From positions 12,359 to 76,358 of the IMG/VR virus record IMGVR_UViG_3300046457_000118: 64,000 nt of DNA. One strand, given 5' to 3'. Of the stretch, positions 1 through 64,000 are shown piece after piece. The notes under the pieces are model-generated. The model did no database searches. It was not told where the DNA came from and saw only the letters and a list, made by a program, of their open reading frames with translations. This DNA comes from a virus. The position numbers were made by a program, and so were the translations under genes. Positions within the stretch are counted from its first letter, which is position 1; the number at the start of each line of letters is the position of its first letter.

Positions 1-83
1 AATTCAAGTTCGCTCGTGAGAAGCGGGTTGCTGAACTCAATGCCAAGCGTGCTGCTCTGACTGCACCTGCTGCCAACCCGTAA
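1..83 (+). CDS. 3' end of an early gene (partial)
   Basis: Open frame ...KFAREKRVAELNAKRAALTAPAANP with TAA at 81-83, followed by a hairpin terminator. Confidence 0.6.
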   Translation, partial: FKFAREKRVAELNAKRAALTAPAANP

Positions 84-87
84 TACT

Positions 88-114
88 AGAGGGGCTTCGG
101 CCCTTCTTCTTTAT
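88..114 (+). terminator. Intrinsic terminator
   Basis: AGAGGGGC-TTCG-GCCCTTCT then TCTTTATT, directly after a stop codon. Confidence 0.75.
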
Positions 115-134
115 TCAACCTCAAGGAGCTAACC

Positions 135-314
135 ATGAAGTTCTATCTCTATCTGGCTTTGACCACGCTGTTCATGTTGCTGGCTATCCCATCGCTGTTG
201 TTCGGCTTCAAGCTGGCTCAGATGTATAACCTGATGGTATTGGTCCCGATTCCTGCCATGTTCTGCTGTGTTGGTATTGCATTGTTCGGCCATAAGCTGG
301 AGCAGTGCGCATGA
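135..314 (+). CDS. Small early membrane protein (59 aa)
   Basis: AAGGAG RBS; MKFYLYLALTTLFMLLAIPSLLFG..., two hydrophobic stretches. Confidence 0.7.
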   Translation: MKFYLYLALTTLFMLLAIPSLLFGFKLAQMYNLMVLVPIPAMFCCVGIALFGHKLEQCA

Positions 315-347
315 CTATCGGATACCTTCGGGTATCCATAGTTTATT
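315..347 (+). terminator. Probable terminator hairpin
   Basis: GGATACC-TTCG-GGTATCC followed by ATAGTTTATT. Confidence 0.55.
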
Positions 348-464
348 CACACACTACACACATCACACACTCAGAGACAGCCAGTCATAGGCAGTCATCC
401 AACACTGTTCATCCACCATCCTGCGGAGGTAGATAGGAGTTCAATCATCCTATAGGAGATAAGA

Positions 465-581
465 ATGCGACTGAAGTGTCACTTCACTGCTTTCACCACC
501 ATGTTCACAATCATCGTCATCAACATTGTCACCCTGTCATACCTCCTGATTACCGATACTCAACCGATATGCTACACATGA
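465..581 (+). CDS. Small hydrophobic early protein (38 aa)
   Basis: TAGGAG RBS; MRLKCHFTAFTTMFTIIVINIVTLSYLLI... Confidence 0.45.
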   Translation: MRLKCHFTAFTTMFTIIVINIVTLSYLLITDTQPICYT

Positions 582-640
582 TCAGTTGGTAAGCACTCAC
601 ACTCTTAACATATCAACATCTACTTGTATTGGAGATAACT

Positions 641-793
641 ATGTACTCTTGCGTGATCTATGTATGGCCTGATGGTACGTGGTGCTATGACGATGAACTT
701 CATGAGATGACGTACATGTCAGATGACTATGTACGCATTGAAGTTGGTCCTGACCAGACTGTTGATGAAGTATTGCGTGCTACACGCTACTAA
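641..793 (+). CDS. Small acidic early protein (50 aa)
   Basis: GGAG RBS; MYSCVIYVWPDGTWCYDDELHEMTYMSDDY... Confidence 0.7.
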   Translation: MYSCVIYVWPDGTWCYDDELHEMTYMSDDYVRIEVGPDQTVDEVLRATRY

Positions 794-808
794 CTAAAGG
801 AGACAACT

Positions 809-1066
809 ATGAACGAACTCATTCAAGCAGAATTGATGCTGGCTGATCTTGACCGCATCATCAAGGCATCACTGATCAATGACTATGCTGTCGTAGTTGC
901 CACCAACAAACGCATCGTGATCCGCTTCACCAAGGAACATCATGCCAACATCACGGTCCACAATCTCAAGCGTGAACACCGTATGAATGGCAACTACCAT
1001 CCTCTGAACTTCCAGATCGAGAAGGGATTGCGGTCCACCTACTACTATCTGCAAGTGCAGGTATAA
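809..1066 (+). CDS. Hypothetical early protein
   Basis: AAGGAG RBS, tight packing. Confidence 0.75.
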   Translation: MNELIQAELMLADLDRIIKASLINDYAVVVATNKRIVIRFTKEHHANITVHNLKREHRMNGNYHPLNFQIEKGLRSTYYYLQVQV

Positions 1067-1081
1067 CCTATGGAGACACCT

Positions 1082-1261
1082 ATGGACGACCATGACGAAC
1101 ATCATGAGCACACTGACATCTTCATTGCTGTCTTTAACAAGAAGGGCGTACTGAAGGCATCAGACGAACTCTGTTCCTGTAAGCTACCCTATCTGGACAT
1201 GCGTGGCTTCCCTTATGGATGCTCGATCTCCATCCTTACCATCCCGACTTCCATCCATTGA
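1082..1261 (+). CDS. Hypothetical early protein (start 1070 or 1082)
   Basis: ORF track; GGAG lies just before ATG 1082. Confidence 0.55.
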   Translation: MDDHDEHHEHTDIFIAVFNKKGVLKASDELCSCKLPYLDMRGFPYGCSISILTIPTSIH

Positions 1262-1266
1262 ATGAG

Positions 1267-1281
1267 GGCCACTCCGTGGCC
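1267..1281 (+). promoter_or_regulatory. N4-type triloop hairpin, candidate vRNAP promoter
   Basis: GGCCAC-TCC-GTGGCC; template strand reads C-GGA-G as in N4 early promoter hairpins; intergenic. Confidence 0.55.
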
Positions 1282-1308
1282 TTCTTCGCATTACCTCTCA
1301 AGGACTAT

Positions 1309-1533
1309 ATGAAGAACCTCAAGCACTTTGCACTGGCTTGCCTGTGCTATTTCACCATCATCATGTTGATGGAATGCTTCAACCTGATGAATGACAAACC
1401 TTTCATCTATGCGGACATCGAGTTCTTCTCGATTTCCTTGGTCATCATGATTCAAGGTGCATTGGGTATCTACCATGCCATCATGATGTTCCACGTACAT
1501 GATGAATACTTCGACCTGAAAGAAATCGACTGA
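1309..1533 (+). CDS. Small membrane protein
   Basis: AAGGA RBS before MKNLKHF; two hydrophobic segments. Confidence 0.7.
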   Translation: MKNLKHFALACLCYFTIIMLMECFNLMNDKPFIYADIEFFSISLVIMIQGALGIYHAIMMFHVHDEYFDLKEID

Positions 1534-1730
1534 TGCAAAACATTGACCAATCTGAAGCTGCTCACATGCCTGATGCGCAGTTGATCCACGAATGTTGGAT
1601 CTTGGGTTACACGTATCAAGATTACGTGACCAACTGTGAGTTGTTGAATCGTAGTCCGATCAGTAAGGAAACTTTTCACAGCATATATCGCAACTACGAA
1701 ACCATGAGCATCAGGGCCAGAATGCCATGA
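1533..1730 (+). CDS. Hypothetical protein
   Basis: TGATG overlap with the upstream gene. Confidence 0.6.
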   Translation: MQNIDQSEAAHMPDAQLIHECWILGYTYQDYVTNCELLNRSPISKETFHSIYRNYETMSIRARMP

Positions 1731-1755
1731 AAAGGCCGTAACACTGCTCTACCAT

Positions 1756-1771
1756 CACGCTGCGCGTGTAC
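1756..1771 (+). promoter_or_regulatory. Triloop hairpin, candidate vRNAP promoter
   Basis: CACGC-TGC-GCGTG (template C-GCA-G); shares CTGCG(C/G)GTGTAC with the site at 2199. Confidence 0.5.
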
Positions 1772-1827
1772 AACGGTGCTCGAACAATCGGGCACTCTCA
1801 CTTAATCCATCCTTCCCGGAGATCATC

Positions 1828-2145
1828 ATGAATCAACTGTTCCAACCGAAATTCGCCAATCCTTCCGCTCCTGCTGCTGCAACGGTTACTAAAGAAAAGT
1901 GGATGAAAGACGGCTTCCTGAACTTCGATCTGCCTGATCCGCGTTCGGCTGATGGTTTCGCCAAGTTCGGTTCCATCGGTATCGATCTGAAGAATGTCCG
2001 TCATCGCAAGCTGATCGAATGGCTGCTGGCTGATGGTGGTGCTCACTACAATGATCGCATCAAGGTCGTGCAGCAATCGTTCCGTATCACCTTCCGCACT
2101 GCCGAGAAAGACGAGTCCGTCGGCTTCGTTCTGCCGGGCATGTGA
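1828..2145 (+). CDS. Drc / N4 gp2-like ssDNA-binding RNAP II cofactor
   Basis: W..DGFLNFDLP...KFGSIGI...KLIEWL pattern and position just upstream of RNAP II. Confidence 0.7.
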   Translation: MNQLFQPKFANPSAPAAATVTKEKWMKDGFLNFDLPDPRSADGFAKFGSIGIDLKNVRHRKLIEWLLADGGAHYNDRIKVVQQSFRITFRTAEKDESVGFVLPGM

Positions 2146-2152
2146 TGTGCCG

Positions 2153-2188
2153 ATGCCGCTGGCCCTTCGGGGTTGGCGGTATCTTTTT
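2153..2188 (+). terminator. Intrinsic terminator
   Basis: ATGCCGCTGGCCC-TTCG-GGGTTGGCGGTAT followed by CTTTTT. Confidence 0.85.
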
Positions 2189-2198
2189 GCTTGCTCTG

Positions 2199-2212
2199 CC
2201 CTGCGGGTGTAC
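2199..2212 (+). promoter_or_regulatory. Short triloop hairpin, candidate promoter for the RNAP II genes
   Basis: CCC-TGC-GGG-TGTAC immediately after a terminator. Confidence 0.4.
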
Positions 2213-2244
2213 GCGGGTATTACCTATAACTCAAGGAGAACAAT

Positions 2245-2412
2245 ATGAACGTGCAAGAAGCCATTAAGAGTCTGGAACTCACGAAACATACTGAAGCCAA
2301 GCTGATGGTATATATACAGACTGGTCCTTATAGTTGGGAATGGAAAGAAGTGACTCACTTCGTTTCATTAGCAACATCTGAACATGGTGTGATCATTGAT
2401 GTGAACTACTAG
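2245..2412 (+). CDS. Hypothetical protein (55 aa)
   Basis: AAGGAG RBS; MNVQEAIKSLELTK... Confidence 0.7.
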   Translation: MNVQEAIKSLELTKHTEAKLMVYIQTGPYSWEWKEVTHFVSLATSEHGVIIDVNY

Positions 2413-2421
2413 GAGAACAAC

Positions 2422-3348
2422 ATGATCATCGGTGAAATCAACGAAGCCATTGCCTACATCAATCAGGAAGCCAACGAGAAGCGATACAACCGTAAGCATA
2501 TCGATGGCTATATCCGTGACGAGATCAACGCCAGTCCCATGCTGACAGAGCGTGTGGACATTGGTGTCGCCATGTTGGAACACTGGATGTCCTTGGACTG
2601 GTATGAGTCCAAGCGCAAGCGACTGGATCAGTTGCATGGACTGGACCTGCGTGAGTTGGTCATGGACCTATTCGTGGGTCTGTCCTACTTCATCCGTGAG
2701 GAACTGTTTACCAGTGTCACGGCACAGTTGGCTGGCAAGCTCAGGTTCAGTGATAAGCCTGAAGCCATCAAGACCACAGCAGAGATCATCGCTGTGCTGT
2801 CCAAGATGGATGTGTTTGCCATCACCAAGAAGACCAAGCAGTCATCCCTGATGCTGGTCAGCTACCTGCCACTGTCACCCAAGCTGAAGGACTTCATCGA
2901 CCAGAGCGAGTATCTTCCACCCATGGTGTGTGAGCCTAGGAAACTCACCAGTAACTACAGCAGTGGCTATCTCAGCCACAATGACAGCCTGATCCTGAAG
3001 GCAGGCAACCACCACGATGGTGACATCTGCCTCGACGTGCTCAACCTGATGAACAGGGTGAAGCTGTCGTTGAACTTGGAGTTCCTCAGTACGGTCGAGG
3101 AAATGCCGAGTGAGGCACCGAATACGCAAGAGCAGTTGGATAACTGGAACAGGTTCAAGAAGCAGTCGTATCGTTTCTATGAACTGATGGTGAGTCAGGG
3201 TAATTGCTTTTATCTGTGCCACAAAGTCGATAAAAGAGGTAGAATATACGCTAGCGGATATCATATTTCAACCATGGGATCGTCCTTCAAGAAAGCGTCC
3301 ATCGAGTTGCATAAGAAGGAGTTTATTGAAGGCGTTCCCACCTCATAA
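2422..3348 (+). CDS. RNA polymerase II subunit 1 (N4 gp15-like)
   Basis: PPMVCEP motif and T7-family DKRGRIY (DxRGR) near the C-terminus. Confidence 0.92.
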   Translation: MIIGEINEAIAYINQEANEKRYNRKHIDGYIRDEINASPMLTERVDIGVAMLEHWMSLDWYESKRKRLDQLHGLDLRELVMDLFVGLSYFIREELFTSVTAQLAGKLRFSDKPEAIKTTAEIIAVLSKMDVFAITKKTKQSSLMLVSYLPLSPKLKDFIDQSEYLPPMVCEPRKLTSNYSSGYLSHNDSLILKAGNHHDGDICLDVLNLMNRVKLSLNLEFLSTVEEMPSEAPNTQEQLDNWNRFKKQSYRFYELMVSQGNCFYLCHKVDKRGRIYASGYHISTMGSSFKKASIELHKKEFIEGVPTS

Positions 3349-3358
3349 GGAACCTTTG

Positions 3359-4018
3359 ATGGCGAAGCCAAAGAAGAATGTGGTAGGCGAAGTGTATGGG
3401 CGCTTAACCATCACAGGTGACGCACCTTACCGTACCAAAGACCGTCGCGTGTACGTTCAGTGTGAGTGCGGTAATGCCAAGGATGTGCTCTTAGGTGATC
3501 TGCGTAGGGGCGATACCGTGTCTTGTGGTTGTTACCTTAAAGAAGTAATCATGGTACATGGTGACGCCACTACACGCCTGTACAAAATCTTCAAGGGTAT
3601 GCATAACAGGTGCTGCCTACCATCCACTACTCGCTATGTCGAGTACGGTGGTAGAGGCATCCGTGTCTGCCCTGAATGGCACGATTATGAAGTGTTCCGG
3701 GCATGGGCACTAACGCATGGCTACGAAGATACCTTGAGCATTGACCGTAAGGACAATGACAAGAATTACGAGCCAGATAACTGTAGGTGGATACCGAAAG
3801 GCCATCAACAGCGCAACAAGCGTGTAATAGGTGCCTCATCCCAATACGTCGGTGTTACCAAGTGCAAACAAACCGGACGCTGGTTAGCCATGATCAAGGT
3901 CGATGGCAAACAGAAGAATCTTGGTCGCTATGACACTGAAGCGGAAGCAGCAAAAGCACGCGATAACTATATCGTGGTGAATGCATTGGAGCATTACATC
4001 ATGAATAACATACTCTAA
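3359..4018 (+). CDS. Free-standing HNH homing endonuclease with AP2 domain
   Basis: GRLT..CECG..SCGC; YGGRGIRVCPEW; SIDRKDNDKNYEPDNCRW; C-terminal SSQYVGV...LGRYDTEAEAAKARD. Confidence 0.88.
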   Translation: MAKPKKNVVGEVYGRLTITGDAPYRTKDRRVYVQCECGNAKDVLLGDLRRGDTVSCGCYLKEVIMVHGDATTRLYKIFKGMHNRCCLPSTTRYVEYGGRGIRVCPEWHDYEVFRAWALTHGYEDTLSIDRKDNDKNYEPDNCRWIPKGHQQRNKRVIGASSQYVGVTKCKQTGRWLAMIKVDGKQKNLGRYDTEAEAAKARDNYIVVNALEHYIMNNIL

Positions 4019-4034
4019 CTCAAGGAGAAATACC

Positions 4035-5297
4035 ATGAAAAGCTTCACAGGTTGGGAATACATGCTGATCGACGTGGCCAATAACTATGGTCATGACAAG
4101 GAACTGTTCGAGACCCGTATCGATTGGGCTAACAGGCATATGCATGAACTGGAAGCCATTGCAGGTGCTGCGGATAACTATCCTCAGTACTGCAAGGGTG
4201 TGATGGCCATCCGTGCAGCCATGCGTGGTGAAGCCATTGGCCATACGGTGGCATTGGATGCCGTGTGTTCTGGCATTCAGATCATGTCGGCACTGACTGG
4301 TTGTATTACTGGTGCAACAGCGACTGGATTGGTGGATCCGGATCGTAGGGCTGATGCTTATGGGCAATTGCAGGCCATGATGCAGGGTGAACTGGGTATG
4401 GCATTCACCGTATCGCGTGGTGATGCCAAGGATGCGATGATGCCCATGTTCTATGGCAGCAAGAAGAAGCCAGTGGAGATCTTCGGGGAAGGTACCGAAG
4501 AACTCAGTGCCTACTACCGTCAGGTGAAGGAACTGGCACCAGGTGCTTGGGAAGCTCTGCAAACCCTGCTTGCTTCGTGGCAATCACATGCTCTGGTGCA
4601 TGAATGGAAGCTGCCTGATGGCTTCCATGCCCGTATCAAGGTCATGACCAAGGTGACGGCTGATGATAGCCGTAGCCGTATCGAGGTGGACGAGTTGGAT
4701 GGTGCCACCTTCACCTATGAGTACAAGATCAATGAGGCTACCGAGCGTGGTGTCAGCAATGCAGCCAATGTAATTCACAGTATTGATGCGTGGATCATGC
4801 GTAGCATGCACCGTCGCTGTAACTATGACAAAGCCATGGTGGAAGAAGCATATGGTATGTGTCGTGGTACGCTGTCTGATCGTACTGTATTCGGTACGCA
4901 GCGGGTATGTGATGAGACTGACGACAGGATCACCTACTATATGCAACAGTACGAGCGCAGTGGCTTGGCTGATGTGGTGATCTTGCCGTACATCGACATG
5001 TACAGTGTAGAGAGGTTGAGCAATCAGCATCTGCAAGACCTAATCCGCATCATGGATAGCATGCTCAAGCACCCACCCTTCGAGTTGATCACGGTGCACG
5101 ACGAGTTCAGGTGCTGCCCGAACTACATGAACCATGTGCGTCAACACTACATCGACATCTTTGCCGAGATCGCGGACAGTGATCTGCTGGGTGACATCCT
5201 GTCCCAGATTCATGGTTTCCATGGTCAGGTGCACAAGCTGTCTGGTCCGGGAGAGTTGTCGGCATTGATCCGGAACAGCAACTACAGCTTGTCTTGA
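4035..5297 (+). CDS. RNA polymerase II subunit 2 (N4 gp16-like)
   Basis: Motif A LDAVCSGIQI, motif B RGDAKDAMMPMFYG, motif C TVHDEF. Confidence 0.93.
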   Translation: MKSFTGWEYMLIDVANNYGHDKELFETRIDWANRHMHELEAIAGAADNYPQYCKGVMAIRAAMRGEAIGHTVALDAVCSGIQIMSALTGCITGATATGLVDPDRRADAYGQLQAMMQGELGMAFTVSRGDAKDAMMPMFYGSKKKPVEIFGEGTEELSAYYRQVKELAPGAWEALQTLLASWQSHALVHEWKLPDGFHARIKVMTKVTADDSRSRIEVDELDGATFTYEYKINEATERGVSNAANVIHSIDAWIMRSMHRRCNYDKAMVEEAYGMCRGTLSDRTVFGTQRVCDETDDRITYYMQQYERSGLADVVILPYIDMYSVERLSNQHLQDLIRIMDSMLKHPPFELITVHDEFRCCPNYMNHVRQHYIDIFAEIADSDLLGDILSQIHGFHGQVHKLSGPGELSALIRNSNYSLS

Positions 5298-5306
5298 TAG
5301 CAAAAT

Positions 5307-5340
5307 GGTATTACCCTTCGGGGTAATACCACTTCTTTTT
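5307..5340 (+). terminator. Intrinsic terminator
   Basis: GGTATTACCC-TTCG-GGGTAATACC followed by ACTTCTTTTT. Confidence 0.8.
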
Positions 5341-5355
5341 CCCAAGGAAACCATC

Positions 5356-5676
5356 ATGAACCAAGCACAGATCGATGCATTGGTCCGTCAGCATTTGCCT
5401 GATTGGGCCATCAAACGGGCCAATGGACTGGAACTGGGTGCCCAGTTGCCTACCCGAGATGGCCGCAAGACCGGGAATGCCCACATCGTGGACATCAAGC
5501 CAGCCGAACGAGGCCGTATGGGCTTGAGCTACCTGATCCTGACAGATGCCGGGAACAGCTTCATCATGAGTGAGCCGGAGGTACTGGCCCAGTACTATCC
5601 ACCCGAGTTCGTGGGTGATGTGCAGGCCATCATTGGCAAGTTCTGGCGTCACTCTGAACCATTACTGGTAGCGTAA
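5356..5676 (+). CDS. Phage hypothetical protein
   Basis: AAGGAA RBS; GAQLPTRDGRKTGNA...LTDAGN. Confidence 0.8.
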   Translation: MNQAQIDALVRQHLPDWAIKRANGLELGAQLPTRDGRKTGNAHIVDIKPAERGRMGLSYLILTDAGNSFIMSEPEVLAQYYPPEFVGDVQAIIGKFWRHSEPLLVA

Positions 5677-5682
5677 GACAGG

Positions 5683-5697
5683 GCACGCTCCGCGTGC
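5683..5697 (+). promoter_or_regulatory. N4-type triloop hairpin
   Basis: GCACGC-TCC-GCGTGC preceded by CAGG; intergenic. Confidence 0.5.
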
Positions 5698-5830
5698 TGG
5701 CGTGAGAACGTTCTGTCGTTCTCCTTGAGTGGAATCCTTGATTCCTTTGGGAGTGGTCCTTGACTGGTCCACTCTCTTTTTTTATCCCTCGACTGTTGGC
5801 CTGACTAAGACAGTCATTAAGGAACTGTCC

Positions 5831-6139
5831 ATGCTACTCAAATCCATACTAAACAAAGTGATTCGTTATGTAAGCGAACACCCGACCGACGAAGGATGCA
5901 TTCGTATCCGTCAGTGCGTACAGCAGAGTAATCGAACGTTGGACGAGTTTATTTATGCGCTCGATATGCGTGAGATTGGGCTGCTACGTGATCTGGTGCC
6001 ATTGGCATTCCCACGTCACCTAAGACCACCAGTCGAGTTGGTTCTGTTCCAGAACAACTTGGGTGCATGGCGTTTGGACCCTAAGCTGAAGGAGACAGTC
6101 AATAGTGATGACTCCCTTACAACTATGAGAAGTCAGTGA
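5831..6139 (+). CDS. Hypothetical protein
   Basis: TAAGGAA RBS before MLLKSIL. Confidence 0.65.
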   Translation: MLLKSILNKVIRYVSEHPTDEGCIRIRQCVQQSNRTLDEFIYALDMREIGLLRDLVPLAFPRHLRPPVELVLFQNNLGAWRLDPKLKETVNSDDSLTTMRSQ

Positions 6140-6228
6140 GAACTTCTCATTAAACCCATACCGATAAACTAAAAGTCAGAATTTTTGAATTCTGGCGATA
6201 GAAACCCGATACCCTAACGAGTACCCAC

Positions 6229-6468
6229 ATGACCCCATCCGATACCCCTATTGACCCATGCTCACCCGAAGGGGTGAAGCAGGCCGGCCTCCGTCCGGTG
6301 CGCTTGGGGCTGTTCCCTTCACTGGACAGCCTCGACGCCGTGATTGATCTGGGCCTGTCCCAGTTACCGATCACCAACCCCAATCAACTGGTAGGCCTCC
6401 TGATGACCTACCACAACAGTCTCGTGCAAGTCATCGAGAAGGAACAGGAACATGAAGCGCCTGCTTGA
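6229..6468 (+). CDS. Hypothetical protein
   Basis: ORF track; SQLPITNPNQLVGLLMTYHNSL resembles a small N4-like phage protein. Confidence 0.7.
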   Translation: MTPSDTPIDPCSPEGVKQAGLRPVRLGLFPSLDSLDAVIDLGLSQLPITNPNQLVGLLMTYHNSLVQVIEKEQEHEAPA

Positions 6469-6724
6469 TCTGAACGCATTCGATGTGCTGTCTCAGATAA
6501 CCACTGTCCACCATGGATTGTTATCTGTTGAACAACACATGCGTTACCTGATGTTCATGCAAGCGATTGCGGAGATGTCAGAAGCGCATGGATGGCGCAG
6601 TAAGAAAGTCATTGATCAGCTTGATCCACTTATCTTGGAGCATAGTGGTGAAGCTGAAATCGACTACAGCTTGTTGAGTAGATATGCACGTCTCGCTGAC
6701 CTTACATTCAACCTTCTACATTAA
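6452..6724 (+). CDS. Hypothetical protein
   Basis: Overlapping start with AGGA RBS. Confidence 0.65.
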   Translation: MKRLLDLNAFDVLSQITTVHHGLLSVEQHMRYLMFMQAIAEMSEAHGWRSKKVIDQLDPLILEHSGEAEIDYSLLSRYARLADLTFNLLH

Positions 6725-6733
6725 GGAACGAGT

Positions 6734-6892
6734 ATGAACAAGAAGCTGCTCGACCTGATCAAACAGAAGTTCATTGAACGTTTACAAGCCAAGACTGGCT
6801 GGGGACGCAATGATGTCATCAACGAATACCAAGACGCTGTGAATGAATCTCTGCTGGAACTGATGGACCAGCAATCCAAACCAACTGAATAG
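6734..6892 (+). CDS. Small phage protein (52 aa)
   Basis: TAAGGAA RBS; MNKKLLDLIKQKFIERLQAKTGWGRNDV... Confidence 0.7.
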   Translation: MNKKLLDLIKQKFIERLQAKTGWGRNDVINEYQDAVNESLLELMDQQSKPTE

Positions 6893-6900
6893 GACACAAC

Positions 6901-7947
6901 ATGACCTTGACCGTCAATATTGCAACCGCCAAGCGCATGGCCCTCAAGGGTCTGCTGGCTGGCTTGGTACCGATGCTGTGGGGACCGCCTGCCATCGGCA
7001 AGAGTGCGATCACGCACCAGATCGCCCAAGAGAACAAGCTGTTCCTGATCGATGAGCGCCTGTCGGACTGTGATCCCACGGACTTGAAGGGCTACCCTTC
7101 GGTCAACGACAAGACCGGCAAGGGCTTCTACAGGCCCATGGAGACCTTCCCGCTCGAAGGTGACCCGTTACCCTTCATCGCAGGCACGAAGCATCCCTAC
7201 GAGGGCTGGCTGCTGTTCCTCGACGAACTGACCAATGCCGACGATGACGTACGCAAGGCTGCATACAAGCTGATCCTCGACCGCAAGGTGGGCCAGCGTA
7301 ACCTGCACCCGAACGTGGCCATCGTCTGTGCCGGTAACGGTATCGAGCACGGTGCCATGGCCAACGAACTGGGCACGGCCATGCAGTCGCGTCTACTGCA
7401 CATCGACATCGAACTGGACTTCAAGACGTGGATGTCGTGGGCCATCGAGAACCAGATCGACCAGCGCATCCGTGACTATCTGAACTTCACCCGTGGCGAG
7501 AAGCTCTACACCTTCAAGCCAGATCACACCGACAAGACCTTCGCGTCGCCCCGTACCTGGGAATTCGCAGACAAGTACATCAAGGTCCATGGCTTCGATG
7601 ACCAGGACATCTACCCGTCGCTGGCAGGCGTGGTCAGTCCCGGTGTGGCCGCAGAGTTCATGCAGTTCTGCACCGTCTACAGTACACTGCCGAAGATCGA
7701 CACGATCCTGCAAGGTCCGGACTGGGCACCTGTTCCCGATGGCTTGTCTTCGATCTTCGCCCTGTGCGGCAATCTGGCTGCGGCCATGAATACGAGTAAC
7801 GCGGACAAGCTGATGGCTTACATCAAGCGCCTGCCCCCCGAGTTCATGATCGTCACCATGATCGATGCCATCAAGCGTGACCAGACGCTCAAGCAGAACA
7901 GCCAGATTCGCTCGTGGGCCATGCAGAACGGCCACGAGTTGTTCTGA
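6901..7947 (+). CDS. MoxR-type AAA+ ATPase (N4 gp24-like)
   Basis: Walker A GPPAIGKS, Walker B LLFLDE, CAGN, SPRTW. Confidence 0.9.
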   Translation: MTLTVNIATAKRMALKGLLAGLVPMLWGPPAIGKSAITHQIAQENKLFLIDERLSDCDPTDLKGYPSVNDKTGKGFYRPMETFPLEGDPLPFIAGTKHPYEGWLLFLDELTNADDDVRKAAYKLILDRKVGQRNLHPNVAIVCAGNGIEHGAMANELGTAMQSRLLHIDIELDFKTWMSWAIENQIDQRIRDYLNFTRGEKLYTFKPDHTDKTFASPRTWEFADKYIKVHGFDDQDIYPSLAGVVSPGVAAEFMQFCTVYSTLPKIDTILQGPDWAPVPDGLSSIFALCGNLAAAMNTSNADKLMAYIKRLPPEFMIVTMIDAIKRDQTLKQNSQIRSWAMQNGHELF

Positions 7948-8023
7948 CACGACGCGACGTATCCTCCCATACGTCGCCGGGAGATGGGCAGCGCATCTCC
8001 CACCAACCTCACAAGGAAACCTT

Positions 8024-8401
8024 ATGGCCAAGAAGACGCCAGTACTTATTGTGGAAGAACCGAAGCCATGGTCACTGACACAGGCAGACATCGATTCCAT
8101 CACCGATGCTGAGTATGCGCGTGGCACAACCCGGTTGCTGCCCCCTGTCGATGACATCCCTGATGTGTACTTCGGTCCATTCAAGGGCTATGGTGCAGGC
8201 AATGTGTACTTCCGTATTGCAGATGCCATGTACGTGGGAGAGGAACCTCCCATGGGTGATATCGAATTTAAGGAAGGCTTTACCGGTGAAGGTGTGGAGC
8301 GTCTGTTGACCGCACACCTGCGTTCGGTAGAGCCTGAACATCAACACAAGATGGCAGGCATGGCTTACATGATCGCCACCATCATGACCATCACGGAGTA
8401 G
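8024..8401 (+). CDS. Hypothetical protein
   Basis: AAGGAA RBS; C-terminal LRSVEPEHQHKMAGMAYM. Confidence 0.75.
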   Translation: MAKKTPVLIVEEPKPWSLTQADIDSITDAEYARGTTRLLPPVDDIPDVYFGPFKGYGAGNVYFRIADAMYVGEEPPMGDIEFKEGFTGEGVERLLTAHLRSVEPEHQHKMAGMAYMIATIMTITE

Positions 8402-8403
8402 AC

Positions 8404-9456
8404 ATGAACAAGGATACACAGCCGACCGGCGATCTGACGGATGAGCGAATCAAAGAAGCTGCGCGAGAGGGCGAACGCCGAGGCCGCGCCGTTATCGACA
8501 ACCACCTGCAAATGATGGAAACGAACCGGCACTACCGCGAGCGCATTTTTAACGCCATCGTTGAGCACGACGCCAAAGAAGGACTGCACAGGTTCGTCCA
8601 CCTCGCGGGCCACTCACAGGCAACCAAGGCGCAAGCAGTGCCGGAAGGCTTCGCACTGGTGCCAATTGAGCCGACGCAAGAGATGTTCGCTGCTGCACGC
8701 ACATCGACACCTGGAAGCAACACGGAAAAGCTGCTGATGGCCAACTACTGGCGGAACATGCTTGCCGCCGCTCCTACCGCACAGGAAGTCACCCAGCAGG
8801 CAGCGCCGGACCTGCACATGATTCAACTGCGCCTTAAGCAGATTCTGAATCCAGCACTGGGCCAGCTTTCTGCTCAATGGATGGCTGCTGATGCGCTTTA
8901 TTACCTGACCAAAGACGATAGTTTTGCAGATATTGCGGACAGTCTAATGACTCAGCAGGCAGCGAAGGCCGAGACAGCCGAGCAGGCGAAGCCTGAATTG
9001 ACGGTATGGGAAAGCGCGATGCCCGAGTCGAACGGCAAGTCGAACTTCACCGCCGTCCTGCACCGCAAAGACAGCAAAGGGTTCGATCTGTTCACCGATG
9101 GCTTCCAGTTCGCACGCTCCGAGTATCCCGACCGGGTGCGCTACGAGGCCGACTTCATGCGTTGGCTGATTGGCGAGCGCGCCGAGCGGCCGGAACTGTG
9201 GGACGACTGCTACGACATGGACAAGCACAGCGGTTATGTCGCCCCTACTACCAGCACCGTGAGCGCGTCAGATGAAAAAGCCGTTTCAGATGTGTTGATC
9301 GATGCAGCACTTGAGGCAGCGGCGCAACTCTGCGACCGCTTCGCTGACCGTGACATGCACCCAGCAGAGTGCGCAGGTGCAATCAGGATGATGAAGCGCA
9401 CCCGCACCGCAGCTCAAGCTGCTGCCGATGCAGAGAAAGGACAGCACAATGGATAA
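8404..9456 (+). CDS. Mosaic Ead/Ea22-like temperate-phage-type protein
   Basis: VPEGFALVPIEPTQEM...MLAAAP and ALEAAAQLCD...AECAGAIR modules; different codon usage. Confidence 0.65.
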   Translation: MNKDTQPTGDLTDERIKEAAREGERRGRAVIDNHLQMMETNRHYRERIFNAIVEHDAKEGLHRFVHLAGHSQATKAQAVPEGFALVPIEPTQEMFAAARTSTPGSNTEKLLMANYWRNMLAAAPTAQEVTQQAAPDLHMIQLRLKQILNPALGQLSAQWMAADALYYLTKDDSFADIADSLMTQQAAKAETAEQAKPELTVWESAMPESNGKSNFTAVLHRKDSKGFDLFTDGFQFARSEYPDRVRYEADFMRWLIGERAERPELWDDCYDMDKHSGYVAPTTSTVSASDEKAVSDVLIDAALEAAAQLCDRFADRDMHPAECAGAIRMMKRTRTAAQAAADAEKGQHNG

Positions 9457-9652
9457 CCAGAATATGCCGCGCGTAACCGAGCAGGTGGATGAGCGGGACG
9501 CGGCGCGCTATCGCTGGCTCATGGACAATCAGTGGTGCGTCGAATGGAATGACTCGTTCTACGACCGATCCTCGCACGGCCCCAACTGGACCGCTACAAA
9601 TGCAATCGACGCAGCAATTGCCGCCAGCGCGGCACAGGAGAAGAAGCCATGA
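9449..9652 (+). CDS. Small Ead/Ea22-like protein
   Basis: RDAARYRWL...IDAAIA module. Confidence 0.7.
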   Translation: MDNQNMPRVTEQVDERDAARYRWLMDNQWCVEWNDSFYDRSSHGPNWTATNAIDAAIAASAAQEKKP

Positions 9653-9840
9653 AACTGATAGCAGCCTGTGCCGTGCTGTTACTGGGTGTTGCCATTCCTA
9701 TCGTCTACCACGACCACATCACTTCCAGCACTGTTGCCAAGGTACGTGCCTGTGCATCTCGTGGTGGCAGGGTGCAGACTGACTTCCATCCCCACCAATG
9801 CATCGGTGCGAAAGGAGCAAACAGTGAGAAGAATGACTGA
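9649..9840 (+). CDS. Small exported or membrane protein
   Basis: N-terminal hydrophobic segment; C..GG.....C. Confidence 0.6.
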   Translation: MKLIAACAVLLLGVAIPIVYHDHITSSTVAKVRACASRGGRVQTDFHPHQCIGAKGANSEKND

Positions 9841-10015
9841 ACGCCGCAAGGGACCAACATGGTTCTGGATGCTGGTCGGCTGGGTATTCACGGGTGACCG
9901 TCGCTCTGGCATGGATCGACGCGAGACTGACATCGAGTGCCTGCAATACGGTTGCAAGGGACCGTGCAACCAAGGCGACCGTACCTGCAAAGGCAAACCA
10001 ATCAAGAGGGAGTAA
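9833..10015 (+). CDS. Small Cys-rich protein
   Basis: Overlapping start; DRRSGMDRR and CKGPCNQGDRTC. Confidence 0.55.
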   Translation: MTERRKGPTWFWMLVGWVFTGDRRSGMDRRETDIECLQYGCKGPCNQGDRTCKGKPIKRE

Positions 10016-10017
10016 CC

Positions 10018-10356
10018 ATGGACAAGTTGAAGTACAATCCGAACCGTCCCTTCATCTACACCTACTACGGCCCTTCACAGGGCCGTGGTCGCAAGAAGCC
10101 TGTCGTCATGCGCTACCGAGGCAGCAACATCGGAGAGATCGCTGCCAACATGGTGCGCTGGATGACCCGCAAAGCCAAGGGTGCTGCCGTGGTCGGTGAA
10201 GTGCATGACGAAGAGTATGGTGAGTTGCTGCTGGTGGCCACCTACTTCCCCGGTGAGAAGTTCCAGATCGTCTTCGAGCAAGACACCACCAAGAGGGTGT
10301 ATGTCACCCGCTTAGACGACGCCGATCTGAAACTACTCGATCCCATCAAACCATAA
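10018..10356 (+). CDS. Hypothetical protein
   Basis: GGGAG RBS before MDKLKY. Confidence 0.75.
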   Translation: MDKLKYNPNRPFIYTYYGPSQGRGRKKPVVMRYRGSNIGEIAANMVRWMTRKAKGAAVVGEVHDEEYGELLLVATYFPGEKFQIVFEQDTTKRVYVTRLDDADLKLLDPIKP

Positions 10357-10451
10357 CAACAGGCTCATCGACAGGTGAGCTTTTCACATTCCTCATTGGA
10401 CACAGGCGACGCTCCGCTCGCCGTCTTGGAACCGTCAACCTGAAAGCTCCC

Positions 10452-11564
10452 ATGGATACCACAAAACTGAACCGTGAAATGGGGAAGACCAAGGTACTGC
10501 TGATGTCGAAGCCGAACGCAGTCTTCTTCTCCACCCTCGTCCTCGGACTGAAAACCGTCTGGGATGACAGTCAGCCCACCGCCTATGTGAATGGCCGTGT
10601 GGTTGGCTGGAACTCTGGCTTCTACCTGTCCCTCGACCGTGAGGAACGGGTATTCGTACTGTGCCACGAAGCCCTGCACGTCATCTGGAAGCACCTGCTA
10701 CCGGCACGCTGGCAAGGCAAAGTCCTGCGCATCTGGCAGGCTGCATGCGACTTCGCCATCAACAGCACGCTGGTGGACTATGGCTTCAAGATGCCGAAGG
10801 TCGGTCTGTATGATGCCCGCTTCAGAGGCATGAGTGCAGACGACATCTACACCCTGTTGGTGAAGGAGAACTACCAGCCGCCACCGGACATGATGGAAGA
10901 CCTGCGCCAGCCTGAACAGGACGCGGCTACCCATCAACTGGAAGTACAGGACATGCTCTTGCGAGCTACTACCGTAGCCAAGATGTCGAGCCGTGGTGCT
11001 GGCCTGATCCCCAGTGATATCCAGATTATGCTCGATGCGCTGCTTGATCCCAAGCTGCCATGGACCACGATCCTGCATCGCTGGCTGAATGCCCGTATCC
11101 GGACTGGTTACGACTACTCCAAGCCGAACCGCCGCTATCTGCCGGACATGTACCTGCCCAGTAGGTCGAGCAAGGGGCTAAAGGATCTGGTCGTGTTCAT
11201 GGATGTGTCTTGTTCGGTCGAAGACTTCCAGTTCAATGCCATGGTGTCGGAACTGTCTGGCGTATTTAAACGCTTCAAGCCAAAGATCACCCTCGTGACC
11301 TTCAACACCGTGATCACGGGTGTGCACCACATCAAGTCGATTGCTGAACTGAAGCAAGTCGAGTTCCGTGGACGAGGTGGTACCGATCCGGAGTGCATCT
11401 TCAACTGGATCGAGGAACACAAGCCTGATGCTTCCATCATCTTCACCGATGGTGAGTTCGACTGGCAGCGGGACACCCTGTCACGAGAGGTCGTCTGGAT
11501 CATCAACGACAATCCCCATTTCGAGCCTCGCTTCGGCAAGGCCATCCACTACGAGACCCGATAA
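10452..11564 (+). CDS. Metallopeptidase-VWA domain protein (N4 gp25-like)
   Basis: HEALH zincin motif; MIDAS-like DVSCS, GRGGTD, IFTDG. Confidence 0.9.
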   Translation: MDTTKLNREMGKTKVLLMSKPNAVFFSTLVLGLKTVWDDSQPTAYVNGRVVGWNSGFYLSLDREERVFVLCHEALHVIWKHLLPARWQGKVLRIWQAACDFAINSTLVDYGFKMPKVGLYDARFRGMSADDIYTLLVKENYQPPPDMMEDLRQPEQDAATHQLEVQDMLLRATTVAKMSSRGAGLIPSDIQIMLDALLDPKLPWTTILHRWLNARIRTGYDYSKPNRRYLPDMYLPSRSSKGLKDLVVFMDVSCSVEDFQFNAMVSELSGVFKRFKPKITLVTFNTVITGVHHIKSIAELKQVEFRGRGGTDPECIFNWIEEHKPDASIIFTDGEFDWQRDTLSREVVWIINDNPHFEPRFGKAIHYETR

Positions 11565-12814
11565 TGACTGATACCGACGACATTGAATTGACCGTCGAGC
11601 AGAGTGTAGCACTGGATTTCTTTTGCCAGTTCCTGATGGACCCGGACATGCCTGTAATGAGGCTGTCCGGTTACGCAGGCACCGGCAAGTCCACCTTGGT
11701 GCGTATCCTGCTCAAGCGTCTGGATGGCTACATGAAGATGTGGGAGTTGCTGACCAGCGACCGTCCCGATCTGGAAGTCGCCTTGACCGCCACCACCAAC
11801 AAGGCAGCGGAAGCCTTACATGACATCACCGGCAAGACGGTCACCACCATCCACAGCTTCCTTGGCTTACGTCCCGTAAGGGATGCCGGTGGTCAGATGA
11901 AACTGGTACCTGCCAAGCGGGCATCGGTCAAGTTCGACTACCTGCTGTTCGTCGACGAAGCCAGCATGATCGATCCGGAATTGTTGGGACTGATCTTCCA
12001 GCAAACCAAGGATTGCAAGATCGTGTTCATGGGTGACAAGGCGCAGCTACTGCCGGTCAAGCACAACAAGGCTCCTGTCTTCGAGGCACCCTTCCCGGAA
12101 GCAGCCCTGACCCAAGTGGTACGTCAGGCCGCAGGCAGTCTGATCAATGCACTGGCCACCCAGTTTAGGGAGACCGTTGCTACTGGTATCTGGACACCCT
12201 TCGAGCCGGATGGCCAAGCCGTCATCCATCTGGACCGGGAGGCATTCGATCAGGCAGTCATGACCGAGTTCAACCGTCCGGACTGGCACTATGCCGACTC
12301 GAAGGTGCTGTCGTTCACCAACCACCGTGCGATCACTTACAACAACGCCTTGCGTGACTTCATCAAGGGCAGTCCGGAACTGCAAGAGGGTGACTACGCC
12401 ATCTGCAACAGCTATGTCCGGGTGGGTGAGCACAGCATCAAGACCGATGCCATGGTCAAGATCACGTGCATCGAAGACCCTTGCGAAATCCATGCAGTGC
12501 AGGGACGCTACGTCACCATCAACGAGCATGTCCGTGTGTTCGCACCATACAACCCACAGGACATCCGGCGCATGAACGACTGGGCCACCAAGCAGATGAA
12601 CTGGAAGGTACAGCGTGAAGTGGAAAGCTGGATCGATCTGCGTGCAGCCTATGCCCAGACCGTTAACAAGTCGCAGGGTTCCACCTACGACAAGGTGTTC
12701 ATCGATATCGATGATATTTCCACCTGCACCAGTGGGAACACCATCGCTCGCCTGATGTACGTGGCCGTATCGCGTGCACGTCATCAGGTCTACCTGACAG
12801 GAGATTTTGGATGA
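11564..12814 (+). CDS. Dda/RecD-like SF1 DNA helicase
   Basis: GYAGTGKS, VDEASM, GDKAQL, TVNKSQGST, YVAVSRA. Confidence 0.93.
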   Translation: MTDTDDIELTVEQSVALDFFCQFLMDPDMPVMRLSGYAGTGKSTLVRILLKRLDGYMKMWELLTSDRPDLEVALTATTNKAAEALHDITGKTVTTIHSFLGLRPVRDAGGQMKLVPAKRASVKFDYLLFVDEASMIDPELLGLIFQQTKDCKIVFMGDKAQLLPVKHNKAPVFEAPFPEAALTQVVRQAAGSLINALATQFRETVATGIWTPFEPDGQAVIHLDREAFDQAVMTEFNRPDWHYADSKVLSFTNHRAITYNNALRDFIKGSPELQEGDYAICNSYVRVGEHSIKTDAMVKITCIEDPCEIHAVQGRYVTINEHVRVFAPYNPQDIRRMNDWATKQMNWKVQREVESWIDLRAAYAQTVNKSQGSTYDKVFIDIDDISTCTSGNTIARLMYVAVSRARHQVYLTGDFG

Positions 12815-13095
12815 AAGACAGCGAGCTTTTACGGCGTGTACACAGCAAGGTTAGAACCTACAACCACATTTTCATCTGCCGAGCCATTGACAGCATACGT
12901 GCGCCCATGGAGCAGAAACAATCGCTCATCCAATGGGTGATGCAGATGTTGGCAGGGTACTACACCTACAATGATTGGCTCCGCTATCAGCATCCCAAGC
13001 GGTATGCCAAGATGCGTTTAGGTGACTTCAAATATGCTCGCCTTGCTTGGCTTGACTGGATGATTGCCTACTGCGAGAAGGAGGAAGCCAAGTGA
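12811..13095 (+). CDS. Hypothetical protein
   Basis: ATGA overlap; C-terminal RLAWLDWMI. Confidence 0.75.
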   Translation: MKDSELLRRVHSKVRTYNHIFICRAIDSIRAPMEQKQSLIQWVMQMLAGYYTYNDWLRYQHPKRYAKMRLGDFKYARLAWLDWMIAYCEKEEAK

Positions 13096-13397
13096 ACACG
13101 ATCATCCCCAAGTCGGACATACGACAAGACGAAGCGGTCAAGCCACAACCGTATGTCCGCATCCGTAAGATGTGGAGTCGTAACAGTGGTTGGGCACAGT
13201 ACTCTTGGCTGTACTACGTTGATCTGGTCAATCAGTTCGGTGTGCCATGTAGCTTCAAGTTGCATGAGTATGGTTTGGGCGAGAACGAGGCATTGTGTAT
13301 TGCCACCAACCAGTCACATTTCTTCGGCTGGACCATCAAGCGTTTCGAAGAGGACCGCAAAACCACGGTGGTCCTGAAAGAACTTCCCTCACCCTAG
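13092..13397 (+). CDS. Hypothetical protein
   Basis: GTGA overlap, GAGG RBS. Confidence 0.65.
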   Translation: MNTIIPKSDIRQDEAVKPQPYVRIRKMWSRNSGWAQYSWLYYVDLVNQFGVPCSFKLHEYGLGENEALCIATNQSHFFGWTIKRFEEDRKTTVVLKELPSP

Positions 13398-13496
13398 CCT
13401 TGTGCGCAAAAGCAATGGACATTTCCGACTGGAAGTGTACCATTGCAGTCTTCCCCCAAGACCGTGCTCAAGGTATCCCCCTACCGAGAGACTCCC

Positions 13497-14027
13497 ATGG
13501 CTCAAACCAATCGACTACCACTCGAAGTGCGTCCTGCTGTCCGTGACGCGATCCTGTCCTATCTCTATGAGAAGGACACCGAGATGGCCCATGACATCCT
13601 GTCGGGCATCATCGACGAGCATTGCAAGCTGACAGGCTCACGTGACCGGGCCTTCATGTACCTGAACCGTGTGCACCAGCCAGCCTTGGCTCCCAAGCGG
13701 TTGCTTGCACCTGACCTGCATCCAGACCTGTACGAACGCATGAACGCCTACCTGCTGGATCGCATGCGTGTCGAGCGAGAAGAGAAACTGGTCGTCAAGA
13801 ATTTGCTGACGGCAGTGATGAATGCGTCTGACTCGCCAGAAGACTGGGCACGTTTGCTGCCTCCTGCATTGTCATTAGTGGTGCCTAAAATAATGTGGGA
13901 TATCCGAGTAAGTTCCATATTGCCAATTGCACACATGACAGACGAACAGATCGAGGCATGGCAGGCCAAGCAGGAGCGTGCATTGAACATCCTCAAGGGC
14001 CGTCTGGCCCTGAACCTCATCTTCTAG
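13497..14027 (+). CDS. Conserved N4-like protein upstream of DNA polymerase
   Basis: Likely start MAQTNRL; syntenic position. Confidence 0.7.
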   Translation: MAQTNRLPLEVRPAVRDAILSYLYEKDTEMAHDILSGIIDEHCKLTGSRDRAFMYLNRVHQPALAPKRLLAPDLHPDLYERMNAYLLDRMRVEREEKLVVKNLLTAVMNASDSPEDWARLLPPALSLVVPKIMWDIRVSSILPIAHMTDEQIEAWQAKQERALNILKGRLALNLIF

Positions 14028-14034
14028 GAAACCC

Positions 14035-14226
14035 ATGCAAGTCGAAACCATCGTACTCACCGTACGTGTCGAGCAGGTCTGTGACAAGTGCAAGGAAGGC
14101 GTGATGCGTCCTTCCGGCATGGCACTCATGTCCAGTCCTGCCAAGTATCCACACTTCTGCACGGTCTGTGGTGCCCATGAAAACTTCAACAAGACGTATC
14201 CGGCCATCGAATACCGAGACGCCTGA
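14035..14226 (+). CDS. Small zinc-ribbon protein
   Basis: CDKC...YPHFCTVCG. Confidence 0.75.
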   Translation: MQVETIVLTVRVEQVCDKCKEGVMRPSGMALMSSPAKYPHFCTVCGAHENFNKTYPAIEYRDA

Positions 14227-14243
14227 TTCATAAGGAGACCATC

Positions 14244-16943
14244 TTGCATCATCTCGACTTCGGTGGCGACGCACCGTATCCCGTTGCGCTCCTGTTCAAG
14301 CCCGGTGCGTTCAACAAGAACGATCTGGTTCGCTACTATGTCGAACCGCTCATCACTCTCGGCATAGCGGCCACCGATCTCGTTGCCTTCACCCTCGATG
14401 TGCAAGGCAAGAAGGTCACGGCACCCGTGGCCAAGGCCTACCTTGAAAACCTGCTGCCTGCACTGGATTCACTGGGTACCAAGTACCTGTACGTGTGTGA
14501 CAGCGAGTATTTCAAGGTGATGACCAAGGCCAAACAGGCCGATCCCAACATCGGCTATGCCCTGCCCTGTACCATCAAGGGCTATGAACACATGACCGTG
14601 GTGCTGGGGGTGAACTACCAGCAACTCATCTACGATCCACGGGTACAGGACAAGCTGGACCTGACCCTGACCGCACTGGGCACGGCTGTCACGGGCACCT
14701 ACATGGCCCCTGGCACTGGCATCATCCACGAGGCAGTGTACCCAGAAGGCTCCAGATCGATCCGAGAGGCGCTGGAAGCCCTCATGGAGTACCCAACCCT
14801 CACCTGCGACATCGAGTCCTTCTCGCTGCGTTTCTGGGACGCTGGCATCGGTACGATAGCTTTTGCTCCGGACCGGCACCGTGGCGTAGCGTTCCCGGTG
14901 GACTACCAGCCGCACAAGATCATCTGTCCGGAAGCGGAAAGGAGAGAGGGCCATGGCCGCTATGTGCCCAACCTCGAAGTGCGAAGCCATCTGAAATGGT
15001 TCTTCGAGAACTACCAAGGCAAGCTGATCTTCCACAACGCCAACTATGACGTGAAGGTGATCGTGTATGTGCTGTGGATGCAGAGCCTGCTCGACACCAA
15101 GGGACTGCTGGATGGCTTGGAGATCATGTGCCGGAACATCGAGGACACCAAGATCATCGCCTATCTGGCCACCAACTCCACCGCAGGCAATGTGCTGCGG
15201 CTGAAGGCACTGGCACAGGAGTTTGCCGGTAACTGGGCGGTGGACGAGATCGCGGATATCCGCATGACGCCCTTGCCTCAACTCCTGCAATACAACCTTG
15301 TGGACTGCCTATCCACATGGTACGTGTACACCAAGTACCGTCCCATCATGGTGGCTGACCAGCAGGAAGAGTTGTATGCCGGCCTGATGCTGTCCTCGAT
15401 GCGCTTGATCGTGCAGATCGAACTGACCGGCATGCCCATGTCCAAGCGTAAGATCGCGGAAGGCAAGGCCAAGCTGGAAGCTCTGCGTGACAAGTACGAA
15501 GTGATCATTCGTGCCCACCCGCTCGTGGACAAGTACGAGACACTGGCAACCGACTTCAAGTGGGAGAAGGACTTCGAGGACCGTAAAGCCAAGGCCAAGA
15601 ACCCGGACAAGATCAAGCCAAAGGACAGAGCTACCTTCCCTCGCCATGTGTTCAACCCGAACAGTGGCGATCAGGTCAGGGACATCGTGTACGACAGTAC
15701 CATGATGGACATGCCGATCCTTGACCTGACTGATAGTGGTCAAGCAGCGACCGGTGCCGATACCTTAGAGAAGCTGCTGCACCATACCGAGGATGCCAGC
15801 TACAAGGAGTTCATCGAGGCATTGACGGACTTCAGTGAGGTGTCGAAGATTCTCTCGACCTTCATCCCAGCGTTCGAGGGTGCCATCAACAAAGACCCAA
15901 GGACGCCTGATGTGGTCTGGCTGCATGGCAGTCTGAACCTTGGTGGTACGGTGTCTGGCCGCTTGTCGTCCAGCGATCCGAACCTGCAAAACCTGCCGTC
16001 CAAGTCCACCTTCGCCAAGCTGATCAAGGAGATGTTCATCGCTCCGGAAGGCTGGCTGTTCGGTGGTGCCGACTTCAACTCGCTGGAAGACATGATCAGC
16101 GCCTTGACCACCAAGGACAGCAACAAGCTGAAGGTCTATACCGATGGCTTCGATGGGCACTCGTTGCGGGCAGCGTACTACTTCAAGGAGGACTTGGAAA
16201 AGGAAGGTATCTTCATCGACCTGAACGATCCGAAGTCGGTCAACCAGTTGAAGAAGATGGCTTCCACCGGCAAGGAGCATCCGTTCCGCCAGGACTCGAA
16301 GGCTCCTACCTTCCTGCTGACCTATGGAGGCACTTACCACGGCATGATGTCCAACCTTGGCTGGCCCAAGGAAATGTCCATGGCCATCGAGGCGAACTAC
16401 CACAATCTGTATCAGGAATCGGATCGGTACGTGGCACGTCGTCTGGAACAGGCCACTCACGATGGCTACGTCACCGTGGCTTTCGGTCTGCGAGTCCGGA
16501 CACCCCTGCTCGCGCAGGTCGTGTGGGGTTCGTCCCGCATGCCCAATGAAGCCAAGGCAGAAGGAAGGACTGCCGGTAACGCCATGGGCCAGTCGTACGG
16601 TTTGTTGAACAACCGTGCTGCGGTGGACTTCATGCGTAAGGTCTGGGCTTCCAAGTATCGCTACGACATCAAGCCAGTCAATCTCATTCACGATGCCGCG
16701 TACTTCGTATGGCGTGACAATGCCGAGGTTACTGAGTTCGTTAACCGTGAACTGATCGCCTCTATGCGCTGGCAGGAACTGCCGGAGATTCAGCATGATC
16801 AGGTCAATCTCGGTGCGGCTCTGGACATCTTCTGGCCAAGCTGGGCAAACGGTATCACCCTATCCAACGACTGCGACCAAGCCACCATCATCAAGGTGTG
16901 TGAGGAAGCCACCAATGAGTACTATGGAAAGGAGGCAGCATGA
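14244..16943 (+). CDS. DNA polymerase, family A, N4-like
   Basis: TTG start after AAGGAG; exonuclease DIESF/HNANYD; TVSGRLSS; DFNSLE; RQDSKAPTFLLTYG; IHDA. Confidence 0.95.
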   Translation: MHHLDFGGDAPYPVALLFKPGAFNKNDLVRYYVEPLITLGIAATDLVAFTLDVQGKKVTAPVAKAYLENLLPALDSLGTKYLYVCDSEYFKVMTKAKQADPNIGYALPCTIKGYEHMTVVLGVNYQQLIYDPRVQDKLDLTLTALGTAVTGTYMAPGTGIIHEAVYPEGSRSIREALEALMEYPTLTCDIESFSLRFWDAGIGTIAFAPDRHRGVAFPVDYQPHKIICPEAERREGHGRYVPNLEVRSHLKWFFENYQGKLIFHNANYDVKVIVYVLWMQSLLDTKGLLDGLEIMCRNIEDTKIIAYLATNSTAGNVLRLKALAQEFAGNWAVDEIADIRMTPLPQLLQYNLVDCLSTWYVYTKYRPIMVADQQEELYAGLMLSSMRLIVQIELTGMPMSKRKIAEGKAKLEALRDKYEVIIRAHPLVDKYETLATDFKWEKDFEDRKAKAKNPDKIKPKDRATFPRHVFNPNSGDQVRDIVYDSTMMDMPILDLTDSGQAATGADTLEKLLHHTEDASYKEFIEALTDFSEVSKILSTFIPAFEGAINKDPRTPDVVWLHGSLNLGGTVSGRLSSSDPNLQNLPSKSTFAKLIKEMFIAPEGWLFGGADFNSLEDMISALTTKDSNKLKVYTDGFDGHSLRAAYYFKEDLEKEGIFIDLNDPKSVNQLKKMASTGKEHPFRQDSKAPTFLLTYGGTYHGMMSNLGWPKEMSMAIEANYHNLYQESDRYVARRLEQATHDGYVTVAFGLRVRTPLLAQVVWGSSRMPNEAKAEGRTAGNAMGQSYGLLNNRAAVDFMRKVWASKYRYDIKPVNLIHDAAYFVWRDNAEVTEFVNRELIASMRWQELPEIQHDQVNLGAALDIFWPSWANGITLSNDCDQATIIKVCEEATNEYYGKEAA

Positions 16944-17128
16944 CCCTCTTCGATTGGCTCATGACATGGGAGAAGATCGATCTTGCCAAGGCACTGGCCC
17001 AGCATGCAAAGGAAAAGGCCCACCTCTTGGATGAGGTGGACCGCCTGGAACATGAGGTGTTCTGGATGAAAGTCGCTGACCGAAACCAAGGAGAACAAAG
17101 TGAAGTACACACCCGCTCAAATGACTGA
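16940..17128 (+). CDS. Hypothetical protein
   Basis: ATGA overlap, AGGAGG RBS. Confidence 0.65.
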   Translation: MTLFDWLMTWEKIDLAKALAQHAKEKAHLLDEVDRLEHEVFWMKVADRNQGEQSEVHTRSND

Positions 17129-17381
17129 CTGGGTTCAGACCGCAGAACAACCTCCTGTCCACCATGGAGAGTACAACGCTTCAGTCCTGAAGTCGAGTGT
17201 GCTTGTCCGTTGGTGGAATGGGGAGTACTGGTCCGAACCCTATATGGACACCTTCTCGGAAGAGTCCAAGCAACGACTTCGCCGTAAGCGTTCCATGAAC
17301 GACCCACGAAATATTTACTACCGTGGCTTGCGGGTCAAGCCTCGGGTGCACAGCATCCACTACCTCCTACCTCTCAAGTAA
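17100..17381 (+). CDS. Hypothetical protein
   Basis: AAGGAG RBS and GTG start; PPVHHGEY...RWWNGEYWS. Confidence 0.7.
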   Translation: MKYTPAQMTDWVQTAEQPPVHHGEYNASVLKSSVLVRWWNGEYWSEPYMDTFSEESKQRLRRKRSMNDPRNIYYRGLRVKPRVHSIHYLLPLK

Positions 17382-17390
17382 GGAAAGCAT

Positions 17391-17888
17391 ATGGCAATGA
17401 CCCCTATTCACGGTGACGCTACAATCGGACAGACGCGAAGGCTGTACAACATTTGGCGTGGAATGCGTCAGCGTTGCACTAACCCCAAGGCATCCTACTA
17501 TGCCATTTACGGTGGTAGTGGTATTACAGTCACTCCTGAATGGGATGACTATCGTACCTTCCGTGAATGGGCGTTGTTGCATGGGTATGCCGACCATCTC
17601 ACTATTGAACGCCGTAACGGCACGAAGAACTATGAACCGAATAACTGCTACTGGGCAGACAACAATACGCAAGCAGCCAATAAACGTAAGCGTGACGGCC
17701 AGACTTCGCAGTTCATCGGCGTAGCTCCGAACAAGAAAGGCTGGCAATCCTATGTCAGCTTTAAAGGGGTACGAACTCACCTTGGCACCTATCCAACGGA
17801 GTTGGAAGCTGCACAGGCACGCGATACCTTCATAAAACAAAACAGCTTGCCCCACAAGCTAAATTTTGAGGACACATCATGCAAGTAA
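17391..17888 (+). CDS. HNH homing endonuclease with AP2 domain
   Basis: RLYNIWRGMRQRC, YGGSGI, TIERRNGTKNYEPNNCYW, SQFIGV...HLGTYPTELEAAQARD. Confidence 0.87.
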   Translation: MAMTPIHGDATIGQTRRLYNIWRGMRQRCTNPKASYYAIYGGSGITVTPEWDDYRTFREWALLHGYADHLTIERRNGTKNYEPNNCYWADNNTQAANKRKRDGQTSQFIGVAPNKKGWQSYVSFKGVRTHLGTYPTELEAAQARDTFIKQNSLPHKLNFEDTSCK

Positions 17889-20329
17889 GTGAGCAGAAAG
17901 ATTTTGTGACACATGCCGTCATTGGCGGCGGTCAGACCATCGACTTCGGGATTTCCAACAGTGCCGAGTTCTTCAACATCCTGTCCTCGACCTTGTACAA
18001 GGATCAAATTCTGGCAGTGGTACGTGAAGTGCTCTGCAATGCGTGGGATGCCCATATCGAAGCTGGCTGCACCGACAAGCCAGTTGAAATCACTTTGACT
18101 GACGACAAATTCGTCATCAAGGATTTCGGCAAGGGTATCCACCGGGATGACATGGGCCTGATCTACGGCACCTATGGTAACTCGACCAAGAAGAACGATG
18201 GCAAGCAGACGGGTGGCTTCGGCCTTGGCTGCAAGGCACCGTTTGCGTACACCGATCACTTCGAGGTCCAATCGAACCATGATCATGTGCGTACCATCTA
18301 CAACCTGTCCAAGTCGAGTGCACAGGCTCAAGGCAAGCCAGGTATCGTACCGATTGCCAGCTTTCCATCCTTGGAGACTGGCTTGCAGGTGTCGATCCCT
18401 GTCTTGAACAGCGATGACCATCGCCGCTTCCGTCACCTGATCCGTCGCATCGTCCGTAATGGCGACATGAACATGAAGCTTAACGGTGAGCAGTTGCCTC
18501 GTCTCGGATTCGATACGAGTGCGGCCAACGTCATGATCACACTCGACGAGTCTGTCATCGACAACCAGACCCGCATCATGGTCCGGTACGGCAACGTGAT
18601 CTATCCGGTGGACAAAGCCAATGAACTGGCCAACCTGTATTCGCGGATCGTCGATCATCTGCACAAGATGAGCCACTACGACAGGAAGTACAGCATCATC
18701 TTCCAGGCACCGCCGCACTCCATCGCCGTCACGCCAAGCCGTGAATCGCTGTCGATGCAGGGACATACCACCAAGACCCTGACCACGTTATTCAGTGACT
18801 TCCTGACCATGGTGGCACAGGACTTCCCGCTTGTATGCGACGAGTTTGCCATCGCTGCGGTGGACGAAGCGGTCAAGGAAGAACGCATCGACAACCTGCT
18901 TGATCCGGAGGGACGCTTACCCATCAAGAAGGCTAATGCCTTCGTGCCATCGCGTATCACCGATCTGATCACGATGGCTCGTCGCTTCATGGAGACGAAC
19001 TACCCGCAGGATATCCAGTTTCGCAAGCGTGACATCGCCTACCGGCTGAAGGAGATGGTCAAGGCCAAGCAACTGGATCGTGGCTTGGTGCAGACCTATC
19101 TGCGTGCACTGGATACGGTGGCCGGTCATGGCACTTACAACCGTCAAAGCAGCGACTGGTTGCAGAAGCATGTGATAGGTCGTCTGGCAGGCAAGCTGAT
19201 CAAGTCCGGCCTGCTGGTAGACAAGTTGTACGTGTTCGATCCGGAAGACCAGAATGCTCCACGAGGCTACAACCGTGGCAAGGCAGAAGTTCCGATTGTC
19301 CATGCAAGCAAAGTCTGTCCACAGCATCTGTTCAATACCTTGCCTTACCTGCGCAACATCGTGGTGCTGGCGACCTCTACCCATAACTTGGGGGAACGCT
19401 GCAAGAAACATGATGTCTTCAAGAAGCTGGGTGCTTCCACTGGCTTCGTGTTCTACCATGTCGGCCTGAAGAAATCGGACCGGGAACAGGCAGTCGCCTT
19501 CTTCCAAACCACAGGCATGCAAGTGGTGGACCTGACCTTCAAGCAAGAGTGGGAGATCGAGAAGTACAACGGTGTGCCTGTGACGCTGGCACCTCGCAAA
19601 AAGGCCAAGAAAGGTGTGGCTTGCCTAACCAGTGTCCTAGCGGATAAAGGCTCGATTTACCTGTCGAACTTCATGGAAGAGGATGCTGCCCGCATCGAGA
19701 ATCCCGAGTTCATGGTCGAGGTATCGCTGCGTAATGACGTGTCCAAGCACTCATTGGGTTACGACTGGAATGGTGTGGCTTCACGCTATGTCGTTGACCT
19801 GTTCGGTGACAAGGGCGGCATCACAAACAACTCGGCCATCATGGAGAAGTGGCTGGCTACCGGTGCCAAGAAGATGATCGACTACGTGCAGGAGAAGGTT
19901 TGCCTGTACATGACAACCAGTCCCACGATCCAAGAGTACTGGCAGTACAACTTTGATCGGGTGCAGGCGATTGATGGCATGAGCTACTCAAGTCTGCATG
20001 GCACGATCTATGGCAATAAAAAGTTGCGTGCTGAGTACGGGCTGGTGGACAACCTGACCGAAGAAGACAAGAAGTACATGTGCCTGTGGGACGTGCTAGT
20101 GAACAAGCACTATCGGTACTCCACCACACCTGCGGAAGTACTCAAGGTCAAGGAACACTTGAAGAACATCCCCATTCATCAGGCCAACCTTGATCTGGTA
20201 AAGAAGTTCAAAGGCAACAGACTACTTAATGTGATCAATGATCATGGTTTGTCCAGCATCATCAACAAAGGTAGCCCTACCGAAGCAGAGGAAGCCATCG
20301 CCCTGCTCAATCGCATCCTCAACAAATAA
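17879..20329 (+). CDS. rIIA: rIIA-like protein
   Basis: GHKL motifs REVLCNAWDA, DFGKGI, GGFGLGCK; adjacent to rIIB. Confidence 0.9.
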   Translation: MQVSEQKDFVTHAVIGGGQTIDFGISNSAEFFNILSSTLYKDQILAVVREVLCNAWDAHIEAGCTDKPVEITLTDDKFVIKDFGKGIHRDDMGLIYGTYGNSTKKNDGKQTGGFGLGCKAPFAYTDHFEVQSNHDHVRTIYNLSKSSAQAQGKPGIVPIASFPSLETGLQVSIPVLNSDDHRRFRHLIRRIVRNGDMNMKLNGEQLPRLGFDTSAANVMITLDESVIDNQTRIMVRYGNVIYPVDKANELANLYSRIVDHLHKMSHYDRKYSIIFQAPPHSIAVTPSRESLSMQGHTTKTLTTLFSDFLTMVAQDFPLVCDEFAIAAVDEAVKEERIDNLLDPEGRLPIKKANAFVPSRITDLITMARRFMETNYPQDIQFRKRDIAYRLKEMVKAKQLDRGLVQTYLRALDTVAGHGTYNRQSSDWLQKHVIGRLAGKLIKSGLLVDKLYVFDPEDQNAPRGYNRGKAEVPIVHASKVCPQHLFNTLPYLRNIVVLATSTHNLGERCKKHDVFKKLGASTGFVFYHVGLKKSDREQAVAFFQTTGMQVVDLTFKQEWEIEKYNGVPVTLAPRKKAKKGVACLTSVLADKGSIYLSNFMEEDAARIENPEFMVEVSLRNDVSKHSLGYDWNGVASRYVVDLFGDKGGITNNSAIMEKWLATGAKKMIDYVQEKVCLYMTTSPTIQEYWQYNFDRVQAIDGMSYSSLHGTIYGNKKLRAEYGLVDNLTEEDKKYMCLWDVLVNKHYRYSTTPAEVLKVKEHLKNIPIHQANLDLVKKFKGNRLLNVINDHGLSSIINKGSPTEAEEAIALLNRILNK

Positions 20330-20338
20330 AGGAAACCA

Positions 20339-22207
20339 ATGAATACCATTCGCATCGTGGCGGCTGTCGTCGATACCCGGCAGCTCACCATCTACAAGGA
20401 AGACGGTAGCACCATGCTGATCCCGCAAGGCGATCCGCGTCTGCGTCGTATCCTCGAAGTCGCTACCCCGCAGTTGCAGTCGCAGGGATGGGCCGACGTG
20501 GAAATCTCGGAAGTGGCAGAGAACAGCTATGCCGACTTTCAAGAACAGTCGAAGGGCATCCGCTTTTTTCGTGTGGCGAAGGAACGACTCAAAAAGCTGC
20601 TCAAGCTGGAAGATACTCCCAACAACGGTCACGTTGAATCGCAGGTGGTAGGTTCGGTGCCTAAGCCCCCGTCGCCTGCCGCCACTGTCCAACCGGCTAC
20701 GCCGGTCGGCGTGGCTACGGCTCCGGTGGCTACAGAGGATGATGACACTGTACCGGTACTGACGGATGTGTTGGTGCAGGGTACCGATGATCAGGAAGAG
20801 ACCTTCGAGCCAGTCGAACAGGTACCGGAAACCAAGGTCGAACAGACCATGAGTGCCATCGACGAAATTATCGCCCATGCTGTGCCGGTCACGGACCCGA
20901 ACTTCCATGAGCGGGACATCGTGAAGCAGCGTCCGATGGCAATCGGCGGCTCGACCTCGAATGATCACCCGAACGACTCGGCAGAAGACACCATCATCGC
21001 CGTGGTCAACGACAAGGTGATCCCCGGTGTCGAACTGATCAAGTCGCAGTTCGGTCGTGCGGCCAAGATGGGTTCGACCAAAGGCGTTGAGCGTTTCCTC
21101 GAACGTCTTGCCGGTGTCATCGAGTCGCGGTCGCACTCGGTCGAAGACCTGCTGAAGTTCATGGAACGTGCGGACCTGCCCATCGCTGACGACGGCTCGA
21201 TTATCATCTACAAGGTACTGCGTCGTTTCGGCGACAAGTACGTGGACTGCCACACCGGCAACGTCCAGCAGTGGGTGGGTGCCTACGTCTGCATGGACCC
21301 TTCGCTGGTGGACCGCAACCGCAACAACGAGTGCAGCAATGGCCTGCACGTCGCTCGCCGTGGTTACATCAGTGGCTTCAGCGGTAACGTCTGCGTGCTC
21401 GCCAAGCTCGCGCCGGAAGACGTGATCACGGTCCCGACCTACGACGCCAACAAGATGCGTGTCTGCGGATACCACATCCTGAAGGAACTGCCGGATGGCC
21501 TGTACTCGCTGCTGAAGTCCAACCGTGCCATCACGCAGACGGACGATGGCAAGCGTATCCTCGCTGATGCCATCAGTGGCAACCACGTCCGGAAGACGCA
21601 TGAGGTCCGCATCACCGGTAGCAGGGGTGCGGGTGTCATCGTCAAGGACATCCCGAAGGATGAGGAACCGGCTCCGATCCTGACACCGGAAGCTCCGGCA
21701 GAAGTGGAAGCCATCCCGGATGATCACAGCACGGCTGACAAGCCTGTCGTACCGGCTGAAGTCGAGCAGGTGGCACAGGCTACCCTGACCCGTAAGGAGC
21801 AGGCACAGAAGCTGTACGATCTGTGGCAGCAGGCCAGTACGGAGGCCGAGAAGTCCACGGCTCTGGATGCACTGGTGCTGTTCAAGAAAGCGGCCAAGGT
21901 AGGCTGGGATCGTCTCGGTATTCCTGATCCGACTGCAACTGGAGCCATTGCACCACAAGGTACACCAGCCAAGATAAAGCTGACTACCGCAGCCAAGCAG
22001 ACTGCTCCGGTCAAGCAGGCTCTGCCTGCTGCGTCGGAAGGCTCCCCTCGTGAGCGTATCGCCAAGCTGATGGAGATCGGTCTGGACTCCGCTGGCGTGG
22101 CCCAGAAGGTCTACGACATCAAGAAGGCGTCGAAGAAAAGCTGGGAAGTCCTTGGCTTGACAGGAGAACAGTCGGCCAAGGTGCTCAAGGCTATCGGAAA
22201 GGAGTAA
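20339..22207 (+). CDS. rIIB: rIIB-like protein
   Basis: DLPIADDGSIIIYK, VDCHTG, CSNGLHV, KMRVCGY. Confidence 0.9.
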   Translation: MNTIRIVAAVVDTRQLTIYKEDGSTMLIPQGDPRLRRILEVATPQLQSQGWADVEISEVAENSYADFQEQSKGIRFFRVAKERLKKLLKLEDTPNNGHVESQVVGSVPKPPSPAATVQPATPVGVATAPVATEDDDTVPVLTDVLVQGTDDQEETFEPVEQVPETKVEQTMSAIDEIIAHAVPVTDPNFHERDIVKQRPMAIGGSTSNDHPNDSAEDTIIAVVNDKVIPGVELIKSQFGRAAKMGSTKGVERFLERLAGVIESRSHSVEDLLKFMERADLPIADDGSIIIYKVLRRFGDKYVDCHTGNVQQWVGAYVCMDPSLVDRNRNNECSNGLHVARRGYISGFSGNVCVLAKLAPEDVITVPTYDANKMRVCGYHILKELPDGLYSLLKSNRAITQTDDGKRILADAISGNHVRKTHEVRITGSRGAGVIVKDIPKDEEPAPILTPEAPAEVEAIPDDHSTADKPVVPAEVEQVAQATLTRKEQAQKLYDLWQQASTEAEKSTALDALVLFKKAAKVGWDRLGIPDPTATGAIAPQGTPAKIKLTTAAKQTAPVKQALPAASEGSPRERIAKLMEIGLDSAGVAQKVYDIKKASKKSWEVLGLTGEQSAKVLKAIGKE

Positions 22208-22210
22208 TCC

Positions 22211-22480
22211 ATGAGCGACTTCAACACCAAGGTGCAAGGCATACCTTGTGTGTGCCGAGTCACCCACTACCGGCCTGCTGTACCGGGCCGGATCAGTGGT
22301 CCACCGGAAGACTGCTATCCGGACGAGCCTTCAGAGTTCGAGTTTGAACTCCTGAACACCAGTGGCAAGGGTGCACCGATGTTCTGGCTTCAGAAGAAGG
22401 TGACCGACGAAGACGAAGCCAGATTGCAAGATGAGTACGAAGCCCATGTCACTGCCATCAAGCATGGGATGGACTTCTGA
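22211..22480 (+). CDS. Hypothetical protein
   Basis: AAGGAG RBS; GPPEDCYPDEP motif. Confidence 0.75.
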   Translation: MSDFNTKVQGIPCVCRVTHYRPAVPGRISGPPEDCYPDEPSEFEFELLNTSGKGAPMFWLQKKVTDEDEARLQDEYEAHVTAIKHGMDF

Positions 22481-22635
22481 TGGAACCTTACGATCCCATC
22501 TACTTCGACTTGGTTAAACAGGAAGGCAAGCTGTCACCTGAATTGGAAAGGCTTTACCAGTCCCTGAAGGCCATGACCGAATCGAAACCTGAACCGTATC
22601 GGCATCCGTTCCTGAACGGTGAAACTCAAGAGTAA
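22480..22635 (+). CDS. Hypothetical protein (51 aa)
   Basis: TGATG overlap. Confidence 0.5.
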   Translation: MEPYDPIYFDLVKQEGKLSPELERLYQSLKAMTESKPEPYRHPFLNGETQE

Positions 22636-22688
22636 TCAATCCCGCTCCCTCGGCAACGAGGGGGCATCATCCCCCCAAAGAGGAAACC

Positions 22689-24005
22689 ATGAAACAACAG
22701 AAGACGTATTTCGCGTGGATCAACGACCATTCCGGTTCGATGCAGGACATTGCCCAAGCGGCCCTGAAGGACTTCAACGCGAACATTGAAGCAGTCGTGC
22801 AAGCCACCAGTGACAAGAAGTTGGACGCCATCGTGTCCGTGATTCGTCTGGGCATCGGTGATTCGGGGCGTGGTGTCGAGCGCACCATCGTGAACTCGAA
22901 TCCCCATGTCCTGAAGCCGATGGAGGACTGGCCAACGCCGGGTGGTACACCGCTGTATGATGCCATCGGCAATGCCATCGAACTGGGTGAATCCCTGCCG
23001 GATGCCAAGGAAGACCATGTGTCCTTCCTGATCACCATCACCACGGACGGAGATGAACTGCATTCGCAAAAGTACAACGGCTTCACGATCAAGAAGCGGA
23101 TCAAGGAAATGCAGGATACCGGTCGCTGGACCTTCGTGTTCCGTGTCCCGGCATCGTGTGTCGATGCAGTCAAAGACCTTGGCGTCCCGTTGGACAACAT
23201 CCAGGCGTGGGATGTCAGTGAGAAGGGCATGGCCCAATCGACCGCTGCAACCGCAGCCGCCATCGATTCCTACGTCACCACCCGTGCATCCGGCAAGAAG
23301 GCGACTGGCGGCTTTTTCGCCAATGCCACCAACGTCAACCTCGCCCAACTGGACGATGTATCGGCCCAGTACAAGCTGTACGTGGTGCCGGATGTCGATG
23401 CCGATGACGGCATGATGATCAGTGCCTTCATGCTGCGTCATCGCATGCAGTACCTGAAAGGTGCAGCCTTCTACCAACTGGTGAAGACCGAATCGAAGGT
23501 CGGTCCGGACAAGGCGATCCTGATCCAAGAGCGCACCACCGGCAAGGTGTACGGTGGCCAGCAGGCACGTGACATGCTGGGCATCCCACGCGGTCAGAAC
23601 GCACGTCTGCATCCGGGTCAGCTTACCGGCTACAACGTGTTCATCCAGTCCACTTCGTGGAACCGCAAGCTGCCCAAGGGTACTGGCGTGCTGTACAACG
23701 ACAAGCTGGGTGTGCCGTTCACGCAGGAAGAACTCGACCGCTTCACGCTGCCCGCTGCACCGAAGGTCGTTCCCTCGGCACCGGTCTCGGCTATGCTGCC
23801 GGAAGTGAACAACACCAGCGGCAAGCCGGTGAAGTCCACTATGCCGATCACGCAGCCATTGCAACCGGTGTTCTACAACACCCGTGACGATGCGCGTCGT
23901 GACAAGCAGATGAACGGTGCCGACTACATCGATCTGGGCAGCGACAAGCCAAAGGGTCAACGCTTTCAGCAGACCAAGCGTCCAAGCCACAAGCAGACGG
24001 CGTAA
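22689..24005 (+). CDS. VWA (MIDAS) domain protein with C-terminal domain of unknown function
   Basis: NDHSGSM, GGTPLYDAIG, ITTDGDE. Confidence 0.85.
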   Translation: MKQQKTYFAWINDHSGSMQDIAQAALKDFNANIEAVVQATSDKKLDAIVSVIRLGIGDSGRGVERTIVNSNPHVLKPMEDWPTPGGTPLYDAIGNAIELGESLPDAKEDHVSFLITITTDGDELHSQKYNGFTIKKRIKEMQDTGRWTFVFRVPASCVDAVKDLGVPLDNIQAWDVSEKGMAQSTAATAAAIDSYVTTRASGKKATGGFFANATNVNLAQLDDVSAQYKLYVVPDVDADDGMMISAFMLRHRMQYLKGAAFYQLVKTESKVGPDKAILIQERTTGKVYGGQQARDMLGIPRGQNARLHPGQLTGYNVFIQSTSWNRKLPKGTGVLYNDKLGVPFTQEELDRFTLPAAPKVVPSAPVSAMLPEVNNTSGKPVKSTMPITQPLQPVFYNTRDDARRDKQMNGADYIDLGSDKPKGQRFQQTKRPSHKQTA

Positions 24006-24011
24006 AAACAC

Positions 24012-24036
24012 AAAAGCCACCTCGTGGGTGGCTTCG
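24012..24036. terminator. Terminator between convergent operons
   Basis: AAGCCACC-TCGTG-GGTGGCTT with an upstream A-run (U-tract on the minus strand). Confidence 0.7.
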
Positions 24037-24117
24037 GTGTAGATAAGGATCACCTTCCTTTCGGTAGTTGATGCGTTGCTCTAAGTAAATAATATTTGCT
24101 CAGGGTACTAGCGTCAA

Positions 24118-24414
24118 CTACTTTTTTCCTGCAAGGGCGGCAGTCCGACAGATGTTGTACTGACCGCCCACTTCCACCAGCTTGCTTACCGTGGCACCGA
24201 AGGAACCGTCACTGAGCGGCGTCAGTTCCGGACACGCTGCGATCACCAACGGGTCCGGTCTTGCCGGTAAGGGCTGCGTTGATGTTGCGCAGGACTGAAG
24301 GGTCATTGACACAATCATGATAAACAGGATTGTCTCTAACGATTGTCTCCACTTGCCCTTTGATGGTCGTGTTGCGTACCACGATCTTACTGATTGCATC
24401 TGCTGCTCCTTCAT
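24118..24414 (-). CDS. o-spanin (Rz1-like lipoprotein); true start probably downstream of 24414
   Basis: Lipobox LQSC, Pro-rich, extra Cys; overlaps the i-spanin in another frame. Confidence 0.75.
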   Translation of the reverse strand: MKEQQMQSVRSWYATRPSKGKWRQSLETILFIMIVSMTLQSCATSTQPLPARPDPLVIAACPELTPLSDGSFGATVSKLVEVGGQYNICRTAALAGKK

Positions 24415-24565
24415 TCGCCATTTTGCGAGTATCTTCGATAACCTGCTTCAGTTCAGCAGCCTTGGCTTTGTCCGAAGAGGACTTGTAGTCCATGCCAAAC
24501 CAGAAAGCACCGATTACCGAAGCTATCCACAAGAACACGACGATCAACAGTTCATTGATCTTCAT
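24209..24565 (-). CDS. i-spanin (Rz-like)
   Basis: N-terminal TM helix, coiled coil, PVYHDC; follows the endolysin. Confidence 0.8.
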   Translation of the reverse strand: MKINELLIVVFLWIASVIGAFWFGMDYKSSSDKAKAAELKQVIEDTRKMANEGAADAISKIVVRNTTIKGQVETIVRDNPVYHDCVNDPSVLRNINAALTGKTGPVGDRSVSGTDAAQ

Positions 24566-25218
24566 GCCGCATCCCGTTCCAGCGTGTTCAGGGCTGTGTT
24601 GGTGGCGTACACACGTTCACTGTAGCCAACGGCATCACCGATCTTGTCGGTCATTTTGCCAAGGTTGATGATGTCGGCTACCTTGTCCATCTTGCCCAGT
24701 TCAGCCTGTACCAGTGCTCCGGACGTAGCGAAGAACCATCCAGCCGAACGCATGGCACCTTCAGGAGAACGCAGCCAATCACCGATCTTGGCAGGCTGGA
24801 TACCGAAGTAGTCAGCCGCCAGGAGTTGGTTCTTCTTGCCGGTGATCTGGAAGCCACCCGAACCACGATAACGCCAGCCATCGCCGGACTCCGGTGTGCC
24901 GTTACCCATGCGACCGGCGTACACGAAGTTCGCCAGTGCTTCCGGGTTACGGACGTAAGGCAGCGTCATGTCACGTGTCCTGAAACGACTGGGCCAGACT
25001 GCCATCAGGCGTTCCGGCGTCGTGTACATCAGGTTCTCGGCCATGCGGGATAGGGAGTTGGTTTCCACCGACATCTCGGCCAAGAAATGGGCCACAGCAC
25101 GGGTGGAACCGATCTTGAATTCGTCCAGTGCCTTGTTGATATGGGGGAGGTATTGATTGATCACTGCCGGGCCAGCACCCGACATGATCTTGCCAAGTTG
25201 GAGTGCTGAGACTTGCAT
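24562..25218 (-). CDS. Endolysin, glycoside hydrolase family 19
   Basis: AHFLAEMSVET, ENLMY, ALANFVYAGRMGNG, GDGWRYRGSGGFQITGKKN. Confidence 0.9.
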   Translation of the reverse strand: MQVSALQLGKIMSGAGPAVINQYLPHINKALDEFKIGSTRAVAHFLAEMSVETNSLSRMAENLMYTTPERLMAVWPSRFRTRDMTLPYVRNPEALANFVYAGRMGNGTPESGDGWRYRGSGGFQITGKKNQLLAADYFGIQPAKIGDWLRSPEGAMRSAGWFFATSGALVQAELGKMDKVADIINLGKMTDKIGDAVGYSERVYATNTALNTLERDAA

Positions 25219-25604
25219 CACATGGCTTCCTTGATGTCTTTGGCGATCTCGGAGATGTCCTTGTTCTGGTTCTTCTGGATGTAGTTGAAGACCCAGCGTA
25301 CCAAGGCCCATCCCGGCAAGCCAGCCGCAAAGATGATGCCGATGACTGTCATGTTGCCAGTCGCCGTGCCCATCATGGATTGCAGTTGGTAGTGCTCGAT
25401 GATGAAGGAACCACCGCAGACAGAGGCGATGACCGTGGAGATAAGGCCTACAGCCCACTCCCTTGGACTACGTGGTGTCAACATGCACATGACAACGAGG
25501 GCGGATAGGCCAGCACCGATGCCTGCCAAGCCTCCAAGTGCCTTGAAGCCAAAGACACCTGCTGCGGTGCCGGAAATAGGTTCACTCATTGCTTGATCTT
25601 TCAT
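25218..25604 (-). CDS. Holin
   Basis: Three hydrophobic segments, PRSPREWAVGLISTV, charged tail; coupled to the endolysin. Confidence 0.8.
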   Translation of the reverse strand: MKDQAMSEPISGTAAGVFGFKALGGLAGIGAGLSALVVMCMLTPRSPREWAVGLISTVIASVCGGSFIIEHYQLQSMMGTATGNMTVIGIIFAAGLPGWALVRWVFNYIQKNQNKDISEIAKDIKEAM

Positions 25605-25869
25605 GGTGGGTCGCCAGTGGTTGTGGATGGTGGGTACACCCGGTGAAGCACTTCACGAGATAGTCCCGTTTCATGCTCCACCGATCCCTTCTGGCGAAAG
25701 GAGGACCAGCCATTGCAGCCGGTCATTTGGTGTATCTGCCGTGGTGGGCAGAGGGACAAGTGAACTAAAGCACATACAAATGCCTTCCGAGTGGTGTAGA
25801 AGGCATTTTACCCTGCCTGAGAGCAATAATTAACTCTCAGAATCATTTTGTTCAGGATTTTTGCACATA

Positions 25870-25894
25870 AAAAAGGAGCCCGAAGGCTCCTTTT
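25870..25894 (-). terminator. Intrinsic terminator after the tail-fibre gene
   Basis: Minus strand AAAAGGAGCC-TTCG-GGCTCCTTTTTT. Confidence 0.85.
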
Positions 25895-25911
25895 GTCAGG
25901 CTGCTAATGGA

Positions 25912-28900
25912 TCAATGTGGTACTTGGTCCAAGTCGGTACGTACCGATGGCGTAGCCGTCGATCCGGTAGCCGGGAAGGCTACCAAGGTCGGGTCCACAT
26001 CGACCGTCTGCGGCTGCGGTTGCTGGGCATCCGGGAAGATCGTGTTGCCTGCCATCGAGTCGGTCGTGCCCTTCTTGGGAGTGATACCACGCACAGTCTG
26101 ATCCCAGCCTTCCGGACCAATCGTGCCACCCCGCGTGTAGTACAACTCGAATGGCGTGACCATCACACACTTGGCCGAGCCGATGAATACGCAGTCCACG
26201 AACTTCACGACAGCAGTGCCACCACCTGCCTGAATGACCCACGTTTCGCTGAAGTTACCTCCTTGGCTGTTGTCGAGCACACAGTTACGGAAGATGTACT
26301 CCTGTTCGGCCTGGAGGTTACCCTCCTGTCCGATACCGATCATGTTGCCCTGCGTTGTACCAGGCTTCTTGCGAATGATGGTATTCACCACATGGATGAC
26401 ACCACCGTTCGGCACATCGAGTTCACGAGAATTCATGGCACCTTCAAGATGGCAGCGATCCAGCAACACGAAGTTGGCACGGGTCTTGAAGTCGTGGCCT
26501 TCTACCGCATTGATGTACTGGTTACGCAGGCCATGGTAGCGAGCACCGTGATTCAGGTAGATGTTGTGGGTCTGTCCCTTCTCGGCAGTCTGGTAGGCGA
26601 TGCCATTACCATCGAACACGCAGTCGATGTGCTCGATGTTGAACTGACCTACCGGAGCCGTATCGGCAGGCTGGACCACACCGCACAACTGGCCATTGTT
26701 GCAGTTCGTGGTTTTTACACGCTGCATGACCAGCTTCTGGACACCACCGTTGTAACGCACACCCGAGATGGTTTCGTCCACATCATTGACGGCACCATCA
26801 AACCACAGGTCACGGATAGTGACATTGCCAGCTTCAATGTTGAGCAGACCCTTGCCCCATGCCGCACGAATCGTCTTGTCCATGTGCAGCTTGGGGATGG
26901 AACCCAGTTCAGGGGCACCAGCAATCGTGTAGGTACCGGGCTTTGTCAAGGCTGCGATAACCTCACCCATCTGACCGTCACGAGTCACGTACAGCGTCTG
27001 GCCATCTTGCAAAGCCGTGTAACCAGCGGCCATGGTTTCGTAGGTAGCCAAGCCAATCCGCACCAGTCCGGACACGGTATAGGTACCGACATCTGCATGG
27101 CAGAAGAAGAATCCAATTGAACTGTAGACGCCATCCATGTAGGAGATCATGTTGGGCGACGTGCTGAACACAGGTGCCGCATTGTTCTGGAAGCGGTACT
27201 TCTTGTCCAACGTGATCGTACGACCACCCGAGATATCCTGCTGAAACAGGAAGCTGTAAGTGGTACCGGGCACAGGATTCTTGACCGGTGGCAGCGTCAG
27301 ATTCGCATCCAGCTTGACAAGGAACAGATTGCCCAACGTACCGTCGATACGGTCAAGCTGTGCCTGCGTCGTGTTCTGGATGATGACCTCACCCATGACA
27401 CCACTACCACCCGATCCACCACCACCACCCGAGGAAGCCAAGGTATCCAGTGCGGTCGCCACGGTACCTGTACGGTGACCCACCAAGGTGGAGCCGTTCG
27501 GTCCTGCCAGTGCATCGAACTTGGCATCGATCGCTGCCTTTGCTGCCAGCACCTGTCCTTTGGCTTCAAGGATTTGCGCCAGAATGGCTTGATCGACTGG
27601 TACCGTCGTGGAGATAGAATCCACCACGATGTCCTGCAAGCGCACCACCGTAGGCTGGTCCACATCCGGCACATAGAACAGGTACACCAAGCCAGCTTCA
27701 GATACCGGGTCTTCCATGATCGCGTAGTACGGCGTATCGCAAGAGACCAGTTCCAGAATCTGCTTGCCATTGGCATCCGTCATACCTTCGATCAGGCGCG
27801 GCATCATCACACCATCAACCTGATTCGTGAAGTCCGCTGCCTTGAGTTGCACCTCGAATCGGCTGTTGGCGATAGGGATATTCTCAGGCGTAATGAAGTG
27901 GAACTCTACCAGCGTACCTTCACCTGTCGTCGGCTGTGGATCAGGCAGAGGATTGGTAACCACCTGCGCTGCCACACTGAAGGTAATGGTGGCCGATTTG
28001 GTCGGGTCCGCTACACTGGTAGCGGTGATCGATCCTTGCTGTACTGCCGAAGTGGCCACGGGTGCAGTCAGGACACCACCGGCCGTGATGTTGCCCAGCG
28101 TGGTAACCCAGGTGACTGCCTGACTTGGGTTATTCGTGCCCTGTACGAAAGCCGTCAGGTTATATTGGGCACCGCCCTGCAATACCGAACTAAACGATGC
28201 CAGTGTGACACCGGTAACGGTTGGCTGTTGCGGCTCAGGATCAGGAATCACCACCACGAGGGCAGCAATCGTCACCGTGGCCGTACCGAACTTGGTCGAG
28301 TCGATCAGGCTTGCAGCCTTGATGGTTACCGTCTGAATCACATCAGTCGGTGCCGGTGGCGTGAACACGCCTGCACTGGTGATGGTCCCTGCCGTCGTAG
28401 TCCAGCGTACTCCTTGGCTTGGGTTGTTGTCACCATTCACCACCGCAGCGAACGTGGCAGCGCCTGTCGCCGTGGAAGGGCTGACCGTCACACCCGTGAT
28501 GGTAGCAATCGGTACCGGGTCGGTCACTGGCGACTGAGGATAGCCCGTGATACCGAGGATGGTCACGGCACTGGCACCGGCCTGTGGCAGACTGGTACCG
28601 TCTGCATTGGTGAAGGTCAGGATACCCGCGTCATAGTTGCCCGGTCCCAGATAGACCGAGGCCGTGAACGTATTGGGCGTGACGAGCTTGTTGATCGTCA
28701 AGTCCAGACTCTGGGCAATGGCGCCGTTCGGATTGGCGGTTAGTGCCGGGATGACCAGCGTACCGGAATCTGCATTGGCACAGGTACCGTGCAACGTATA
28801 GACCTGACCGCTGATCGGGTCTTGCACCACACTCAGGGCACGACCACCCACGATCTCGCAGCCACCGACATCATTGATGGTTTGCGTGTTGTAGGCAGCG

Positions 28901-30120
28901 TTGGCGACGAATCCAGCTACCGTGTATTTGCCCACTTTGCAGCCAGTCAAGACGGCAGAGAAAATACCGCTACCGAAGGTGGCCGGGACATCGATTTGCG
29001 ACACGGCGTTGTTGCCTATCACCCCGGCAGCAGCAAGGAGAGATACCCGTGCACTGTCGATCAAGCCAGTGTAGGTACCTTCCACCGTGACCTGATTACC
29101 TGCCACCGTGATCTTGGTAATTTTGCCGGTAGGTGCTGCCAGAGCCTGCGGATATTCCCAGGCACCGATATCGGCACTGGTGCCCATCTGGCGATTACCG
29201 CTGATGGTGGACAGGTTGGTATTACCCGGTGCAGCACCAGTATCGATCAGCGGCGAACCCGCCTTCAGGCGCAGGTCATAGGTCGGATCGACGAACACGT
29301 CAGTCACCAGAAGATTTTTCAGGTGACCGGTACCGTTCGTGGTGAACGACCCATCCGAAGCACAGTGGTCATACGTGCCGTACTGCGGGAACATGGTGAG
29401 GTCTGCACCGAACACGGCACAGTTGCGCATCACCTTGCTGGCGTAATAGCTGCCATAGCCCGAGTAGAAGCCAAAACCACCTCGTGCCAGACCGGGCAGG
29501 CGGTGGATGGTGTTGTTCTCGCACAGTGCCGGAGAGTTGTCCGACCACAGACGCACACCATGGCTGTTGGCCGACTTGAGCACGATCTGATTGTTGCGGA
29601 AGGTACCGGTAGCAACCTGATTGGCGAACGAGGTAATGACAGTCGGATCGGTACGCGCATCCGTGCCTGAGTACTCGATCAGGTTGTTCTGGACAGTCGC
29701 GTTTGCATTGCCCACACCAAAGGCACCACAGACACCCGTGCCACCGCAGTCGATTTGCAGACCTTCGATAGTAAGGTATGCATTGACGGCATTGAACATC
29801 ACGACACCGTTCAAGGTGCCCCGGAATGCCACACCATTGGCCGGGTTGTAGCGCAGCGCATTGGTGAGGGAGTTCGGATTGTTGGCATAGCCCTGACCCG
29901 CAGCCGGACGAATGGTGATTGTATGGCTTGCATCCGTGATCTTGTTGGGCAAGGAGATTTGCGAGTTCTGGATGAACTCGGAATCGTTGTACAACTCGAT
30001 GACATAAGACACATCGGCCGTCACCAGATTGGCAGGAATTGCCGCCCATGCCGCAGCGATGGTGGCGTAGTCCCGGCCAGATGTGGCGCTACCTACCTTG
30101 AGAGTAACGAGAGTAGTCAT
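25912..30120 (-). CDS. Large multidomain receptor-binding / tailspike protein (1402 aa)
   Basis: AAGGAA RBS before MTTLVTL; beta-helix-like N- and C-regions, two Ig-like repeats, internal fibre-anchor-like segment. Confidence 0.75.
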   Translation of the reverse strand: MTTLVTLKVGSATSGRDYATIAAAWAAIPANLVTADVSYVIELYNDSEFIQNSQISLPNKITDASHTITIRPAAGQGYANNPNSLTNALRYNPANGVAFRGTLNGVVMFNAVNAYLTIEGLQIDCGGTGVCGAFGVGNANATVQNNLIEYSGTDARTDPTVITSFANQVATGTFRNNQIVLKSANSHGVRLWSDNSPALCENNTIHRLPGLARGGFGFYSGYGSYYASKVMRNCAVFGADLTMFPQYGTYDHCASDGSFTTNGTGHLKNLLVTDVFVDPTYDLRLKAGSPLIDTGAAPGNTNLSTISGNRQMGTSADIGAWEYPQALAAPTGKITKITVAGNQVTVEGTYTGLIDSARVSLLAAAGVIGNNAVSQIDVPATFGSGIFSAVLTGCKVGKYTVAGFVANAAYNTQTINDVGGCEIVGGRALSVVQDPISGQVYTLHGTCANADSGTLVIPALTANPNGAIAQSLDLTINKLVTPNTFTASVYLGPGNYDAGILTFTNADGTSLPQAGASAVTILGITGYPQSPVTDPVPIATITGVTVSPSTATGAATFAAVVNGDNNPSQGVRWTTTAGTITSAGVFTPPAPTDVIQTVTIKAASLIDSTKFGTATVTIAALVVVIPDPEPQQPTVTGVTLASFSSVLQGGAQYNLTAFVQGTNNPSQAVTWVTTLGNITAGGVLTAPVATSAVQQGSITATSVADPTKSATITFSVAAQVVTNPLPDPQPTTGEGTLVEFHFITPENIPIANSRFEVQLKAADFTNQVDGVMMPRLIEGMTDANGKQILELVSCDTPYYAIMEDPVSEAGLVYLFYVPDVDQPTVVRLQDIVVDSISTTVPVDQAILAQILEAKGQVLAAKAAIDAKFDALAGPNGSTLVGHRTGTVATALDTLASSGGGGGSGGSGVMGEVIIQNTTQAQLDRIDGTLGNLFLVKLDANLTLPPVKNPVPGTTYSFLFQQDISGGRTITLDKKYRFQNNAAPVFSTSPNMISYMDGVYSSIGFFFCHADVGTYTVSGLVRIGLATYETMAAGYTALQDGQTLYVTRDGQMGEVIAALTKPGTYTIAGAPELGSIPKLHMDKTIRAAWGKGLLNIEAGNVTIRDLWFDGAVNDVDETISGVRYNGGVQKLVMQRVKTTNCNNGQLCGVVQPADTAPVGQFNIEHIDCVFDGNGIAYQTAEKGQTHNIYLNHGARYHGLRNQYINAVEGHDFKTRANFVLLDRCHLEGAMNSRELDVPNGGVIHVVNTIIRKKPGTTQGNMIGIGQEGNLQAEQEYIFRNCVLDNSQGGNFSETWVIQAGGGTAVVKFVDCVFIGSAKCVMVTPFELYYTRGGTIGPEGWDQTVRGITPKKGTTDSMAGNTIFPDAQQPQPQTVDVDPTLVAFPATGSTATPSVRTDLDQVPH

Positions 30121-30131
30121 AAGTTTTTCCT

Positions 30132-32930
30132 TTATTTCGGGCCGAGTTCGGTAGGTGGCAGCAGCGGACCATGCCCCGGATGCAGGTAAGCCATCTGGTA
30201 AGCCAGACCGGCATTGCGCTTGACCAGATAGTCGTCGTAGTAGCCCTGCATCTTGTCGATGGCCGCTTGCAGACGAGTCTGTGGATAGTCCGGGAAGTAG
30301 TCCCGACGCGCCTTCAGGTACTGCATGTACAAGTGAGGGCACCCGAAGTGTTCCTCTGCACGACCGTCATAGGCAATGAAGAAGCTCTTGAAACGGAAGG
30401 GCGTACCCATGTCCTTGGTCTGTTGACGGGTCAGGGATGGATCAGCCGGAGGCATGTAGGTATCTAGCATCACCTTCTGTGCTGCCCAGTCAGCAGGAAC
30501 ATCGGCAGGCGTGTACTGACCTGCCGTCTTGCCCGTGATTGCAGCCGGGTAGTAGCAGTCACGCATGTCCGTGTCCATGACGTAATCGATGACAAACTTG
30601 TCCAGATTACGGATCATCATGTCCAGAGCATCACGGCACTTGTAGGAGCGTGCACGCATGGCAGCGAACAAGCCGAACTGACGCATGAGCACCAGCGTAT
30701 GCACGACGTAGAGACCCAGTGAACCACCAGCCGACTGGTAGTTGTTCCCCGATGCCGTAATCAGCGTACCAAGGTTGCGGATCGCAACTGAGTTAAACGA
30801 CTGATCGTTATCGACGAAAGCTGGCTTGTAGATCATGTCGTACATCAGTTCGAGTTCGATCTGCATACGCGATTCGATCTCTTCCTTCGAGAATCCGAGC
30901 CTGTGTTCGGTGGCCAGTTTCCAAGCCACGACATAAGCCAGCAAACGCCATGCGTGAATACGCTGGTTGTAATAGCCGATTGGACTGGCCGTAGGCGCTG
31001 CCTCACCAAGCGACGACAGCCATTGCGTCTCAAAATCATGACGCGCAGCGATGGCATGCATGGGGCTGTTGGCCATGATCGCCCACAGACCGGCATTACA
31101 GTAGCTGTGCAGTGCATCCCGGTTCCAACCCGAGTAGTACATGAAGCCTTCCGGATCGTTGTGGATCTTCCAGCGAGCCTTGCCGTTGACCATACCGCAG
31201 GTGTCGATGGTGATTTGCGGACCACCGGGTTGGCCGAGCGGTGCATAGGCATACTCATTACCATAATAGGAACTGACGAAGAATGCCTTGCCCTGCAAGA
31301 TGTCTGCCTTCGGCAGGGAATCGAAGGTCTTCACATCACGAATCCAGTGATTCGAGTGATTGAAGTAGGCCATTGCCCATTCTTCAGCCATGTCTCGAAT
31401 CGGTACCAGGCCTTCAGGACGCTGCCAGTTCGGATTGGAAGCCAAGATAGTCAGTACCGTAGGCGATGTGGCACGGTCAAAACGTACACCACCCATACCC
31501 GTGATCCAGTCATGACCACTGACCGAGCCAGCCCGATACTTGTAGCCCATCGCGCGATACCACGGATAGTGGTCACGATTCGTGAACATGGTCGGATCAC
31601 GCGGACGTGCCTCATAGGCCGTCAGATAGGTGTCGTCCAGTGCCTGATCATTCTTCAGCGGATAAGGAGGAAGGACAAACCAGTGAGCCTGACTGTCAAG
31701 CTGGGTGTCACTGCTATTCGTCATCGGGAAGAAGGCATTGGCACTGCCACCCGCCTTGGCACCGAATACAGGATGGTCATAGGCATACGACTCCACACCG
31801 GGCATCCATTTACCTATCTTGGACGACAGACGGGTCCGCATGTTCTGCCACGGCAGCATCTGCGCACAGTTAAAGCGTGGCATGGCCGGTTCGGTCAGCG
31901 TCTGCACTTCGGACAGAAGTGGCGAGTTGATCGCTACCGTTGGCTTGTCGTTGAATGCCTTCCACTCGTGGGTGAAGACGACGGTGCCATCAGCCAGTTC
32001 CAGAGTGACCTTGAACGGTGGCAGCACAGTACGGTCAGCCACATCGGCATTGGAACAGTCACCGTAGGTGTAAGGCCACGTAGCTGCACTGATCAGAGGG
32101 TACTGGGCACGGATGAAGGTATCCATGTAAGGATATGTGGCCCAGCGTTGATAGGGCGCGAAGGACAGCAGCATCTGCTCCAGCGGCATCACCCCATTCT
32201 CGGTGTTGTAGTTCGATGCAATCATCAGCAAACCACCCAACTCGAAGCGGCGTGGTGCGATGGGGCTGGTCCACTTGATCGTATCGTCAAGCTCGTAGAT
32301 CGCCACGTCACCCGTCTCGGATGCCATACCGGCGTTCTGGTACACCCAGTCATCTTGGCGATTGGCTTCGAGGAATCGAGCGGTGCCTACCAATACAGGG
32401 CTGGACTCATTGGCACAGTCCCACAGCTTGACAACAGTGGGCGTGACGGAGCGGATCGGAGGCGCCACTGGACCGGTACCGGAAGGCATCAGGCGAGGCG
32501 CCTTGGCACCGGCACCCGATACGAATGCGAACCCGACATTGGGCGCACCGGTAGGATTGGAAGGCAACAGGTAGTCTTTACCCGAGCCGATCAGGCCAAG
32601 CGATGCCTGAAACCATTCGCCATTACCTTCCATACGCAGGGCTGCGGTACCCGTGGACAGGTCTTTGGCGAGGTTGACGAGGAAGCCACTGAGCAAGCCC
32701 AGGCTGGTGATATTGCCCGAAGTGACTGCGAAATCACCGGACGAACCGATGTTGAGGAATTCCGTGCCCGATACGACAGGATCGGCACCACCGGCTGGAT
32801 CATGGTAGCAACGAAGACGACGGGTGTTGCCAAGAATGGTCTTGAGCTTGGTAGCCCAGTCCAGCTTGGTGGGCGTGAGGGCAAGTTGACCGCCCAGACC
32901 CGTACTGAATTTGAATGTTGAAGTTGTCAT
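30132..32930 (-). CDS. Large virion-associated protein, possible depolymerase (932 aa)
   Basis: CAGGAA RBS; lies in the tail-fibre cluster; aromatic-rich; no family recognised. Confidence 0.55.
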   Translation of the reverse strand: MTTSTFKFSTGLGGQLALTPTKLDWATKLKTILGNTRRLRCYHDPAGGADPVVSGTEFLNIGSSGDFAVTSGNITSLGLLSGFLVNLAKDLSTGTAALRMEGNGEWFQASLGLIGSGKDYLLPSNPTGAPNVGFAFVSGAGAKAPRLMPSGTGPVAPPIRSVTPTVVKLWDCANESSPVLVGTARFLEANRQDDWVYQNAGMASETGDVAIYELDDTIKWTSPIAPRRFELGGLLMIASNYNTENGVMPLEQMLLSFAPYQRWATYPYMDTFIRAQYPLISAATWPYTYGDCSNADVADRTVLPPFKVTLELADGTVVFTHEWKAFNDKPTVAINSPLLSEVQTLTEPAMPRFNCAQMLPWQNMRTRLSSKIGKWMPGVESYAYDHPVFGAKAGGSANAFFPMTNSSDTQLDSQAHWFVLPPYPLKNDQALDDTYLTAYEARPRDPTMFTNRDHYPWYRAMGYKYRAGSVSGHDWITGMGGVRFDRATSPTVLTILASNPNWQRPEGLVPIRDMAEEWAMAYFNHSNHWIRDVKTFDSLPKADILQGKAFFVSSYYGNEYAYAPLGQPGGPQITIDTCGMVNGKARWKIHNDPEGFMYYSGWNRDALHSYCNAGLWAIMANSPMHAIAARHDFETQWLSSLGEAAPTASPIGYYNQRIHAWRLLAYVVAWKLATEHRLGFSKEEIESRMQIELELMYDMIYKPAFVDNDQSFNSVAIRNLGTLITASGNNYQSAGGSLGLYVVHTLVLMRQFGLFAAMRARSYKCRDALDMMIRNLDKFVIDYVMDTDMRDCYYPAAITGKTAGQYTPADVPADWAAQKVMLDTYMPPADPSLTRQQTKDMGTPFRFKSFFIAYDGRAEEHFGCPHLYMQYLKARRDYFPDYPQTRLQAAIDKMQGYYDDYLVKRNAGLAYQMAYLHPGHGPLLPPTELGPK

Positions 32931-33024
32931 GCACTGGCTTCCTGTGGAGAGAAGTGATGTTGCGGGGAACCATGAGGTAGGCGGACACTATTGTGCCATG
33001 GAATATATTTCCGTAACACAAGAA

Positions 33025-33609
33025 CTACCACTGAATCGAGTCCAAGTCCTGTGCACTCTGGGTTGCATAGATCATCTGACGCAACTGAGCCGCTTTCGAG
33101 AAGGCTTGGGCCACCTGATTAGCCTTGGCTACTTCGATGGCCACGAAGTCTTCCGCGTTCAAGGTCACCACTGTGTTGTTGGCCAAGATGAACTGGGCTT
33201 GGAAGGTCGAGCCTGTTGCGAGGGCAGACTTGCTGATCGAGATGTAGGTAGACAGCCGACGTTGGGCATTCAGATCCCCATCGAACACCATGCCGTTGTA
33301 TTCGAACACACCGAACTCCACAGCAGAGCGGGCCGACTTGATCTGGGTCCACTTCAGGTCTTGAAGTTGGGCCAAGGTACGCGGGTCCACCCAAGTCTTC
33401 AGCGTATAGTCAAAGACGAACTGGGGTCCGGGTTGTGCTGGTATCTCCACCAATGTACCAGTAACCACATCGACATAGTGTTGATGGTCTCTGGATTCGA
33501 CAGGAAGAACGTATTCACCCTCTTGTGCCTGCATGGTGAGCACTTCATCCTGACACACACCTGAACGAAGGATACGTCCTTCAGAGTCATATACGGTAAA
33601 AGGTGTCAT
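33025..33609 (-). CDS. Tail-fibre-associated protein (DUF4376-like)
   Basis: FDYTLKTWVDPRTL, WTQIKSARSAVEFGVF, C-terminal LDSIQW. Confidence 0.75.
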   Translation of the reverse strand: MTPFTVYDSEGRILRSGVCQDEVLTMQAQEGEYVLPVESRDHQHYVDVVTGTLVEIPAQPGPQFVFDYTLKTWVDPRTLAQLQDLKWTQIKSARSAVEFGVFEYNGMVFDGDLNAQRRLSTYISISKSALATGSTFQAQFILANNTVVTLNAEDFVAIEVAKANQVAQAFSKAAQLRQMIYATQSAQDLDSIQW

Positions 33610-35225
33610 CGCTTGACCTCAAGAGCATTGATGATGCGGCTGGTTGCACCGCCATTGACTGACTGTGAATCCAATGAATTGATGCAGAGTGTGTAGGTAT
33701 GGTTGCCTGCACCAGGTGCATCCTGTATCTGGAAATACACGTTGCCACGCATACCTTGGTTAGTCGCAGTGACTGGACCATCACAAGTGAACAGTTGGAC
33801 ACCATCACGGTATAGCGCCAGATTCCACTGGGAGACTACGACAGTACCTCCCGGAGTACCATCAGGTCCGTCTGTGCTGTATCCAGGGGGATCGACCGCA
33901 CAACCGAAGCCAATGAGCACAGGGGCACCGCTGGACTGGAATGTCAGGGTCTGTACCGTGTTCGATCCGGGATTGATCGTTGCCCTGCCAGCGGAATACG
34001 CCGAGACCGCCGTAGTGACCGCATTACCAGCGATCTTGAGCGTGTCGATGTCGGCTTCACGGATACGTGCTTTATCTATATAGACGACATCACCATCGAT
34101 GATGAATGGCTTGATCTTCTCTATACCGGTACGACCAATCCAAAATCGATCCACATCAAAACCGGCCTCAACGATAGTGCCATCGTTGGCGATACCGAAG
34201 CCACCAGCCAAGCCATTCACCAAGGTCATGGCAGTCCAGATGGCAGACACCCGACCCGTCTCTTGATCAATCTTGGCCGCCAAGCCCATCTGGCCTGTTG
34301 CACTATCCCCATTCAAGGTGACTTCAACCGTCGTAACCTTCTGGGCCAGTGCGTGGGTACCATTCGCCAACGAAGTATCCAGTTCCTGCACGGCAGATGC
34401 TGCACCATCCACATCCGTACGCAAGGTACTGAGGTTGGTGGCCAGTGCGGTAGTCGGATCGATGTTGAGCGTCTTGATATCAACGATGGCGCCCTTGGCA
34501 TCCTGTACTTCCGCATACAGGGCGTTGTACTGCTCCACTGTGGCAGAACTGTCTTGAAGACGGATGGTCTTCTCTTCGAGGATCGCGGCCATGGCATCAT
34601 CGACTGCCGCAGCAATGATGTCGAGTTGGCTGACAAAGGCACTGTCCGCATCCTGACGCTGGGTGATCTCCTGTCCAATGAAAGTCATGGAGTCGGCAAG
34701 ACCATTCTGTACCGATGCCAGTGCAGTCTGAAAGGCTGCATTGCTGGCCAACCGATCTTGAATCTCTTGGTAGATGGCTTGGTTGGTCAGTGTGATACCA
34801 CCGATGTCTTGACGCAGGGCTTCAGACAGGATGCCACTGTCAATCAGACCGGTCAGCGTTTCCAGAGTCTGCCTCGACAACGGTTCAGCCGTCGCCATGA
34901 CAGGTCCAATACGCTCTCCGCGCGTCCCATGGATCGATACAACCTCGACCCAATAGAAGTAATCGGTATTGGAAGTGACTTGTACCTTGTCCAGATAGCT
35001 ACTGCCCCCTGCATGTTCCAACAAGACAGCCGTTGCATAGTCTTCGGACGTGCCCCGATATACATCGGTGTAGGCCACCGCATGCGGATTGATCAGCGGG
35101 TAGCTCCACGACACCATGATGCCGCCATAGACCGTGCGGGCATGCAGGGTGATGTTGTTGTCTGGATCACCGGGTTGAGGGCCACCCCAACCACCCGTAC
35201 CACAGACGTTGTTTTCGCAAGACAT
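33606..35225 (-). CDS. Tail fibre / tip protein (FN3-like N-terminus, J-like DUF1983 region)
   Basis: Start MSCENNVCG; YFYWV; coiled coil; VNGLAGGFGI...PFIIDGDVVYIDKARI...KIAGNAVT. Confidence 0.8.
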   Translation of the reverse strand: MSCENNVCGTGGWGGPQPGDPDNNITLHARTVYGGIMVSWSYPLINPHAVAYTDVYRGTSEDYATAVLLEHAGGSSYLDKVQVTSNTDYFYWVEVVSIHGTRGERIGPVMATAEPLSRQTLETLTGLIDSGILSEALRQDIGGITLTNQAIYQEIQDRLASNAAFQTALASVQNGLADSMTFIGQEITQRQDADSAFVSQLDIIAAAVDDAMAAILEEKTIRLQDSSATVEQYNALYAEVQDAKGAIVDIKTLNIDPTTALATNLSTLRTDVDGAASAVQELDTSLANGTHALAQKVTTVEVTLNGDSATGQMGLAAKIDQETGRVSAIWTAMTLVNGLAGGFGIANDGTIVEAGFDVDRFWIGRTGIEKIKPFIIDGDVVYIDKARIREADIDTLKIAGNAVTTAVSAYSAGRATINPGSNTVQTLTFQSSGAPVLIGFGCAVDPPGYSTDGPDGTPGGTVVVSQWNLALYRDGVQLFTCDGPVTATNQGMRGNVYFQIQDAPGAGNHTYTLCINSLDSQSVNGGATSRIINALEVKR

Positions 35226-35361
35226 ACATACGCTCCAAGTGAGTGACCACTCCGGAGGAACCTTGTACAGTAGCGTTCCCCCCGAGAAGTTGACCACTGG
35301 AATTATCTCATTGTTCTATGTATGTCAAGCAACTTTTCTTACCCCATACAAAGGACCATCC

Positions 35362-35667
35362 ATGGCAATGAATCCGTACAATTTCGCTATCACTTGTCGT
35401 GCCTTGATGGAAGGGGCATCCGTACAGGACATCGTTAAGTTCACCGGGCTGCATACCATATCGGCACGCCGGTTCATCCGTCAGGCCTACCTTGATGGCT
35501 TGCTGTATGTCTATGACTGGGCGAGCGACGCCAAGGGGAACCCAAGCATCCGGATTTTCCGGTTCAAGCAGTCCGATGCCGACACGGATGCCGTGCGTCC
35601 GGTCAGTGATGAGACCCGTGCGCGTTACCCAGTCGGTCATCCAAGCCATTTGGCAATGAACGGCTGA
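35362..35667 (+). CDS. Winged-helix HTH DNA-binding protein
   Basis: AAGGA RBS; GASVQDIVKFTGLHTISARRFIRQAYLDGLLYV. Confidence 0.65.
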   Translation: MAMNPYNFAITCRALMEGASVQDIVKFTGLHTISARRFIRQAYLDGLLYVYDWASDAKGNPSIRIFRFKQSDADTDAVRPVSDETRARYPVGHPSHLAMNG

Positions 35668-35791
35668 GTAAAATTCCCCTCGCGTACGTTCAATTTCCGT
35701 GTAGCATTGCATCCTCCTTAAGTCGTTCCAGAGCCATGCGGCAAGTTTCGTATGGCTTTCCTTCCCCCATTGCGCCAAGAAAGGTCGCTTT

Positions 35792-37717
35792 ATGCCAGCA
35801 GCAGCCCATCTACCCACCCCCCTGCAAGAATTCGTCCACAAGAGCCGCTACGCCCGCTGGCGTAAAGACCTTGGCCGTCGTGAGACGTGGCCTGAAACGG
35901 TCCGTCGCTACGTGGACTACTTCTCCAACAAGTTCCCCCACTACCCCACCGAGCGTGTCTACAACGCGATCCTGAACCTCAAGGTCATGCCGTCCATGCG
36001 GGCCTTGATGACGGCAGGACCAGCACTGGAACGCGATCCCATGGCAGGCTTCAATTGCTCGTTCGTCGCCATCGACAACGTGCGTGCCTTCGATGAAATC
36101 CTGTACATCTCCATGTGCGGTACCGGTGTCGGCTTCTCGGTCGAACGCCAGTTCGTCTCACAACTGCCGGTCATCGGTGCCAGCATCGTCAACGGCAAGG
36201 TGCACATAGCGGACAAGATGGCCAAGACGGATCACACCATCGTGGTCCGTGACAGCAAAGGTGGCTGGGCATCGGCATTCGCTGAATTGCTCGACTTCCT
36301 GTACCGTGGCTTCATCCCAAGCTGGAATGTGTCCAAGGTCCGTCCTCATGGTGCTCCGCTGAAGACCTTCGGTGGCCGTGCATCCGGTCCGCAACCGCTG
36401 GTGGACCTCTTCAACTTCTGTGTTGAAGTGTTCTCCGGTGCCGTTGGCCGCAAGCTGCAATCCATCGAAGCCCACGATATCGCCTGCAAGATTGCAGACA
36501 TCGTGGTCGTAGGTGGCGTGCGTCGCTCTGCCCTGATCAGCCTGTCGAATCTGTCGGATGACCGCATGCGTGGTGCCAAGAACGGTCAGTGGTGGCTCAC
36601 CGACCCGCACCGTGCACTGGCCAACAACTCGGCGGCATACACCGAGCGTCCCGAGATGGAAATGTTCATCAAGGAATGGCTGTCCCTGATCGAATCGAAG
36701 TCGGGCGAGCGTGGCATCTTCAACCGCCAAGCGGTCATCAACAAGGCACTGGAATCGGGCCGCCGTGACGCTACCAAAGTCATCGGTACCAATCCCTGTG
36801 CCGAGATCGCCCTGCGCTCCATGGGCCTGTGCAACCTGTCGGAAGTGGTCGTCCGCTCCGGTGACTCCATGGAAGACCTCGAAGAGAAGATCGAAATCGC
36901 CACCATCATCGGCACCTACCAGTCGATGCTGACGGACTTCCGCTACGTGCGTCCCGAGTGGAAAGCCAATCAAGAAGAGGAACGCCTGTTGGGTGTCTCG
37001 CTGACTGGCATCATGGATCACGAAGTGCTAGCTCACGTCAACGGCCGTACGCGTACGTGGCTGCGTCATATGAAACAACATGGGATCAAGGTCAACAAGC
37101 AGTGGTCAGAACTGCTTGGCATCAACCAGTCGGTCGCTATCACCACCGTCAAGCCATCAGGTACCGTCTCGCAACTGGTGGATTCGGCATCGGGCAAGCA
37201 CGAGCGTTACGCCAAGTACTACATCCGTACCGTTCGAGCCGACAAGAAAGACCCGCTGGCCCAACTCATGACCAAGCAAGGCTTTCCGGTCGAAGATTGC
37301 GTGAACAAGCCGGAAACCACATCGATTTTCTCGTTCCCGGTCAAGGCACCTGCCCACTCGGTATTTCGCAACGACCGTACGGCCATCCAGCAACTGGAAC
37401 ACTACCTGATGTTCCAAGAAGAGTGGTCGGAGCACAACGTGTCGAACACCATCTATGTGCGTGAGCATGAATGGATGGAAGTCGGCAACTGGGTCTACCA
37501 GAACTTCGACATGCTGGCCGGTGTCTCGTTCCTGCCGCACTCGGACCACACCTACCGTCAGGCTCCGTATCAGGAGATTGATGAAGCCACGTACCAAGAA
37601 CTGCTGGCCAAGATGCCTGAGTTCAACTGGGATGAACTGACCAAGTTCGAGAAGGATGACACCTCGGTCAAGGTGCGTGAACTGGCTTGCACGGCAGGTG
37701 TGTGCGAGATGTTGTGA
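35792..37717 (+). CDS. nrdJ: Class II (B12-dependent) ribonucleotide reductase
   Basis: FNCSF, GGVRRSA, GTNPCAEI, TTVKPSGTVSQL, C-terminal CTAGVCE; no beta subunit nearby. Confidence 0.92.
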   Translation: MPAAAHLPTPLQEFVHKSRYARWRKDLGRRETWPETVRRYVDYFSNKFPHYPTERVYNAILNLKVMPSMRALMTAGPALERDPMAGFNCSFVAIDNVRAFDEILYISMCGTGVGFSVERQFVSQLPVIGASIVNGKVHIADKMAKTDHTIVVRDSKGGWASAFAELLDFLYRGFIPSWNVSKVRPHGAPLKTFGGRASGPQPLVDLFNFCVEVFSGAVGRKLQSIEAHDIACKIADIVVVGGVRRSALISLSNLSDDRMRGAKNGQWWLTDPHRALANNSAAYTERPEMEMFIKEWLSLIESKSGERGIFNRQAVINKALESGRRDATKVIGTNPCAEIALRSMGLCNLSEVVVRSGDSMEDLEEKIEIATIIGTYQSMLTDFRYVRPEWKANQEEERLLGVSLTGIMDHEVLAHVNGRTRTWLRHMKQHGIKVNKQWSELLGINQSVAITTVKPSGTVSQLVDSASGKHERYAKYYIRTVRADKKDPLAQLMTKQGFPVEDCVNKPETTSIFSFPVKAPAHSVFRNDRTAIQQLEHYLMFQEEWSEHNVSNTIYVREHEWMEVGNWVYQNFDMLAGVSFLPHSDHTYRQAPYQEIDEATYQELLAKMPEFNWDELTKFEKDDTSVKVRELACTAGVCEML

Positions 37718-37821
37718 AAGCTTGACTGGCCTGAAGTCAAGTTCGGGCCAGTGAATCTGTGGAGTCTTCCACGGTAATCACAGGGCACTTCGGTGCCCTA
37801 CTTCCCCTCCCAAGGAATCCC

Positions 37822-38346
37822 ATGAACGACCGAGACAACCATCAAAGCACAACAGTCCACTGCTCCGTTCCAGGCTGCTATAGCCCTCCCGTCTTCGCTG
37901 GCTTGTGCAACCTGCACTCGACCCGAGGAATTCACCAGACCGTGGATCAGCGAAAGGCAGAGGACCGCCGTGGCAATCGCCCCGAAATCGCTACTGACAT
38001 CCCGGCAGGCACTACAGCAACCGCCAGTAATCCGGGATTTGCGATTGATGCTGCCACTATCTACAAATCCGATCTCAATACCACCAGTGCCATCGGCCAT
38101 GACCGTCGTGGTACCGACGCCAAGATGTCGGAGAAGTACCCCAAATACTACAAGGACATCCCGGCAGGCGTTGATTCGCTCGACATCTACGCCGTGTGCC
38201 TCATGTTCAATGTGAACGATGCTGCCCTGTCGCATGCACTGAAAAAGATCATGCTGCCCGGTGTCCGTACTGGCAACAAGACCCGCCGTGACGACATCAA
38301 GGAAGCGCGTGACACGCTGAACCGTTGGCTTGAACTGCACAAGTGA
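37822..38346 (+). CDS. Hypothetical protein (zinc-finger-like N-terminus, DUF3310/SaV-like C-terminus)
   Basis: CSVPGC..GLCNLH; LDIYAV...HALKKIMLPGVR...DIKEARDTLNRWLEL. Confidence 0.7.
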   Translation: MNDRDNHQSTTVHCSVPGCYSPPVFAGLCNLHSTRGIHQTVDQRKAEDRRGNRPEIATDIPAGTTATASNPGFAIDAATIYKSDLNTTSAIGHDRRGTDAKMSEKYPKYYKDIPAGVDSLDIYAVCLMFNVNDAALSHALKKIMLPGVRTGNKTRRDDIKEARDTLNRWLELHK

Positions 38347-38353
38347 TCGTCAG

Positions 38354-38368
38354 GGGCACTCCGTGCCC
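38354..38368 (+). promoter_or_regulatory. N4-type triloop hairpin
   Basis: GGGCAC-TCC-GTGCCC; intergenic. Confidence 0.5.
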
Positions 38369-38401
38369 TTGCGTGAAACCATCAACCAACAGGTGAAGCC
38401 A

Positions 38402-39403
38402 ATGAACAAACGCTATGCCAATACGTCCAGTGTCCCGTTGTCATTGGCCGTCTTCCTCGCTACCGACAACTACGACTACAACGACGACCCCTATACCATC
38501 AGTGCGACCACGCTGCTCAAGCCAACTCGCCAGATCGTGCTGTCGCAACGGGTACCCGCCAACAGTGTGACACTGGACCTCGTAGCCCAGATGAACACCC
38601 GCATGGGTTCGGCTGTGCACGATGCCATTGAACGCTCGTGGAAGGACAACTACAAGAACGCACTGGAAGCCATTGGCATTCCGAAGTTCGTCATCAACAA
38701 GGTCCGCATCAACCCGACCAATGCCGAACTGGCTGCTGATCCTGACATCATCCCGGTGTACATGGAACAGCGCATGCAACGCAATATCGGCAAGTGGACC
38801 GTCAGCGGCAAGTTCGACTTCATCGGTGAAGGCCGGGTGCAGGACTTCAAGACGGCGACGATCTGGTCTTACATGAATCAGGTCAACGCATGGAAGCAGA
38901 TGATGCAGGGTTCCCTGTATCGCTGGCTCGATCCGAACAAGATCACGCAGGATCAGATGGACATCATTCACATCTTCAAGGATTGGATGCCTGCGATGGT
39001 CGCTACCGACCCGAATTATCCGAAGCAACCCTTTGCCGTGCAGACCTTCAACCTGCTGCCCTACGACGAGACCGACCGATTCGTCAGTGTCAAGCTGGCG
39101 GAGATCGAACGCTGCATGGATGCTGACGATGCCGATATCCCTGACTGCGGTGAGGACGATCTGTGGCGTAGCAAGACGGTCTACAAGTACTATGCCAATG
39201 GCTTTGCCGGTGCCAAGAAAAGCTCGAAGAACTTCGAGGACTTGGCTTCTGCCAACCAGCACATGTACACCGAGAAGGGTGGCAAGGGTGAAGTCGTCAC
39301 CGTGTATGGCACCGTCAAGGCATGCAACCACTGTGCCGCAGCCCCCGTCTGTGGCCAGCGTGAACGCCTGATCGCCTCGGGCCACCTGCTCAAGCAGATT
39401 TAA
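38402..39403 (+). CDS. PD-(D/E)XK exonuclease (N4 gp42-like)
   Basis: SATTLLKP, GSAVHD, SGKFD...QDFK, terminal CNHC...C. Confidence 0.85.
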   Translation: MNKRYANTSSVPLSLAVFLATDNYDYNDDPYTISATTLLKPTRQIVLSQRVPANSVTLDLVAQMNTRMGSAVHDAIERSWKDNYKNALEAIGIPKFVINKVRINPTNAELAADPDIIPVYMEQRMQRNIGKWTVSGKFDFIGEGRVQDFKTATIWSYMNQVNAWKQMMQGSLYRWLDPNKITQDQMDIIHIFKDWMPAMVATDPNYPKQPFAVQTFNLLPYDETDRFVSVKLAEIERCMDADDADIPDCGEDDLWRSKTVYKYYANGFAGAKKSSKNFEDLASANQHMYTEKGGKGEVVTVYGTVKACNHCAAAPVCGQRERLIASGHLLKQI

Positions 39404-39423
39404 TCAACCCCTAAAGGAAGACT

Positions 39424-39618
39424 ATGGAAATCGAAAATCTCCAATCAGCTATTGAAGAAGCTGAACGCTTTGTCAAGAAAGCCAAACAGTTGGAAAAGAC
39501 ATTTGATGCTGGCGGTCGTACCGCTGGCACCATCTACGGCTTTCCTGCTGAACAAGGTGCAGTCAAGCGTGCCAGCATGGACCTGACTCGTTCGCTGGCA
39601 AAGCTCCGTAATCAATAA
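39424..39618 (+). CDS. Hypothetical protein
   Basis: AAGGAA RBS; AVKRASMDLTRSLAKLR. Confidence 0.75.
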   Translation: MEIENLQSAIEEAERFVKKAKQLEKTFDAGGRTAGTIYGFPAEQGAVKRASMDLTRSLAKLRNQ

Positions 39619-39627
39619 GGAGTCTCA

Positions 39628-41823
39628 ATGAAACCAATAGAAGACATGGAGTTTCATCCCATCGCAGAAGAAGTCGTCAAGATTCTCTGCGAGCGGACAC
39701 AAAACTTCAGCCCCCTGTTCTTCCGGGTTTCGGTCGCCTACTACTTTGCCAAGGTAGCCTCCATGATGCGTTGCTCGATTGTGACGCATGATCGTGGTGA
39801 GATCCCGGTAAGTTTGTATGCACTGAACCTCGGCACATCCGGTTCGGGCAAAGGCTTCTCGACCAACATCATGGAAGAACACGTTATCAAGGGCTTCCGT
39901 GAACGCTTCTTGAGCGAGACCTTCCCGTATCTGGTCGAACAGAACCTGCCCCGTCTGGCAGTCGAACGGGCCAACCGCAAGAATGCCAACATGAACAGCA
40001 ACGGCATCATTGTTGATCCCGATGTCGAACTGGAACGTGTGCGCAAGGAGTTCAACGAATCGGGCACCATGGTGTTCTCGTTCGACTCCGGTACCACACC
40101 GGCAGTCAAGCAGTTGCGTCACTTCCTGTTGATGGCCAATACTGGCTCGATCAATCTCGAAATGGACGAGATCGGTTCCAACCTGCTCGGCAATACCGAG
40201 GTGTTGACGGCCTTCCTCGAACTGTACGACAAGGGCTTGATCAAGCCAAAGCTGATCAAGAGTACGTCGGACAACCGACGCAGCGAAGAGATCATCGGCG
40301 GTACTCCTACCAACATGCTCTTGTTCGGTACGCCTGCCAAGCTGCTCGATGGTGGCAAGACAGAGGAAGAACTGTTCTCGATGCTGGAGACGGGCTATGC
40401 GCGTCGCTGCTTCTTCGGCTACTCGCGTGCCGGTCACAAGGGTGCCAAGCGTACGGCCAAGGAGGTCTACGACATGTTGACCAATCCCCAGTCGAACCAG
40501 TACATCCTTGGCTTGTCGGATCGTCTGGCACAACTGGCTGACATCTCCAATGCAGACAAGAAGCTGCTCATGACCGAAGAGGTCAGCTTGATCCTGTTGG
40601 AGTACAAGCTACTGTGCGAAGAGAAGGCCGAGGAACTGCCTGAGCATCTGGAAGTGCGCAAGGCTGAAATCAGCCATCGCTACTTCAAGGCGCTGAAGCT
40701 GGCCGGTGCCTATGCCTTCATCGACGATTCGCCGGAAGTCACCGAGGAACACCTGTACAACGCCATCAAACTGGCCGAGGAATCGGGTGCAGCCTTCGAG
40801 AGCATCCTGTCGCGGGACAAGCCTTACGTCAAGCTGGCCAAGTACTTTGCCACCTGCAAAACTGATGTGACGCATGCTGACCTGATTGCCGATCTGCCCT
40901 TCTTCAAGGGTACGGCAAGCCAACGTGCAGAACTGATCGGGCTGGCCATCGCATGGGGCTACCGGAACAACATCATCATCAAGAAGTCGTTCAATGATGG
41001 GATCGAGTTCCTGCGTGGTGAGTCGTTGAAGGAAAGCCATCTGGACAGCATGATCCTGTCGTACAGCACGGACATCACCACGGACTACCTGAACGTGCGT
41101 GGACCATGGGAAGAACTGTACATGCTGACGCAGGCTGATGGTCACCACTGGCTGTCTCACCACCTGCAAGACGGTGACAAGGGCCAAGGTCACCGGAAGG
41201 AAGAGAACTGCCTGCCGGGCTTCAACCTGATCGTGCTGGATGTGGACGGTGGCGTGTCGCTGGACACGGTACGTCTGCTGATGAAGGACTACAAGTACCT
41301 CATCTACACCACCAAGAGCCATGTCCCAGATGATCCGCAACAGCATTGCTTCCGCCTGATCTTGCCGTCGAACTTCGAGTTGTCGATGACGGCTCCGGAG
41401 TACAAGGAGTTCATGGAGAACGTGTATTCATGGCTTCCATTCAAGATCGATGACCAAACCAATCAGCGTGCACGCAAGTGGCTCTCGTGGAACATGCACT
41501 ACGAGTACAACGAGGGTCAGGTTTTCGATGTGCTGCCCTTCATCCCGAAGACCAGCAAGAACGAGGAACGGAAGAAGCGTCTCGAATCGCAGGCTGACAT
41601 GGACAACCTGCAACGCTGGGTCATCAACAACACAGGTGATGGTAACCGCAACAACATGCTGCTTCGTTACGCGATGATCCTGATGGACTCTGGTTTCAAC
41701 TTCGGTGCCATCGATGACCACGTACGGGCGATGAACGACAAGCTCCCGGACAAGCTCGATGACAACGAGATCACGGCCACCATCATGAAGACCGTCGCCA
41801 ACCGCATGACCGCACGACCATAG
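39628..41823 (+). CDS. DNA primase/helicase-like protein (N4 gp43-like)
   Basis: GTSGSGKG, MDEIG, LDVDGG, YTTKSH, GNRNNMLLRYA. Confidence 0.88.
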   Translation: MKPIEDMEFHPIAEEVVKILCERTQNFSPLFFRVSVAYYFAKVASMMRCSIVTHDRGEIPVSLYALNLGTSGSGKGFSTNIMEEHVIKGFRERFLSETFPYLVEQNLPRLAVERANRKNANMNSNGIIVDPDVELERVRKEFNESGTMVFSFDSGTTPAVKQLRHFLLMANTGSINLEMDEIGSNLLGNTEVLTAFLELYDKGLIKPKLIKSTSDNRRSEEIIGGTPTNMLLFGTPAKLLDGGKTEEELFSMLETGYARRCFFGYSRAGHKGAKRTAKEVYDMLTNPQSNQYILGLSDRLAQLADISNADKKLLMTEEVSLILLEYKLLCEEKAEELPEHLEVRKAEISHRYFKALKLAGAYAFIDDSPEVTEEHLYNAIKLAEESGAAFESILSRDKPYVKLAKYFATCKTDVTHADLIADLPFFKGTASQRAELIGLAIAWGYRNNIIIKKSFNDGIEFLRGESLKESHLDSMILSYSTDITTDYLNVRGPWEELYMLTQADGHHWLSHHLQDGDKGQGHRKEENCLPGFNLIVLDVDGGVSLDTVRLLMKDYKYLIYTTKSHVPDDPQQHCFRLILPSNFELSMTAPEYKEFMENVYSWLPFKIDDQTNQRARKWLSWNMHYEYNEGQVFDVLPFIPKTSKNEERKKRLESQADMDNLQRWVINNTGDGNRNNMLLRYAMILMDSGFNFGAIDDHVRAMNDKLPDKLDDNEITATIMKTVANRMTARP

Positions 41824-41831
41824 GAGAAACC

Positions 41832-42035
41832 ATGAGTAAAGAACTACAACCGCATCAACAACGTGTCGTCGATGAGCAACGTGAACTAGACACGAAGATC
41901 GTGGCCCTGCGCACGTTCATCAAAGGCGACATCTTCAACAAGCTGGATGTGCAAGAACAGACACGACTGGAACTGCAAATCGGCTACATGGAAGGCTACA
42001 GCAGCGTCTTGGGCCGTCGTATCGCTGCATTCTAA
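41832..42035 (+). CDS. Small coiled-coil phage protein (crAss001_48-like)
   Basis: HQQRVVDEQRELDTKI...MEGYSSVLGRRIAAF. Confidence 0.75.
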   Translation: MSKELQPHQQRVVDEQRELDTKIVALRTFIKGDIFNKLDVQEQTRLELQIGYMEGYSSVLGRRIAAF

Positions 42036-42039
42036 TCAG

Positions 42040-42054
42040 GCACCCTCCGGGTGC
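42040..42054 (+). promoter_or_regulatory. N4-type triloop hairpin
   Basis: GCACCC-TCC-GGGTGC; intergenic. Confidence 0.5.
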
Positions 42055-42110
42055 ACATTCGGAAAATACAGGCCGGTGTCTGCTGGCCTGTTCTCAACCA
42101 AGGAAACCAA

Positions 42111-42857
42111 ATGAGTGATGATACTCAAGTAACCAGCGTCAATGACTTCCTCGTGGCAGTCGTAGGCAAATCCTCGACCGGCAAATCGGCTTCGCTGATG
42201 GGCATCGAGAACCCGGAAGGCGTGGCCTATGCCAACTGTGAAGCGGGCAAGAAGCTGCCCTTCCGCTCGAAGTTCAAGGAAATTACGATCACCGATCCCT
42301 TCCAGGTGATCCAACTCCTGCAAGAAGTCGAAGAGATGCCCGACATCCATACCGTGGCCATCGACTCGCTGTCGTTCCTGTTGGAGATGTATGTTTCCCT
42401 GTACGTGGTCACCAACACGGCCAATGGCATGAAGGCATGGGGCGAGTTCGCCCAGTTCGTCAAGAACATGTTCCAGCAACACGTTGCCGCATCGACCAAG
42501 AACATCATCTTCATCTCGCACACCGCCGACAAGTATAACGAGTCGGAACTGGTGAGCGAAGTAGCAATGCCGGTGCAGGGTTCGACCAAGAACGTTGGCC
42601 TCGAAGCCTACTTCTCGCTGGTCATCGCCACCAAGAAGGTCAAGATCAAGGAACTGGAGAAGTACAAGAACCCCATGCTGACCATCACCGAGGAAGACCA
42701 GATCCTCGGCTACAAGCATGTGTACCAGACCCGCCTTACCAAAGAGACTTCGAACGAACGTCTCCGTGGTCCGATGGGCATGTGGTCGATCCAAGAGACC
42801 TACATCGACAACAACATTCAACACGTCATCAACCGTCTGAGGGAGTACTACGCCTAA
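42111..42857 (+). CDS. Sak4-like AAA ATPase (N4 gp44-like)
   Basis: GKSSTGKS, NCEAGKKLPF, IDSL, ERLRGPMGM. Confidence 0.85.
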   Translation: MSDDTQVTSVNDFLVAVVGKSSTGKSASLMGIENPEGVAYANCEAGKKLPFRSKFKEITITDPFQVIQLLQEVEEMPDIHTVAIDSLSFLLEMYVSLYVVTNTANGMKAWGEFAQFVKNMFQQHVAASTKNIIFISHTADKYNESELVSEVAMPVQGSTKNVGLEAYFSLVIATKKVKIKELEKYKNPMLTITEEDQILGYKHVYQTRLTKETSNERLRGPMGMWSIQETYIDNNIQHVINRLREYYA

Positions 42858-42921
42858 CTCTACTTGAGTGCTAGTACCCACTGATATACACTTCTGTCTC
42901 CCCAACCCGAAAGGAAATACC

Positions 42922-43677
42922 ATGAGTCTGCTCAAAGGACTGAAGAAAGACCCGACCCTCGCTGGCGAACGTGACACCGTAGGCGGTGGCAACATCCGTG
43001 AATCGGATGTGTACCCGCTGACCGTTTCGATGGCTTACCTGCAAAAGTCGTCCGGTGGCGCACTCGGCTGCTTCCTGACCTTCAAGGATGCCGATGGCAA
43101 GGAAATCAACCAGACCATCTACGTCACCAGTGGTGATGCCAAGGGCAACAGCAACACGTACACCGACAAGGACGGCAAGGAACACTATCTGCCGGGTTAC
43201 CTGCAAGTGAATGGCCTGTGCCTGCTGTCCATCGGTCAGGAACTGTCTGACCTCGAAGAAGAAGAGAAGACCATCTCGGTCTACGACTTCAACGCCAAAG
43301 CCAAGGTCATGAAGAAGATGCCGGTGCTGACCGCCCTGATCGGTGCCAAGATCAAGGCCGGTATCGTCAAGCAGATCGTCAACAAGAACGTCAAGAGTGA
43401 CGACGGCGTGTACTACCCGACCACCGACACCCGCGAAGAGAACGAGATCAGCAAGTTCTTCCGCGACGACGATGGCCTGACCGTGGCCGAGATCGAAGCC
43501 GGTACCACCGAAGCCACGTTCATGGACGACTGGCTGAAGAAGTTCAAGGGTCAGGTCATCGACAAGACCAACAAGGACGCCAAGGCACCTCCGGCTGGTG
43601 GTGCCAAGCCTGCTCCGGGTGGTGCACCGGCTGCGGCCAAGCCGAAGTCGAGCCTGTTCGGTAAGCCCGCCGCGTAA
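42922..43677 (+). CDS. ssb: Single-stranded DNA-binding protein / late activator (N4 gp45-like)
   Basis: ERDTVGGG, YLPGY, REENEISKFF, Ala/Pro tail ending SLFG; syntenic position. Confidence 0.85.
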   Translation: MSLLKGLKKDPTLAGERDTVGGGNIRESDVYPLTVSMAYLQKSSGGALGCFLTFKDADGKEINQTIYVTSGDAKGNSNTYTDKDGKEHYLPGYLQVNGLCLLSIGQELSDLEEEEKTISVYDFNAKAKVMKKMPVLTALIGAKIKAGIVKQIVNKNVKSDDGVYYPTTDTREENEISKFFRDDDGLTVAEIEAGTTEATFMDDWLKKFKGQVIDKTNKDAKAPPAGGAKPAPGGAPAAAKPKSSLFGKPAA

Positions 43678-43697
43678 CTGTCTCCTGCGTTGTGCCT

Positions 43698-43729
43698 TGC
43701 TGCCCGGTGAAAGCTGGGCAGCTTTTTTA
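43698..43729 (+). terminator. Intrinsic terminator
   Basis: GCTGCCCGG-TGAAAG-CTGGGCAGC followed by TTTTTT. Confidence 0.8.
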
Positions 43730-43745
43730 ATCCCCAAGGAACAAA

Positions 43746-44114
43746 ATGACCGATCAAGAAAACAATCTGCCGGATGGCATGGGCATCATGAACAACATCG
43801 ACCAGATGGCTTTCCTCGTGGCCGAATGGTTCGAGAACGCCCACAAGCAGGCCCAGATGGCTTACGAAGTGCCGGATGGTCAGCCGATCACCGTCACCTT
43901 CGAGAAGGATGGCAAAGCCGAGGAACTGGTCCTGACCGGTGATCTGCTGAAAGGCTTCAAGGCAGGCTGCATCGTCTTGACGAATATCTTCGGCCAACTG
44001 CCGTTCGCCCGTGTGCAGGAACCGGCACCACTGCCGGAAGGTTTTGCGACCTACGAAGAACCGGCACTGAAGCTCGTGGCATCGAACGATGACCAACCTG
44101 CGTCGGGCAACTGA
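43746..44114 (+). CDS. Hypothetical protein (N4 gp46-like)
   Basis: GFKAG...FGQLPF; syntenic position. Confidence 0.7.
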   Translation: MTDQENNLPDGMGIMNNIDQMAFLVAEWFENAHKQAQMAYEVPDGQPITVTFEKDGKAEELVLTGDLLKGFKAGCIVLTNIFGQLPFARVQEPAPLPEGFATYEEPALKLVASNDDQPASGN

Positions 44115-44679
44115 CCGGTTCGTGGTGGTGGGTTTCGACCCATCACTGCGTAACTGGGGCGTGGCCAAGGGTATCTATGTCCCTGCGGAGAAGAAGCTCG
44201 TCATCGAATACCTCGATGTGATCCATACCCAGCATGACGACAGCAAGCAGGTACGTAACAACTCCAAGGACTTGGAGACCGCACAGCAGCTTTGCAAAGG
44301 TGCCTGGGAGGCCTCAGAAGGCGCTCAGGCGATCTTTGTGGAAGTCCCGCATGGAAGCCAGTCCGCAAGGGCAATGGCTTCCTACGGCATCTGTGTAGGC
44401 GTTCTGGGAGCATTGCGTACCGCAGGCATCCCGTTCTTCGAGGTGTCCGAGTCGGAAGTCAAGAAGGCGACTACCGGCAACCGGAAAGCCACGAAGACCG
44501 AGACCATCGCATGGGCCATGGCCAAGCACCCCGAAGCTCCTTGGCCGATGTATTCCCGCAATGGTCAATTGTTGGTGTCCGAAGCCAAGGCTGAACACAT
44601 GGCTGATGCTATCGGTGCCATCTACGCTGGCCTTGCCAGCAAACCGTTTCAACAACTCATCCCCTTCATCACCCCTTAA
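44089..44679 (+). CDS. RuvC-like Holliday junction resolvase
   Basis: VGFDPSLRNWG, FVEVP, EHMADA. Confidence 0.88.
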   Translation: MTNLRRATDRFVVVGFDPSLRNWGVAKGIYVPAEKKLVIEYLDVIHTQHDDSKQVRNNSKDLETAQQLCKGAWEASEGAQAIFVEVPHGSQSARAMASYGICVGVLGALRTAGIPFFEVSESEVKKATTGNRKATKTETIAWAMAKHPEAPWPMYSRNGQLLVSEAKAEHMADAIGAIYAGLASKPFQQLIPFITP

Positions 44680-44689
44680 AGGAAGCACC

Positions 44690-45163
44690 ATGAAAATGCA
44701 ACTGACCCAAGACGAAATCAAAGCCGCCATCGCCCGTTACGTCCATAACGTGATCGGCATCGATCTGACGTACAACGATCTGGCGATCAGCTTCTCGGCC
44801 ACCCGTCTGGAAGGCACCATCGCCTTTCTGGACATCACCACCAAGACGAAAGCCGCTGTGTCTGCAATCGTGGGCACCTGCACGCCGACGATCCCCGGCT
44901 ATTCGGAACCTGCCGAAGATGTCACGGCCATCGATGCGCCGGCACTGGCTGAACCGGTTGCCGATCCCGGTACGCCGGAAGTCGCTGCCGAGGCACAAGC
45001 GGAAGCCACGCTGAACGATCCGGTGCAACTGGCCGAGACCGTGGTGGAAGCCGAGCCGGAAGTCGTTGCTGAAGCCAGCATGACGGAAGAAGCTCCGGTT
45101 GCTGAAGTGGTACCGAAGAAGTCCACGGCCACGCTGTTCGGCAAGCCTGCGACTGCTGCCTAA
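44690..45163 (+). CDS. Hypothetical protein with acidic Ala/Pro/Glu tail
   Basis: AAGGAA RBS; MQLTQDEIKAAIARYV; ends TLFGKPATAA. Confidence 0.8.
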   Translation: MKMQLTQDEIKAAIARYVHNVIGIDLTYNDLAISFSATRLEGTIAFLDITTKTKAAVSAIVGTCTPTIPGYSEPAEDVTAIDAPALAEPVADPGTPEVAAEAQAEATLNDPVQLAETVVEAEPEVVAEASMTEEAPVAEVVPKKSTATLFGKPATAA

Positions 45164-45166
45164 TCC

Positions 45167-45361
45167 ATGATGCTGATCTACGGTATCGTCGTCATTGCCA
45201 TCATCGCAGGACTGTTCTTCGTGTCCATGCTGTTGTCGGCTGTGATGTCCGTGATCGGTGGTGTCATCGGTGCCGCCCTTGCGGGTGGTGCCGTGATAGC
45301 ATGGATTTATCTCTGCTGGTGCGGTTACCGTGCCAACAGGAAAAAAGGTGTCCGCAGGTAA
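45167..45361 (+). CDS. Small membrane protein
   Basis: Two hydrophobic helices, basic tail. Confidence 0.65.
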   Translation: MMLIYGIVVIAIIAGLFFVSMLLSAVMSVIGGVIGAALAGGAVIAWIYLCWCGYRANRKKGVRR

Positions 45362-45369
45362 TTGCTGAC

Positions 45370-45685
45370 CGTCACCCTCACGAAACGAGGGCAAACCTTT
45401 CAAATGGGTAGAGTAAAAATATCCCTCGGCATAAACGAGGGACCACACAGAGAGGCTTTCTCGGATGCATAGGGGCATGCTCACATGTTCCCTTATAAGC
45501 CTGACACCTTGAAAGTCTCTCTGTGTGGTGACGTGCAATGCTGATGCACAGGCAGGCTCCCAGTTAATTCCTTTTCTGGCAGCTTGCTGTCGGTGGAGAT
45601 GGATTTCCATGGGGGCCGACAAGCCGGATGAAGACAGCACCGGCCACCACTACATACCTGTTCCGGGAAGGATGGGTAAGCAGAA
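45370..45685 (+). ncRNA. Candidate structured non-coding RNA
   Basis: At least seven stems including a 19-bp helix (45442-45460/45511-45529); G-U wobbles favour the + strand. Confidence 0.5.
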
Positions 45686-45718
45686 GAAGAAAGCCCCCTC
45701 ACGGGGGCTTTTCTTTTT
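45686..45718. terminator. Bidirectional terminator
   Basis: AAAGCCCCC-TCAC-GGGGGCTTT with flanking A- and T-runs, between convergent genes. Confidence 0.85.
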
Positions 45719-48700
45719 AGTTGAAGGGCATCGTTACTGCCTTGTACGTGGCCAGCGTACCGATGGCTTGTGGGTAAGTGAACACACCAGCTTCAAGCGG
45801 GTTGTTACCCAGTCGATGGTAGAAGGAAGAATCCATCACCGTCGGCAGATGCTTGAAGTAGTGCGACAAGGCCACCAGTCCCAGAGCACGTCCCGGATTA
45901 CCCCGGTGCAGTGCCAGCAGCACCTTCTGGATACGCAGGTAGTACTTGGTGAACCTCACGAAGCCCATGTCGTTCAGGTACTGGGTACGGCGATCCGTGG
46001 GCACGTCATAGAAGATGAATGCCTCGGATGCCAACGAGACGGCTTCCTCCTTTGACATCGGGTCTTTCTTCTTGGTCGTCATGTGCTGGTACAGCGTATA
46101 GCGACCAAGGAAGTCCGAGATTTGGGCAGCTTCCGACAGCAACTGGTAGACATAAGTTTCATGGCCCATGTACAACTGGTTGGCCACCGACTTGACATCC
46201 GGATTGATCCAGCTAGTCAGTTGCTCCGTACGCTTGTTGAACTTCGACTTGTACGAGTAGATGTCGTCATCCATCTCCACATCATCCACGATGGTCGGCA
46301 TCAGGCCCGCTTGGATCAGTTCATGCATCGGGTTCCTTGCCAGTGCATCCTTCAGCTTGGCTACCCGAGCTTTATCCTCATTCACGTTGCCGGACGTTCC
46401 GGTGTCGAGCTTGGTCTGCAATGCGAACAGTTCAGCACTGTCACGCTTGTAGGCGATAGCGCCACGGAATGCAATGCGGTGACTGCGGAAGATTTCCGTC
46501 AAAGGTACACCGAAGCCATACAACATAGAGATGTTCGAGGTCATGTTGCCCATCAAAGTGGACAGGTTCTTCACGACCACGATGTCCTTGGCTTCCTTCA
46601 CCAGCCACTGCCACATCTCTTCGACAGTACGCAGACGCACCATTGCACGGGCTTCACGCGACTTGAAGTCTTCCGGATCAGCATGGTCGGACAGCATCTT
46701 GCCGGTACCGAGGAAACTCAACACATCCCCCATCAGCTTCTCCCAACCCTTGCGTGCTTCACGATCCTTCTTCAACACATCCGTGATCGACAGCTTACGG
46801 TAGCCGAAGGTCATGTCCAGCAGATCGATACGCACCTGCATGGCATCCGACTTCCACACTTCACGGATGGTCTGCTTGGCCGACTCAGGCAGTAGACGAT
46901 AGATTTCACGCATCTCCGGATCAGCCGAACGCGGACCCACTTCGATGAATGAACGGGGACGCTCGTTGAACTCCTTACGGTACTGTTCATACAGCGTTTC
47001 CACCACCGTGCGGTTCTGTTTAGGCGTGCCTTCCTTGTCGTAGATCGAACCTGCCATCGTGCCCATCAGCTTGTCGAAACGGTTGTCCCGGTCAAGCACA
47101 TTATCCTTCACGTCATTGGCCATCATGTAGCGGTAGTTGACCTTATCACCCTGTGGATTGATGACAGGTACAAGGTACTCTTCCGTCACCTTGTCCGGTT
47201 CAATCGGATGGGTGAACATACGCTGCACATCGTCTGCCACATTCTGGCCGATCTGGTGCATCATTTCCGCGTTGTATAGTCCTTGATCGCTGAAGAAGTC
47301 CAGTACGCCGTTGTGCTTGGTCGTACCCTTGGTATTCATCGAGGTCAGCGACATGCTGCCGGTCAGGTATGGTTGCAGACCCGAGCCATGACGTGCCATC
47401 AGGTAGTTACCACCTGCTTCCGGATCAGCCTTGGCTGTTGCCAGCTTCATGCCTTGACCAAAGCCTTGATCACGCAAGTCATCGAGTTCATCCTTACTTG
47501 CCAGACGCAGTTCGACATAAGGGTTGTAGACCTCCGGCAGATAGCCCTTCATCATCAGGGCTTCCTGATCCTTGAACAGACGTTCCTTCGAGTCGGCTTG
47601 CAGCTTCTCGTGCAGCTTCAGGGCCATCTCGACACCGTTGCCCTCATCCCGTGCCATCTCCTTGGCCATCAGTTCACTGGCCGTCGTCTTCTCATCGGCA
47701 TTCGAGTAATGCAGGGCATACAGCGATGCCAGATGATCGATGGCCGGTTCGAAGCGCATGGCATCCTGTGGCATTGCCTGAGTTGTGCCATACAGGCGTG
47801 CGATGGCATGGGCATTTTGCATGGTGTTGGCGGCTCGTGCCTTGCCATTCACCATCTTGTAGCCCAGTGCCTTGGCTGCATTCACGTAGTACATCTGGTG
47901 CGGCGACGTAGCCAGTTCCTGCGTCACATCGACGATGGCTTGGGACAGCTTGGCTTGGTCATTCAGCAGGGCATGCAAGTCCTTCATGTCCGTGTAACGG
48001 GACATCAGGGACGCCATGTCGGTGCGCAGGAACACGTTGCTAACGGCCTTCTTCATGTCGTCCGTCAGGTTCTTGCCCTCATCGCTGAAGGACTCGATCA
48101 GTACCTTCGAGGTACCGGCGATCAAGTCCTTGCGCTTGCCTTCAAACAGCTTGGCCATGCGCAGCAGATGCAGGAACACTCGGTTGCCATCATGGGCACC
48201 ACGAATCTCGTTGATAGTGTTGGCGAACATGCCGTTACTGTAGTGGAAGTGCTGGTCACTGAAGTCCTGATACGCCTGGACCACATGGTCCAGGCGTTCC
48301 TTGACCGTAGCCGACACCAACGAGCCAGTCATCTTCAGGTAGCCGTTCTTGGCTTCCTTGAAGAACTTCGAGTTGGCCACCTCATCGACCTTGTTACGTG
48401 CACCCTTGGCCACCGAATTGAGCATACCTTCGATGGCATTGACGGTCTGCGACTGTTCCACGTTCAGGCGGGCACGACGCTTGGCTTCGATCATCACAAG
48501 CTGGGTTGCCAGCGAGTCCAGCTTGCTGTCTGCCTGCTCGCCCATGCGGGTCTTGGTCCAGCGACCGACCACCCATTGCAGGGCTTCCTGCAACATCTGG
48601 TTCAGCTTACCCAGCAGGGTATCGGCAAACTGTTCGTCCGACTTCAGCTTGGTCTTGAATTGCAGCAGGGCGTTGATCTTCGGATTAACCAAGCCAAGGG

Positions 48701-51700
48701 ACACGAAGCGCGACAGATAGTCCGTATTCGGCGTCAGGGCAAACAGGAAGTCATATTCATCCTGCGTCAGTCCAGTACCGATCTGATCCTTCAGCTTGTC
48801 ACGGGCTTCCTCGTACAGCTTGCCGAGTTCCTTGAAGGCCACGCTGGTCACGCCATCGGCTCCCGACAGGGCAGCACGCATGGTCACTTCCACCTGTTCC
48901 AGCACGAAGGCCACCTGCTCGTTACCTGCCAAGCCATGGGCCACCGCATCCAGAGCGAATGGTGCCGTGCCATTGGTCTGGGCATTGGCCCAGATCGAGG
49001 CGGCACCCAGCGTACTGGTGCTCATGGCATCCTGACCGAAGGCACCGTAGATCGGGCTGAAGGTCTCGATCAGGCTGCTCAACAAGCCACGCAGACGGAC
49101 ATCATCTTGAGGCGACAATGGGTTGTTGGCGTTCTGCCCCAGTTCATTGTAGATGTCTGCCGTGGTATAACTCTGGGCCGGAGTAGCGTGCATCAAGGTC
49201 AGTTTGACACGCTCTGCCTCATTACCACGTGACTGTTCCATCAACCCAGAAACGTTGTAAATGAGGATCGACAATGCACGTTCTTTCGTGTCGGTGGCAT
49301 CACCAAAGAACAACTTGGTCATGGCATTGGCAAACACTTTCATGGCCTTGACCAAACGATTGCCACTAGTGCGAGACACCGGATACACGATCTGTTTCAG
49401 GAACTCTTGGAACTCCGGATTCGCCATGCCCCATGCGGTGAACTCCTGCACATCCGTCAAAGCACCCTTAAACTTTTCGGCACCCGGATAGTTTTTCACG
49501 TAGGTCAGTAGGTCTTCAAGGTCTTTGATAATAGATTTACTAGCCTTCGAGACAGGTGAATCAATCTCATGCGAGATGGCAGCATGCACCAATTCATGCA
49601 GCACAGTCTCAATGTTCATACCACTCGATGCAAAACCATCAGATTTTATGTACACATGGCTTTGCTGCCCTTTAGGTGCCAGTACGAACCAGCCGCATGC
49701 CTCTGAGTTTGGTAAGGAAAGCACTTCACCGGGATTGGTAGTAGGCGTAATCAGGTTGACGAACAGGTCTTCCGGCAGCACCTTGGCAAGCTGTTTTGCC
49801 AGCATATTGTTGACGCCAGTAGTGTTCTTGACCATATAGTCGATGGCTTCTTTGCCTGACAACGTGGCCTTGTCAGCGAACATTTTTTGTACCACCGGGT
49901 CCACTGCTCGCCACGTCGATACACCAAGACGACCGAACGGCGTCAAGCCAGTGCCATCAAGCGAATTCATGATGCGAGCAGTCTGCTCGATCTTCTCTGC
50001 CGTGTCAGGCTTACCTACCACAGCAGCTACTGCTGCCATGTCGGCGCCCTTGGTTTCCATGGTCGGAGCGGCATCAGCCTCTTCCATCGGTGCCGTCTCC
50101 ACTGCCTTGCCATCAGCGAAGTCACGGATGACATCGAATGCCTTGTGGGCTTCGTCGCTCATCTCGGTGACCACCGACTTGATATCGGCAAGTGCCTGTT
50201 CACGGACCGACTTCGGTACCTGATACTGGCCACTCTCCCATGTGTACTGGTCCACCACGCCAATCTTGGCGATGGTCGAGAGACGCACACGATCTGCATT
50301 CACGGCATTGGCGATGGCCATGGCACGGATACCGTTGACAGCTTCGGCCACCGACATATCCTGACGCTCCTTGGCTTTGACCTTGTTGCGTGCACCAACG
50401 ACTTCCTTCCACTGGGCCACGATGGCATTCACATCGGCCTTGTCGATTTCGCCGTCTTGGATACGCTTGGCCAGATCGGCAGCGATCCGCTCCACCATGT
50501 TCAGGGCTTCACGGGCAGGCGAGAACTTCGACAGTGCCTGTAACGTCGCACGGTTGATGGCCCCAGCTGCATTCGCCACTTCCAACACACCATGACCGAT
50601 CTCGTCGTGCACGTTCAGGGCTTCCTGCACCGAGGCCAGAGCCGAGTGCATCAGGAACGAGTCGAGCGAGTGGATCAGGTAAGGCGTACCTGCCACACCC
50701 GGACTCGTCTCCACACGGTCCATGCCCTTCATGTGCAGGTTCTTGCTGGAACTGAAGGAGCCATCAGGATTGGCCTTGCCATTGACCACAGGCGAAGCCA
50801 AGGTGATCTGCGATTGCAGCATCGGGTCATCCGAAAGCTGGGTTTCCTGCTTGCCCATGTAGATACCATTGGCCAGATCACCACCCATCGAGTAGGCGGT
50901 ATGGACCACTGGCAGCATGCCCGTCAGCTTCTCGCGCACAGCGTCTTCTTGTGCTGAGGTCAGGTCGGTACGGGGCTTCTTCTGCCCCTTGCCCGTTTCT
51001 TCGGTACCTCCGGTCTGCTCACGCCATGCCAGATGATCCTCTGCGATCAGGTCTTGAATAGCCTTCTTGCGTGCTGCCTTGTAGGCCACTTCGTACATGG
51101 CAAAGCCTGCCTGCACCGTACGGTTCAGGTCACCACGGCGTTCGATGAAGGTAGCGAAGTAGGACTCCATGGCCTGCTTGACTGGCTCACCCATGATGCC
51201 TCGGAAGGCTGCACGCAGCAGTTCCTCGCCATCCTTGGAGATCGGATGGTTCATGAGTTCAGCAGCCTTGACGTTCGTGTCGAACGGCTGGATGTCACCC
51301 TGAGACTTCATCAACACATTCATGGCATTCACGAAGCCAGACACATCAGCAGGCTTGCCAGCGTGTTCTTCCTTGGCCAGCTTCTCGATCTTCTTGTAGA
51401 TGCTGTCGATGAACTTGTTCTCCATCGCCGTGATGGAACCCTTCAGCGACGAACCGAAGGCGAATGCCGTCAGTGGCGTCTTCACCAGATCACGACCTTC
51501 CTTGGTCACATCCTGATTGGCATCCTGTAGCGTGCCGAGGATCGACTGCATGGCATCGAACGGAGCATCCTTGGTGACGTGCTTCAGCAGGTAGGATGCC
51601 AAGTCCTGATACAAGTCCTTGCCCTTGGTGTCCTTGCGCCACTGGCTGTAGTGCTGTGGCTGTCCTTCTGCCGAACCATAGATACCACCACGGGCCATAC

Positions 51701-53807
51701 GCTCCATCAAGTCATTCGAGTTGGGAGCGGCACCCAGTGCCAGTTGGGTCAGGATCGGGCCATTGGTCTTGCCGTCCGCACCCACTAGCATGGTCACATC
51801 GATGTGATCCTTGTCGGCGTACATCAGCTTGGCATAGGCCACCAGTGCTTGCAGGGTCTGCATGCCTTCTGCACCGGCAGCGAACTCGGTGATAGCTTCC
51901 GTGTTGGCCCACTGGTTTGCACTCAGACCATTGTGGATGGCTTCGACTGCTGCACGCAGCTTCGCATCATCGTTCCACTTCTGGTTCAGCATTGCCACCG
52001 TATCGGCATTCGGCTGATCATCGGTCTTCAAATCTTTGTAGCCCAGTGCACCAGCAATGGCGACCTTCAGTGCATCGACATGTGCCTCGTTCTTCAGGTC
52101 CACTTTCTGGGTCCAGCTTGGACGAGCGAACATGTAGCGATGAATCTTCGATGCCTGCTGGTTCAGCGACTCGGTGACCACACCTACACGGAAGTTCTTC
52201 CACACCTCGTACTGCACATAGCGAGGCGTGGTGATGTCTGCATGCATGTCACCCACATCCTGTGCACCTAGCATGTCCAGCGCCAGATCAAGCTGATTGG
52301 CCAGTCCACGGCTCTTGGCTTCGACACCCTTCTTGTTCACCTCGTGCACGAAGTCGGTATCCACATTCCTGGCACCAGCGACCTTGAGCACGTTGTCACG
52401 GCCAAGCGCACCCATCAGGGACCACATGTCAGGGATCACCGTGTGCGGCACCTTCTGGGCCTCGTTGAGCACCTTGGCCAGCTTGGCAGGCACCTTCTGA
52501 CGCGTGTTCTGGGCATACTCCTGCCGGAACTTGGCAGGCTTGGTCGAGGCGATCACCGGCGTCTTCTCGGAACCGAACAGGGTATCTACGATGGCGTTCG
52601 TACCCTTGTTCGCATCCTTGTACTCGGTCAGCTTTTCACGGTCTGCAAACACGTACACCGTGTTCTTCTTCGGATCGATCGGTGCTCCGGCCACAGGTTC
52701 GAACAGGTCGTTGATCATCTTGGTATTGATGGGACGACGCTCTACCAGTCCCTCGGATGCCAGTGCCACCAGCATACGGGCACCCAGAGCCGTCTTGAGA
52801 CGGGGCAGCAGGTCTTGTGGGGCATTGCTGTCCACGGTCAAGCCAAGGGCTTGCAGGGCCATTTCGCCCATGTCAGCAGCAGCGGTGTCCTCGATGTTGG
52901 TCACACCATCCAGCAGGGTATCGACCTCATGGCCATAGGTCGCATCCTTGTCACGACCATGCATCTTGTTCAGTTGTTCCTTCGTCTTGCCGGTGCTGTT
53001 CGACTCGTTGACCAGCCAGTGATACATGCCATAGCTCATGGCCGTCAGCACGTTCTCATCGACCGATACCTTGCTGCCTTCCTTGGTCAGCATGTACTGC
53101 ATCATGTCACGCAGCTTGAAGGCATCCTGCTTGTCGTAGGTGGCAAGCTGCTCTGACAGCACACCGTTCCACACCTTGGCTTTATCGGCAAAGTGCTTGA
53201 TGGCTGCTTTCTGATTAGCCGCTCGATCCGGATCGCTGTCGTACTGGATGAAGTCAGACGGTGCAACGATCTTCTTACCAAGCCAAGTGGAAAGGAAGTT
53301 GCGTACAGCGATCAGGGGACGATGGCCACCAGTCGTCTCCACCTTGGCTTTCTGCTTGAAGAACTGGGCAATCGGATTCATCGCCGGATTGCTGAACAGT
53401 TCCTGCATCTTGGTGGTCGGCTCGACCGTCAGACGGGAAGCCATCACACTCAGAGTGCCATGGTCGGCCAGCACATCTTCATGGTGGGTCTGTTCGTTCC
53501 CCGCCGTCGCAGCCTCCGCAACGGGCGCAGGGTTCGCTTCGCTCACCGCTGCTGGTTGCTGCGCTGCTTCCGGCTTGGCTTTGGGTTGCAGGGGCTGGCC
53601 ACCGTCGGCTTCATACGCACTGCGGACTTGGGCAATCACATCCTGATGCTCTTGTTGCAGGGTTGCCAAGCGGTCCTGCACGGCCTGATACATGGCTGCT
53701 TCTGCCTCCAACCCGTTCTGCTTGTGCTGTTCAGCCACATGGCGCAATGCCTGATGGTGGATCTTCTGATGCAGGCCGAGGCTGACAACGCATTTACGAT
53801 AGCTCAT
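45717..53807 (-). CDS. Virion RNA polymerase, catalytic domain plus C-terminal domain (2696 aa; C-half of split vRNAP)
   Basis: Motif A ADGKTNGP (~51770), motif B RDLVKTPLTAFAFG (~51470), PGVAG, motif C NVHDE (~50610), HELVH in the CTD. Confidence 0.92.
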   Translation of the reverse strand: MSYRKCVVSLGLHQKIHHQALRHVAEQHKQNGLEAEAAMYQAVQDRLATLQQEHQDVIAQVRSAYEADGGQPLQPKAKPEAAQQPAAVSEANPAPVAEAATAGNEQTHHEDVLADHGTLSVMASRLTVEPTTKMQELFSNPAMNPIAQFFKQKAKVETTGGHRPLIAVRNFLSTWLGKKIVAPSDFIQYDSDPDRAANQKAAIKHFADKAKVWNGVLSEQLATYDKQDAFKLRDMMQYMLTKEGSKVSVDENVLTAMSYGMYHWLVNESNSTGKTKEQLNKMHGRDKDATYGHEVDTLLDGVTNIEDTAAADMGEMALQALGLTVDSNAPQDLLPRLKTALGARMLVALASEGLVERRPINTKMINDLFEPVAGAPIDPKKNTVYVFADREKLTEYKDANKGTNAIVDTLFGSEKTPVIASTKPAKFRQEYAQNTRQKVPAKLAKVLNEAQKVPHTVIPDMWSLMGALGRDNVLKVAGARNVDTDFVHEVNKKGVEAKSRGLANQLDLALDMLGAQDVGDMHADITTPRYVQYEVWKNFRVGVVTESLNQQASKIHRYMFARPSWTQKVDLKNEAHVDALKVAIAGALGYKDLKTDDQPNADTVAMLNQKWNDDAKLRAAVEAIHNGLSANQWANTEAITEFAAGAEGMQTLQALVAYAKLMYADKDHIDVTMLVGADGKTNGPILTQLALGAAPNSNDLMERMARGGIYGSAEGQPQHYSQWRKDTKGKDLYQDLASYLLKHVTKDAPFDAMQSILGTLQDANQDVTKEGRDLVKTPLTAFAFGSSLKGSITAMENKFIDSIYKKIEKLAKEEHAGKPADVSGFVNAMNVLMKSQGDIQPFDTNVKAAELMNHPISKDGEELLRAAFRGIMGEPVKQAMESYFATFIERRGDLNRTVQAGFAMYEVAYKAARKKAIQDLIAEDHLAWREQTGGTEETGKGQKKPRTDLTSAQEDAVREKLTGMLPVVHTAYSMGGDLANGIYMGKQETQLSDDPMLQSQITLASPVVNGKANPDGSFSSSKNLHMKGMDRVETSPGVAGTPYLIHSLDSFLMHSALASVQEALNVHDEIGHGVLEVANAAGAINRATLQALSKFSPAREALNMVERIAADLAKRIQDGEIDKADVNAIVAQWKEVVGARNKVKAKERQDMSVAEAVNGIRAMAIANAVNADRVRLSTIAKIGVVDQYTWESGQYQVPKSVREQALADIKSVVTEMSDEAHKAFDVIRDFADGKAVETAPMEEADAAPTMETKGADMAAVAAVVGKPDTAEKIEQTARIMNSLDGTGLTPFGRLGVSTWRAVDPVVQKMFADKATLSGKEAIDYMVKNTTGVNNMLAKQLAKVLPEDLFVNLITPTTNPGEVLSLPNSEACGWFVLAPKGQQSHVYIKSDGFASSGMNIETVLHELVHAAISHEIDSPVSKASKSIIKDLEDLLTYVKNYPGAEKFKGALTDVQEFTAWGMANPEFQEFLKQIVYPVSRTSGNRLVKAMKVFANAMTKLFFGDATDTKERALSILIYNVSGLMEQSRGNEAERVKLTLMHATPAQSYTTADIYNELGQNANNPLSPQDDVRLRGLLSSLIETFSPIYGAFGQDAMSTSTLGAASIWANAQTNGTAPFALDAVAHGLAGNEQVAFVLEQVEVTMRAALSGADGVTSVAFKELGKLYEEARDKLKDQIGTGLTQDEYDFLFALTPNTDYLSRFVSLGLVNPKINALLQFKTKLKSDEQFADTLLGKLNQMLQEALQWVVGRWTKTRMGEQADSKLDSLATQLVMIEAKRRARLNVEQSQTVNAIEGMLNSVAKGARNKVDEVANSKFFKEAKNGYLKMTGSLVSATVKERLDHVVQAYQDFSDQHFHYSNGMFANTINEIRGAHDGNRVFLHLLRMAKLFEGKRKDLIAGTSKVLIESFSDEGKNLTDDMKKAVSNVFLRTDMASLMSRYTDMKDLHALLNDQAKLSQAIVDVTQELATSPHQMYYVNAAKALGYKMVNGKARAANTMQNAHAIARLYGTTQAMPQDAMRFEPAIDHLASLYALHYSNADEKTTASELMAKEMARDEGNGVEMALKLHEKLQADSKERLFKDQEALMMKGYLPEVYNPYVELRLASKDELDDLRDQGFGQGMKLATAKADPEAGGNYLMARHGSGLQPYLTGSMSLTSMNTKGTTKHNGVLDFFSDQGLYNAEMMHQIGQNVADDVQRMFTHPIEPDKVTEEYLVPVINPQGDKVNYRYMMANDVKDNVLDRDNRFDKLMGTMAGSIYDKEGTPKQNRTVVETLYEQYRKEFNERPRSFIEVGPRSADPEMREIYRLLPESAKQTIREVWKSDAMQVRIDLLDMTFGYRKLSITDVLKKDREARKGWEKLMGDVLSFLGTGKMLSDHADPEDFKSREARAMVRLRTVEEMWQWLVKEAKDIVVVKNLSTLMGNMTSNISMLYGFGVPLTEIFRSHRIAFRGAIAYKRDSAELFALQTKLDTGTSGNVNEDKARVAKLKDALARNPMHELIQAGLMPTIVDDVEMDDDIYSYKSKFNKRTEQLTSWINPDVKSVANQLYMGHETYVYQLLSEAAQISDFLGRYTLYQHMTTKKKDPMSKEEAVSLASEAFIFYDVPTDRRTQYLNDMGFVRFTKYYLRIQKVLLALHRGNPGRALGLVALSHYFKHLPTVMDSSFYHRLGNNPLEAGVFTYPQAIGTLATYKAVTMPFN

Positions 53808-54195
53808 CTTGTGCGATTTCAAAAAGGAGTTGGAGGATTACCAGTTCTTCTTCTTCTTCGGAAACGTTGAAGACCGGAATTTCATATTTCTGTGTGTCAG
53901 CATTATAGTACTGCCTTACCGTAGGGTATCGACTCTTTCCGGGAGAAGAACCACCACTTTGCGGTACCGGTACAACCTGTCGGACAGGAGGGCCAATATC
54001 GAACTCGGCCCATGCCACATCGACACGGGTACCCAAGTAGGCCGTATCGAACACGGCCCAGGTGACATCCACCCGGACCGCTGCATTCGTGTCGAGTTCG
54101 GCCCACTCAATCTGGGCAATAGGCGTGACGCCAGACCGCGTATCCCCCGGTGCCTGTGTGTCAAAGGTTACCCAATTGACAGTGACCTGCATCAC
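53794..54195 (-). CDS. Cassette protein with four V-x-V-x-W-x-x-F-D repeats and an acidic/hydrophobic C-terminal helix
   Basis: Overlaps both neighbouring genes; ends EEEEELVILQLLFEI. Confidence 0.75.
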   Translation of the reverse strand: MMQVTVNWVTFDTQAPGDTRSGVTPIAQIEWAELDTNAAVRVDVTWAVFDTAYLGTRVDVAWAEFDIGPPVRQVVPVPQSGGSSPGKSRYPTVRQYYNADTQKYEIPVFNVSEEEEELVILQLLFEIAQDELS

Positions 54196-55826
54196 ACTGC
54201 CTCGAAGGTCAGGCGCAGGTCACTGTAGTCGGTGATGGCATCACACTGGTCCACGGACAGCACTTGCGTGAACACGGTCTGCACTGTAGGCAGCATGATG
54301 TGTTCCCATTGTGCGATCACGGTCATACCTTGCTTGAGCGTCACGATCAAGCCATTGCCCGTTACCGATCCAGCCTTGTAGCGCACCACCTGAGCAGTAC
54401 TGGTCTGCGGATCAACCACGTTGTTCAGCTTGACTTCACAGCTACCCGGTGCCGTGGTACTGATGCCGGTGCCACCATTCTGCTTCAAGCCAGCCGACAA
54501 GGAACTCTGTGCCGTGGTCCAGGCACCCGGATCGATGTCTCCGATAGGACGTGCATAGCGTGGATCAGGAGGCTGGGGCGTACTCGTGACGGTCGGTGCA
54601 TAGCCGGTGACACCTACGCTGTCGGTATCCGGCAGCAGCCAGTGATGGTCGGTACGTAGCAGGGAGGGTGCATAGCCTGCCAGTGCAATCCCTTCATAGA
54701 CAGGCTGTACCGTGACGTGCTGGGTCTGCGTGATGACGGGTGCGTAACCTACCAGCAGCACATCCTCGCTACCCTCCTGCACCATCTGGTTATTGGTTTG
54801 CGTGACGATGGGCGCATAGCCTTGCAGTCCCACCGTACTGCCATTAGGTAGCAGGAACTGGTGCAGTGTCTGGTTTACCGAAGGGGCATAACCTTGTACT
54901 GCCAGCGGTTCACCAGACGGTGACAGGAACTGGTGTGCCGTACGGTCCACGGTAGGTGCATACCCGGTCAAGCCAATCGCTTCCGATCCCGGTGACAGGA
55001 AGTTGTTGGCACTCTGGATGATGCTGGGCGTATTGCCGGTAACGAGGATACTGCCTTTGCCAGGAGCCACATTCGTGGGTGCCGTGGCCAGCATGTAGGC
55101 AATCGCAGCCGCAAGACTGTTGTTGACCGGAGCCTGCCACACTTGCCAGATGTTCCGGTACAGGGCGTATATCTCTGCCGCAGAGAGTGCCCGGTTGTAG
55201 ATCAGGTTTGCATAGGGAAGTGCGCCACCATTGGTGTTACCACCCGCCGCATCAGCCTCGTACATCGAGAAGCCATTGCTACCGATGGCCGTAGTCCCGG
55301 CCGCTATCGTACTGACGGCCACACCGTTCACATACAGCGTCTGGACGTTATTCGTCTTGTCCCATACACCGGCAATGAACATGACTTCACCGGATGCCGG
55401 AGCAGTCGGTGCAGTCCATGAATTGGTGGAAGTCGGGCCAGCAAACGCAATGCCGGTGTTGTTGTTAAAGGCATTGGTACCCAGTCCAAGGGACTGGGCA
55501 TTGACGTTGGTTGTGCGATAGCGAATCGCAAACTGTGCATCCGACAAGCTGACATTGTTGCGTCGAATGAGGCTGACAAACGTGACCGCGTTCAGGCCGG
55601 TCATCATGCCATTCGATGCGCTCGTGCTGGGCACGATGTCAGGATTAACCAGACCGCCCGTGGTATTACGGGTCATGTAGCGACCGGCAGGGCCAGCCGC
55701 ATGCGTCGGAATCTGATGACCCAGACGAGCCGAGATCAATCCATAGGCAAGCGGGTTGGCCTTGTTGATGGGTACGAGTTGCTGGGGCTGTTGCCGCAGC
55801 ACGCTCAAGGGCAGCGGCGCACCCAT
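54192..55826 (-). CDS. LamG/concanavalin-like fibre protein with seven 24-aa repeats
   Basis: FIAGVWD..LYVNG..IYNRALSAAEI; GYAP repeats. Confidence 0.8.
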   Translation of the reverse strand: MGAPLPLSVLRQQPQQLVPINKANPLAYGLISARLGHQIPTHAAGPAGRYMTRNTTGGLVNPDIVPSTSASNGMMTGLNAVTFVSLIRRNNVSLSDAQFAIRYRTTNVNAQSLGLGTNAFNNNTGIAFAGPTSTNSWTAPTAPASGEVMFIAGVWDKTNNVQTLYVNGVAVSTIAAGTTAIGSNGFSMYEADAAGGNTNGGALPYANLIYNRALSAAEIYALYRNIWQVWQAPVNNSLAAAIAYMLATAPTNVAPGKGSILVTGNTPSIIQSANNFLSPGSEAIGLTGYAPTVDRTAHQFLSPSGEPLAVQGYAPSVNQTLHQFLLPNGSTVGLQGYAPIVTQTNNQMVQEGSEDVLLVGYAPVITQTQHVTVQPVYEGIALAGYAPSLLRTDHHWLLPDTDSVGVTGYAPTVTSTPQPPDPRYARPIGDIDPGAWTTAQSSLSAGLKQNGGTGISTTAPGSCEVKLNNVVDPQTSTAQVVRYKAGSVTGNGLIVTLKQGMTVIAQWEHIMLPTVQTVFTQVLSVDQCDAITDYSDLRLTFEAV

Positions 55827-55827
55827 A

Positions 55828-56277
55828 TCAAGCCACCGTGTAGGAAACTTCCATCGTACGCAGCGTGCCAGCCGTGAAGGCTACGCCGCTATCGTTCTTC
55901 ACGACGAAACGTACCATCGGCGGCAGGATGCCACCGAATGCAGCGGCCACACTGAATGTGCGGTCCTGCGCACCTGCTGCCGTCTTCAGGGACAGCGTAC
56001 CCAGTTGTGTCAGGTTCGGTTCATCCGTGGCCGTAGTACCGGAACCCGGACCACTCTGCCACGTCGTACCACCATCGTAAGAAGCCTGTGCGAACAGGAC
56101 TGCTTGCTGATTACCGGCGGTCGTACCCGGCGTGATTGCCAGTTCGGCCAACAGGTCGCTCTGCTGGTTGACGTTGGAGTACTGTGCCGAGGTGACATAC
56201 GTGGCTGCGGCCAGTGTGGACAGACCCGTGACGGTCAGTGCAGCAGGAGCGGAGATGATTTGTTTTGCGGTCGCCAT
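55828..56277 (-). CDS. Beta-rich cassette protein (putative fibre component)
   Basis: 1-2 nt spacing; ASYDGGTTW, FVVKNDSG. Confidence 0.75.
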   Translation of the reverse strand: MATAKQIISAPAALTVTGLSTLAAATYVTSAQYSNVNQQSDLLAELAITPGTTAGNQQAVLFAQASYDGGTTWQSGPGSGTTATDEPNLTQLGTLSLKTAAGAQDRTFSVAAAFGGILPPMVRFVVKNDSGVAFTAGTLRTMEVSYTVA

Positions 56278-56279
56278 TA

Positions 56280-56711
56280 TCAGTTCCAGTTATTCATTAC
56301 GTCGAGCACGGTGACCGGTGCCAGTCCAAGGACTTGGGCACGGCTTGCTGGCTGGATGGCGAGGGCTTTCAACTCGTCGCCTTCACTTTGGTCGAGTACC
56401 TGCAATGCTACCAAGCCATTGATATTCGCCTTGGTCGCACCATCATTCACATTCAGGCCCGTCGAACTGTTCAAACGGTTCCATGCCACCAGTACCACCG
56501 CATCCTGTTGGGATGCCGCATACAGCTTGCGAATGATCGAGGGACCACTGGGGCATTCGGACAGGATGGTCAGTGCCGTGACCCAGCGTTCCTGTGCCAT
56601 GGTCGTAAGCTGGACATTCAGCAGATCGGCCACGATGCCAGGAGCATCCGGCAGGTACACGGCATAGCCCATGCCAGTAGGGTCTTGTCGGAGTTCTTCA
56701 ACGAGCGTCAT
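56280..56711 (-). CDS. Cassette protein
   Basis: ATGA overlap; ELRQDPTGMGYA...SRAQVLGL. Confidence 0.75.
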   Translation of the reverse strand: MTLVEELRQDPTGMGYAVYLPDAPGIVADLLNVQLTTMAQERWVTALTILSECPSGPSIIRKLYAASQQDAVVLVAWNRLNSSTGLNVNDGATKANINGLVALQVLDQSEGDELKALAIQPASRAQVLGLAPVTVLDVMNNWN

Positions 56712-56920
56712 GGTTTGTTCACCGGGTTCATGATGTTGTGGAGACAGTGGTCAGGCCAGAAGCGTGATAGCAACCAGCAAACCAAGGAGCAGAACCTGCA
56801 AGGTCTGCCTTCCTTGAGTTTGCGACCCATGTTGGACGACATGGTTTCCACGTCGCCTCCGAACACGGTATTGAGCCAGATATCCGAAGCCAGCCAGAAA
56901 TTAGCCAGATACCGTTTCAT
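56708..56920 (-). CDS. Small Cys-containing phage protein
   Basis: D.WLNTVFGGDVETMSS.MGR...C..C...DHC. Confidence 0.7.
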   Translation of the reverse strand: MKRYLANFWLASDIWLNTVFGGDVETMSSNMGRKLKEGRPCRFCSLVCWLLSRFWPDHCLHNIMNPVNKP

Positions 56921-56923
56921 GGA

Positions 56924-57400
56924 TCACGCCTTGGTGATGTTCAGGTAACCAGCCGCAGGCGTATTCACGTTCAGGTTGTTGCCTGCTGTGGTAGCCGGTA
57001 CGTCAGCAGGCGTAGCGTCACCGAGGAAGTGGCCCACCACCGGATTGACCTTGCCATTGAGCGTGCCGACGTAGTAAATGACACCACGACGCCATGCCGG
57101 AAGCGAGCCACCTGCTGCCGCCCACTGGACGTTATCGCAGGTGAACTTGATCACGCCAGCAGCCATCGACAGGGCCACATTGGTCAGTGCCTTGCCACCA
57201 GCCGTATAGCCATTGCCCGCAGCGACCTCACTGCCCGAGAAGTCAGCCCAGACTTCATTGCCGGTATCCGAGTTGTCCGGTGCCATGGCAGAGGTTACGA
57301 GTGCCATCTTGAAGTTGGCGGCATTCGCTGCCAGCAAGCCAGTGGCATTGAACATGTTGAGGAATGCTTTGTTGGGTACGACGAGAGTTCCAGCAGCCAT
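56924..57400 (-). CDS. Fibre/adaptor-type virion protein
   Basis: FKMALVTS...EVAAGNGYTAGGKAL...DNVQW...VIY, a pattern typical of small phage fibre proteins. Confidence 0.75.
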   Translation of the reverse strand: MAAGTLVVPNKAFLNMFNATGLLAANAANFKMALVTSAMAPDNSDTGNEVWADFSGSEVAAGNGYTAGGKALTNVALSMAAGVIKFTCDNVQWAAAGGSLPAWRRGVIYYVGTLNGKVNPVVGHFLGDATPADVPATTAGNNLNVNTPAAGYLNITKA

Positions 57401-57421
57401 GGATGGCCCCTTTCAAGTGAA

Positions 57422-57706
57422 TTATCGAATTACTTCCACGATGACCTTGATCATCTTGCCTTCAGCGTCACGAACGATGTCCGCTTCCAGACGCTTGGTT
57501 TGTACCGGTTGAGGCATATCCTGTATGGCCTTGACCGCTTTATTCATGGTTGAAGCCATGGAAACCACCTGATTCAACGATGCCTGCATCATGCGCAGGT
57601 AGGCCGGATCAATGGCGGCTGTCTCAGCCTGTTCCTTCTCTTCCGATTCAGGCTTCAGCAGTTTTTTCTTGGCTTCATCCAGTTCAGCCCGCGTCATTGT
57701 TCGCAT
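57422..57706 (-). CDS. Small cassette protein ending IVRDAEGKMIKV
   Basis: Starts 1 nt after the stop of the vRNAP N-half. Confidence 0.7.
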   Translation of the reverse strand: MRTMTRAELDEAKKKLLKPESEEKEQAETAAIDPAYLRMMQASLNQVVSMASTMNKAVKAIQDMPQPVQTKRLEADIVRDAEGKMIKVIVEVIR

Positions 57707-57707
57707 A

Positions 57708-60700
57708 TCAGCCCTTCATACAGGAAGCCAGTGCTTCCAACTTGGCGATCTCGTCCCGGATAGCCTTGAGCACCTTGTGAGCAGGTTTGGGTTGACCATC
57801 GTGATCGAACCTCTTTTCATCGGATACCCAGACATCCTTATGTGCTACCGGTGTATTCCAATATGACTTTGGAATCCCTTCTCCGGTATCAACGTTGGAT
57901 TCTTTAGGAGAACTATTGCTGGATGGTACCACACCGGCATCTTGCTTAGAAGCATTGTCGGTAGATGTGGCCGTAGCCGATTGAGCAACCGTGGCCTGAG
58001 CGGCGTCAGCCGCGATTGGGCCGGAAGGTTGCGATTGAGGCGAGGCAGCAGGGGAGTTACGTTGATCGTATTCCTGTTTCCACGCCTGGAACTCGCGCTT
58101 ACCTTCTACCGTATCTTGCGAAGGAATCCCCAGCGTAGCCCGCACCTGCACGATGAATGATGCGTGTTCATCTTGCGGAATCACCTTCATCTGATCTTTC
58201 AAAGCCAGACGCACTTGGGTTGCAGTCTTGCCTTGCGCAAACTGGTCTTCAATCTGTTTGGTCAAGCCAAGGGTATCCGACTGGTCGCGGGCAGCTTGTG
58301 CATTGATATTGGAGAAGCCATCAGCCTTGGGACCGACTTGTACACGAGGAATACTGTTGGGTGTAGTTGTCGAAGTGTCAGCAGAAATATTTTCTGCCTT
58401 ACTCTTAACTTCTTGAGAGATTTGAGTGGGTTTTACAACAGTCTGAACAGGTTTATCGTTCAGACGTGTCTTGCCCTCTCCGGTTTTCTTAGAAGATATG
58501 TTTTGGGACGTAGGTTGTGCAGTGGGATGAGCGGACTGTACCACAGCATTCCCGAAACGCAAAGCCACCGCAGCCGACAGGGAGGCATGTGCTGCCCTCA
58601 GTGCCTTGGCTTCATTCTGGATTTCCTTGATCAGCTTGCCAGAATTTTCGTGCACGTTGACGGCACCGTTCTCTGCACGCTGCTTGTCGTTCAGTCGCTT
58701 GCCTGTATTCACCTGCCACTTACCATCCTGCTTGACGATCTGGTCTCCCACGTCAGCCTTGGCAATGGCCCGCAGCTTTTCCATGTGGCTATCGGCAAAC
58801 GCCCCCAGCAGGGACAGGTTACGCTCGGCACTCTGCTGGTTACCCGACGCCACCGCAGCACCAATGCGAGTACGGTACTGCTCGATGCCGATATTACCGT
58901 TGGGCTTCTTCTGGCCGAACAGCACTTCCTGCGACACATCCGACTGCTTCTTGACTTCGTTCTCTGCCGTGCGTGCTTCACTGAACTTGCGCAGCACATC
59001 ACGCTGTTCCGTACTCAGACCATTCTCGGTGTTGTTCACCAGATTCTTGATGGCACTCGGATCAATCGAGTCCGGTGCGGTCATGGACAGGTTCAGCAGC
59101 ACATCACCTGCCTTCGATGCCACCTTGGTGTCAGTCGAGTTGGCAGCTTCGAGGTGAGTGTCCACTTCAGTCTGGGACGGAGTGGGATTGGCCAGCCGTA
59201 CAAGGTCATGATGTACCTCACGAGCATCGGCCAACTGACGTGTGACTTCACTGAGTCGGTTCTGACGGGCCAACACAGCTTCTTTGCCGGTCAGTCCTTC
59301 CAGTTCAGTACGCATTGCTTTCAGATGATCACCAAACATGGCATGGTCATCCGGTGTTGCATCGGGATCGTTCAGCAAGCTTTCGGTGTTGGTGATCTCT
59401 TCTTTCAGAACCTTGATACGTTCAGGTGCATTGGCTTGCTTCTGTTCTATCTGCTGCTTACGTTCTTCAAGCTGCGAAATGACTTCACCCGACTTCTGCA
59501 AGTGTTCCTGCACTTGTTCAGGCTGTACACCGTCCTGCTTGCTCATTTCATGGAGCACGGCCACTGCCTTGGCAGGGCTATAGTCAGGACTGTTCGTATC
59601 GAGGAAGGTTTCGGGAGCCTTGTCTGCCACCGCTTGCTGCACCTTGGCTTGCTCCGTTGCCGCTTGGGTTTCCGCCTGTGCCCGTTCAGCCACATGTTCT
59701 GGCGTTGCTTGCAGGGCTTCAGCCGTGCCATGCAGACCACCGGACAGGCCAGCACCTGCGACACCACCCACCACAGCACCTTGGAAGATGTCCAGAGCCG
59801 ATGCAGGCTTCTGGTTGATCTCCCCCTCTGCCCACGTCTGGTAGCCCTCGGTCGCCGTTTCTTCTGCGCCACCTTCAGCAGCGGCAATGGCCGTACGCTT
59901 CAGGGATTGCAGCAGGCCCGCCTTGGTCGCCTGTGCACCTGCCTCGGCAGCACCCGCAACACCTTCTGTGGCCTTGGCGATCTTGCCCAGACCGCCCACG
60001 GCATGCTGGAACATGTCACCACCATGTTCGGCAGCAGCCAGCGAGGCCGACAGCAGAGCCATGCGGGTACGTTCATTCTCTGGAGGCATGGCGCCATTGT
60101 GCTGCTTGGCATACTCTTCCAGACCGGTACGGTAGTTGTCGGCTGCATAGCCCACATTGGAAGCCAACATACCTGCCTTGCCCACAGCACCAAACTCACC
60201 CAACAGCAGTTGGGGAGCATTCTCGATGATGTATTCACGGGTTGCCGAAGGGTTGGTGACCACGGCTTCACCAGCATTCATCAGCAAACCAGCGATACCG
60301 GCAACGACCTGACTCGGCTTGCCATCCTTCCAGCCCGACTTGACCTTGTTCCATTCGTTCTCGAAACCATCACCAAGAGCCGTGTTCAACTCATTGCGAT
60401 TGGTTTGTTCGACGATATTCGACAGGTCGAAGGTGTTACGGACATCCTTGGCCTGACTACGAAGGTAGGCTGCATCGCTTGGATTGGAGGTCAACGAGGC
60501 GAAGGTATTGGCTGGCAGCGACAGGATGTCACCAGCCAGACGAGAGCCGCCAGATACCAGCGAAGCCACGTCATTGACACGGTTACTGAGGAAGGAACCA
60601 CCATCCAGTCCCAGTTGCCCAGACCACGAAGTATCCTGTGGTGCCTGCTTCGCTGCCAGTGCAGCCTTCTTGTCGGCAGATGCCTGAGCAAGTTCCACTT

Positions 60701-60761
60701 GCTTGCGTTCGATGTCGGCACTCCGTACCGGACGGAATGCATCGAAGTTGAAGTTGGACAT
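57708..60761 (-). CDS. Virion RNA polymerase N-terminal domain as a separate gene (1017 aa)
   Basis: CAGGAA RBS; EETATEGYQT..EG, VSQEVLFG...GIEQYR, FADSHMEK, LIKEIQNEA; follows the gp51-like gene as N4 gp50 does. Confidence 0.82.
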   Translation of the reverse strand: MSNFNFDAFRPVRSADIERKQVELAQASADKKAALAAKQAPQDTSWSGQLGLDGGSFLSNRVNDVASLVSGGSRLAGDILSLPANTFASLTSNPSDAAYLRSQAKDVRNTFDLSNIVEQTNRNELNTALGDGFENEWNKVKSGWKDGKPSQVVAGIAGLLMNAGEAVVTNPSATREYIIENAPQLLLGEFGAVGKAGMLASNVGYAADNYRTGLEEYAKQHNGAMPPENERTRMALLSASLAAAEHGGDMFQHAVGGLGKIAKATEGVAGAAEAGAQATKAGLLQSLKRTAIAAAEGGAEETATEGYQTWAEGEINQKPASALDIFQGAVVGGVAGAGLSGGLHGTAEALQATPEHVAERAQAETQAATEQAKVQQAVADKAPETFLDTNSPDYSPAKAVAVLHEMSKQDGVQPEQVQEHLQKSGEVISQLEERKQQIEQKQANAPERIKVLKEEITNTESLLNDPDATPDDHAMFGDHLKAMRTELEGLTGKEAVLARQNRLSEVTRQLADAREVHHDLVRLANPTPSQTEVDTHLEAANSTDTKVASKAGDVLLNLSMTAPDSIDPSAIKNLVNNTENGLSTEQRDVLRKFSEARTAENEVKKQSDVSQEVLFGQKKPNGNIGIEQYRTRIGAAVASGNQQSAERNLSLLGAFADSHMEKLRAIAKADVGDQIVKQDGKWQVNTGKRLNDKQRAENGAVNVHENSGKLIKEIQNEAKALRAAHASLSAAVALRFGNAVVQSAHPTAQPTSQNISSKKTGEGKTRLNDKPVQTVVKPTQISQEVKSKAENISADTSTTTPNSIPRVQVGPKADGFSNINAQAARDQSDTLGLTKQIEDQFAQGKTATQVRLALKDQMKVIPQDEHASFIVQVRATLGIPSQDTVEGKREFQAWKQEYDQRNSPAASPQSQPSGPIAADAAQATVAQSATATSTDNASKQDAGVVPSSNSSPKESNVDTGEGIPKSYWNTPVAHKDVWVSDEKRFDHDGQPKPAHKVLKAIRDEIAKLEALASCMKG

Positions 60762-60780
60762 GAAGTTTCCTGAGTGAATG

Positions 60781-60837
60781 TATTTTGGAATTATATACAG
60801 GAAAGGGTGGACCAACGACTGTCAGCCCACCCTTTTG
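60781..60837 (-). promoter_or_regulatory. Terminator-like hairpin followed by a TATAAT -10 box (late promoter candidate)
   Basis: Minus strand GGGTGGGCTGAC-AGTC-GTTGGTCCACCC TTTCCTGTA TATAAT. Confidence 0.5.
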
Positions 60838-60853
60838 CACGAAACCCGCTCCT

Positions 60854-62587
60854 TTAGTTACCCAGCAGCTTCTTCAGTCGTTCACGTTCGGCCATGACCT
60901 TGGCCAGTTCGGCATTCGTGTCAGCGATATCGATGCTGTCCCGGACACTCCCTCGCTTCTGGTAAATCTGAAGGTTGGATTGCAGATCAGCGATCTTGTT
61001 ATCGAGCCGACTTGCAGCTTGCTGTTGTTGGGCCATACGAGCCTTGTCATTGAGAGCAGACTGACGGTCCATCATGGCCTGATTACGCTTGTTGGCTTCG
61101 GCAGCACGAGCCATGAACTCTGCTTTGGCAGCAGCCTTTGCATCTGCTTCCTGCTGGACCGACATCTGACGTGCTTCGAGGTTGGCCGCTTCACGGGCAG
61201 CAAACATGTCAGCACTGGTCGGACCCTGACCGGCAGGCGAATTGCGTGCCTGATTCATCAGGTCATTCAGACGCTGTTGGGCAGGTGGCAGTACAGGGGC
61301 AGCAGGAGCCTGTACGGGTGCCGCAGTAGCCGAAGGAGCACCCACAGCAGGAGCAGCGGGCTGGGCAGGATTGTTCAGCGACTGTGCATCACCGAACGGA
61401 TTAGCTACCAAGGTACCGGCACCTACGGAACGTACAGCAGGCGTACTTGCACCCGTACCCGGATCACCCAAGCCAAGACCTCCAGTCGTCAAGCCATCAC
61501 GGCGTACCTGATTGGCAGCGATCTTGGCGCTCAAGGTCTTACGAAGTTCCTCCGCGTATTTTGCATCCTCGGCACCGGTGCCATTCGCAGCCAATTTAGC
61601 GGCATTACGAGCAGCAGCAGAACGCTCAAGAATACCCAGAGTCCAGCTCTGGTCAATACCCTTGATACTGGCAATGACTGCGTTGGTGGTGATACCAGGA
61701 TTCTTCTTTAGGATCTCAGATGCAGCGATACGTGCCTGTTTCTGATCTGCCGGGTCTTTGATGCTGGCGACAGCATCATCGATCACTGCTTGACCCACCA
61801 GCGAATCTGCCTTGTTCTTGAAGGTATTGGCGTACTCGGTACGATACTTGGCATCACGCGCTTCCAAGTGGTCATCCAGCGCCAACATGGCATTAGCTTC
61901 ATTCACCGAAGCGTTACGACCCGCAATCTTGACCTGTTCTTGATTGGATCGTGCATTCATGAAACCAATCGAAGAATCATTGGCCATGTGCGTGATGCTG
62001 GCCGCGTTCATCTGACCTTTCCAGTCATGCTCTTGGTCAGCATGTGCACGGTCGATCAACTGACGTTGGGCATCGTTACCGTTACGGTACAGGTCGGCCT
62101 TGACACGCAGGTCCATGGAAGGCAGTTCCTTCATGGCCGCATCGATCTGTGTCTTGTCACCGGAAGCCAACATGCCAGCGATACGGTCACGGTCCTTGGC
62201 CTGCGTCTCATCCAGCATCGCATGGTTGTAGGCGATGTCCTTGATGGCACGGTCTTGCAGCACATTGCCACGCTGGTCTGCGAAGTTACGGATGGCCTGC
62301 TGGTCGATACCGGCACCATAGCTGTCCAGTGTGGCACCGAGGTTCTGCTTGGCCTGCTTGAAGGCATCCACGCTGTCGGCACTCATCAGGCGGTTCATCA
62401 CCTCATTGGTGGCATTGGTACGTCCAGCTTGGAAGTTGGAGTCTTGGATCGCACTACGTTGGTCCAGCACGTTATGGATAGCACCGAAACCCATGTCGAA
62501 TGCCCGTGCTGCGGCATCCAATGGGCGACTGGCTTCGGAGAGCGAGGAACCGGGCACATTGTCCCAGCGAATAGGTTGGTAACCCAT
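60854..62587 (-). CDS. Virion ejection/structural protein (N4 gp51-like position)
   Basis: PIRWDNV N-terminus, Ala/Gln-rich, Cys-free; syntenic position. Confidence 0.75.
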   Translation of the reverse strand: MGYQPIRWDNVPGSSLSEASRPLDAAARAFDMGFGAIHNVLDQRSAIQDSNFQAGRTNATNEVMNRLMSADSVDAFKQAKQNLGATLDSYGAGIDQQAIRNFADQRGNVLQDRAIKDIAYNHAMLDETQAKDRDRIAGMLASGDKTQIDAAMKELPSMDLRVKADLYRNGNDAQRQLIDRAHADQEHDWKGQMNAASITHMANDSSIGFMNARSNQEQVKIAGRNASVNEANAMLALDDHLEARDAKYRTEYANTFKNKADSLVGQAVIDDAVASIKDPADQKQARIAASEILKKNPGITTNAVIASIKGIDQSWTLGILERSAAARNAAKLAANGTGAEDAKYAEELRKTLSAKIAANQVRRDGLTTGGLGLGDPGTGASTPAVRSVGAGTLVANPFGDAQSLNNPAQPAAPAVGAPSATAAPVQAPAAPVLPPAQQRLNDLMNQARNSPAGQGPTSADMFAAREAANLEARQMSVQQEADAKAAAKAEFMARAAEANKRNQAMMDRQSALNDKARMAQQQQAASRLDNKIADLQSNLQIYQKRGSVRDSIDIADTNAELAKVMAERERLKKLLGN

Positions 62588-62590
62588 ATA

Positions 62591-63142
62591 TTAGATCCCG
62601 TTGGTTTTCATGTAGTCGGCCACCGACTGGTATGCAGTCGGATTGGCAGCGACACGGGCAGCTTGACGGTCTTGCAGACGCGAGTTCGTCAGGTTGCGTT
62701 GGGCATTGAAGTTCAGGTCGAATGCACGCTTGTTCTGGCTCAGGGTGTCCTTGGCGATACCAAGGTTCTGGAAGCCAAGGTAAGCACCGAGCAGGCCCTG
62801 TGCTGCACCCAGTCCCATGTCGAACAGACCCTGCGTCTTCATGCCGGTCTTGTTGTTGAGCGACGTAGCCCATGGCGTGTCATGGAAAAAACTACTGAGC
62901 GAGTCCCCGAGTCCACCGAACAGACCCTGTTGTGGTGTCATGTTGACGTTGTTCATCATGCCGAGTTGGGGCATGGCGATACCACCCATGTTCATGCCAC
63001 CTGCCGACATGTCAGCAACAGGCGAGTTCTGCCAACTATTCATGAACGAGGACGGTGCATTGAGACTGTTGTAGTAGGACGTGTTGATCGGCGTCGCAGC
63101 ATAACCCTGCATCGACGGGAAGGTAGGCAGGTTTTCAAACAT
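62591..63142 (-). CDS. Virion structural protein (N4 gp52-like)
   Basis: Gly-rich; NFNAQRNLTNSRLQDRQAARVA. Confidence 0.8.
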   Translation of the reverse strand: MFENLPTFPSMQGYAATPINTSYYNSLNAPSSFMNSWQNSPVADMSAGGMNMGGIAMPQLGMMNNVNMTPQQGLFGGLGDSLSSFFHDTPWATSLNNKTGMKTQGLFDMGLGAAQGLLGAYLGFQNLGIAKDTLSQNKRAFDLNFNAQRNLTNSRLQDRQAARVAANPTAYQSVADYMKTNGI

Positions 63143-64000
63143 AGAGTTCTCCTAGAGTGTCAGTCAATTTCGGGAGCGTCAGCCTCGTTTCCACAAACGA
63201 CGAAACTGCCTCGATCCCCACAATCCCAATGTTACCGGAATGCACGGTACGTTGATATAACTCATCAGGGGTTTCACCCCAAATGATGATAGGGTCCAGA
63301 TGGACATTCCCATCGAGCAGGTCCTGTGCCTTCTCCAGCAGATGGGTCTGGGTATCCTTGTACTTCTCGAAGGCTTCAGCATCGGCACGCAGGGCATTGA
63401 ACTCCATACCCAACTCCTTGACAACTTCCTTGGATAGGCCTGTGGAGACGTTGACCAGTTCAGCAGCCCATGGGGCTCCTTCCACGCTGCCTGCTTGAGC
63501 GATCTGGTACATACCGAATACGGCTGCAACGATTGCCGTGATGAAGGCAATACGTGCACCAACCACCTTGACGAACAGATGTATCGCAATCGACACCGCA
63601 ATGTACTTGATGATGAAGACGGCAATCGCATAGTAGGCCGCAGTAGCCGCTGCTCCACCAGCAGCAATGGCAGAGACTAGTCCCTGTATGGTGGCTCCGT
63701 AAGAGATGATGGTGATTACGACAGCAACGATCACCAGTACGACACGGAACACGCCAGTTTGGTACCACTTCAGCTTGGTCACCACTCGACTGTTGAAGAT
63801 GTAGTGCAGACTGCGGGCGTACAGTTCTTCCTTCTCGAACAACTGATAGGAACTGACGATGGAGTAATCCAATGGCACCAGCAGGATGTCATCACTCTCG
63901 TCGGCAGTGGTAGTGTAGTCTCCCCATACCCAGTACATCATCTTCAGATTGGTGACCGCCAGTTCTTCATACACGTTCTCGCTGATCTGACGACGGTAGT
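63135..64000 (-). CDS. Virion structural protein (N4 gp53-like), 5' part outside the window
   Basis: KLKWYQTGVF followed by hydrophobic helices; frame open to the window edge. Confidence 0.78.
   Translation of the reverse strand, partial: YRRQISENVYEELAVTNLKMMYWVWGDYTTTADESDDILLVPLDYSIVSSYQLFEKEELYARSLHYIFNSRVVTKLKWYQTGVFRVVLVIVAVVITIISYGATIQGLVSAIAAGGAAATAAYYAIAVFIIKYIAVSIAIHLFVKVVGARIAFITAIVAAVFGMYQIAQAGSVEGAPWAAELVNVSTGLSKEVVKELGMEFNALRADAEAFEKYKDTQTHLLEKAQDLLDGNVHLDPIIIWGETPDELYQRTVHSGNIGIVGIEAVSSFVETRLTLPKLTDTLGELYV

Follow-up and report, generated by a model that had tools for sequence, protein, structure and literature searches.

The window analysed here is a 64,000-nt stretch of an IMG/VR record from an uncultured phage of plant-root soil. 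The genome is that of a complete 76-kb N4-like (Schitoviridae-type) phage (CheckV completeness 100%). Its virion RNA polymerase (vRNAP) locus is found at the end of the late operon, after gp53-, gp52- and gp51-like genes. The ORF map of the minus strand places two vRNAP genes here, encoding an NTD chain (60761-57708) and an RNAP chain (53807-45717), with seven genes between them (c1 to c7). The NTD chain has 1017 aa when counted from ATG, or 1035 aa from an upstream TTG, and the RNAP chain has 2696 aa from its ATG. The spacings along the locus are, in order, +1, +21, +3, -4, +2, +1, -4 and -14 nt. This agrees with the first-pass annotation, which had described two minus-strand genes split by seven tightly packed genes, both halves intact, and the start of the C-terminal half overlapping the last cassette gene; the overlap with the c7 stop is 14 nt. 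The NTD-chain and RNAP-chain genes are 3.9 kb apart, as compared with a single ORF in the closest relatives. Whereas the gp50 family is defined by one polypeptide of ~3500 aa, two ORFs are present here. No promoter or terminator enrichment was found at the locus.

Both chains matched the virion RNA polymerase family phrog_2206 (3406 positions). The NTD chain covered positions 135-878 (E 7e-59), confirming the proposed homology of the 1017-aa ORF to vRNAP NTDs, and the RNAP chain covered positions 794-3397 (1594 bits). Pfam vRNAP_dom_2 was also matched in the RNAP chain. Residues 71-2696 of this chain (45717..53597, minus strand, as are all features below) comprise a short linker, the T7-like polymerase, a variable region (~aa 1228-1540) and the CTD. 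The T7-like core holds T/DxxGR and motifs A, B and C, and residues R540, D678, K776, F784 and D1068 align with R424, D559, K670, Y678 and D951 of the N4 mini-vRNAP. These five positions bear out the earlier assignment of all catalytic motifs to the 2696-aa gene, with F784 standing where N4 has Y678. Residues 1483-2642 resemble gp50 residues 2329-3446, as resolved in PDB 11gp and 9pnr, indicating homology to the gp50 CTD (whole-sequence E of the RNAP-chain match, 5.9e-55 and 1.5e-54, respectively).

Such a locus could be produced by a chimeric metagenome assembly, or could belong to a defective phage whose vRNAP an insertion has destroyed. As an IMG/VR contig, the record comes from no cultured phage, and the two sequencing runs in which it was found may be the ones it was assembled from. 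However, in one rhizosphere run, possibly the source of the record, a 43-kb Logan contig covers 45000-61500 entirely, with zero differences. In the second run, which may equally be the source, coverage is ~110-134x, a 14.9-kb contig spans the NTD/cassette junction, and no joint reading through without the cassette was found. With contigs spanning the junctions, at >100x in the second run, and with no alternative joints, the misassembly objection raised at first pass did not hold. The ORFs are intact across 3.7 kaa, the catalytic residues are conserved, and the completeness given by CheckV also speaks against a defective phage. We regard artefact or decay as very improbable. The split vRNAP is real, with both genes intact and the catalytic motifs conserved.

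The nearest single-chain relative is P0006 (3497 aa). NTD-chain residues 1-792 (58386..60761), which form the core that corresponds by homology to the NTD of single-chain vRNAPs, align with P0006 residues 1-788 at 54.5% identity, and RNAP-chain residues 76-2695 align with P0006 residues 827-3496 at 48% identity. For the NTD of the closest relative, the identity is 59%. Because the two alignments stop there, the window holds ~4.8 kb in place of ~38 P0006 residues. Past residue 792, the NTD chain has no P0006 counterpart, and it is gappy and variable in the alignment of stand-alone NTDs. Residues 793-960 (57882..58385) form a window-specific, mostly low-complexity linker. In N4, the linker between NTD and RNAP is flexible and covers residues 907-1006, ~100 residues (PMC13434306). 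As judged by sequence alignment, the breakpoint is the counterpart of this flexible 907-1006 linker. The earlier reading of an intact two-chain vRNAP, made by foreign DNA at the linker, is kept in its core, but not the limitation of the module to seven genes: the foreign module also encodes the C-terminal 225 aa of the NTD chain and the N-terminal 75 aa of the RNAP chain.

The seven cassette genes were compared with five podophages (G001-G005, see below) that carry the same module. Gene c1 (94 aa; 57422..57706) has no family match in Pfam or PHROG, and by synteny and alignment it is the first gene past the tail-bearing gene in 6/6 module genomes. The c2 protein (158 aa; 56924..57400; phrog_644) is virion-structural or fibre-like, and its G005 homologue (49-55% identity) additionally matches tail-fibre and virion-structural PHROGs. 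A small four-cysteine protein, c3 (70 aa; 56708..56920; phrog_3342), is 57-62% identical to its copies in G005 and G002, and c4 (143 aa; 56280..56711) has homologues in G005 and G003 (31-39% identity). Gene c5 (149 aa; 55828..56277) was placed by the ORF map and its syntenic position. The c6 protein (544 aa; 54192..55826) combines a ConA-like lectin domain (Laminin_G_3, PF13385, E 2.8e-8) with 24-residue repeats, seen as direct repeats at 72-nt spacing in the DNA. It has homologues in G005, G003 and G004, and is probably a fibre or receptor-binding protein; its AF2 model was poor (pLDDT 38.6). Gene c7 (133 aa; 53794..54195) encodes V.V.WAEFD-type repeats, with an acidic helix at the C-terminus. 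In 6/6 module genomes it directly precedes the head-bearing gene, and its overlap with that gene, calculated from coordinates, is 11 nt in G005, G002 and G001. The conservation of c1 and c7 equals that of tail and head, and their atlas look-ups returned phage clusters only, all under the lead threshold. No integrase, transposase or homing nuclease was matched in c1-c7 by Pfam or PHROG, and no direct or inverted repeats above chance size flank the module.

The two facing chain ends carry small additional modules, which we call tail and head. The tail (NTD-chain residues 961-1017 plus stop; 57708..57881) is 57 aa long, folds in the models into a beta-hairpin and a helix, and ends ...LEALASCMKG. 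The head (RNAP-chain residues 1-70; 53598..53807) has three helices, starts MSYRKCVVSLGL and contains Cys6. HMM searches detected the tail in 10 stand-alone N4-like NTDs and in none of ~135 fused vRNAPs, and found neither tail nor head remnants in fused vRNAPs. In a profile search, 40 tail-bearing clusters were retrieved, with SLT, InPase, FtsK-gamma or no Pfam domains. The modules are strictly terminal. Among >60 tail matches, 55 reach the last residue, eight stop 1-2 residues short and none is more internal, and the head match starts at residue 1 in every called protein. Three mini-proteins (165-178 aa) consist of a head, a Pro/Ala linker and a tail, with nothing else in them. Tail variants also occur: P0098 ends in CRG, and a CMGG group is without the beta-hairpin.

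C1014 is the sole cysteine of the NTD chain of this phage. A cysteine census found one cysteine in each stand-alone NTD, at position -4 (-3 or -5 in two), and none at all in 126 of 138 fused vRNAPs. Of five head-bearing chains counted, four have the conserved head Cys6 as their sole cysteine, and the fifth, the RNAP chain of the window, adds C1371.

A complex of tail (residues 950-1017) and head (residues 1-78) was predicted with an ipSAE of 0.71 in 3/3 runs, from small alignments (14 and 6 rows). The best of the three controls scored 0.00. The score expresses the confidence of the model; of solved complexes, 58 of 80 reach the mark set for it, as do 2 of 110 mismatched pairs. The runs share at least 81% of contacts, the partner pLDDT is at least 82, and C1014 and C6 are modelled in contact, with an expected error of 0.8 A. 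Foldseek of the head-linker-tail model gave zero PDB matches, so that the score is unlikely to reflect a solved complex already known to the model. In a word-index search, the head region retrieved only itself. In silico, the modelling supports binding between tail and head, and the predicted contact, together with the cysteine pattern, suggests that C1014 and C6 probably form a disulfide in the virion.

Another reading of the same modules is that the two chains both work without docking. In that case, tail and head would each act as a signal of its own, for capsid targeting, ejection order or binding to c1, c7, the portal or the ejectosome, and the polymerase would be packaged and ejected alone. 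Wherever tail and head occur in the six genomes, c1 and c7 are present too, and translation of c7 is coupled to that of the head-bearing gene. Being as conserved as tail and head, c1 and c7 could be their true partners instead. The head-linker-tail mini-proteins would suit a common third partner equally well, and the domains of N4 vRNAP are loosely associated (PMC13434306). Against this stand the high-confidence tail-head interface with its three controls at 0.00, the sole end cysteines modelled face to face, and the co-occurrence of the strictly terminal tail and head in 6/6 genomes. We consider the absence of docking unlikely, and the best reading of tail and head is that of a portable docking module or disulfide clasp, which lets giant ejected proteins be encoded as two chains.

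Extra modules of 57 and 70 aa at facing chain ends also look superficially like a split intein, and a single polypeptide could in principle be re-formed by a split intein, an intron or translational bypass. The first-pass annotation had seen no hallmarks of recombinases, introns or inteins, and our Pfam, PHROG and Rfam searches were likewise silent, with no Hint or intein match in Pfam and no intron in Rfam. A split intein is rejected because the head is helical (three alpha-helices, no Hint fold) and the conserved cysteines are at the wrong, free ends. Furthermore, the extein-side junctions have neither a nucleophile nor an HN+Cys/Ser/Thr motif, and seven conserved protein-coding genes intervene. 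Rejoining of the chains is hardly credible.

A DNA pattern derived from the tail led to the five IMG/VR podophages G001-G005 (59-80 kb, GC 63-65%), none with an N4-like vRNAP. One further candidate of the DNA-pattern scan, L016, was a chance match, without a tail HMM match and without cassette genes. All five podophages share the same gene order: a tail-bearing protein, c1, variable fibre-like genes, and c7 overlapping a head-bearing giant gene. G005 has the full set of seven cassette genes in conserved order, and the alternative cassettes that G001 and G002 carry yielded hardly any PHROG matches. Including the window phage, C-terminal tail and N-terminal head were found on co-directional genes of one locus in 6/6 genomes. 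The giants of the five podophages are of the SLT, InPase, RadC and MTase-helicase types. Together, the two G003 halves run collinear with one undivided DarB-like protein (4436 aa) of Ralstonia phage NK-7. By homology, the tail/head clip also sits on unrelated giant injected proteins (DarB-like) of other phages. Since the module is homologous and syntenic with that of podophages lacking an N4-type vRNAP, the kind of donor is identified. Among 50,697 cultured-phage records, tblastn and blastn gave zero matches to the tail region, c6 or the c7/head DNA. Both junction types recur in five more genomes, and the fusion of NTD and tail in nine more clusters, which further opposes an assembly artefact.

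To place the split among its relatives, 409 NTD homologues were considered, nearly all of them N-termini of 3300-4600-aa vRNAPs. The NTD core is 26-38% identical to those of nine fused IMG/VR vRNAPs. About 93% of the related clusters, including all cultured Schitoviridae examined, are in the single-chain state. The objection that the split is already general in this lineage fails, because the sister sequence P0006 and the majority of relatives have fused chains. Nor is the split unique: at least nine other N4-like NTD clusters, known from the NTD proteins alone, are stand-alone and have the same tail. Two of the split N4-like NTDs, P0153 and P0076, are encoded on a 78-kb JGI contig and a 56-kb contig, respectively. 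In IMG/VR, scans with single proteins (the NTD, P0153 and P0076) gave no matches, and a metagenome scan with a poor pattern gave one only, the fused vRNAP L013. Neither misassembly nor a trait common to the lineage accounts for the split.

On the NTD tree, the split NTDs are scattered and polyphyletic. A single-clade topology was rejected (AU p 8.6e-5), and at least 6-7 state changes are needed. The tree suggests that entry of the module into the vRNAP linker, or its reversal, happened several times among N4-like phages. In the reverse direction, the split would be ancient in some branches of the N4-like radiation, and in-frame deletions of the module would have produced single chains several times over. 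The scattered distribution is consistent with this, deletion of a contiguous block is mechanically simple, and P0006 retains a short, non-homologous joint of 38 residues. However, the predominance of fused clusters, among them every cultured member examined, the zero tail or head remnants in fused proteins, and a module at home in unrelated phage lineages make this direction rather doubtful, and we infer that the module more probably entered the linker.

Taken together, the split and its intact genes, the homology and synteny of the module, the terminal position of tail and head, the cysteine pattern, the polyphyly and the in-silico binding lead us to a two-chain vRNAP docked by tail and head, an explanation we hold, as a whole, to be fairly likely. 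Chain 1 (~110 kDa) would comprise the membrane-inserting, ejection-associated NTD, a long disordered linker and the 57-residue tail. Chain 2 (~295 kDa) would comprise the 70-residue helical head, a short linker, the polymerase and the CTD. Tail and head would dock, the lone end cysteines C1014 and C6 would meet, and a disulfide would form in the virion. Docking would restore the NTD-linker-RNAP connectivity of the single-chain enzyme, and with it, we propose, the polymerase would still enter the virion together with the NTD and be pulled after it into the host cell. Once in the reducing cytoplasm, the clasp could open, releasing the polymerase from the NTD in the membrane. The unit of linker plus tail, c1, fibre-like genes, c7 and head would have entered the vRNAP linker by recombination.

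A broader version can be offered tentatively, with somewhat less than even confidence. Tail, head, c1 and c7 might form a portable 'split-and-clasp' kit that recombines between unrelated podophages into flexible linkers of giant ejected proteins, be they N4-type vRNAPs or DarB-like polyvalent proteins. Each insertion would yield an ejection half and a cargo half, latched by a disulfide in the virion and reduced free in the host cytoplasm, and the head-linker-tail mini-proteins would be extension links that daisy-chain cargo.

The system shares the NTD, the T7-like core, the CTD and the late-operon position with N4 gp50 and the Schitoviridae vRNAPs (single chain, ~3400-3700 aa). It differs from gp50 in having two genes, tail and head domains at the broken ends, and one cysteine per end in a nearly cysteine-free family. 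We found no paper that describes a tail/head clasp. In PKS and NRPS systems, docking domains are short, matched C- and N-terminal pairs on flexible linkers that restore the order of the assembly line. The analogy is functional only: there is no relation in sequence or fold, and here the setting is the phage virion, with a probable covalent cysteine clasp.

'Separated' vRNAP ORFs were reported for Shigella phage pSb-1 and Alteromonas phage AD45-P1; their authors attributed the adjacent ORFs to gene-calling errors or read-through and concatenated them for analysis (PMC10654107). As here, the vRNAP annotation covers more than one ORF, but no intervening genes or terminal docking modules were described. 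Polyvalent proteins (Iyer et al. 2017) are a class of giant, multi-domain, virion-delivered proteins that includes N4 vRNAP (PMC5512222). The NK-7 protein is one chain and F116 p59/p60 are two adjacent giant genes without tail and head; the word 'split' is absent from the text of PMC5512222. A further parallel in layout is tubular tail protein B of phiRIO-1, encoded by gp44 and gp40, which are parted by two structural genes, with both chains seen in virions; such splits were considered not common by the authors (PMC4819975). In phiRIO-1, as probably here, a podovirus virion protein is naturally divided by structural genes other than a mobile intron. The phiRIO-1 case involves another protein, with no terminal docking modules reported.

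For annotation, the consequence is that hallmark searches for a 'full-length vRNAP' will overlook or wrongly join such split genomes. The pair of tail and head could also be put to use as a tool with which foreign proteins are loaded into phage heads. In the infection model for N4, the polymerase is pulled in behind its own NTD and then tethered to the membrane via the covalent linker (PMC13434306). A natural two-chain enzyme tests the need for covalent continuity in packaging and ejection, and the modelled clasp points to a simple redox switch for cargo release. Because the small tail/head pair, without a known fold relative, occurs on at least two unrelated giant families, it could be a general route by which phages load and deliver cargo.

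The window covers bases 12359-76358 of a 76,358-bp IMG/VR virus record with a CheckV completeness of 100%, and its gene content is N4-like (DNA polymerase, rIIA, N4-type primase). The final genes of the minus-strand late operon resemble N4 gp53 (E 2.5e-9), with weaker similarity to gp52 and gp51, and the polymerase locus is placed after them. The virion RNA polymerase (vRNAP) was found in two genes: a 1017-aa N-terminal domain protein (NTD chain; 60761-57708, minus strand) and a 2696-aa protein with polymerase and CTD (RNAP chain; 53807-45717, minus strand). Seven minus-strand cassette genes, c1 to c7 in transcription order, lie between them (94, 158, 70, 143, 149, 544 and 133 aa), with successive spacings of +1, +21, +3, -4, +2, +1 and -4 nt; the RNAP chain start overlaps c7 by 14 nt. 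The ORF map agreed to the base with the first-pass annotation, which had described two genes with seven small ORFs between them.

On the PHROG virion RNA polymerase profile (3406 positions), the NTD chain matched 135-878 and the RNAP chain 794-3397. The C-terminal half of the RNAP chain matched solved N4 gp50 structures. As had been read from the sequence alone, the catalytic motifs of the 2696-aa gene are complete: all catalytic residues are retained relative to N4 mini-vRNAP, with R540, D678, K776, F784 and D1068 aligned to R424, D559, K670, Y678 and D951.

A minority contig in the rhizosphere sequencing run X2 (depth ~41-45, versus ~110-135) lacked 756 nt inside the RNAP chain gene (49175-49932; 252 codons, in frame) and 127 nt just beyond its 3' end (45391-45519). 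The 756-nt stretch lies between polymerase and CTD, in a low-GC (0.49), poorly conserved region around aa 1228-1540, where BLAST alignments to relatives break too. It looks like an optional insert differing among co-existing strains.

The closest relative among 1.8 billion representatives, P0006, is a 3497-aa single chain whose NTD is 59% identical to that of the window. Residues 1-792 of the NTD chain aligned with P0006 1-788, and residues 76-2695 of the RNAP chain with P0006 827-3496, so that where P0006 has ~38 residues, the window has ~4.8 kb (roughly 53583-58385). In N4, NTD and RNAP are joined by a flexible low-complexity linker, 907-1006 (PMC13434306), of which this break region is the counterpart. 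The location in the interdomain linker that had been proposed for the insertion was supported, but not its extent: beyond the seven genes, the extra DNA also encodes 225 residues at the end of the NTD chain and 75 at the start of the RNAP chain.

The split is not an assembly artefact. The locus was present in two rhizosphere metagenome runs: in the first, one 43-kb contig spanned 45000-61500 with zero differences; in the second, depth was ~110-134x throughout and a 14.9-kb contig crossed the NTD/cassette junction. No contig in the two runs joined both vRNAP halves directly. Both runs are possibly sources of the IMG/VR record, and their independence as assembly support is therefore weak; the recurrence of both kinds of junction in other genomes is stronger evidence against an artefact than run coverage.

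The split is not general in the lineage, an alternative also raised at first pass. The sister P0006 is fused, as are 133 of the 150 best cluster representatives, and all nine IMG/VR relatives (26-38% identity) have single ORFs of 3400-3707 aa without the cassette. vRNAP "separations" have been described as rare adjacent ORFs, treated as errors or read-through (PMC10654107); the literature searched gave no vRNAP split beyond these cases. Ten stand-alone N4-like NTD proteins were found (899-1191 aa, 35-42% identical to the window NTD chain), representing nine clusters besides the window's own, with P0009 and P0153 in one cluster. All ten terminate in ...D.I..L..LL.CM(K/G)G, followed by the stop. 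This ending belongs to a 57-aa C-terminal module, the tail, whose HMM had no match in ~135 fused vRNAPs. Tailed proteins were dispersed on the NTD tree, the window NTD chain being sister to P0006 with 100% support, and well-supported branches required at least six changes between split and fused states. A single clade of tailed NTDs was rejected by the AU test (delta lnL 289, p 8.6e-5).

Profile search gave 40 tail-bearing clusters. Among more than 60 sequences, the tail HMM match ended at the last residue in 55, one to two residues short in eight, and further away in none. The RNAP chain starts with a second module of 70 aa, the head, which the HMM placed at residue 1 in every case. Low-complexity linkers connect both modules to the remainder of their proteins. 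Three metagenome proteins of 165-178 aa (P0183, P0187, P0190) consist solely of head, Pro/Ala linker and tail (ending CMKGGA); AF2 modelled both modules of such a mini-protein confidently, with a disordered linker. Such proteins may extend or cap a head-to-tail chain. Each stand-alone NTD has exactly one cysteine, fourth from the end, except in P0098 (third) and P0050 (fifth), and 126 of 138 fused vRNAPs are cysteine-free. Cysteines were counted in five head-bearing chains: four have none besides the conserved one of the head (residue 6, numbered from the true start), and the fifth, the window RNAP chain, has one more, C1371.

No promoters, terminators or repeats of note were found around the seven cassette genes in the late operon. 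As first reported, hallmarks of an intron, intein or recombinase are lacking: Rfam gave no intron at the locus, and searches of the cassette genes against Pfam and PHROG gave no recombinase or homing nuclease. A split intein was ruled out by the helical head, the absent Hint signature and the position of the cysteines at free ends. A virion or fibre role is suggested for c2 (phrog_644) and for c6, which combines a ConA-like lectin domain with 24-residue repeats. Of the cassette genes, c3 (56708-56920, minus strand; 70 aa) is the best conserved; its product carries four cysteines (C41, C44, C48, C59) and the conserved motif ...WLLSRFWPDHC.HNIM.P, and may be a small metal-binding or membrane protein.

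A degenerate tail DNA pattern matched five genomes of IMG/VR phages, G001-G005 (59-80 kb, GC 63-65%), none of which has an N4-type vRNAP. All five share one gene order: tail-bearing large protein, c1 homologue, fibre-like genes, c7 homologue, head-bearing giant. The tail-bearing protein has 1291-2052 aa in the four complete cases and ends in ...NLEA(L/M)LKCMKG; the G004 copy is cut by the contig end. The giants (1439 to ~3900 aa) start with MSF(D/E)HCLSL..., homologous to the initial 70 residues of the RNAP chain. The fibre-like set between the c1 and c7 homologues varies; c1 and c7 themselves are kept in all six module-bearing genomes, window included. All seven cassette genes occur in G005, ordered as in the window, and c3 of G005 and of G002 is 57-62% identical to the window copy. 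The c7 product (53794-54195, minus strand) shares with its homologues two to four V.V.WAEFD-like repeats, followed by Y..IP and a C-terminal helix that is amphipathic and acidic (...DEDDIIATILIQLAHHVL). Its stop overlaps the next gene's start in the G001-G005 layout too, by 11-14 nt in the coordinates of four genomes (window, G005, G002, G001).

The giants flanking these modules are polyvalent and DarB-like, with SLT, InPase, RadC, methyltransferase and helicase regions. In Ralstonia phage NK-7, the DarB-like protein is one 4436-aa chain, with which the two halves in G003 are collinear. The module lies between vRNAP halves in the window and between DarB-like giants in G001-G005, and thus divides giant proteins of two families that are unrelated to each other and both delivered by the virion. 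Polyvalent giants also occur split without the tail/head pair, as seen in Pseudomonas phage F116 (L038), whose adjacent p59 and p60 (2129 and 1649 aa, genes 22 nt apart) are related to these giants and have neither tail nor head by HMM. The G001 giant gene, with a TTG start, runs from L034:14138 to the contig end and continues at G001:10-6168; it crosses the terminal repeat to reach ~3900 aa, and gene calling on the linear record would split it in two. Elsewhere in the window, residues 78-605 of a 1476-aa protein without PHROG match (25912-30342, minus strand) share 64% identity with a 727-aa protein from G004 (G004:47778-49961). This second module common to the window phage and the polyvalent-protein phages is probably a tail spike or fibre, and suggests common hosts and gene flow.

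Complex prediction for the tail (950-1017) and head (1-78) scored 0.71 in all three runs, and the three controls gave 0.00 at best. Of 80 solved complexes, 58 attain the mark that this pair reached, as do 2 of 110 mismatched pairs, rates that apply roughly here because the alignments were self-supplied. At least 81% of contacts agreed between runs, and partner pLDDT was at least 82. The model puts C1014 next to C6, with an expected error of 0.8 A, and the tail helix packs on head helix 3. Foldseek found no PDB relative of the modules, so a solved complex already known to the predictor is unlikely to explain the score. The predictions support binding of tail and head to each other. A long disordered linker precedes the tail in the NTD chain, and a linker also separates head from polymerase. 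Docking would restore the NTD-linker-RNAP arrangement found in the single-chain enzyme. A disulfide would probably latch tail to head in the virion. The docked polymerase could then be packaged with the NTD and trail it through the tail channel, and reduction in the cytoplasm would free the polymerase.

What the first reader, a model, noticed from the sequence alone, without database searches (positions are those of the whole stretch)
53600..57900. Cys-tipped terminal modules may re-join the split halves (docking/disulfide clasp)
Established: N4 vRNAP has no cysteine. Seen: across ~3700 aa I find only three Cys, and two sit at the new termini. One is 4th from the end of the N-half (AIRDEIAKLEALASCMKG, codon 57720-57722). 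The other is residue 6 of the C-half (MSYRKC, codon 53790-53792). Each lies in a ~65-aa helical-looking module set off from the vRNAP body by an Ala/Pro/Gln/Ser-rich linker. Inference: the inserted unit is [C-cap]-7 genes-[N-cap], and the caps pair, possibly by disulfide, to restore the interrupted protein. That would be a split-intein-like trick without splicing, letting a cassette sit inside an essential giant gene.
Basis: partly seen in the sequence, partly recalled or inferred. Interest (0 to 1): 0.85.

Follow-up and report, generated by a model that had tools for sequence, protein, structure and literature searches.

The report
Cysteine-tipped clasps rejoin split phage polymerase
An uncultured N4-like phage has its giant injected RNA polymerase cut into two genes by a seven-gene insert, and the two new protein ends carry matched, portable docking modules, each tipped with a lone conserved cysteine, that most likely clip the halves back together end to end.

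Summary
The two polymerase halves (1035 and 2696 aa) hold three cysteines, and two sit 4 residues from the new C-end and 6 from the new N-end.

The closest relative (59% identical) is unsplit. Against it, the window has gained exactly [N-cap]-7 genes-[C-cap] inside the flexible linker between the N-terminal domain and the polymerase.

Both caps are conserved families. All 43 N-cap proteins have a cysteine 3-6 residues from the C-end, and 40 have no cysteine outside the caps. All 16 C-caps seen (10 loci, 6 database proteins) have Cys6 or Cys7.

The caps occur only at termini and were not detected in 129 unsplit polymerases (119 have no cysteine). They also flank variable cassettes in unrelated giant "polyvalent" phage proteins. 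One phage encodes a 172-aa protein that is only C-cap, linker and N-cap.

A complex prediction passed its controls and puts the two cysteines in contact.

A published cryo-EM structure (cyanophage A4, gp27 Cys1715-gp26 Cys5) shows such a disulfide. I found no sequence similarity between its termini and these caps.

This scan has noted similar cysteine-tipped junctions on other DNA (crAss-like phages).

The docking is well supported. The disulfide is inferred.

The parts
57708..60761 (-). vRNAP N-half gene: N-terminal (ejection/membrane) domain, an extra linker domain, a low-complexity linker and the N-cap
   Evidence: phrog_2206 positions 135-878, E 5.9e-59. 54.5% identical to residues 1-788 of the unsplit P0002. 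The database copy P0001 starts at the ATG at 60761.
57897..58058 (-). Ala/Pro/Gln/Ser-rich linker remnant upstream of the N-cap (N-half residues 920-973)
   Evidence: Its first part matches the contiguous linker of the unsplit P0002 by eye. It maps to the N4 low-complexity linker, res. 907-1006 (PMC13434306).
57711..57896 (-). N-cap: 62-aa C-terminal docking module (probably a beta-hairpin plus an amphipathic helix) ending in CMKG; Cys codon 57720-57722
   Evidence: Alignment A1 has invariant A39, I50, L53, C59, M60 and G62. The HMM hits only at C-termini. It forms the interface in the predicted complex.
57422..57706 (-). Cassette gene 1 (94 aa). It starts 1 nt after the N-half stop; function unknown
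   Evidence: TGAtATG. A small ORF starts 1-4 nt after the N-cap stop in L003, L008, L009, L010, L014 and L017, but not in L016 or L022. Its similarity to the window's gene is weak.
56924..57400 (-). Cassette gene 2 (158 aa), phrog_644, unknown; probably a virion surface protein
   Evidence: 49-56% identical to the L014 cassette protein, which carries an extra stretch matching tail-fibre and virion-structural PHROG families.
56708..56920 (-). Cassette gene 3 (70 aa, 4 Cys), phrog_3342, unknown
   Evidence: 62% and 58% identical to ORFs in the L014 and L008 cassettes.
56280..56711 (-). Cassette gene 4 (143 aa), unknown
   Evidence: 40% and 31% identical to ORFs in the L009 and L014 cassettes.
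55828..56277 (-). Cassette gene 5 (149 aa), unknown
   Evidence: ORF only. ORFs of similar size sit at the same position in L014 and L009.
54192..55826 (-). Cassette gene 6 (544 aa), with a concanavalin-A-like lectin domain; candidate fibre or receptor-binding protein
   Evidence: Pfam Laminin_G_3, E 2.8e-8. Homologues lie in the L014, L010, L017 and L009 cassettes.
53794..54195 (-). Cassette gene 7 (133 aa, internal repeats); it overlaps the C-half start by 14 nt
   Evidence: Homologues precede the C-cap in L017, L010, L009, L014 and L043.
53598..53807 (-). C-cap: 70-aa N-terminal helical docking module starting MSYRKC; Cys codon 53790-53792
   Evidence: Alignment A2 has invariant M1, C6 and A25. 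The HMM hits only at residue 1 of proteins. It forms the interface in the predicted complex.
53484..53597 (-). Linker remnant after the C-cap (C-half residues 71-108)
   Evidence: Matches the second half of the contiguous P0002 linker, including the ANPAPVAE motif.
45717..53807 (-). vRNAP C-half gene: C-cap, linker, RNA polymerase domain and C-terminal domain
   Evidence: phrog_2206 positions 794-3397, E 0. Pfam vRNAP_dom_2. 48% identical to P0002 residues 827-3496.

Best explanation
The window's virion RNA polymerase was cut in two by a portable unit, [N-cap]-cargo genes-[C-cap], inserted into the flexible low-complexity linker between the ejection/membrane N-terminal domain and the polymerase.

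The two caps are a cognate head-to-tail docking pair. The hairpin and C-terminal helix of the N-cap pack onto the helical C-cap. This places Cys1032 (4th from the C-end) against Cys6 of the C-half.

Inferred steps:
- In the reducing cytoplasm the halves associate non-covalently. This lets the N-half be packaged with the C-half, whose C-terminal domain carries the encapsidation function in N4 (recalled from the N4 literature, not checked here).
- After lysis the adjacent thiols oxidise to a disulfide.
- The bond lies within a few residues of both termini, so the two chains form a nearly linear thread. That thread can be pulled through the narrow tail and ejectosome channel, N-terminal domain first.
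- In the new host's reducing cytoplasm the bond may open again.

The rest of these giant ejected proteins is kept free of cysteine, presumably so that no wrong cross-link can block ejection.
For: Shown:
(a) The unit is an insertion. The sister protein P0002 (59% identical, 3497 aa) is unsplit. Its linker is contiguous where the window has cap-7 genes-cap.
(b) Both cysteines are invariant and sit at the termini: alignments A1 and A2. Across 43 N-cap proteins (42,707 aa) there are 48 Cys, and only 4 lie outside caps. The Cys is always 3-6 residues from the C-end. Five C-cap giants of 1439-1952 aa have a single Cys, at position 6.
(c) Of 129 unsplit vRNAPs, 119 have 0 Cys and 10 have 1. None has a cap.
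(d) Co-occurrence: an N-cap is always followed by a C-cap ORF, and the counts are equal in five genomes.
(e) The same caps flank variable cassettes in unrelated polyvalent proteins carrying InPase, SNF2/ResIII, methylase, RadC and ART domains. The window's cassette is syntenic with that of L014.
(f) Connector-only proteins exist, made of C-cap, Pro/Ala linker and N-cap: 172 aa in L017 and 165 aa in P0161. They sit between two cassettes, giving a chain A-connector-B.
(g) Predicted complex: the model supports binding but does not show it. The score was 0.73, against 0.00 for the best of 3 controls. That mark was reached by 58 of 80 solved complexes and 2 of 110 mismatched pairs; these counts hold only roughly, because my own alignments were used. 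The runs agree in at least 87% of contacts and the partner pLDDT is at least 81. N-cap residue 59 (Cys1032) touches C-cap residue 6 (Cys6). No PDB sequence relative exists, so a pass from memory is unlikely.
(h) AlphaFold2 folds the natural connector at pLDDT 90.6 and pTM 0.74. Structural matches span both caps.
(i) Precedent: in the cyanophage A4 virion, the gp27 C-terminal helix docks in gp26 and Cys1715-Cys5 form a disulfide (PMC12002296). Each of those proteins has that one cysteine only.
(j) The N4 N-terminal domain is joined to the polymerase only by a ~100-aa low-complexity linker (PMC13434306).
Against: There is no experimental evidence for this phage, which is uncultured.

The complex score is a model's own confidence.

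A disulfide cannot form in the cytoplasm, so covalent linkage would have to arise in the released virion. That timing is inferred.

A single buried Cys on each side could be conserved for packing alone.

For split vRNAPs other than the window, only the N-halves were recovered (P0005, P0028, P0049, P0067, P0074, P0096). Within vRNAPs, cap co-occurrence therefore rests on this one genome.

The N4 N-terminal domain is only loosely connected to the polymerase, so a tether may not be strictly required.
Confidence: 0.7

Rival explanations
1. The caps dock non-covalently only. The two cysteines are conserved as small hydrophobic core residues, or they jointly bind a metal ion, perhaps across two heterodimers, and never form a disulfide.
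For: Phage proteins are made and assembled in a reducing cytoplasm. The predicted interface is large, with 92-99 contacts, and might suffice alone. The window's C-cap is His-rich near Cys6 (H12, H16, H17, H22).
Against: The histidines are not conserved, and only one Cys per cap is invariant. A core residue would be expected to vary to Ala, Ser or Val at 15-43% identity, yet the cap Cys is present in every cap sequence seen. The near-total purge of other cysteines from ~42,700 residues points to thiol chemistry, not packing. A4 shows a real disulfide at the equivalent place.
Confidence: 0.17
2. The caps do not bind each other. Each is a separate address tag that attaches its half to another virion part (portal, gp51-like protein, the small cassette protein). 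They co-occur only because they travel on one piece of DNA.
For: A small ORF starts right after the N-cap stop in six of eight other loci and could be a partner. In N4 the N-terminal domain associates with gp51 (PMC13434306).
Against: The cap pair scored 0.73 against 0.00 for controls, with the cysteines in contact (see the counts under the best explanation). Connector-only proteins with one cap of each kind make sense as bridges, not as address tags. L016 and L022 lack the small ORF but keep both caps. The gp51/52/53-like proteins of the window have no cysteine to pair with.
Confidence: 0.08
3. The split is a tolerated accident. The N-terminal domain and the polymerase work as independent proteins, and the terminal modules are leftovers of the donor phage's genes with no role in the recipient.
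For: The N4 N-terminal domain is only loosely tethered to the polymerase. The unit clearly came by horizontal transfer.
Against: The split state appears in 7 separate vRNAP lineages, each time with the Cys-bearing cap intact and no other Cys in the N-half. A useless tail would decay.
Confidence: 0.04
4. The split is an assembly chimera, or the halves are rejoined at the RNA or protein level by an intron, an intein or ribosomal bypass.
For: The genome comes from a metagenome.
Against: A separately assembled 43-kb Logan contig spans the stretch with 0 differences, and the same N-half is on two contigs. There is no Rfam hit, so no intron. There is no intein or Hint domain in Pfam. The 4-kb insert holds seven intact, coupled genes. 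The same architecture is seen in ten other loci.
Confidence: 0.01

Closest known systems
Cyanopodophage A4 (Anabaena phage A-4L) ejection proteins gp27 and gp26: gp27 C-terminal helix docked in gp26 with a Cys1715-Cys5 disulfide in the pre-ejectosome (cryo-EM; PNAS 2025, PMC12002296)
   Same: Two giant virion ejection proteins are encoded in order. The upstream one has its only Cys 3 residues from the C-end, and the downstream one has its only Cys at position 5. A C-terminal helix docks on the N-terminal helical region of the next protein. This is the same logic and near-identical geometry as Cys-4 and Cys6 here.
   Different: In A4 the genes are adjacent and are not described as halves of one ancestral protein. 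No cassette lies between them, and no portability or RNA polymerase is involved. The paper reports the bond as a structural detail, not as a general rule.
Aeromonas phage Aeh1 NrdA-a / mobE / NrdA-b: an essential gene split by a mobile endonuclease gene, with insertion-derived C- and N-terminal tails needed for assembly (Crona et al., NAR 2011, PMC3045599)
   Same: An insertion fragments an essential gene. New tails absent from unsplit homologues appear at the break and act as protein-interaction modules instead of splicing.
   Different: The Aeh1 insert is a single homing endonuclease gene. Its abstract describes unique tails needed to assemble the (NrdA-a/NrdA-b)2 tetramer, and it mentions neither a tail family recurring in other host proteins nor cysteines. 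Here the caps are a conserved, portable family. The cargo is 0-8 structural-looking genes (or a TnpB-like gene in L016), and no endonuclease lies in the window's insert.
Split inteins (e.g. DnaE) and 'fractured genes' (PMC2677866)
   Same: The two halves of a protein are encoded apart and rejoined after translation by matched terminal modules.
   Different: There is no Hint/intein domain. The cysteines sit at the free termini, not at the extein-intein junctions, so no splicing chemistry is possible and the modules would stay in the product.
Docking domains of modular polyketide and non-ribosomal peptide synthases (own knowledge, not tested)
   Same: Short C-terminal and N-terminal helical modules set the order of successive giant polypeptides, head to tail.
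   Different: Unrelated proteins and purpose, with no terminal cysteine pair. This is a resemblance of principle only.
Cysteine-tipped junctions of giant cargo proteins in crAss-like phages
   Same: Near cysteine-free giant injected proteins with one Cys at each end that faces the next protein. Some junctions are carried by portable cassettes.
   Different: Different phage group and different cap sequences; a sequence look-up found no look-alike. Those notes were not checked here beyond the A4 paper they pointed to.

Membership tests
N4-like virion RNA polymerase (Schitoviridae gp50) | Homology over the N-terminal domain, polymerase domain and C-terminal domain | tested here: met
   phrog_2206 positions 135-878 (N-half) and 794-3397 (C-half). 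Pfam vRNAP_dom_2 above its cut-off. 29-31% identity to LUZ7 vRNAP over both halves.
N4-like virion RNA polymerase (Schitoviridae gp50) | A single polypeptide of ~3400-3700 aa | tested here: not met
   Two ORFs of 1035 and 2696 aa lie 3.9 kb apart. 129 of the best 150 relatives are single chains of over 3000 aa.
A4 gp27-gp26 type head-to-tail disulfide between ejection proteins | A lone Cys within a few residues of the C-end of the upstream protein and of the N-end of the downstream protein | tested here: met
   C1032 of 1035 and C6. A4: C1715 of 1717 and C5, each the only Cys in its protein.
A4 gp27-gp26 type head-to-tail disulfide between ejection proteins | The C-terminal helix of the upstream protein docks on the N-terminal helical part of the downstream protein | tested here: met
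   Prediction only. Score 0.73 against 0.00 for the best of 3 controls; the mark was reached by 58 of 80 solved complexes and 2 of 110 mismatched pairs (roughly, as my own alignments were used). Runs agree in at least 87% of contacts and partner pLDDT is at least 81.
A4 gp27-gp26 type head-to-tail disulfide between ejection proteins | A disulfide bond present in the virion | not testable with these tools
   Needs virions: non-reducing gels, mass spectrometry or cryo-EM.
A4 gp27-gp26 type head-to-tail disulfide between ejection proteins | Sequence homology of the terminal modules | tested here: not met
   hhalign probability 0.3% and 0.6%.
Split intein | Hint-domain blocks, a nucleophile at the first intein residue, and terminal Asn plus a +1 Cys/Ser/Thr | tested here: not met
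   No intein family in Pfam at E<=0.01. The only cysteines are 4 from the C-end and 6 from the N-end.
Aeh1 NrdA-type split by a mobile element with insertion-derived tails | Tails absent from unsplit homologues | tested here: met
   Cap HMMs have no significant hit in 129 unsplit vRNAPs. The P0002 linker is contiguous.
Aeh1 NrdA-type split by a mobile element with insertion-derived tails | The insert is a homing endonuclease gene | tested here: not met
   No nuclease family in the seven ORFs. L016 has a TnpB-like ORF between its caps, judged by eye only.
Group I/II intron or other RNA-level rejoining | A structured intron RNA at the junctions | tested here: not met
   No Rfam match at E<=1 in 53000-58500.

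The most novel reading that the evidence does not exclude
The cap pair is a portable 'cut-and-clasp' kit. It is a horizontally mobile DNA unit that can open any flexible linker of a giant injected phage protein and park cargo genes there (fibre-like kits, a TnpB-like gene). It then restores the protein as a redox-switchable thread. The thread would be disulfide-locked in the virion, so that the pieces leave in order through the tail. It would be reducible in the host cytoplasm, which would free the polymerase from its membrane-anchored leader. The kit moves between unrelated phage families (N4-like vRNAP and polyvalent-protein podophages). It would explain why giant ejected proteins in general are purged of cysteine.
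Probability: 0.4. Interest if true: 0.9.

Novelty: new variant of a known kind. Interest (0 to 1): 0.78.

Why it matters
N4-type virion RNA polymerase is the textbook single-chain giant, and a natural two-piece version cut in the NTD-polymerase linker has several uses.

- It tests directly whether the N-terminal domain only needs to be tethered to the polymerase.
- It offers a way to ask how a 3500-aa protein is threaded through a tail about 35 A wide. A bond placed 4 and 6 residues from the chain ends keeps the thread linear.
- It extends a single structural observation (the A4 gp27-gp26 disulfide) towards a possible rule for injected phage proteins: no cysteine except at the ends that must be joined.
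- The caps are small (about 60 and 70 aa), orthogonal-looking and apparently self-sufficient. That makes them candidates for protein-engineering tools, for example ordered and reversible head-to-tail coupling.
- The unit shows how cargo genes can sit inside an essential gene without an intron or an intein.

Tried and rejected
- **Nucleotide search:** blastn of 53000-58500 against 50,697 GenBank phages found no match.
- **Related loci:** The search for related loci with the N-half and with P0049 in IMG/VR found none.
- **N-half protein search:** The search for homologous proteins at near length returned only the N-half itself.
- The contigs of the other split vRNAPs (P0005/P0192, P0028, P0049, P0067, P0074, P0096) and of P0002 could not be fetched. 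Their C-halves and cassettes remain unseen.
- **Caps in GenBank phages:** tblastn of the L014 caps found no match at E<=0.01.
- **False pattern hits:** the DNA pattern scans also returned short-ORF chance hits and an unrelated membrane-protein family ending in GCMKG. These were discarded.
- **Intron, intein, transcription signals:** no Rfam match and no Pfam intein. Promoter- and terminator-like sites inside the block are no more frequent than in shuffles.
- **Homology to A4:** hhalign found none to the A4 termini.
- **Solved structures:** no PDB sequence relative. Foldseek found no PDB match at E<=0.001. VIA-align gave only generic helical-bundle matches, Z<=7.
- **Cassette function:** PHROGs on cassette proteins of L043, L022 and L014 returned almost nothing with a known function. 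'Fibre kit' therefore stays a weak inference from one LamG domain and matches to tail-fibre and virion-structural families.
- **Expression:** no RNA holder was listed among sequencing runs.
- **Earlier notes:** a sequence look-up of a cap (from L014) in this scan's earlier notes found nothing.
- **Metal clasp:** considered and set aside, because no second invariant ligand exists.
- **Lipobox or CaaX-type lipidation of ...CMKG:** considered and set aside. The residues before the Cys vary (K, G, A, S, N, D). The motif is C-terminal, with no signal peptide.

Full report
**What is in the window.**
- The window is part of a 76,358-bp IMG/VR virus record, estimated complete.
- On the minus strand lie a 1035-aa ORF (57708-60815), seven tightly packed ORFs of 94, 158, 70, 143, 149, 544 and 133 aa, and then a 2696-aa ORF (45717-53807).
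- The first ORF matches positions 135-878 of the PHROG virion-RNA-polymerase profile, and the last matches positions 794-3397. Pfam finds vRNAP_dom_2 in the last ORF.
- Upstream are gp51/52/53-sized ORFs without cysteine.
- The gene junctions are coupled. The N-half stop and the next start read TGAtATG, and the last cassette gene overlaps the C-half ATG by 14 nt.
- Promoter-like and terminator-like sites are not enriched. Base composition in 2-kb bins (0.55-0.58) is like the rest of the genome.
- A separately built Logan contig of 43 kb from a rhizosphere metagenome spans 53400-58100 without a difference. It may come from the source sample.

**The observation.**
- The two halves hold three cysteines in 3731 residues: C1032 of the N-half (codon 57720-57722, 4th from the end), C6 of the C-half (codon 53790-53792) and C1371.
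- Where the window has C1371, the closest relative P0002 has another residue (by eye).
- N4 vRNAP has no cysteine, nor does LUZ7 vRNAP. Of 129 full-length relatives (mean 3642 aa), 119 have none and 10 have one.
- Non-virion proteins of the same phage have ordinary cysteine counts.

**It is an insertion into the domain linker.**
- The best relative in 1.8 billion representative proteins, P0002, is 59% identical and is a single chain of 3497 aa.
- N-half residues 19-810 align with P0002 1-788, and C-half residues 76-2695 align with P0002 827-3496.
- By eye, the Ala/Pro/Gln-rich linker of P0002 is contiguous. Its first part recurs just before the window's N-cap, and its second part (with the motif ANPAPVAE) recurs just after the C-cap.
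- So, relative to the sister, the window has gained exactly [62-aa N-cap]-7 genes-[70-aa C-cap].
- Mapped through P0002 onto N4, the site falls in or next to the ~100-aa low-complexity linker (res. 907-1006). That linker joins the lipid-binding N-terminal domain to the polymerase (PMC13434306).

**The caps are conserved families with invariant cysteines.**
- Other short vRNAP N-halves in the database (P0005, P0028, P0049, P0067, P0074, and P0096 with a variant ending) end in the same motif, I..L[ENK].[LIF]..CM[KG]G.
- A degenerate DNA pattern for this ending found true copies in IMG/VR and in metagenomes: L003, L004/L043, L008, L009/L024, L010, L014, L016, L017, L020 and L022. It also returned chance hits that I discarded.
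- In every locus with enough downstream sequence, a giant ORF follows that begins M-x-x-x-x-C (Cys6; Cys7 in L003 and L016) and aligns with the window's C-cap.
- Alignment A1 (11 N-caps) has invariant A39, I50, L53, C59, M60 and G62. Alignment A2 (10 C-caps) has invariant M1, C6 and A25. Identity to the window's caps is 15-43%.
- Profile searches recovered 37 N-cap proteins, the window's own among them (42 others once the six further split vRNAP N-halves are added), and 5 C-cap giants.
- Across the 43 N-cap proteins (42,707 residues) there are 48 cysteines, and only 4 lie outside caps. The cap cysteine is always 3-6 residues from the C-end, and 4th in 31 of them.
- The C-cap giants of 1439-1952 aa have one cysteine each, at position 6.
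- HMMs of the caps hit only the extreme C-terminus or residue 1, and give no significant hit in the 129 unsplit vRNAPs.

**The unit is portable.**
- In the other loci the flanking giants are not polymerases but 'polyvalent' proteins. Their domains include InPase, ResIII/SNF2 and Strawberry-notch helicase, methyltransferase, RadC-JAB and ART-PolyVal. Some database members carry SLT or DNA-methylase domains.
- RadC lies before the N-cap in P0164 but after the C-cap in L010 and L014, so the cut sites differ.
- The cargo between the caps varies:
  - one ~90-aa gene in L003;
  - a reverse-strand TnpB-like ORF in L016;
  - two large ORFs in L022;
  - two kinds of multi-gene cassette elsewhere.
- The window's cassette is syntenic with that of L014. 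It shares homologues of genes 2, 3, 4, 6 and 7 with L014, L009, L010, L017 and L008 at 31-62% identity, although the flanking giants are unrelated.
- On a tree of vRNAP N-terminal domains (136 rows, FastTree), the seven split forms need seven changes. Each sits beside unsplit relatives, and the window pairs with P0002 at 100% local support.
- In P0049 the ANPAPVAE-like motif lies before the N-cap, while in the window it lies after the C-cap. The insertion points therefore differ.
- Repeated insertion is the parsimonious reading. The tree cannot formally distinguish gain from loss.

**Evidence that the caps pair.**
- N-cap and C-cap counts are equal in five genomes: window 1:1, L017's record 2:2, and L014's, L009's and L016's records 1:1 each.
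- In L017's complete genome, a 172-aa protein consists only of a C-cap, a Pro/Ala/Glu linker and an N-cap. It lies between two cassettes, giving the order giant A, connector, giant B. P0161 (165 aa) is a second such connector. Such a protein makes sense only as a bridge.
- The complex prediction with A1 and A2 supports binding but does not show it:
  - score 0.73, against 0.00 for the best of 3 controls;
  - the mark was reached by 58 of 80 solved complexes and 2 of 110 mismatched pairs (counts hold only roughly, because my own alignments were used);
  - the runs agree in at least 87% of contacts, and partner pLDDT is at least 81;
  - among the lowest-error contacts is N-cap residue 59 (Cys1032) with C-cap residue 6 (Cys6).
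- Neither cap has a sequence relative in the PDB, so the pass is unlikely to be recall of a solved complex.
- AlphaFold2 folds the natural connector at mean pLDDT 90.6 and pTM 0.74. It shows three helices in the C-cap, and a short helix, a beta-hairpin and a long C-terminal helix in the N-cap. Structural matches, all generic helical bundles, span both caps, so the two ends are packed together in that model too.

**What is known.**
- In the A-4L record, gp27 (1717 aa) and gp26 (1114 aa) each have exactly that one cysteine.
- The logic and geometry are the same as here, but hhalign finds no similarity between the termini.
- The Aeh1 nrdA split is the published precedent for insertion-derived tails that reassemble a fragmented protein (PMC3045599).
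- I found no paper describing a split Schitoviridae vRNAP or these caps. The library is incomplete.
- This scan has flagged analogous cysteine-tipped junctions in crAss-like phages. I did not re-test those notes.

**Mechanism.**
- Shown: the insertion, the cap families, the invariant terminal cysteines, the cysteine purge, co-occurrence, portability and the connector proteins.
- Predicted: the docked complex with adjacent cysteines.
- Inferred:
  - non-covalent docking in the cytoplasm brings the N-half into the capsid with the C-half;
  - oxidation after lysis locks the pair;
  - the near-terminal position of the bond keeps the joined chains threadable;
  - the bond may be reduced in the next host.
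- The cassette's role (a fibre or surface kit) rests only on a LamG domain in gene 6 and on matches of the L014 homologue of gene 2 to tail-fibre and virion-structural families. It is a weak inference.

**Limits.**
- The protein searches covered proteins up to 2000 aa for the cap profiles, so fused internal caps in longer proteins are not excluded outside the 129 vRNAPs tested.
- All binding evidence is computational.

Noticed in passing
L016:1492-2862 (minus strand of the locus): Between the N-cap stop and the C-cap start of this polyvalent-protein phage lies only a reverse-strand 456-aa ORF. By eye it looks like an IS200/IS605-type TnpB (OrfB) with a C-terminal zinc-ribbon motif. The inter-cap gap seems to be a landing pad for mobile DNA.
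   Followed up: partly
L017:1511-2026 (minus strand); also protein P0161: Connector-only proteins of 172 and 165 aa, made of C-cap, Pro/Ala linker and N-cap, with one Cys in each cap. In L017's complete 61.9-kb genome the connector sits between two cassettes, giving a three-piece chain.
   Followed up: yes
G004 (record of L016) 44756-46582: The N-half of this polyvalent protein matches positions 60-616 of the vRNAP profile (E 1.2e-18). This is the N4-type N-terminal ejection domain, here followed by an InPase domain instead of a polymerase. The N-terminal domain may be a general leader for different injected cargos.
   Followed up: partly
window 58059-58385 (minus strand; N-half residues 811-919): An extra ~109-aa folded-looking segment sits in the linker of the N-half. 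It is absent from the closest unsplit relative P0002. Other relatives have different small inserts at this place.
   Followed up: no
window 53400-55737: In run X2 this part (C-cap, gene 7, gene 6) is broken into seven or more short Logan contigs at high depth. The adjoining 55708-58100 lies on one 14.9-kb contig. This suggests strain-level variation in the fibre-like genes and the C-cap region.
   Followed up: no
window 56708-56920 (minus strand): The 70-aa cassette protein has 4 cysteines and is 58-62% identical to ORFs in the L014 and L008 cassettes (phrog_3342, unknown function). It is unusually conserved for so small a protein.
   Followed up: partly
proteins P0132 (994 aa), P0014 (820 aa), P0018 (950 aa): Further short vRNAP N-terminal-domain proteins end without a cap and without any cysteine. 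They may be contig-end or frameshift fragments, or a different kind of split. Their contigs could not be fetched.
   Followed up: no
window 60854-63974 (minus strand): The three ORFs upstream of the N-half are 577, 183 and at least 279 aa, gp51/52/53-like by size and position. They contain no cysteine at all, like the polymerase body.
   Followed up: partly
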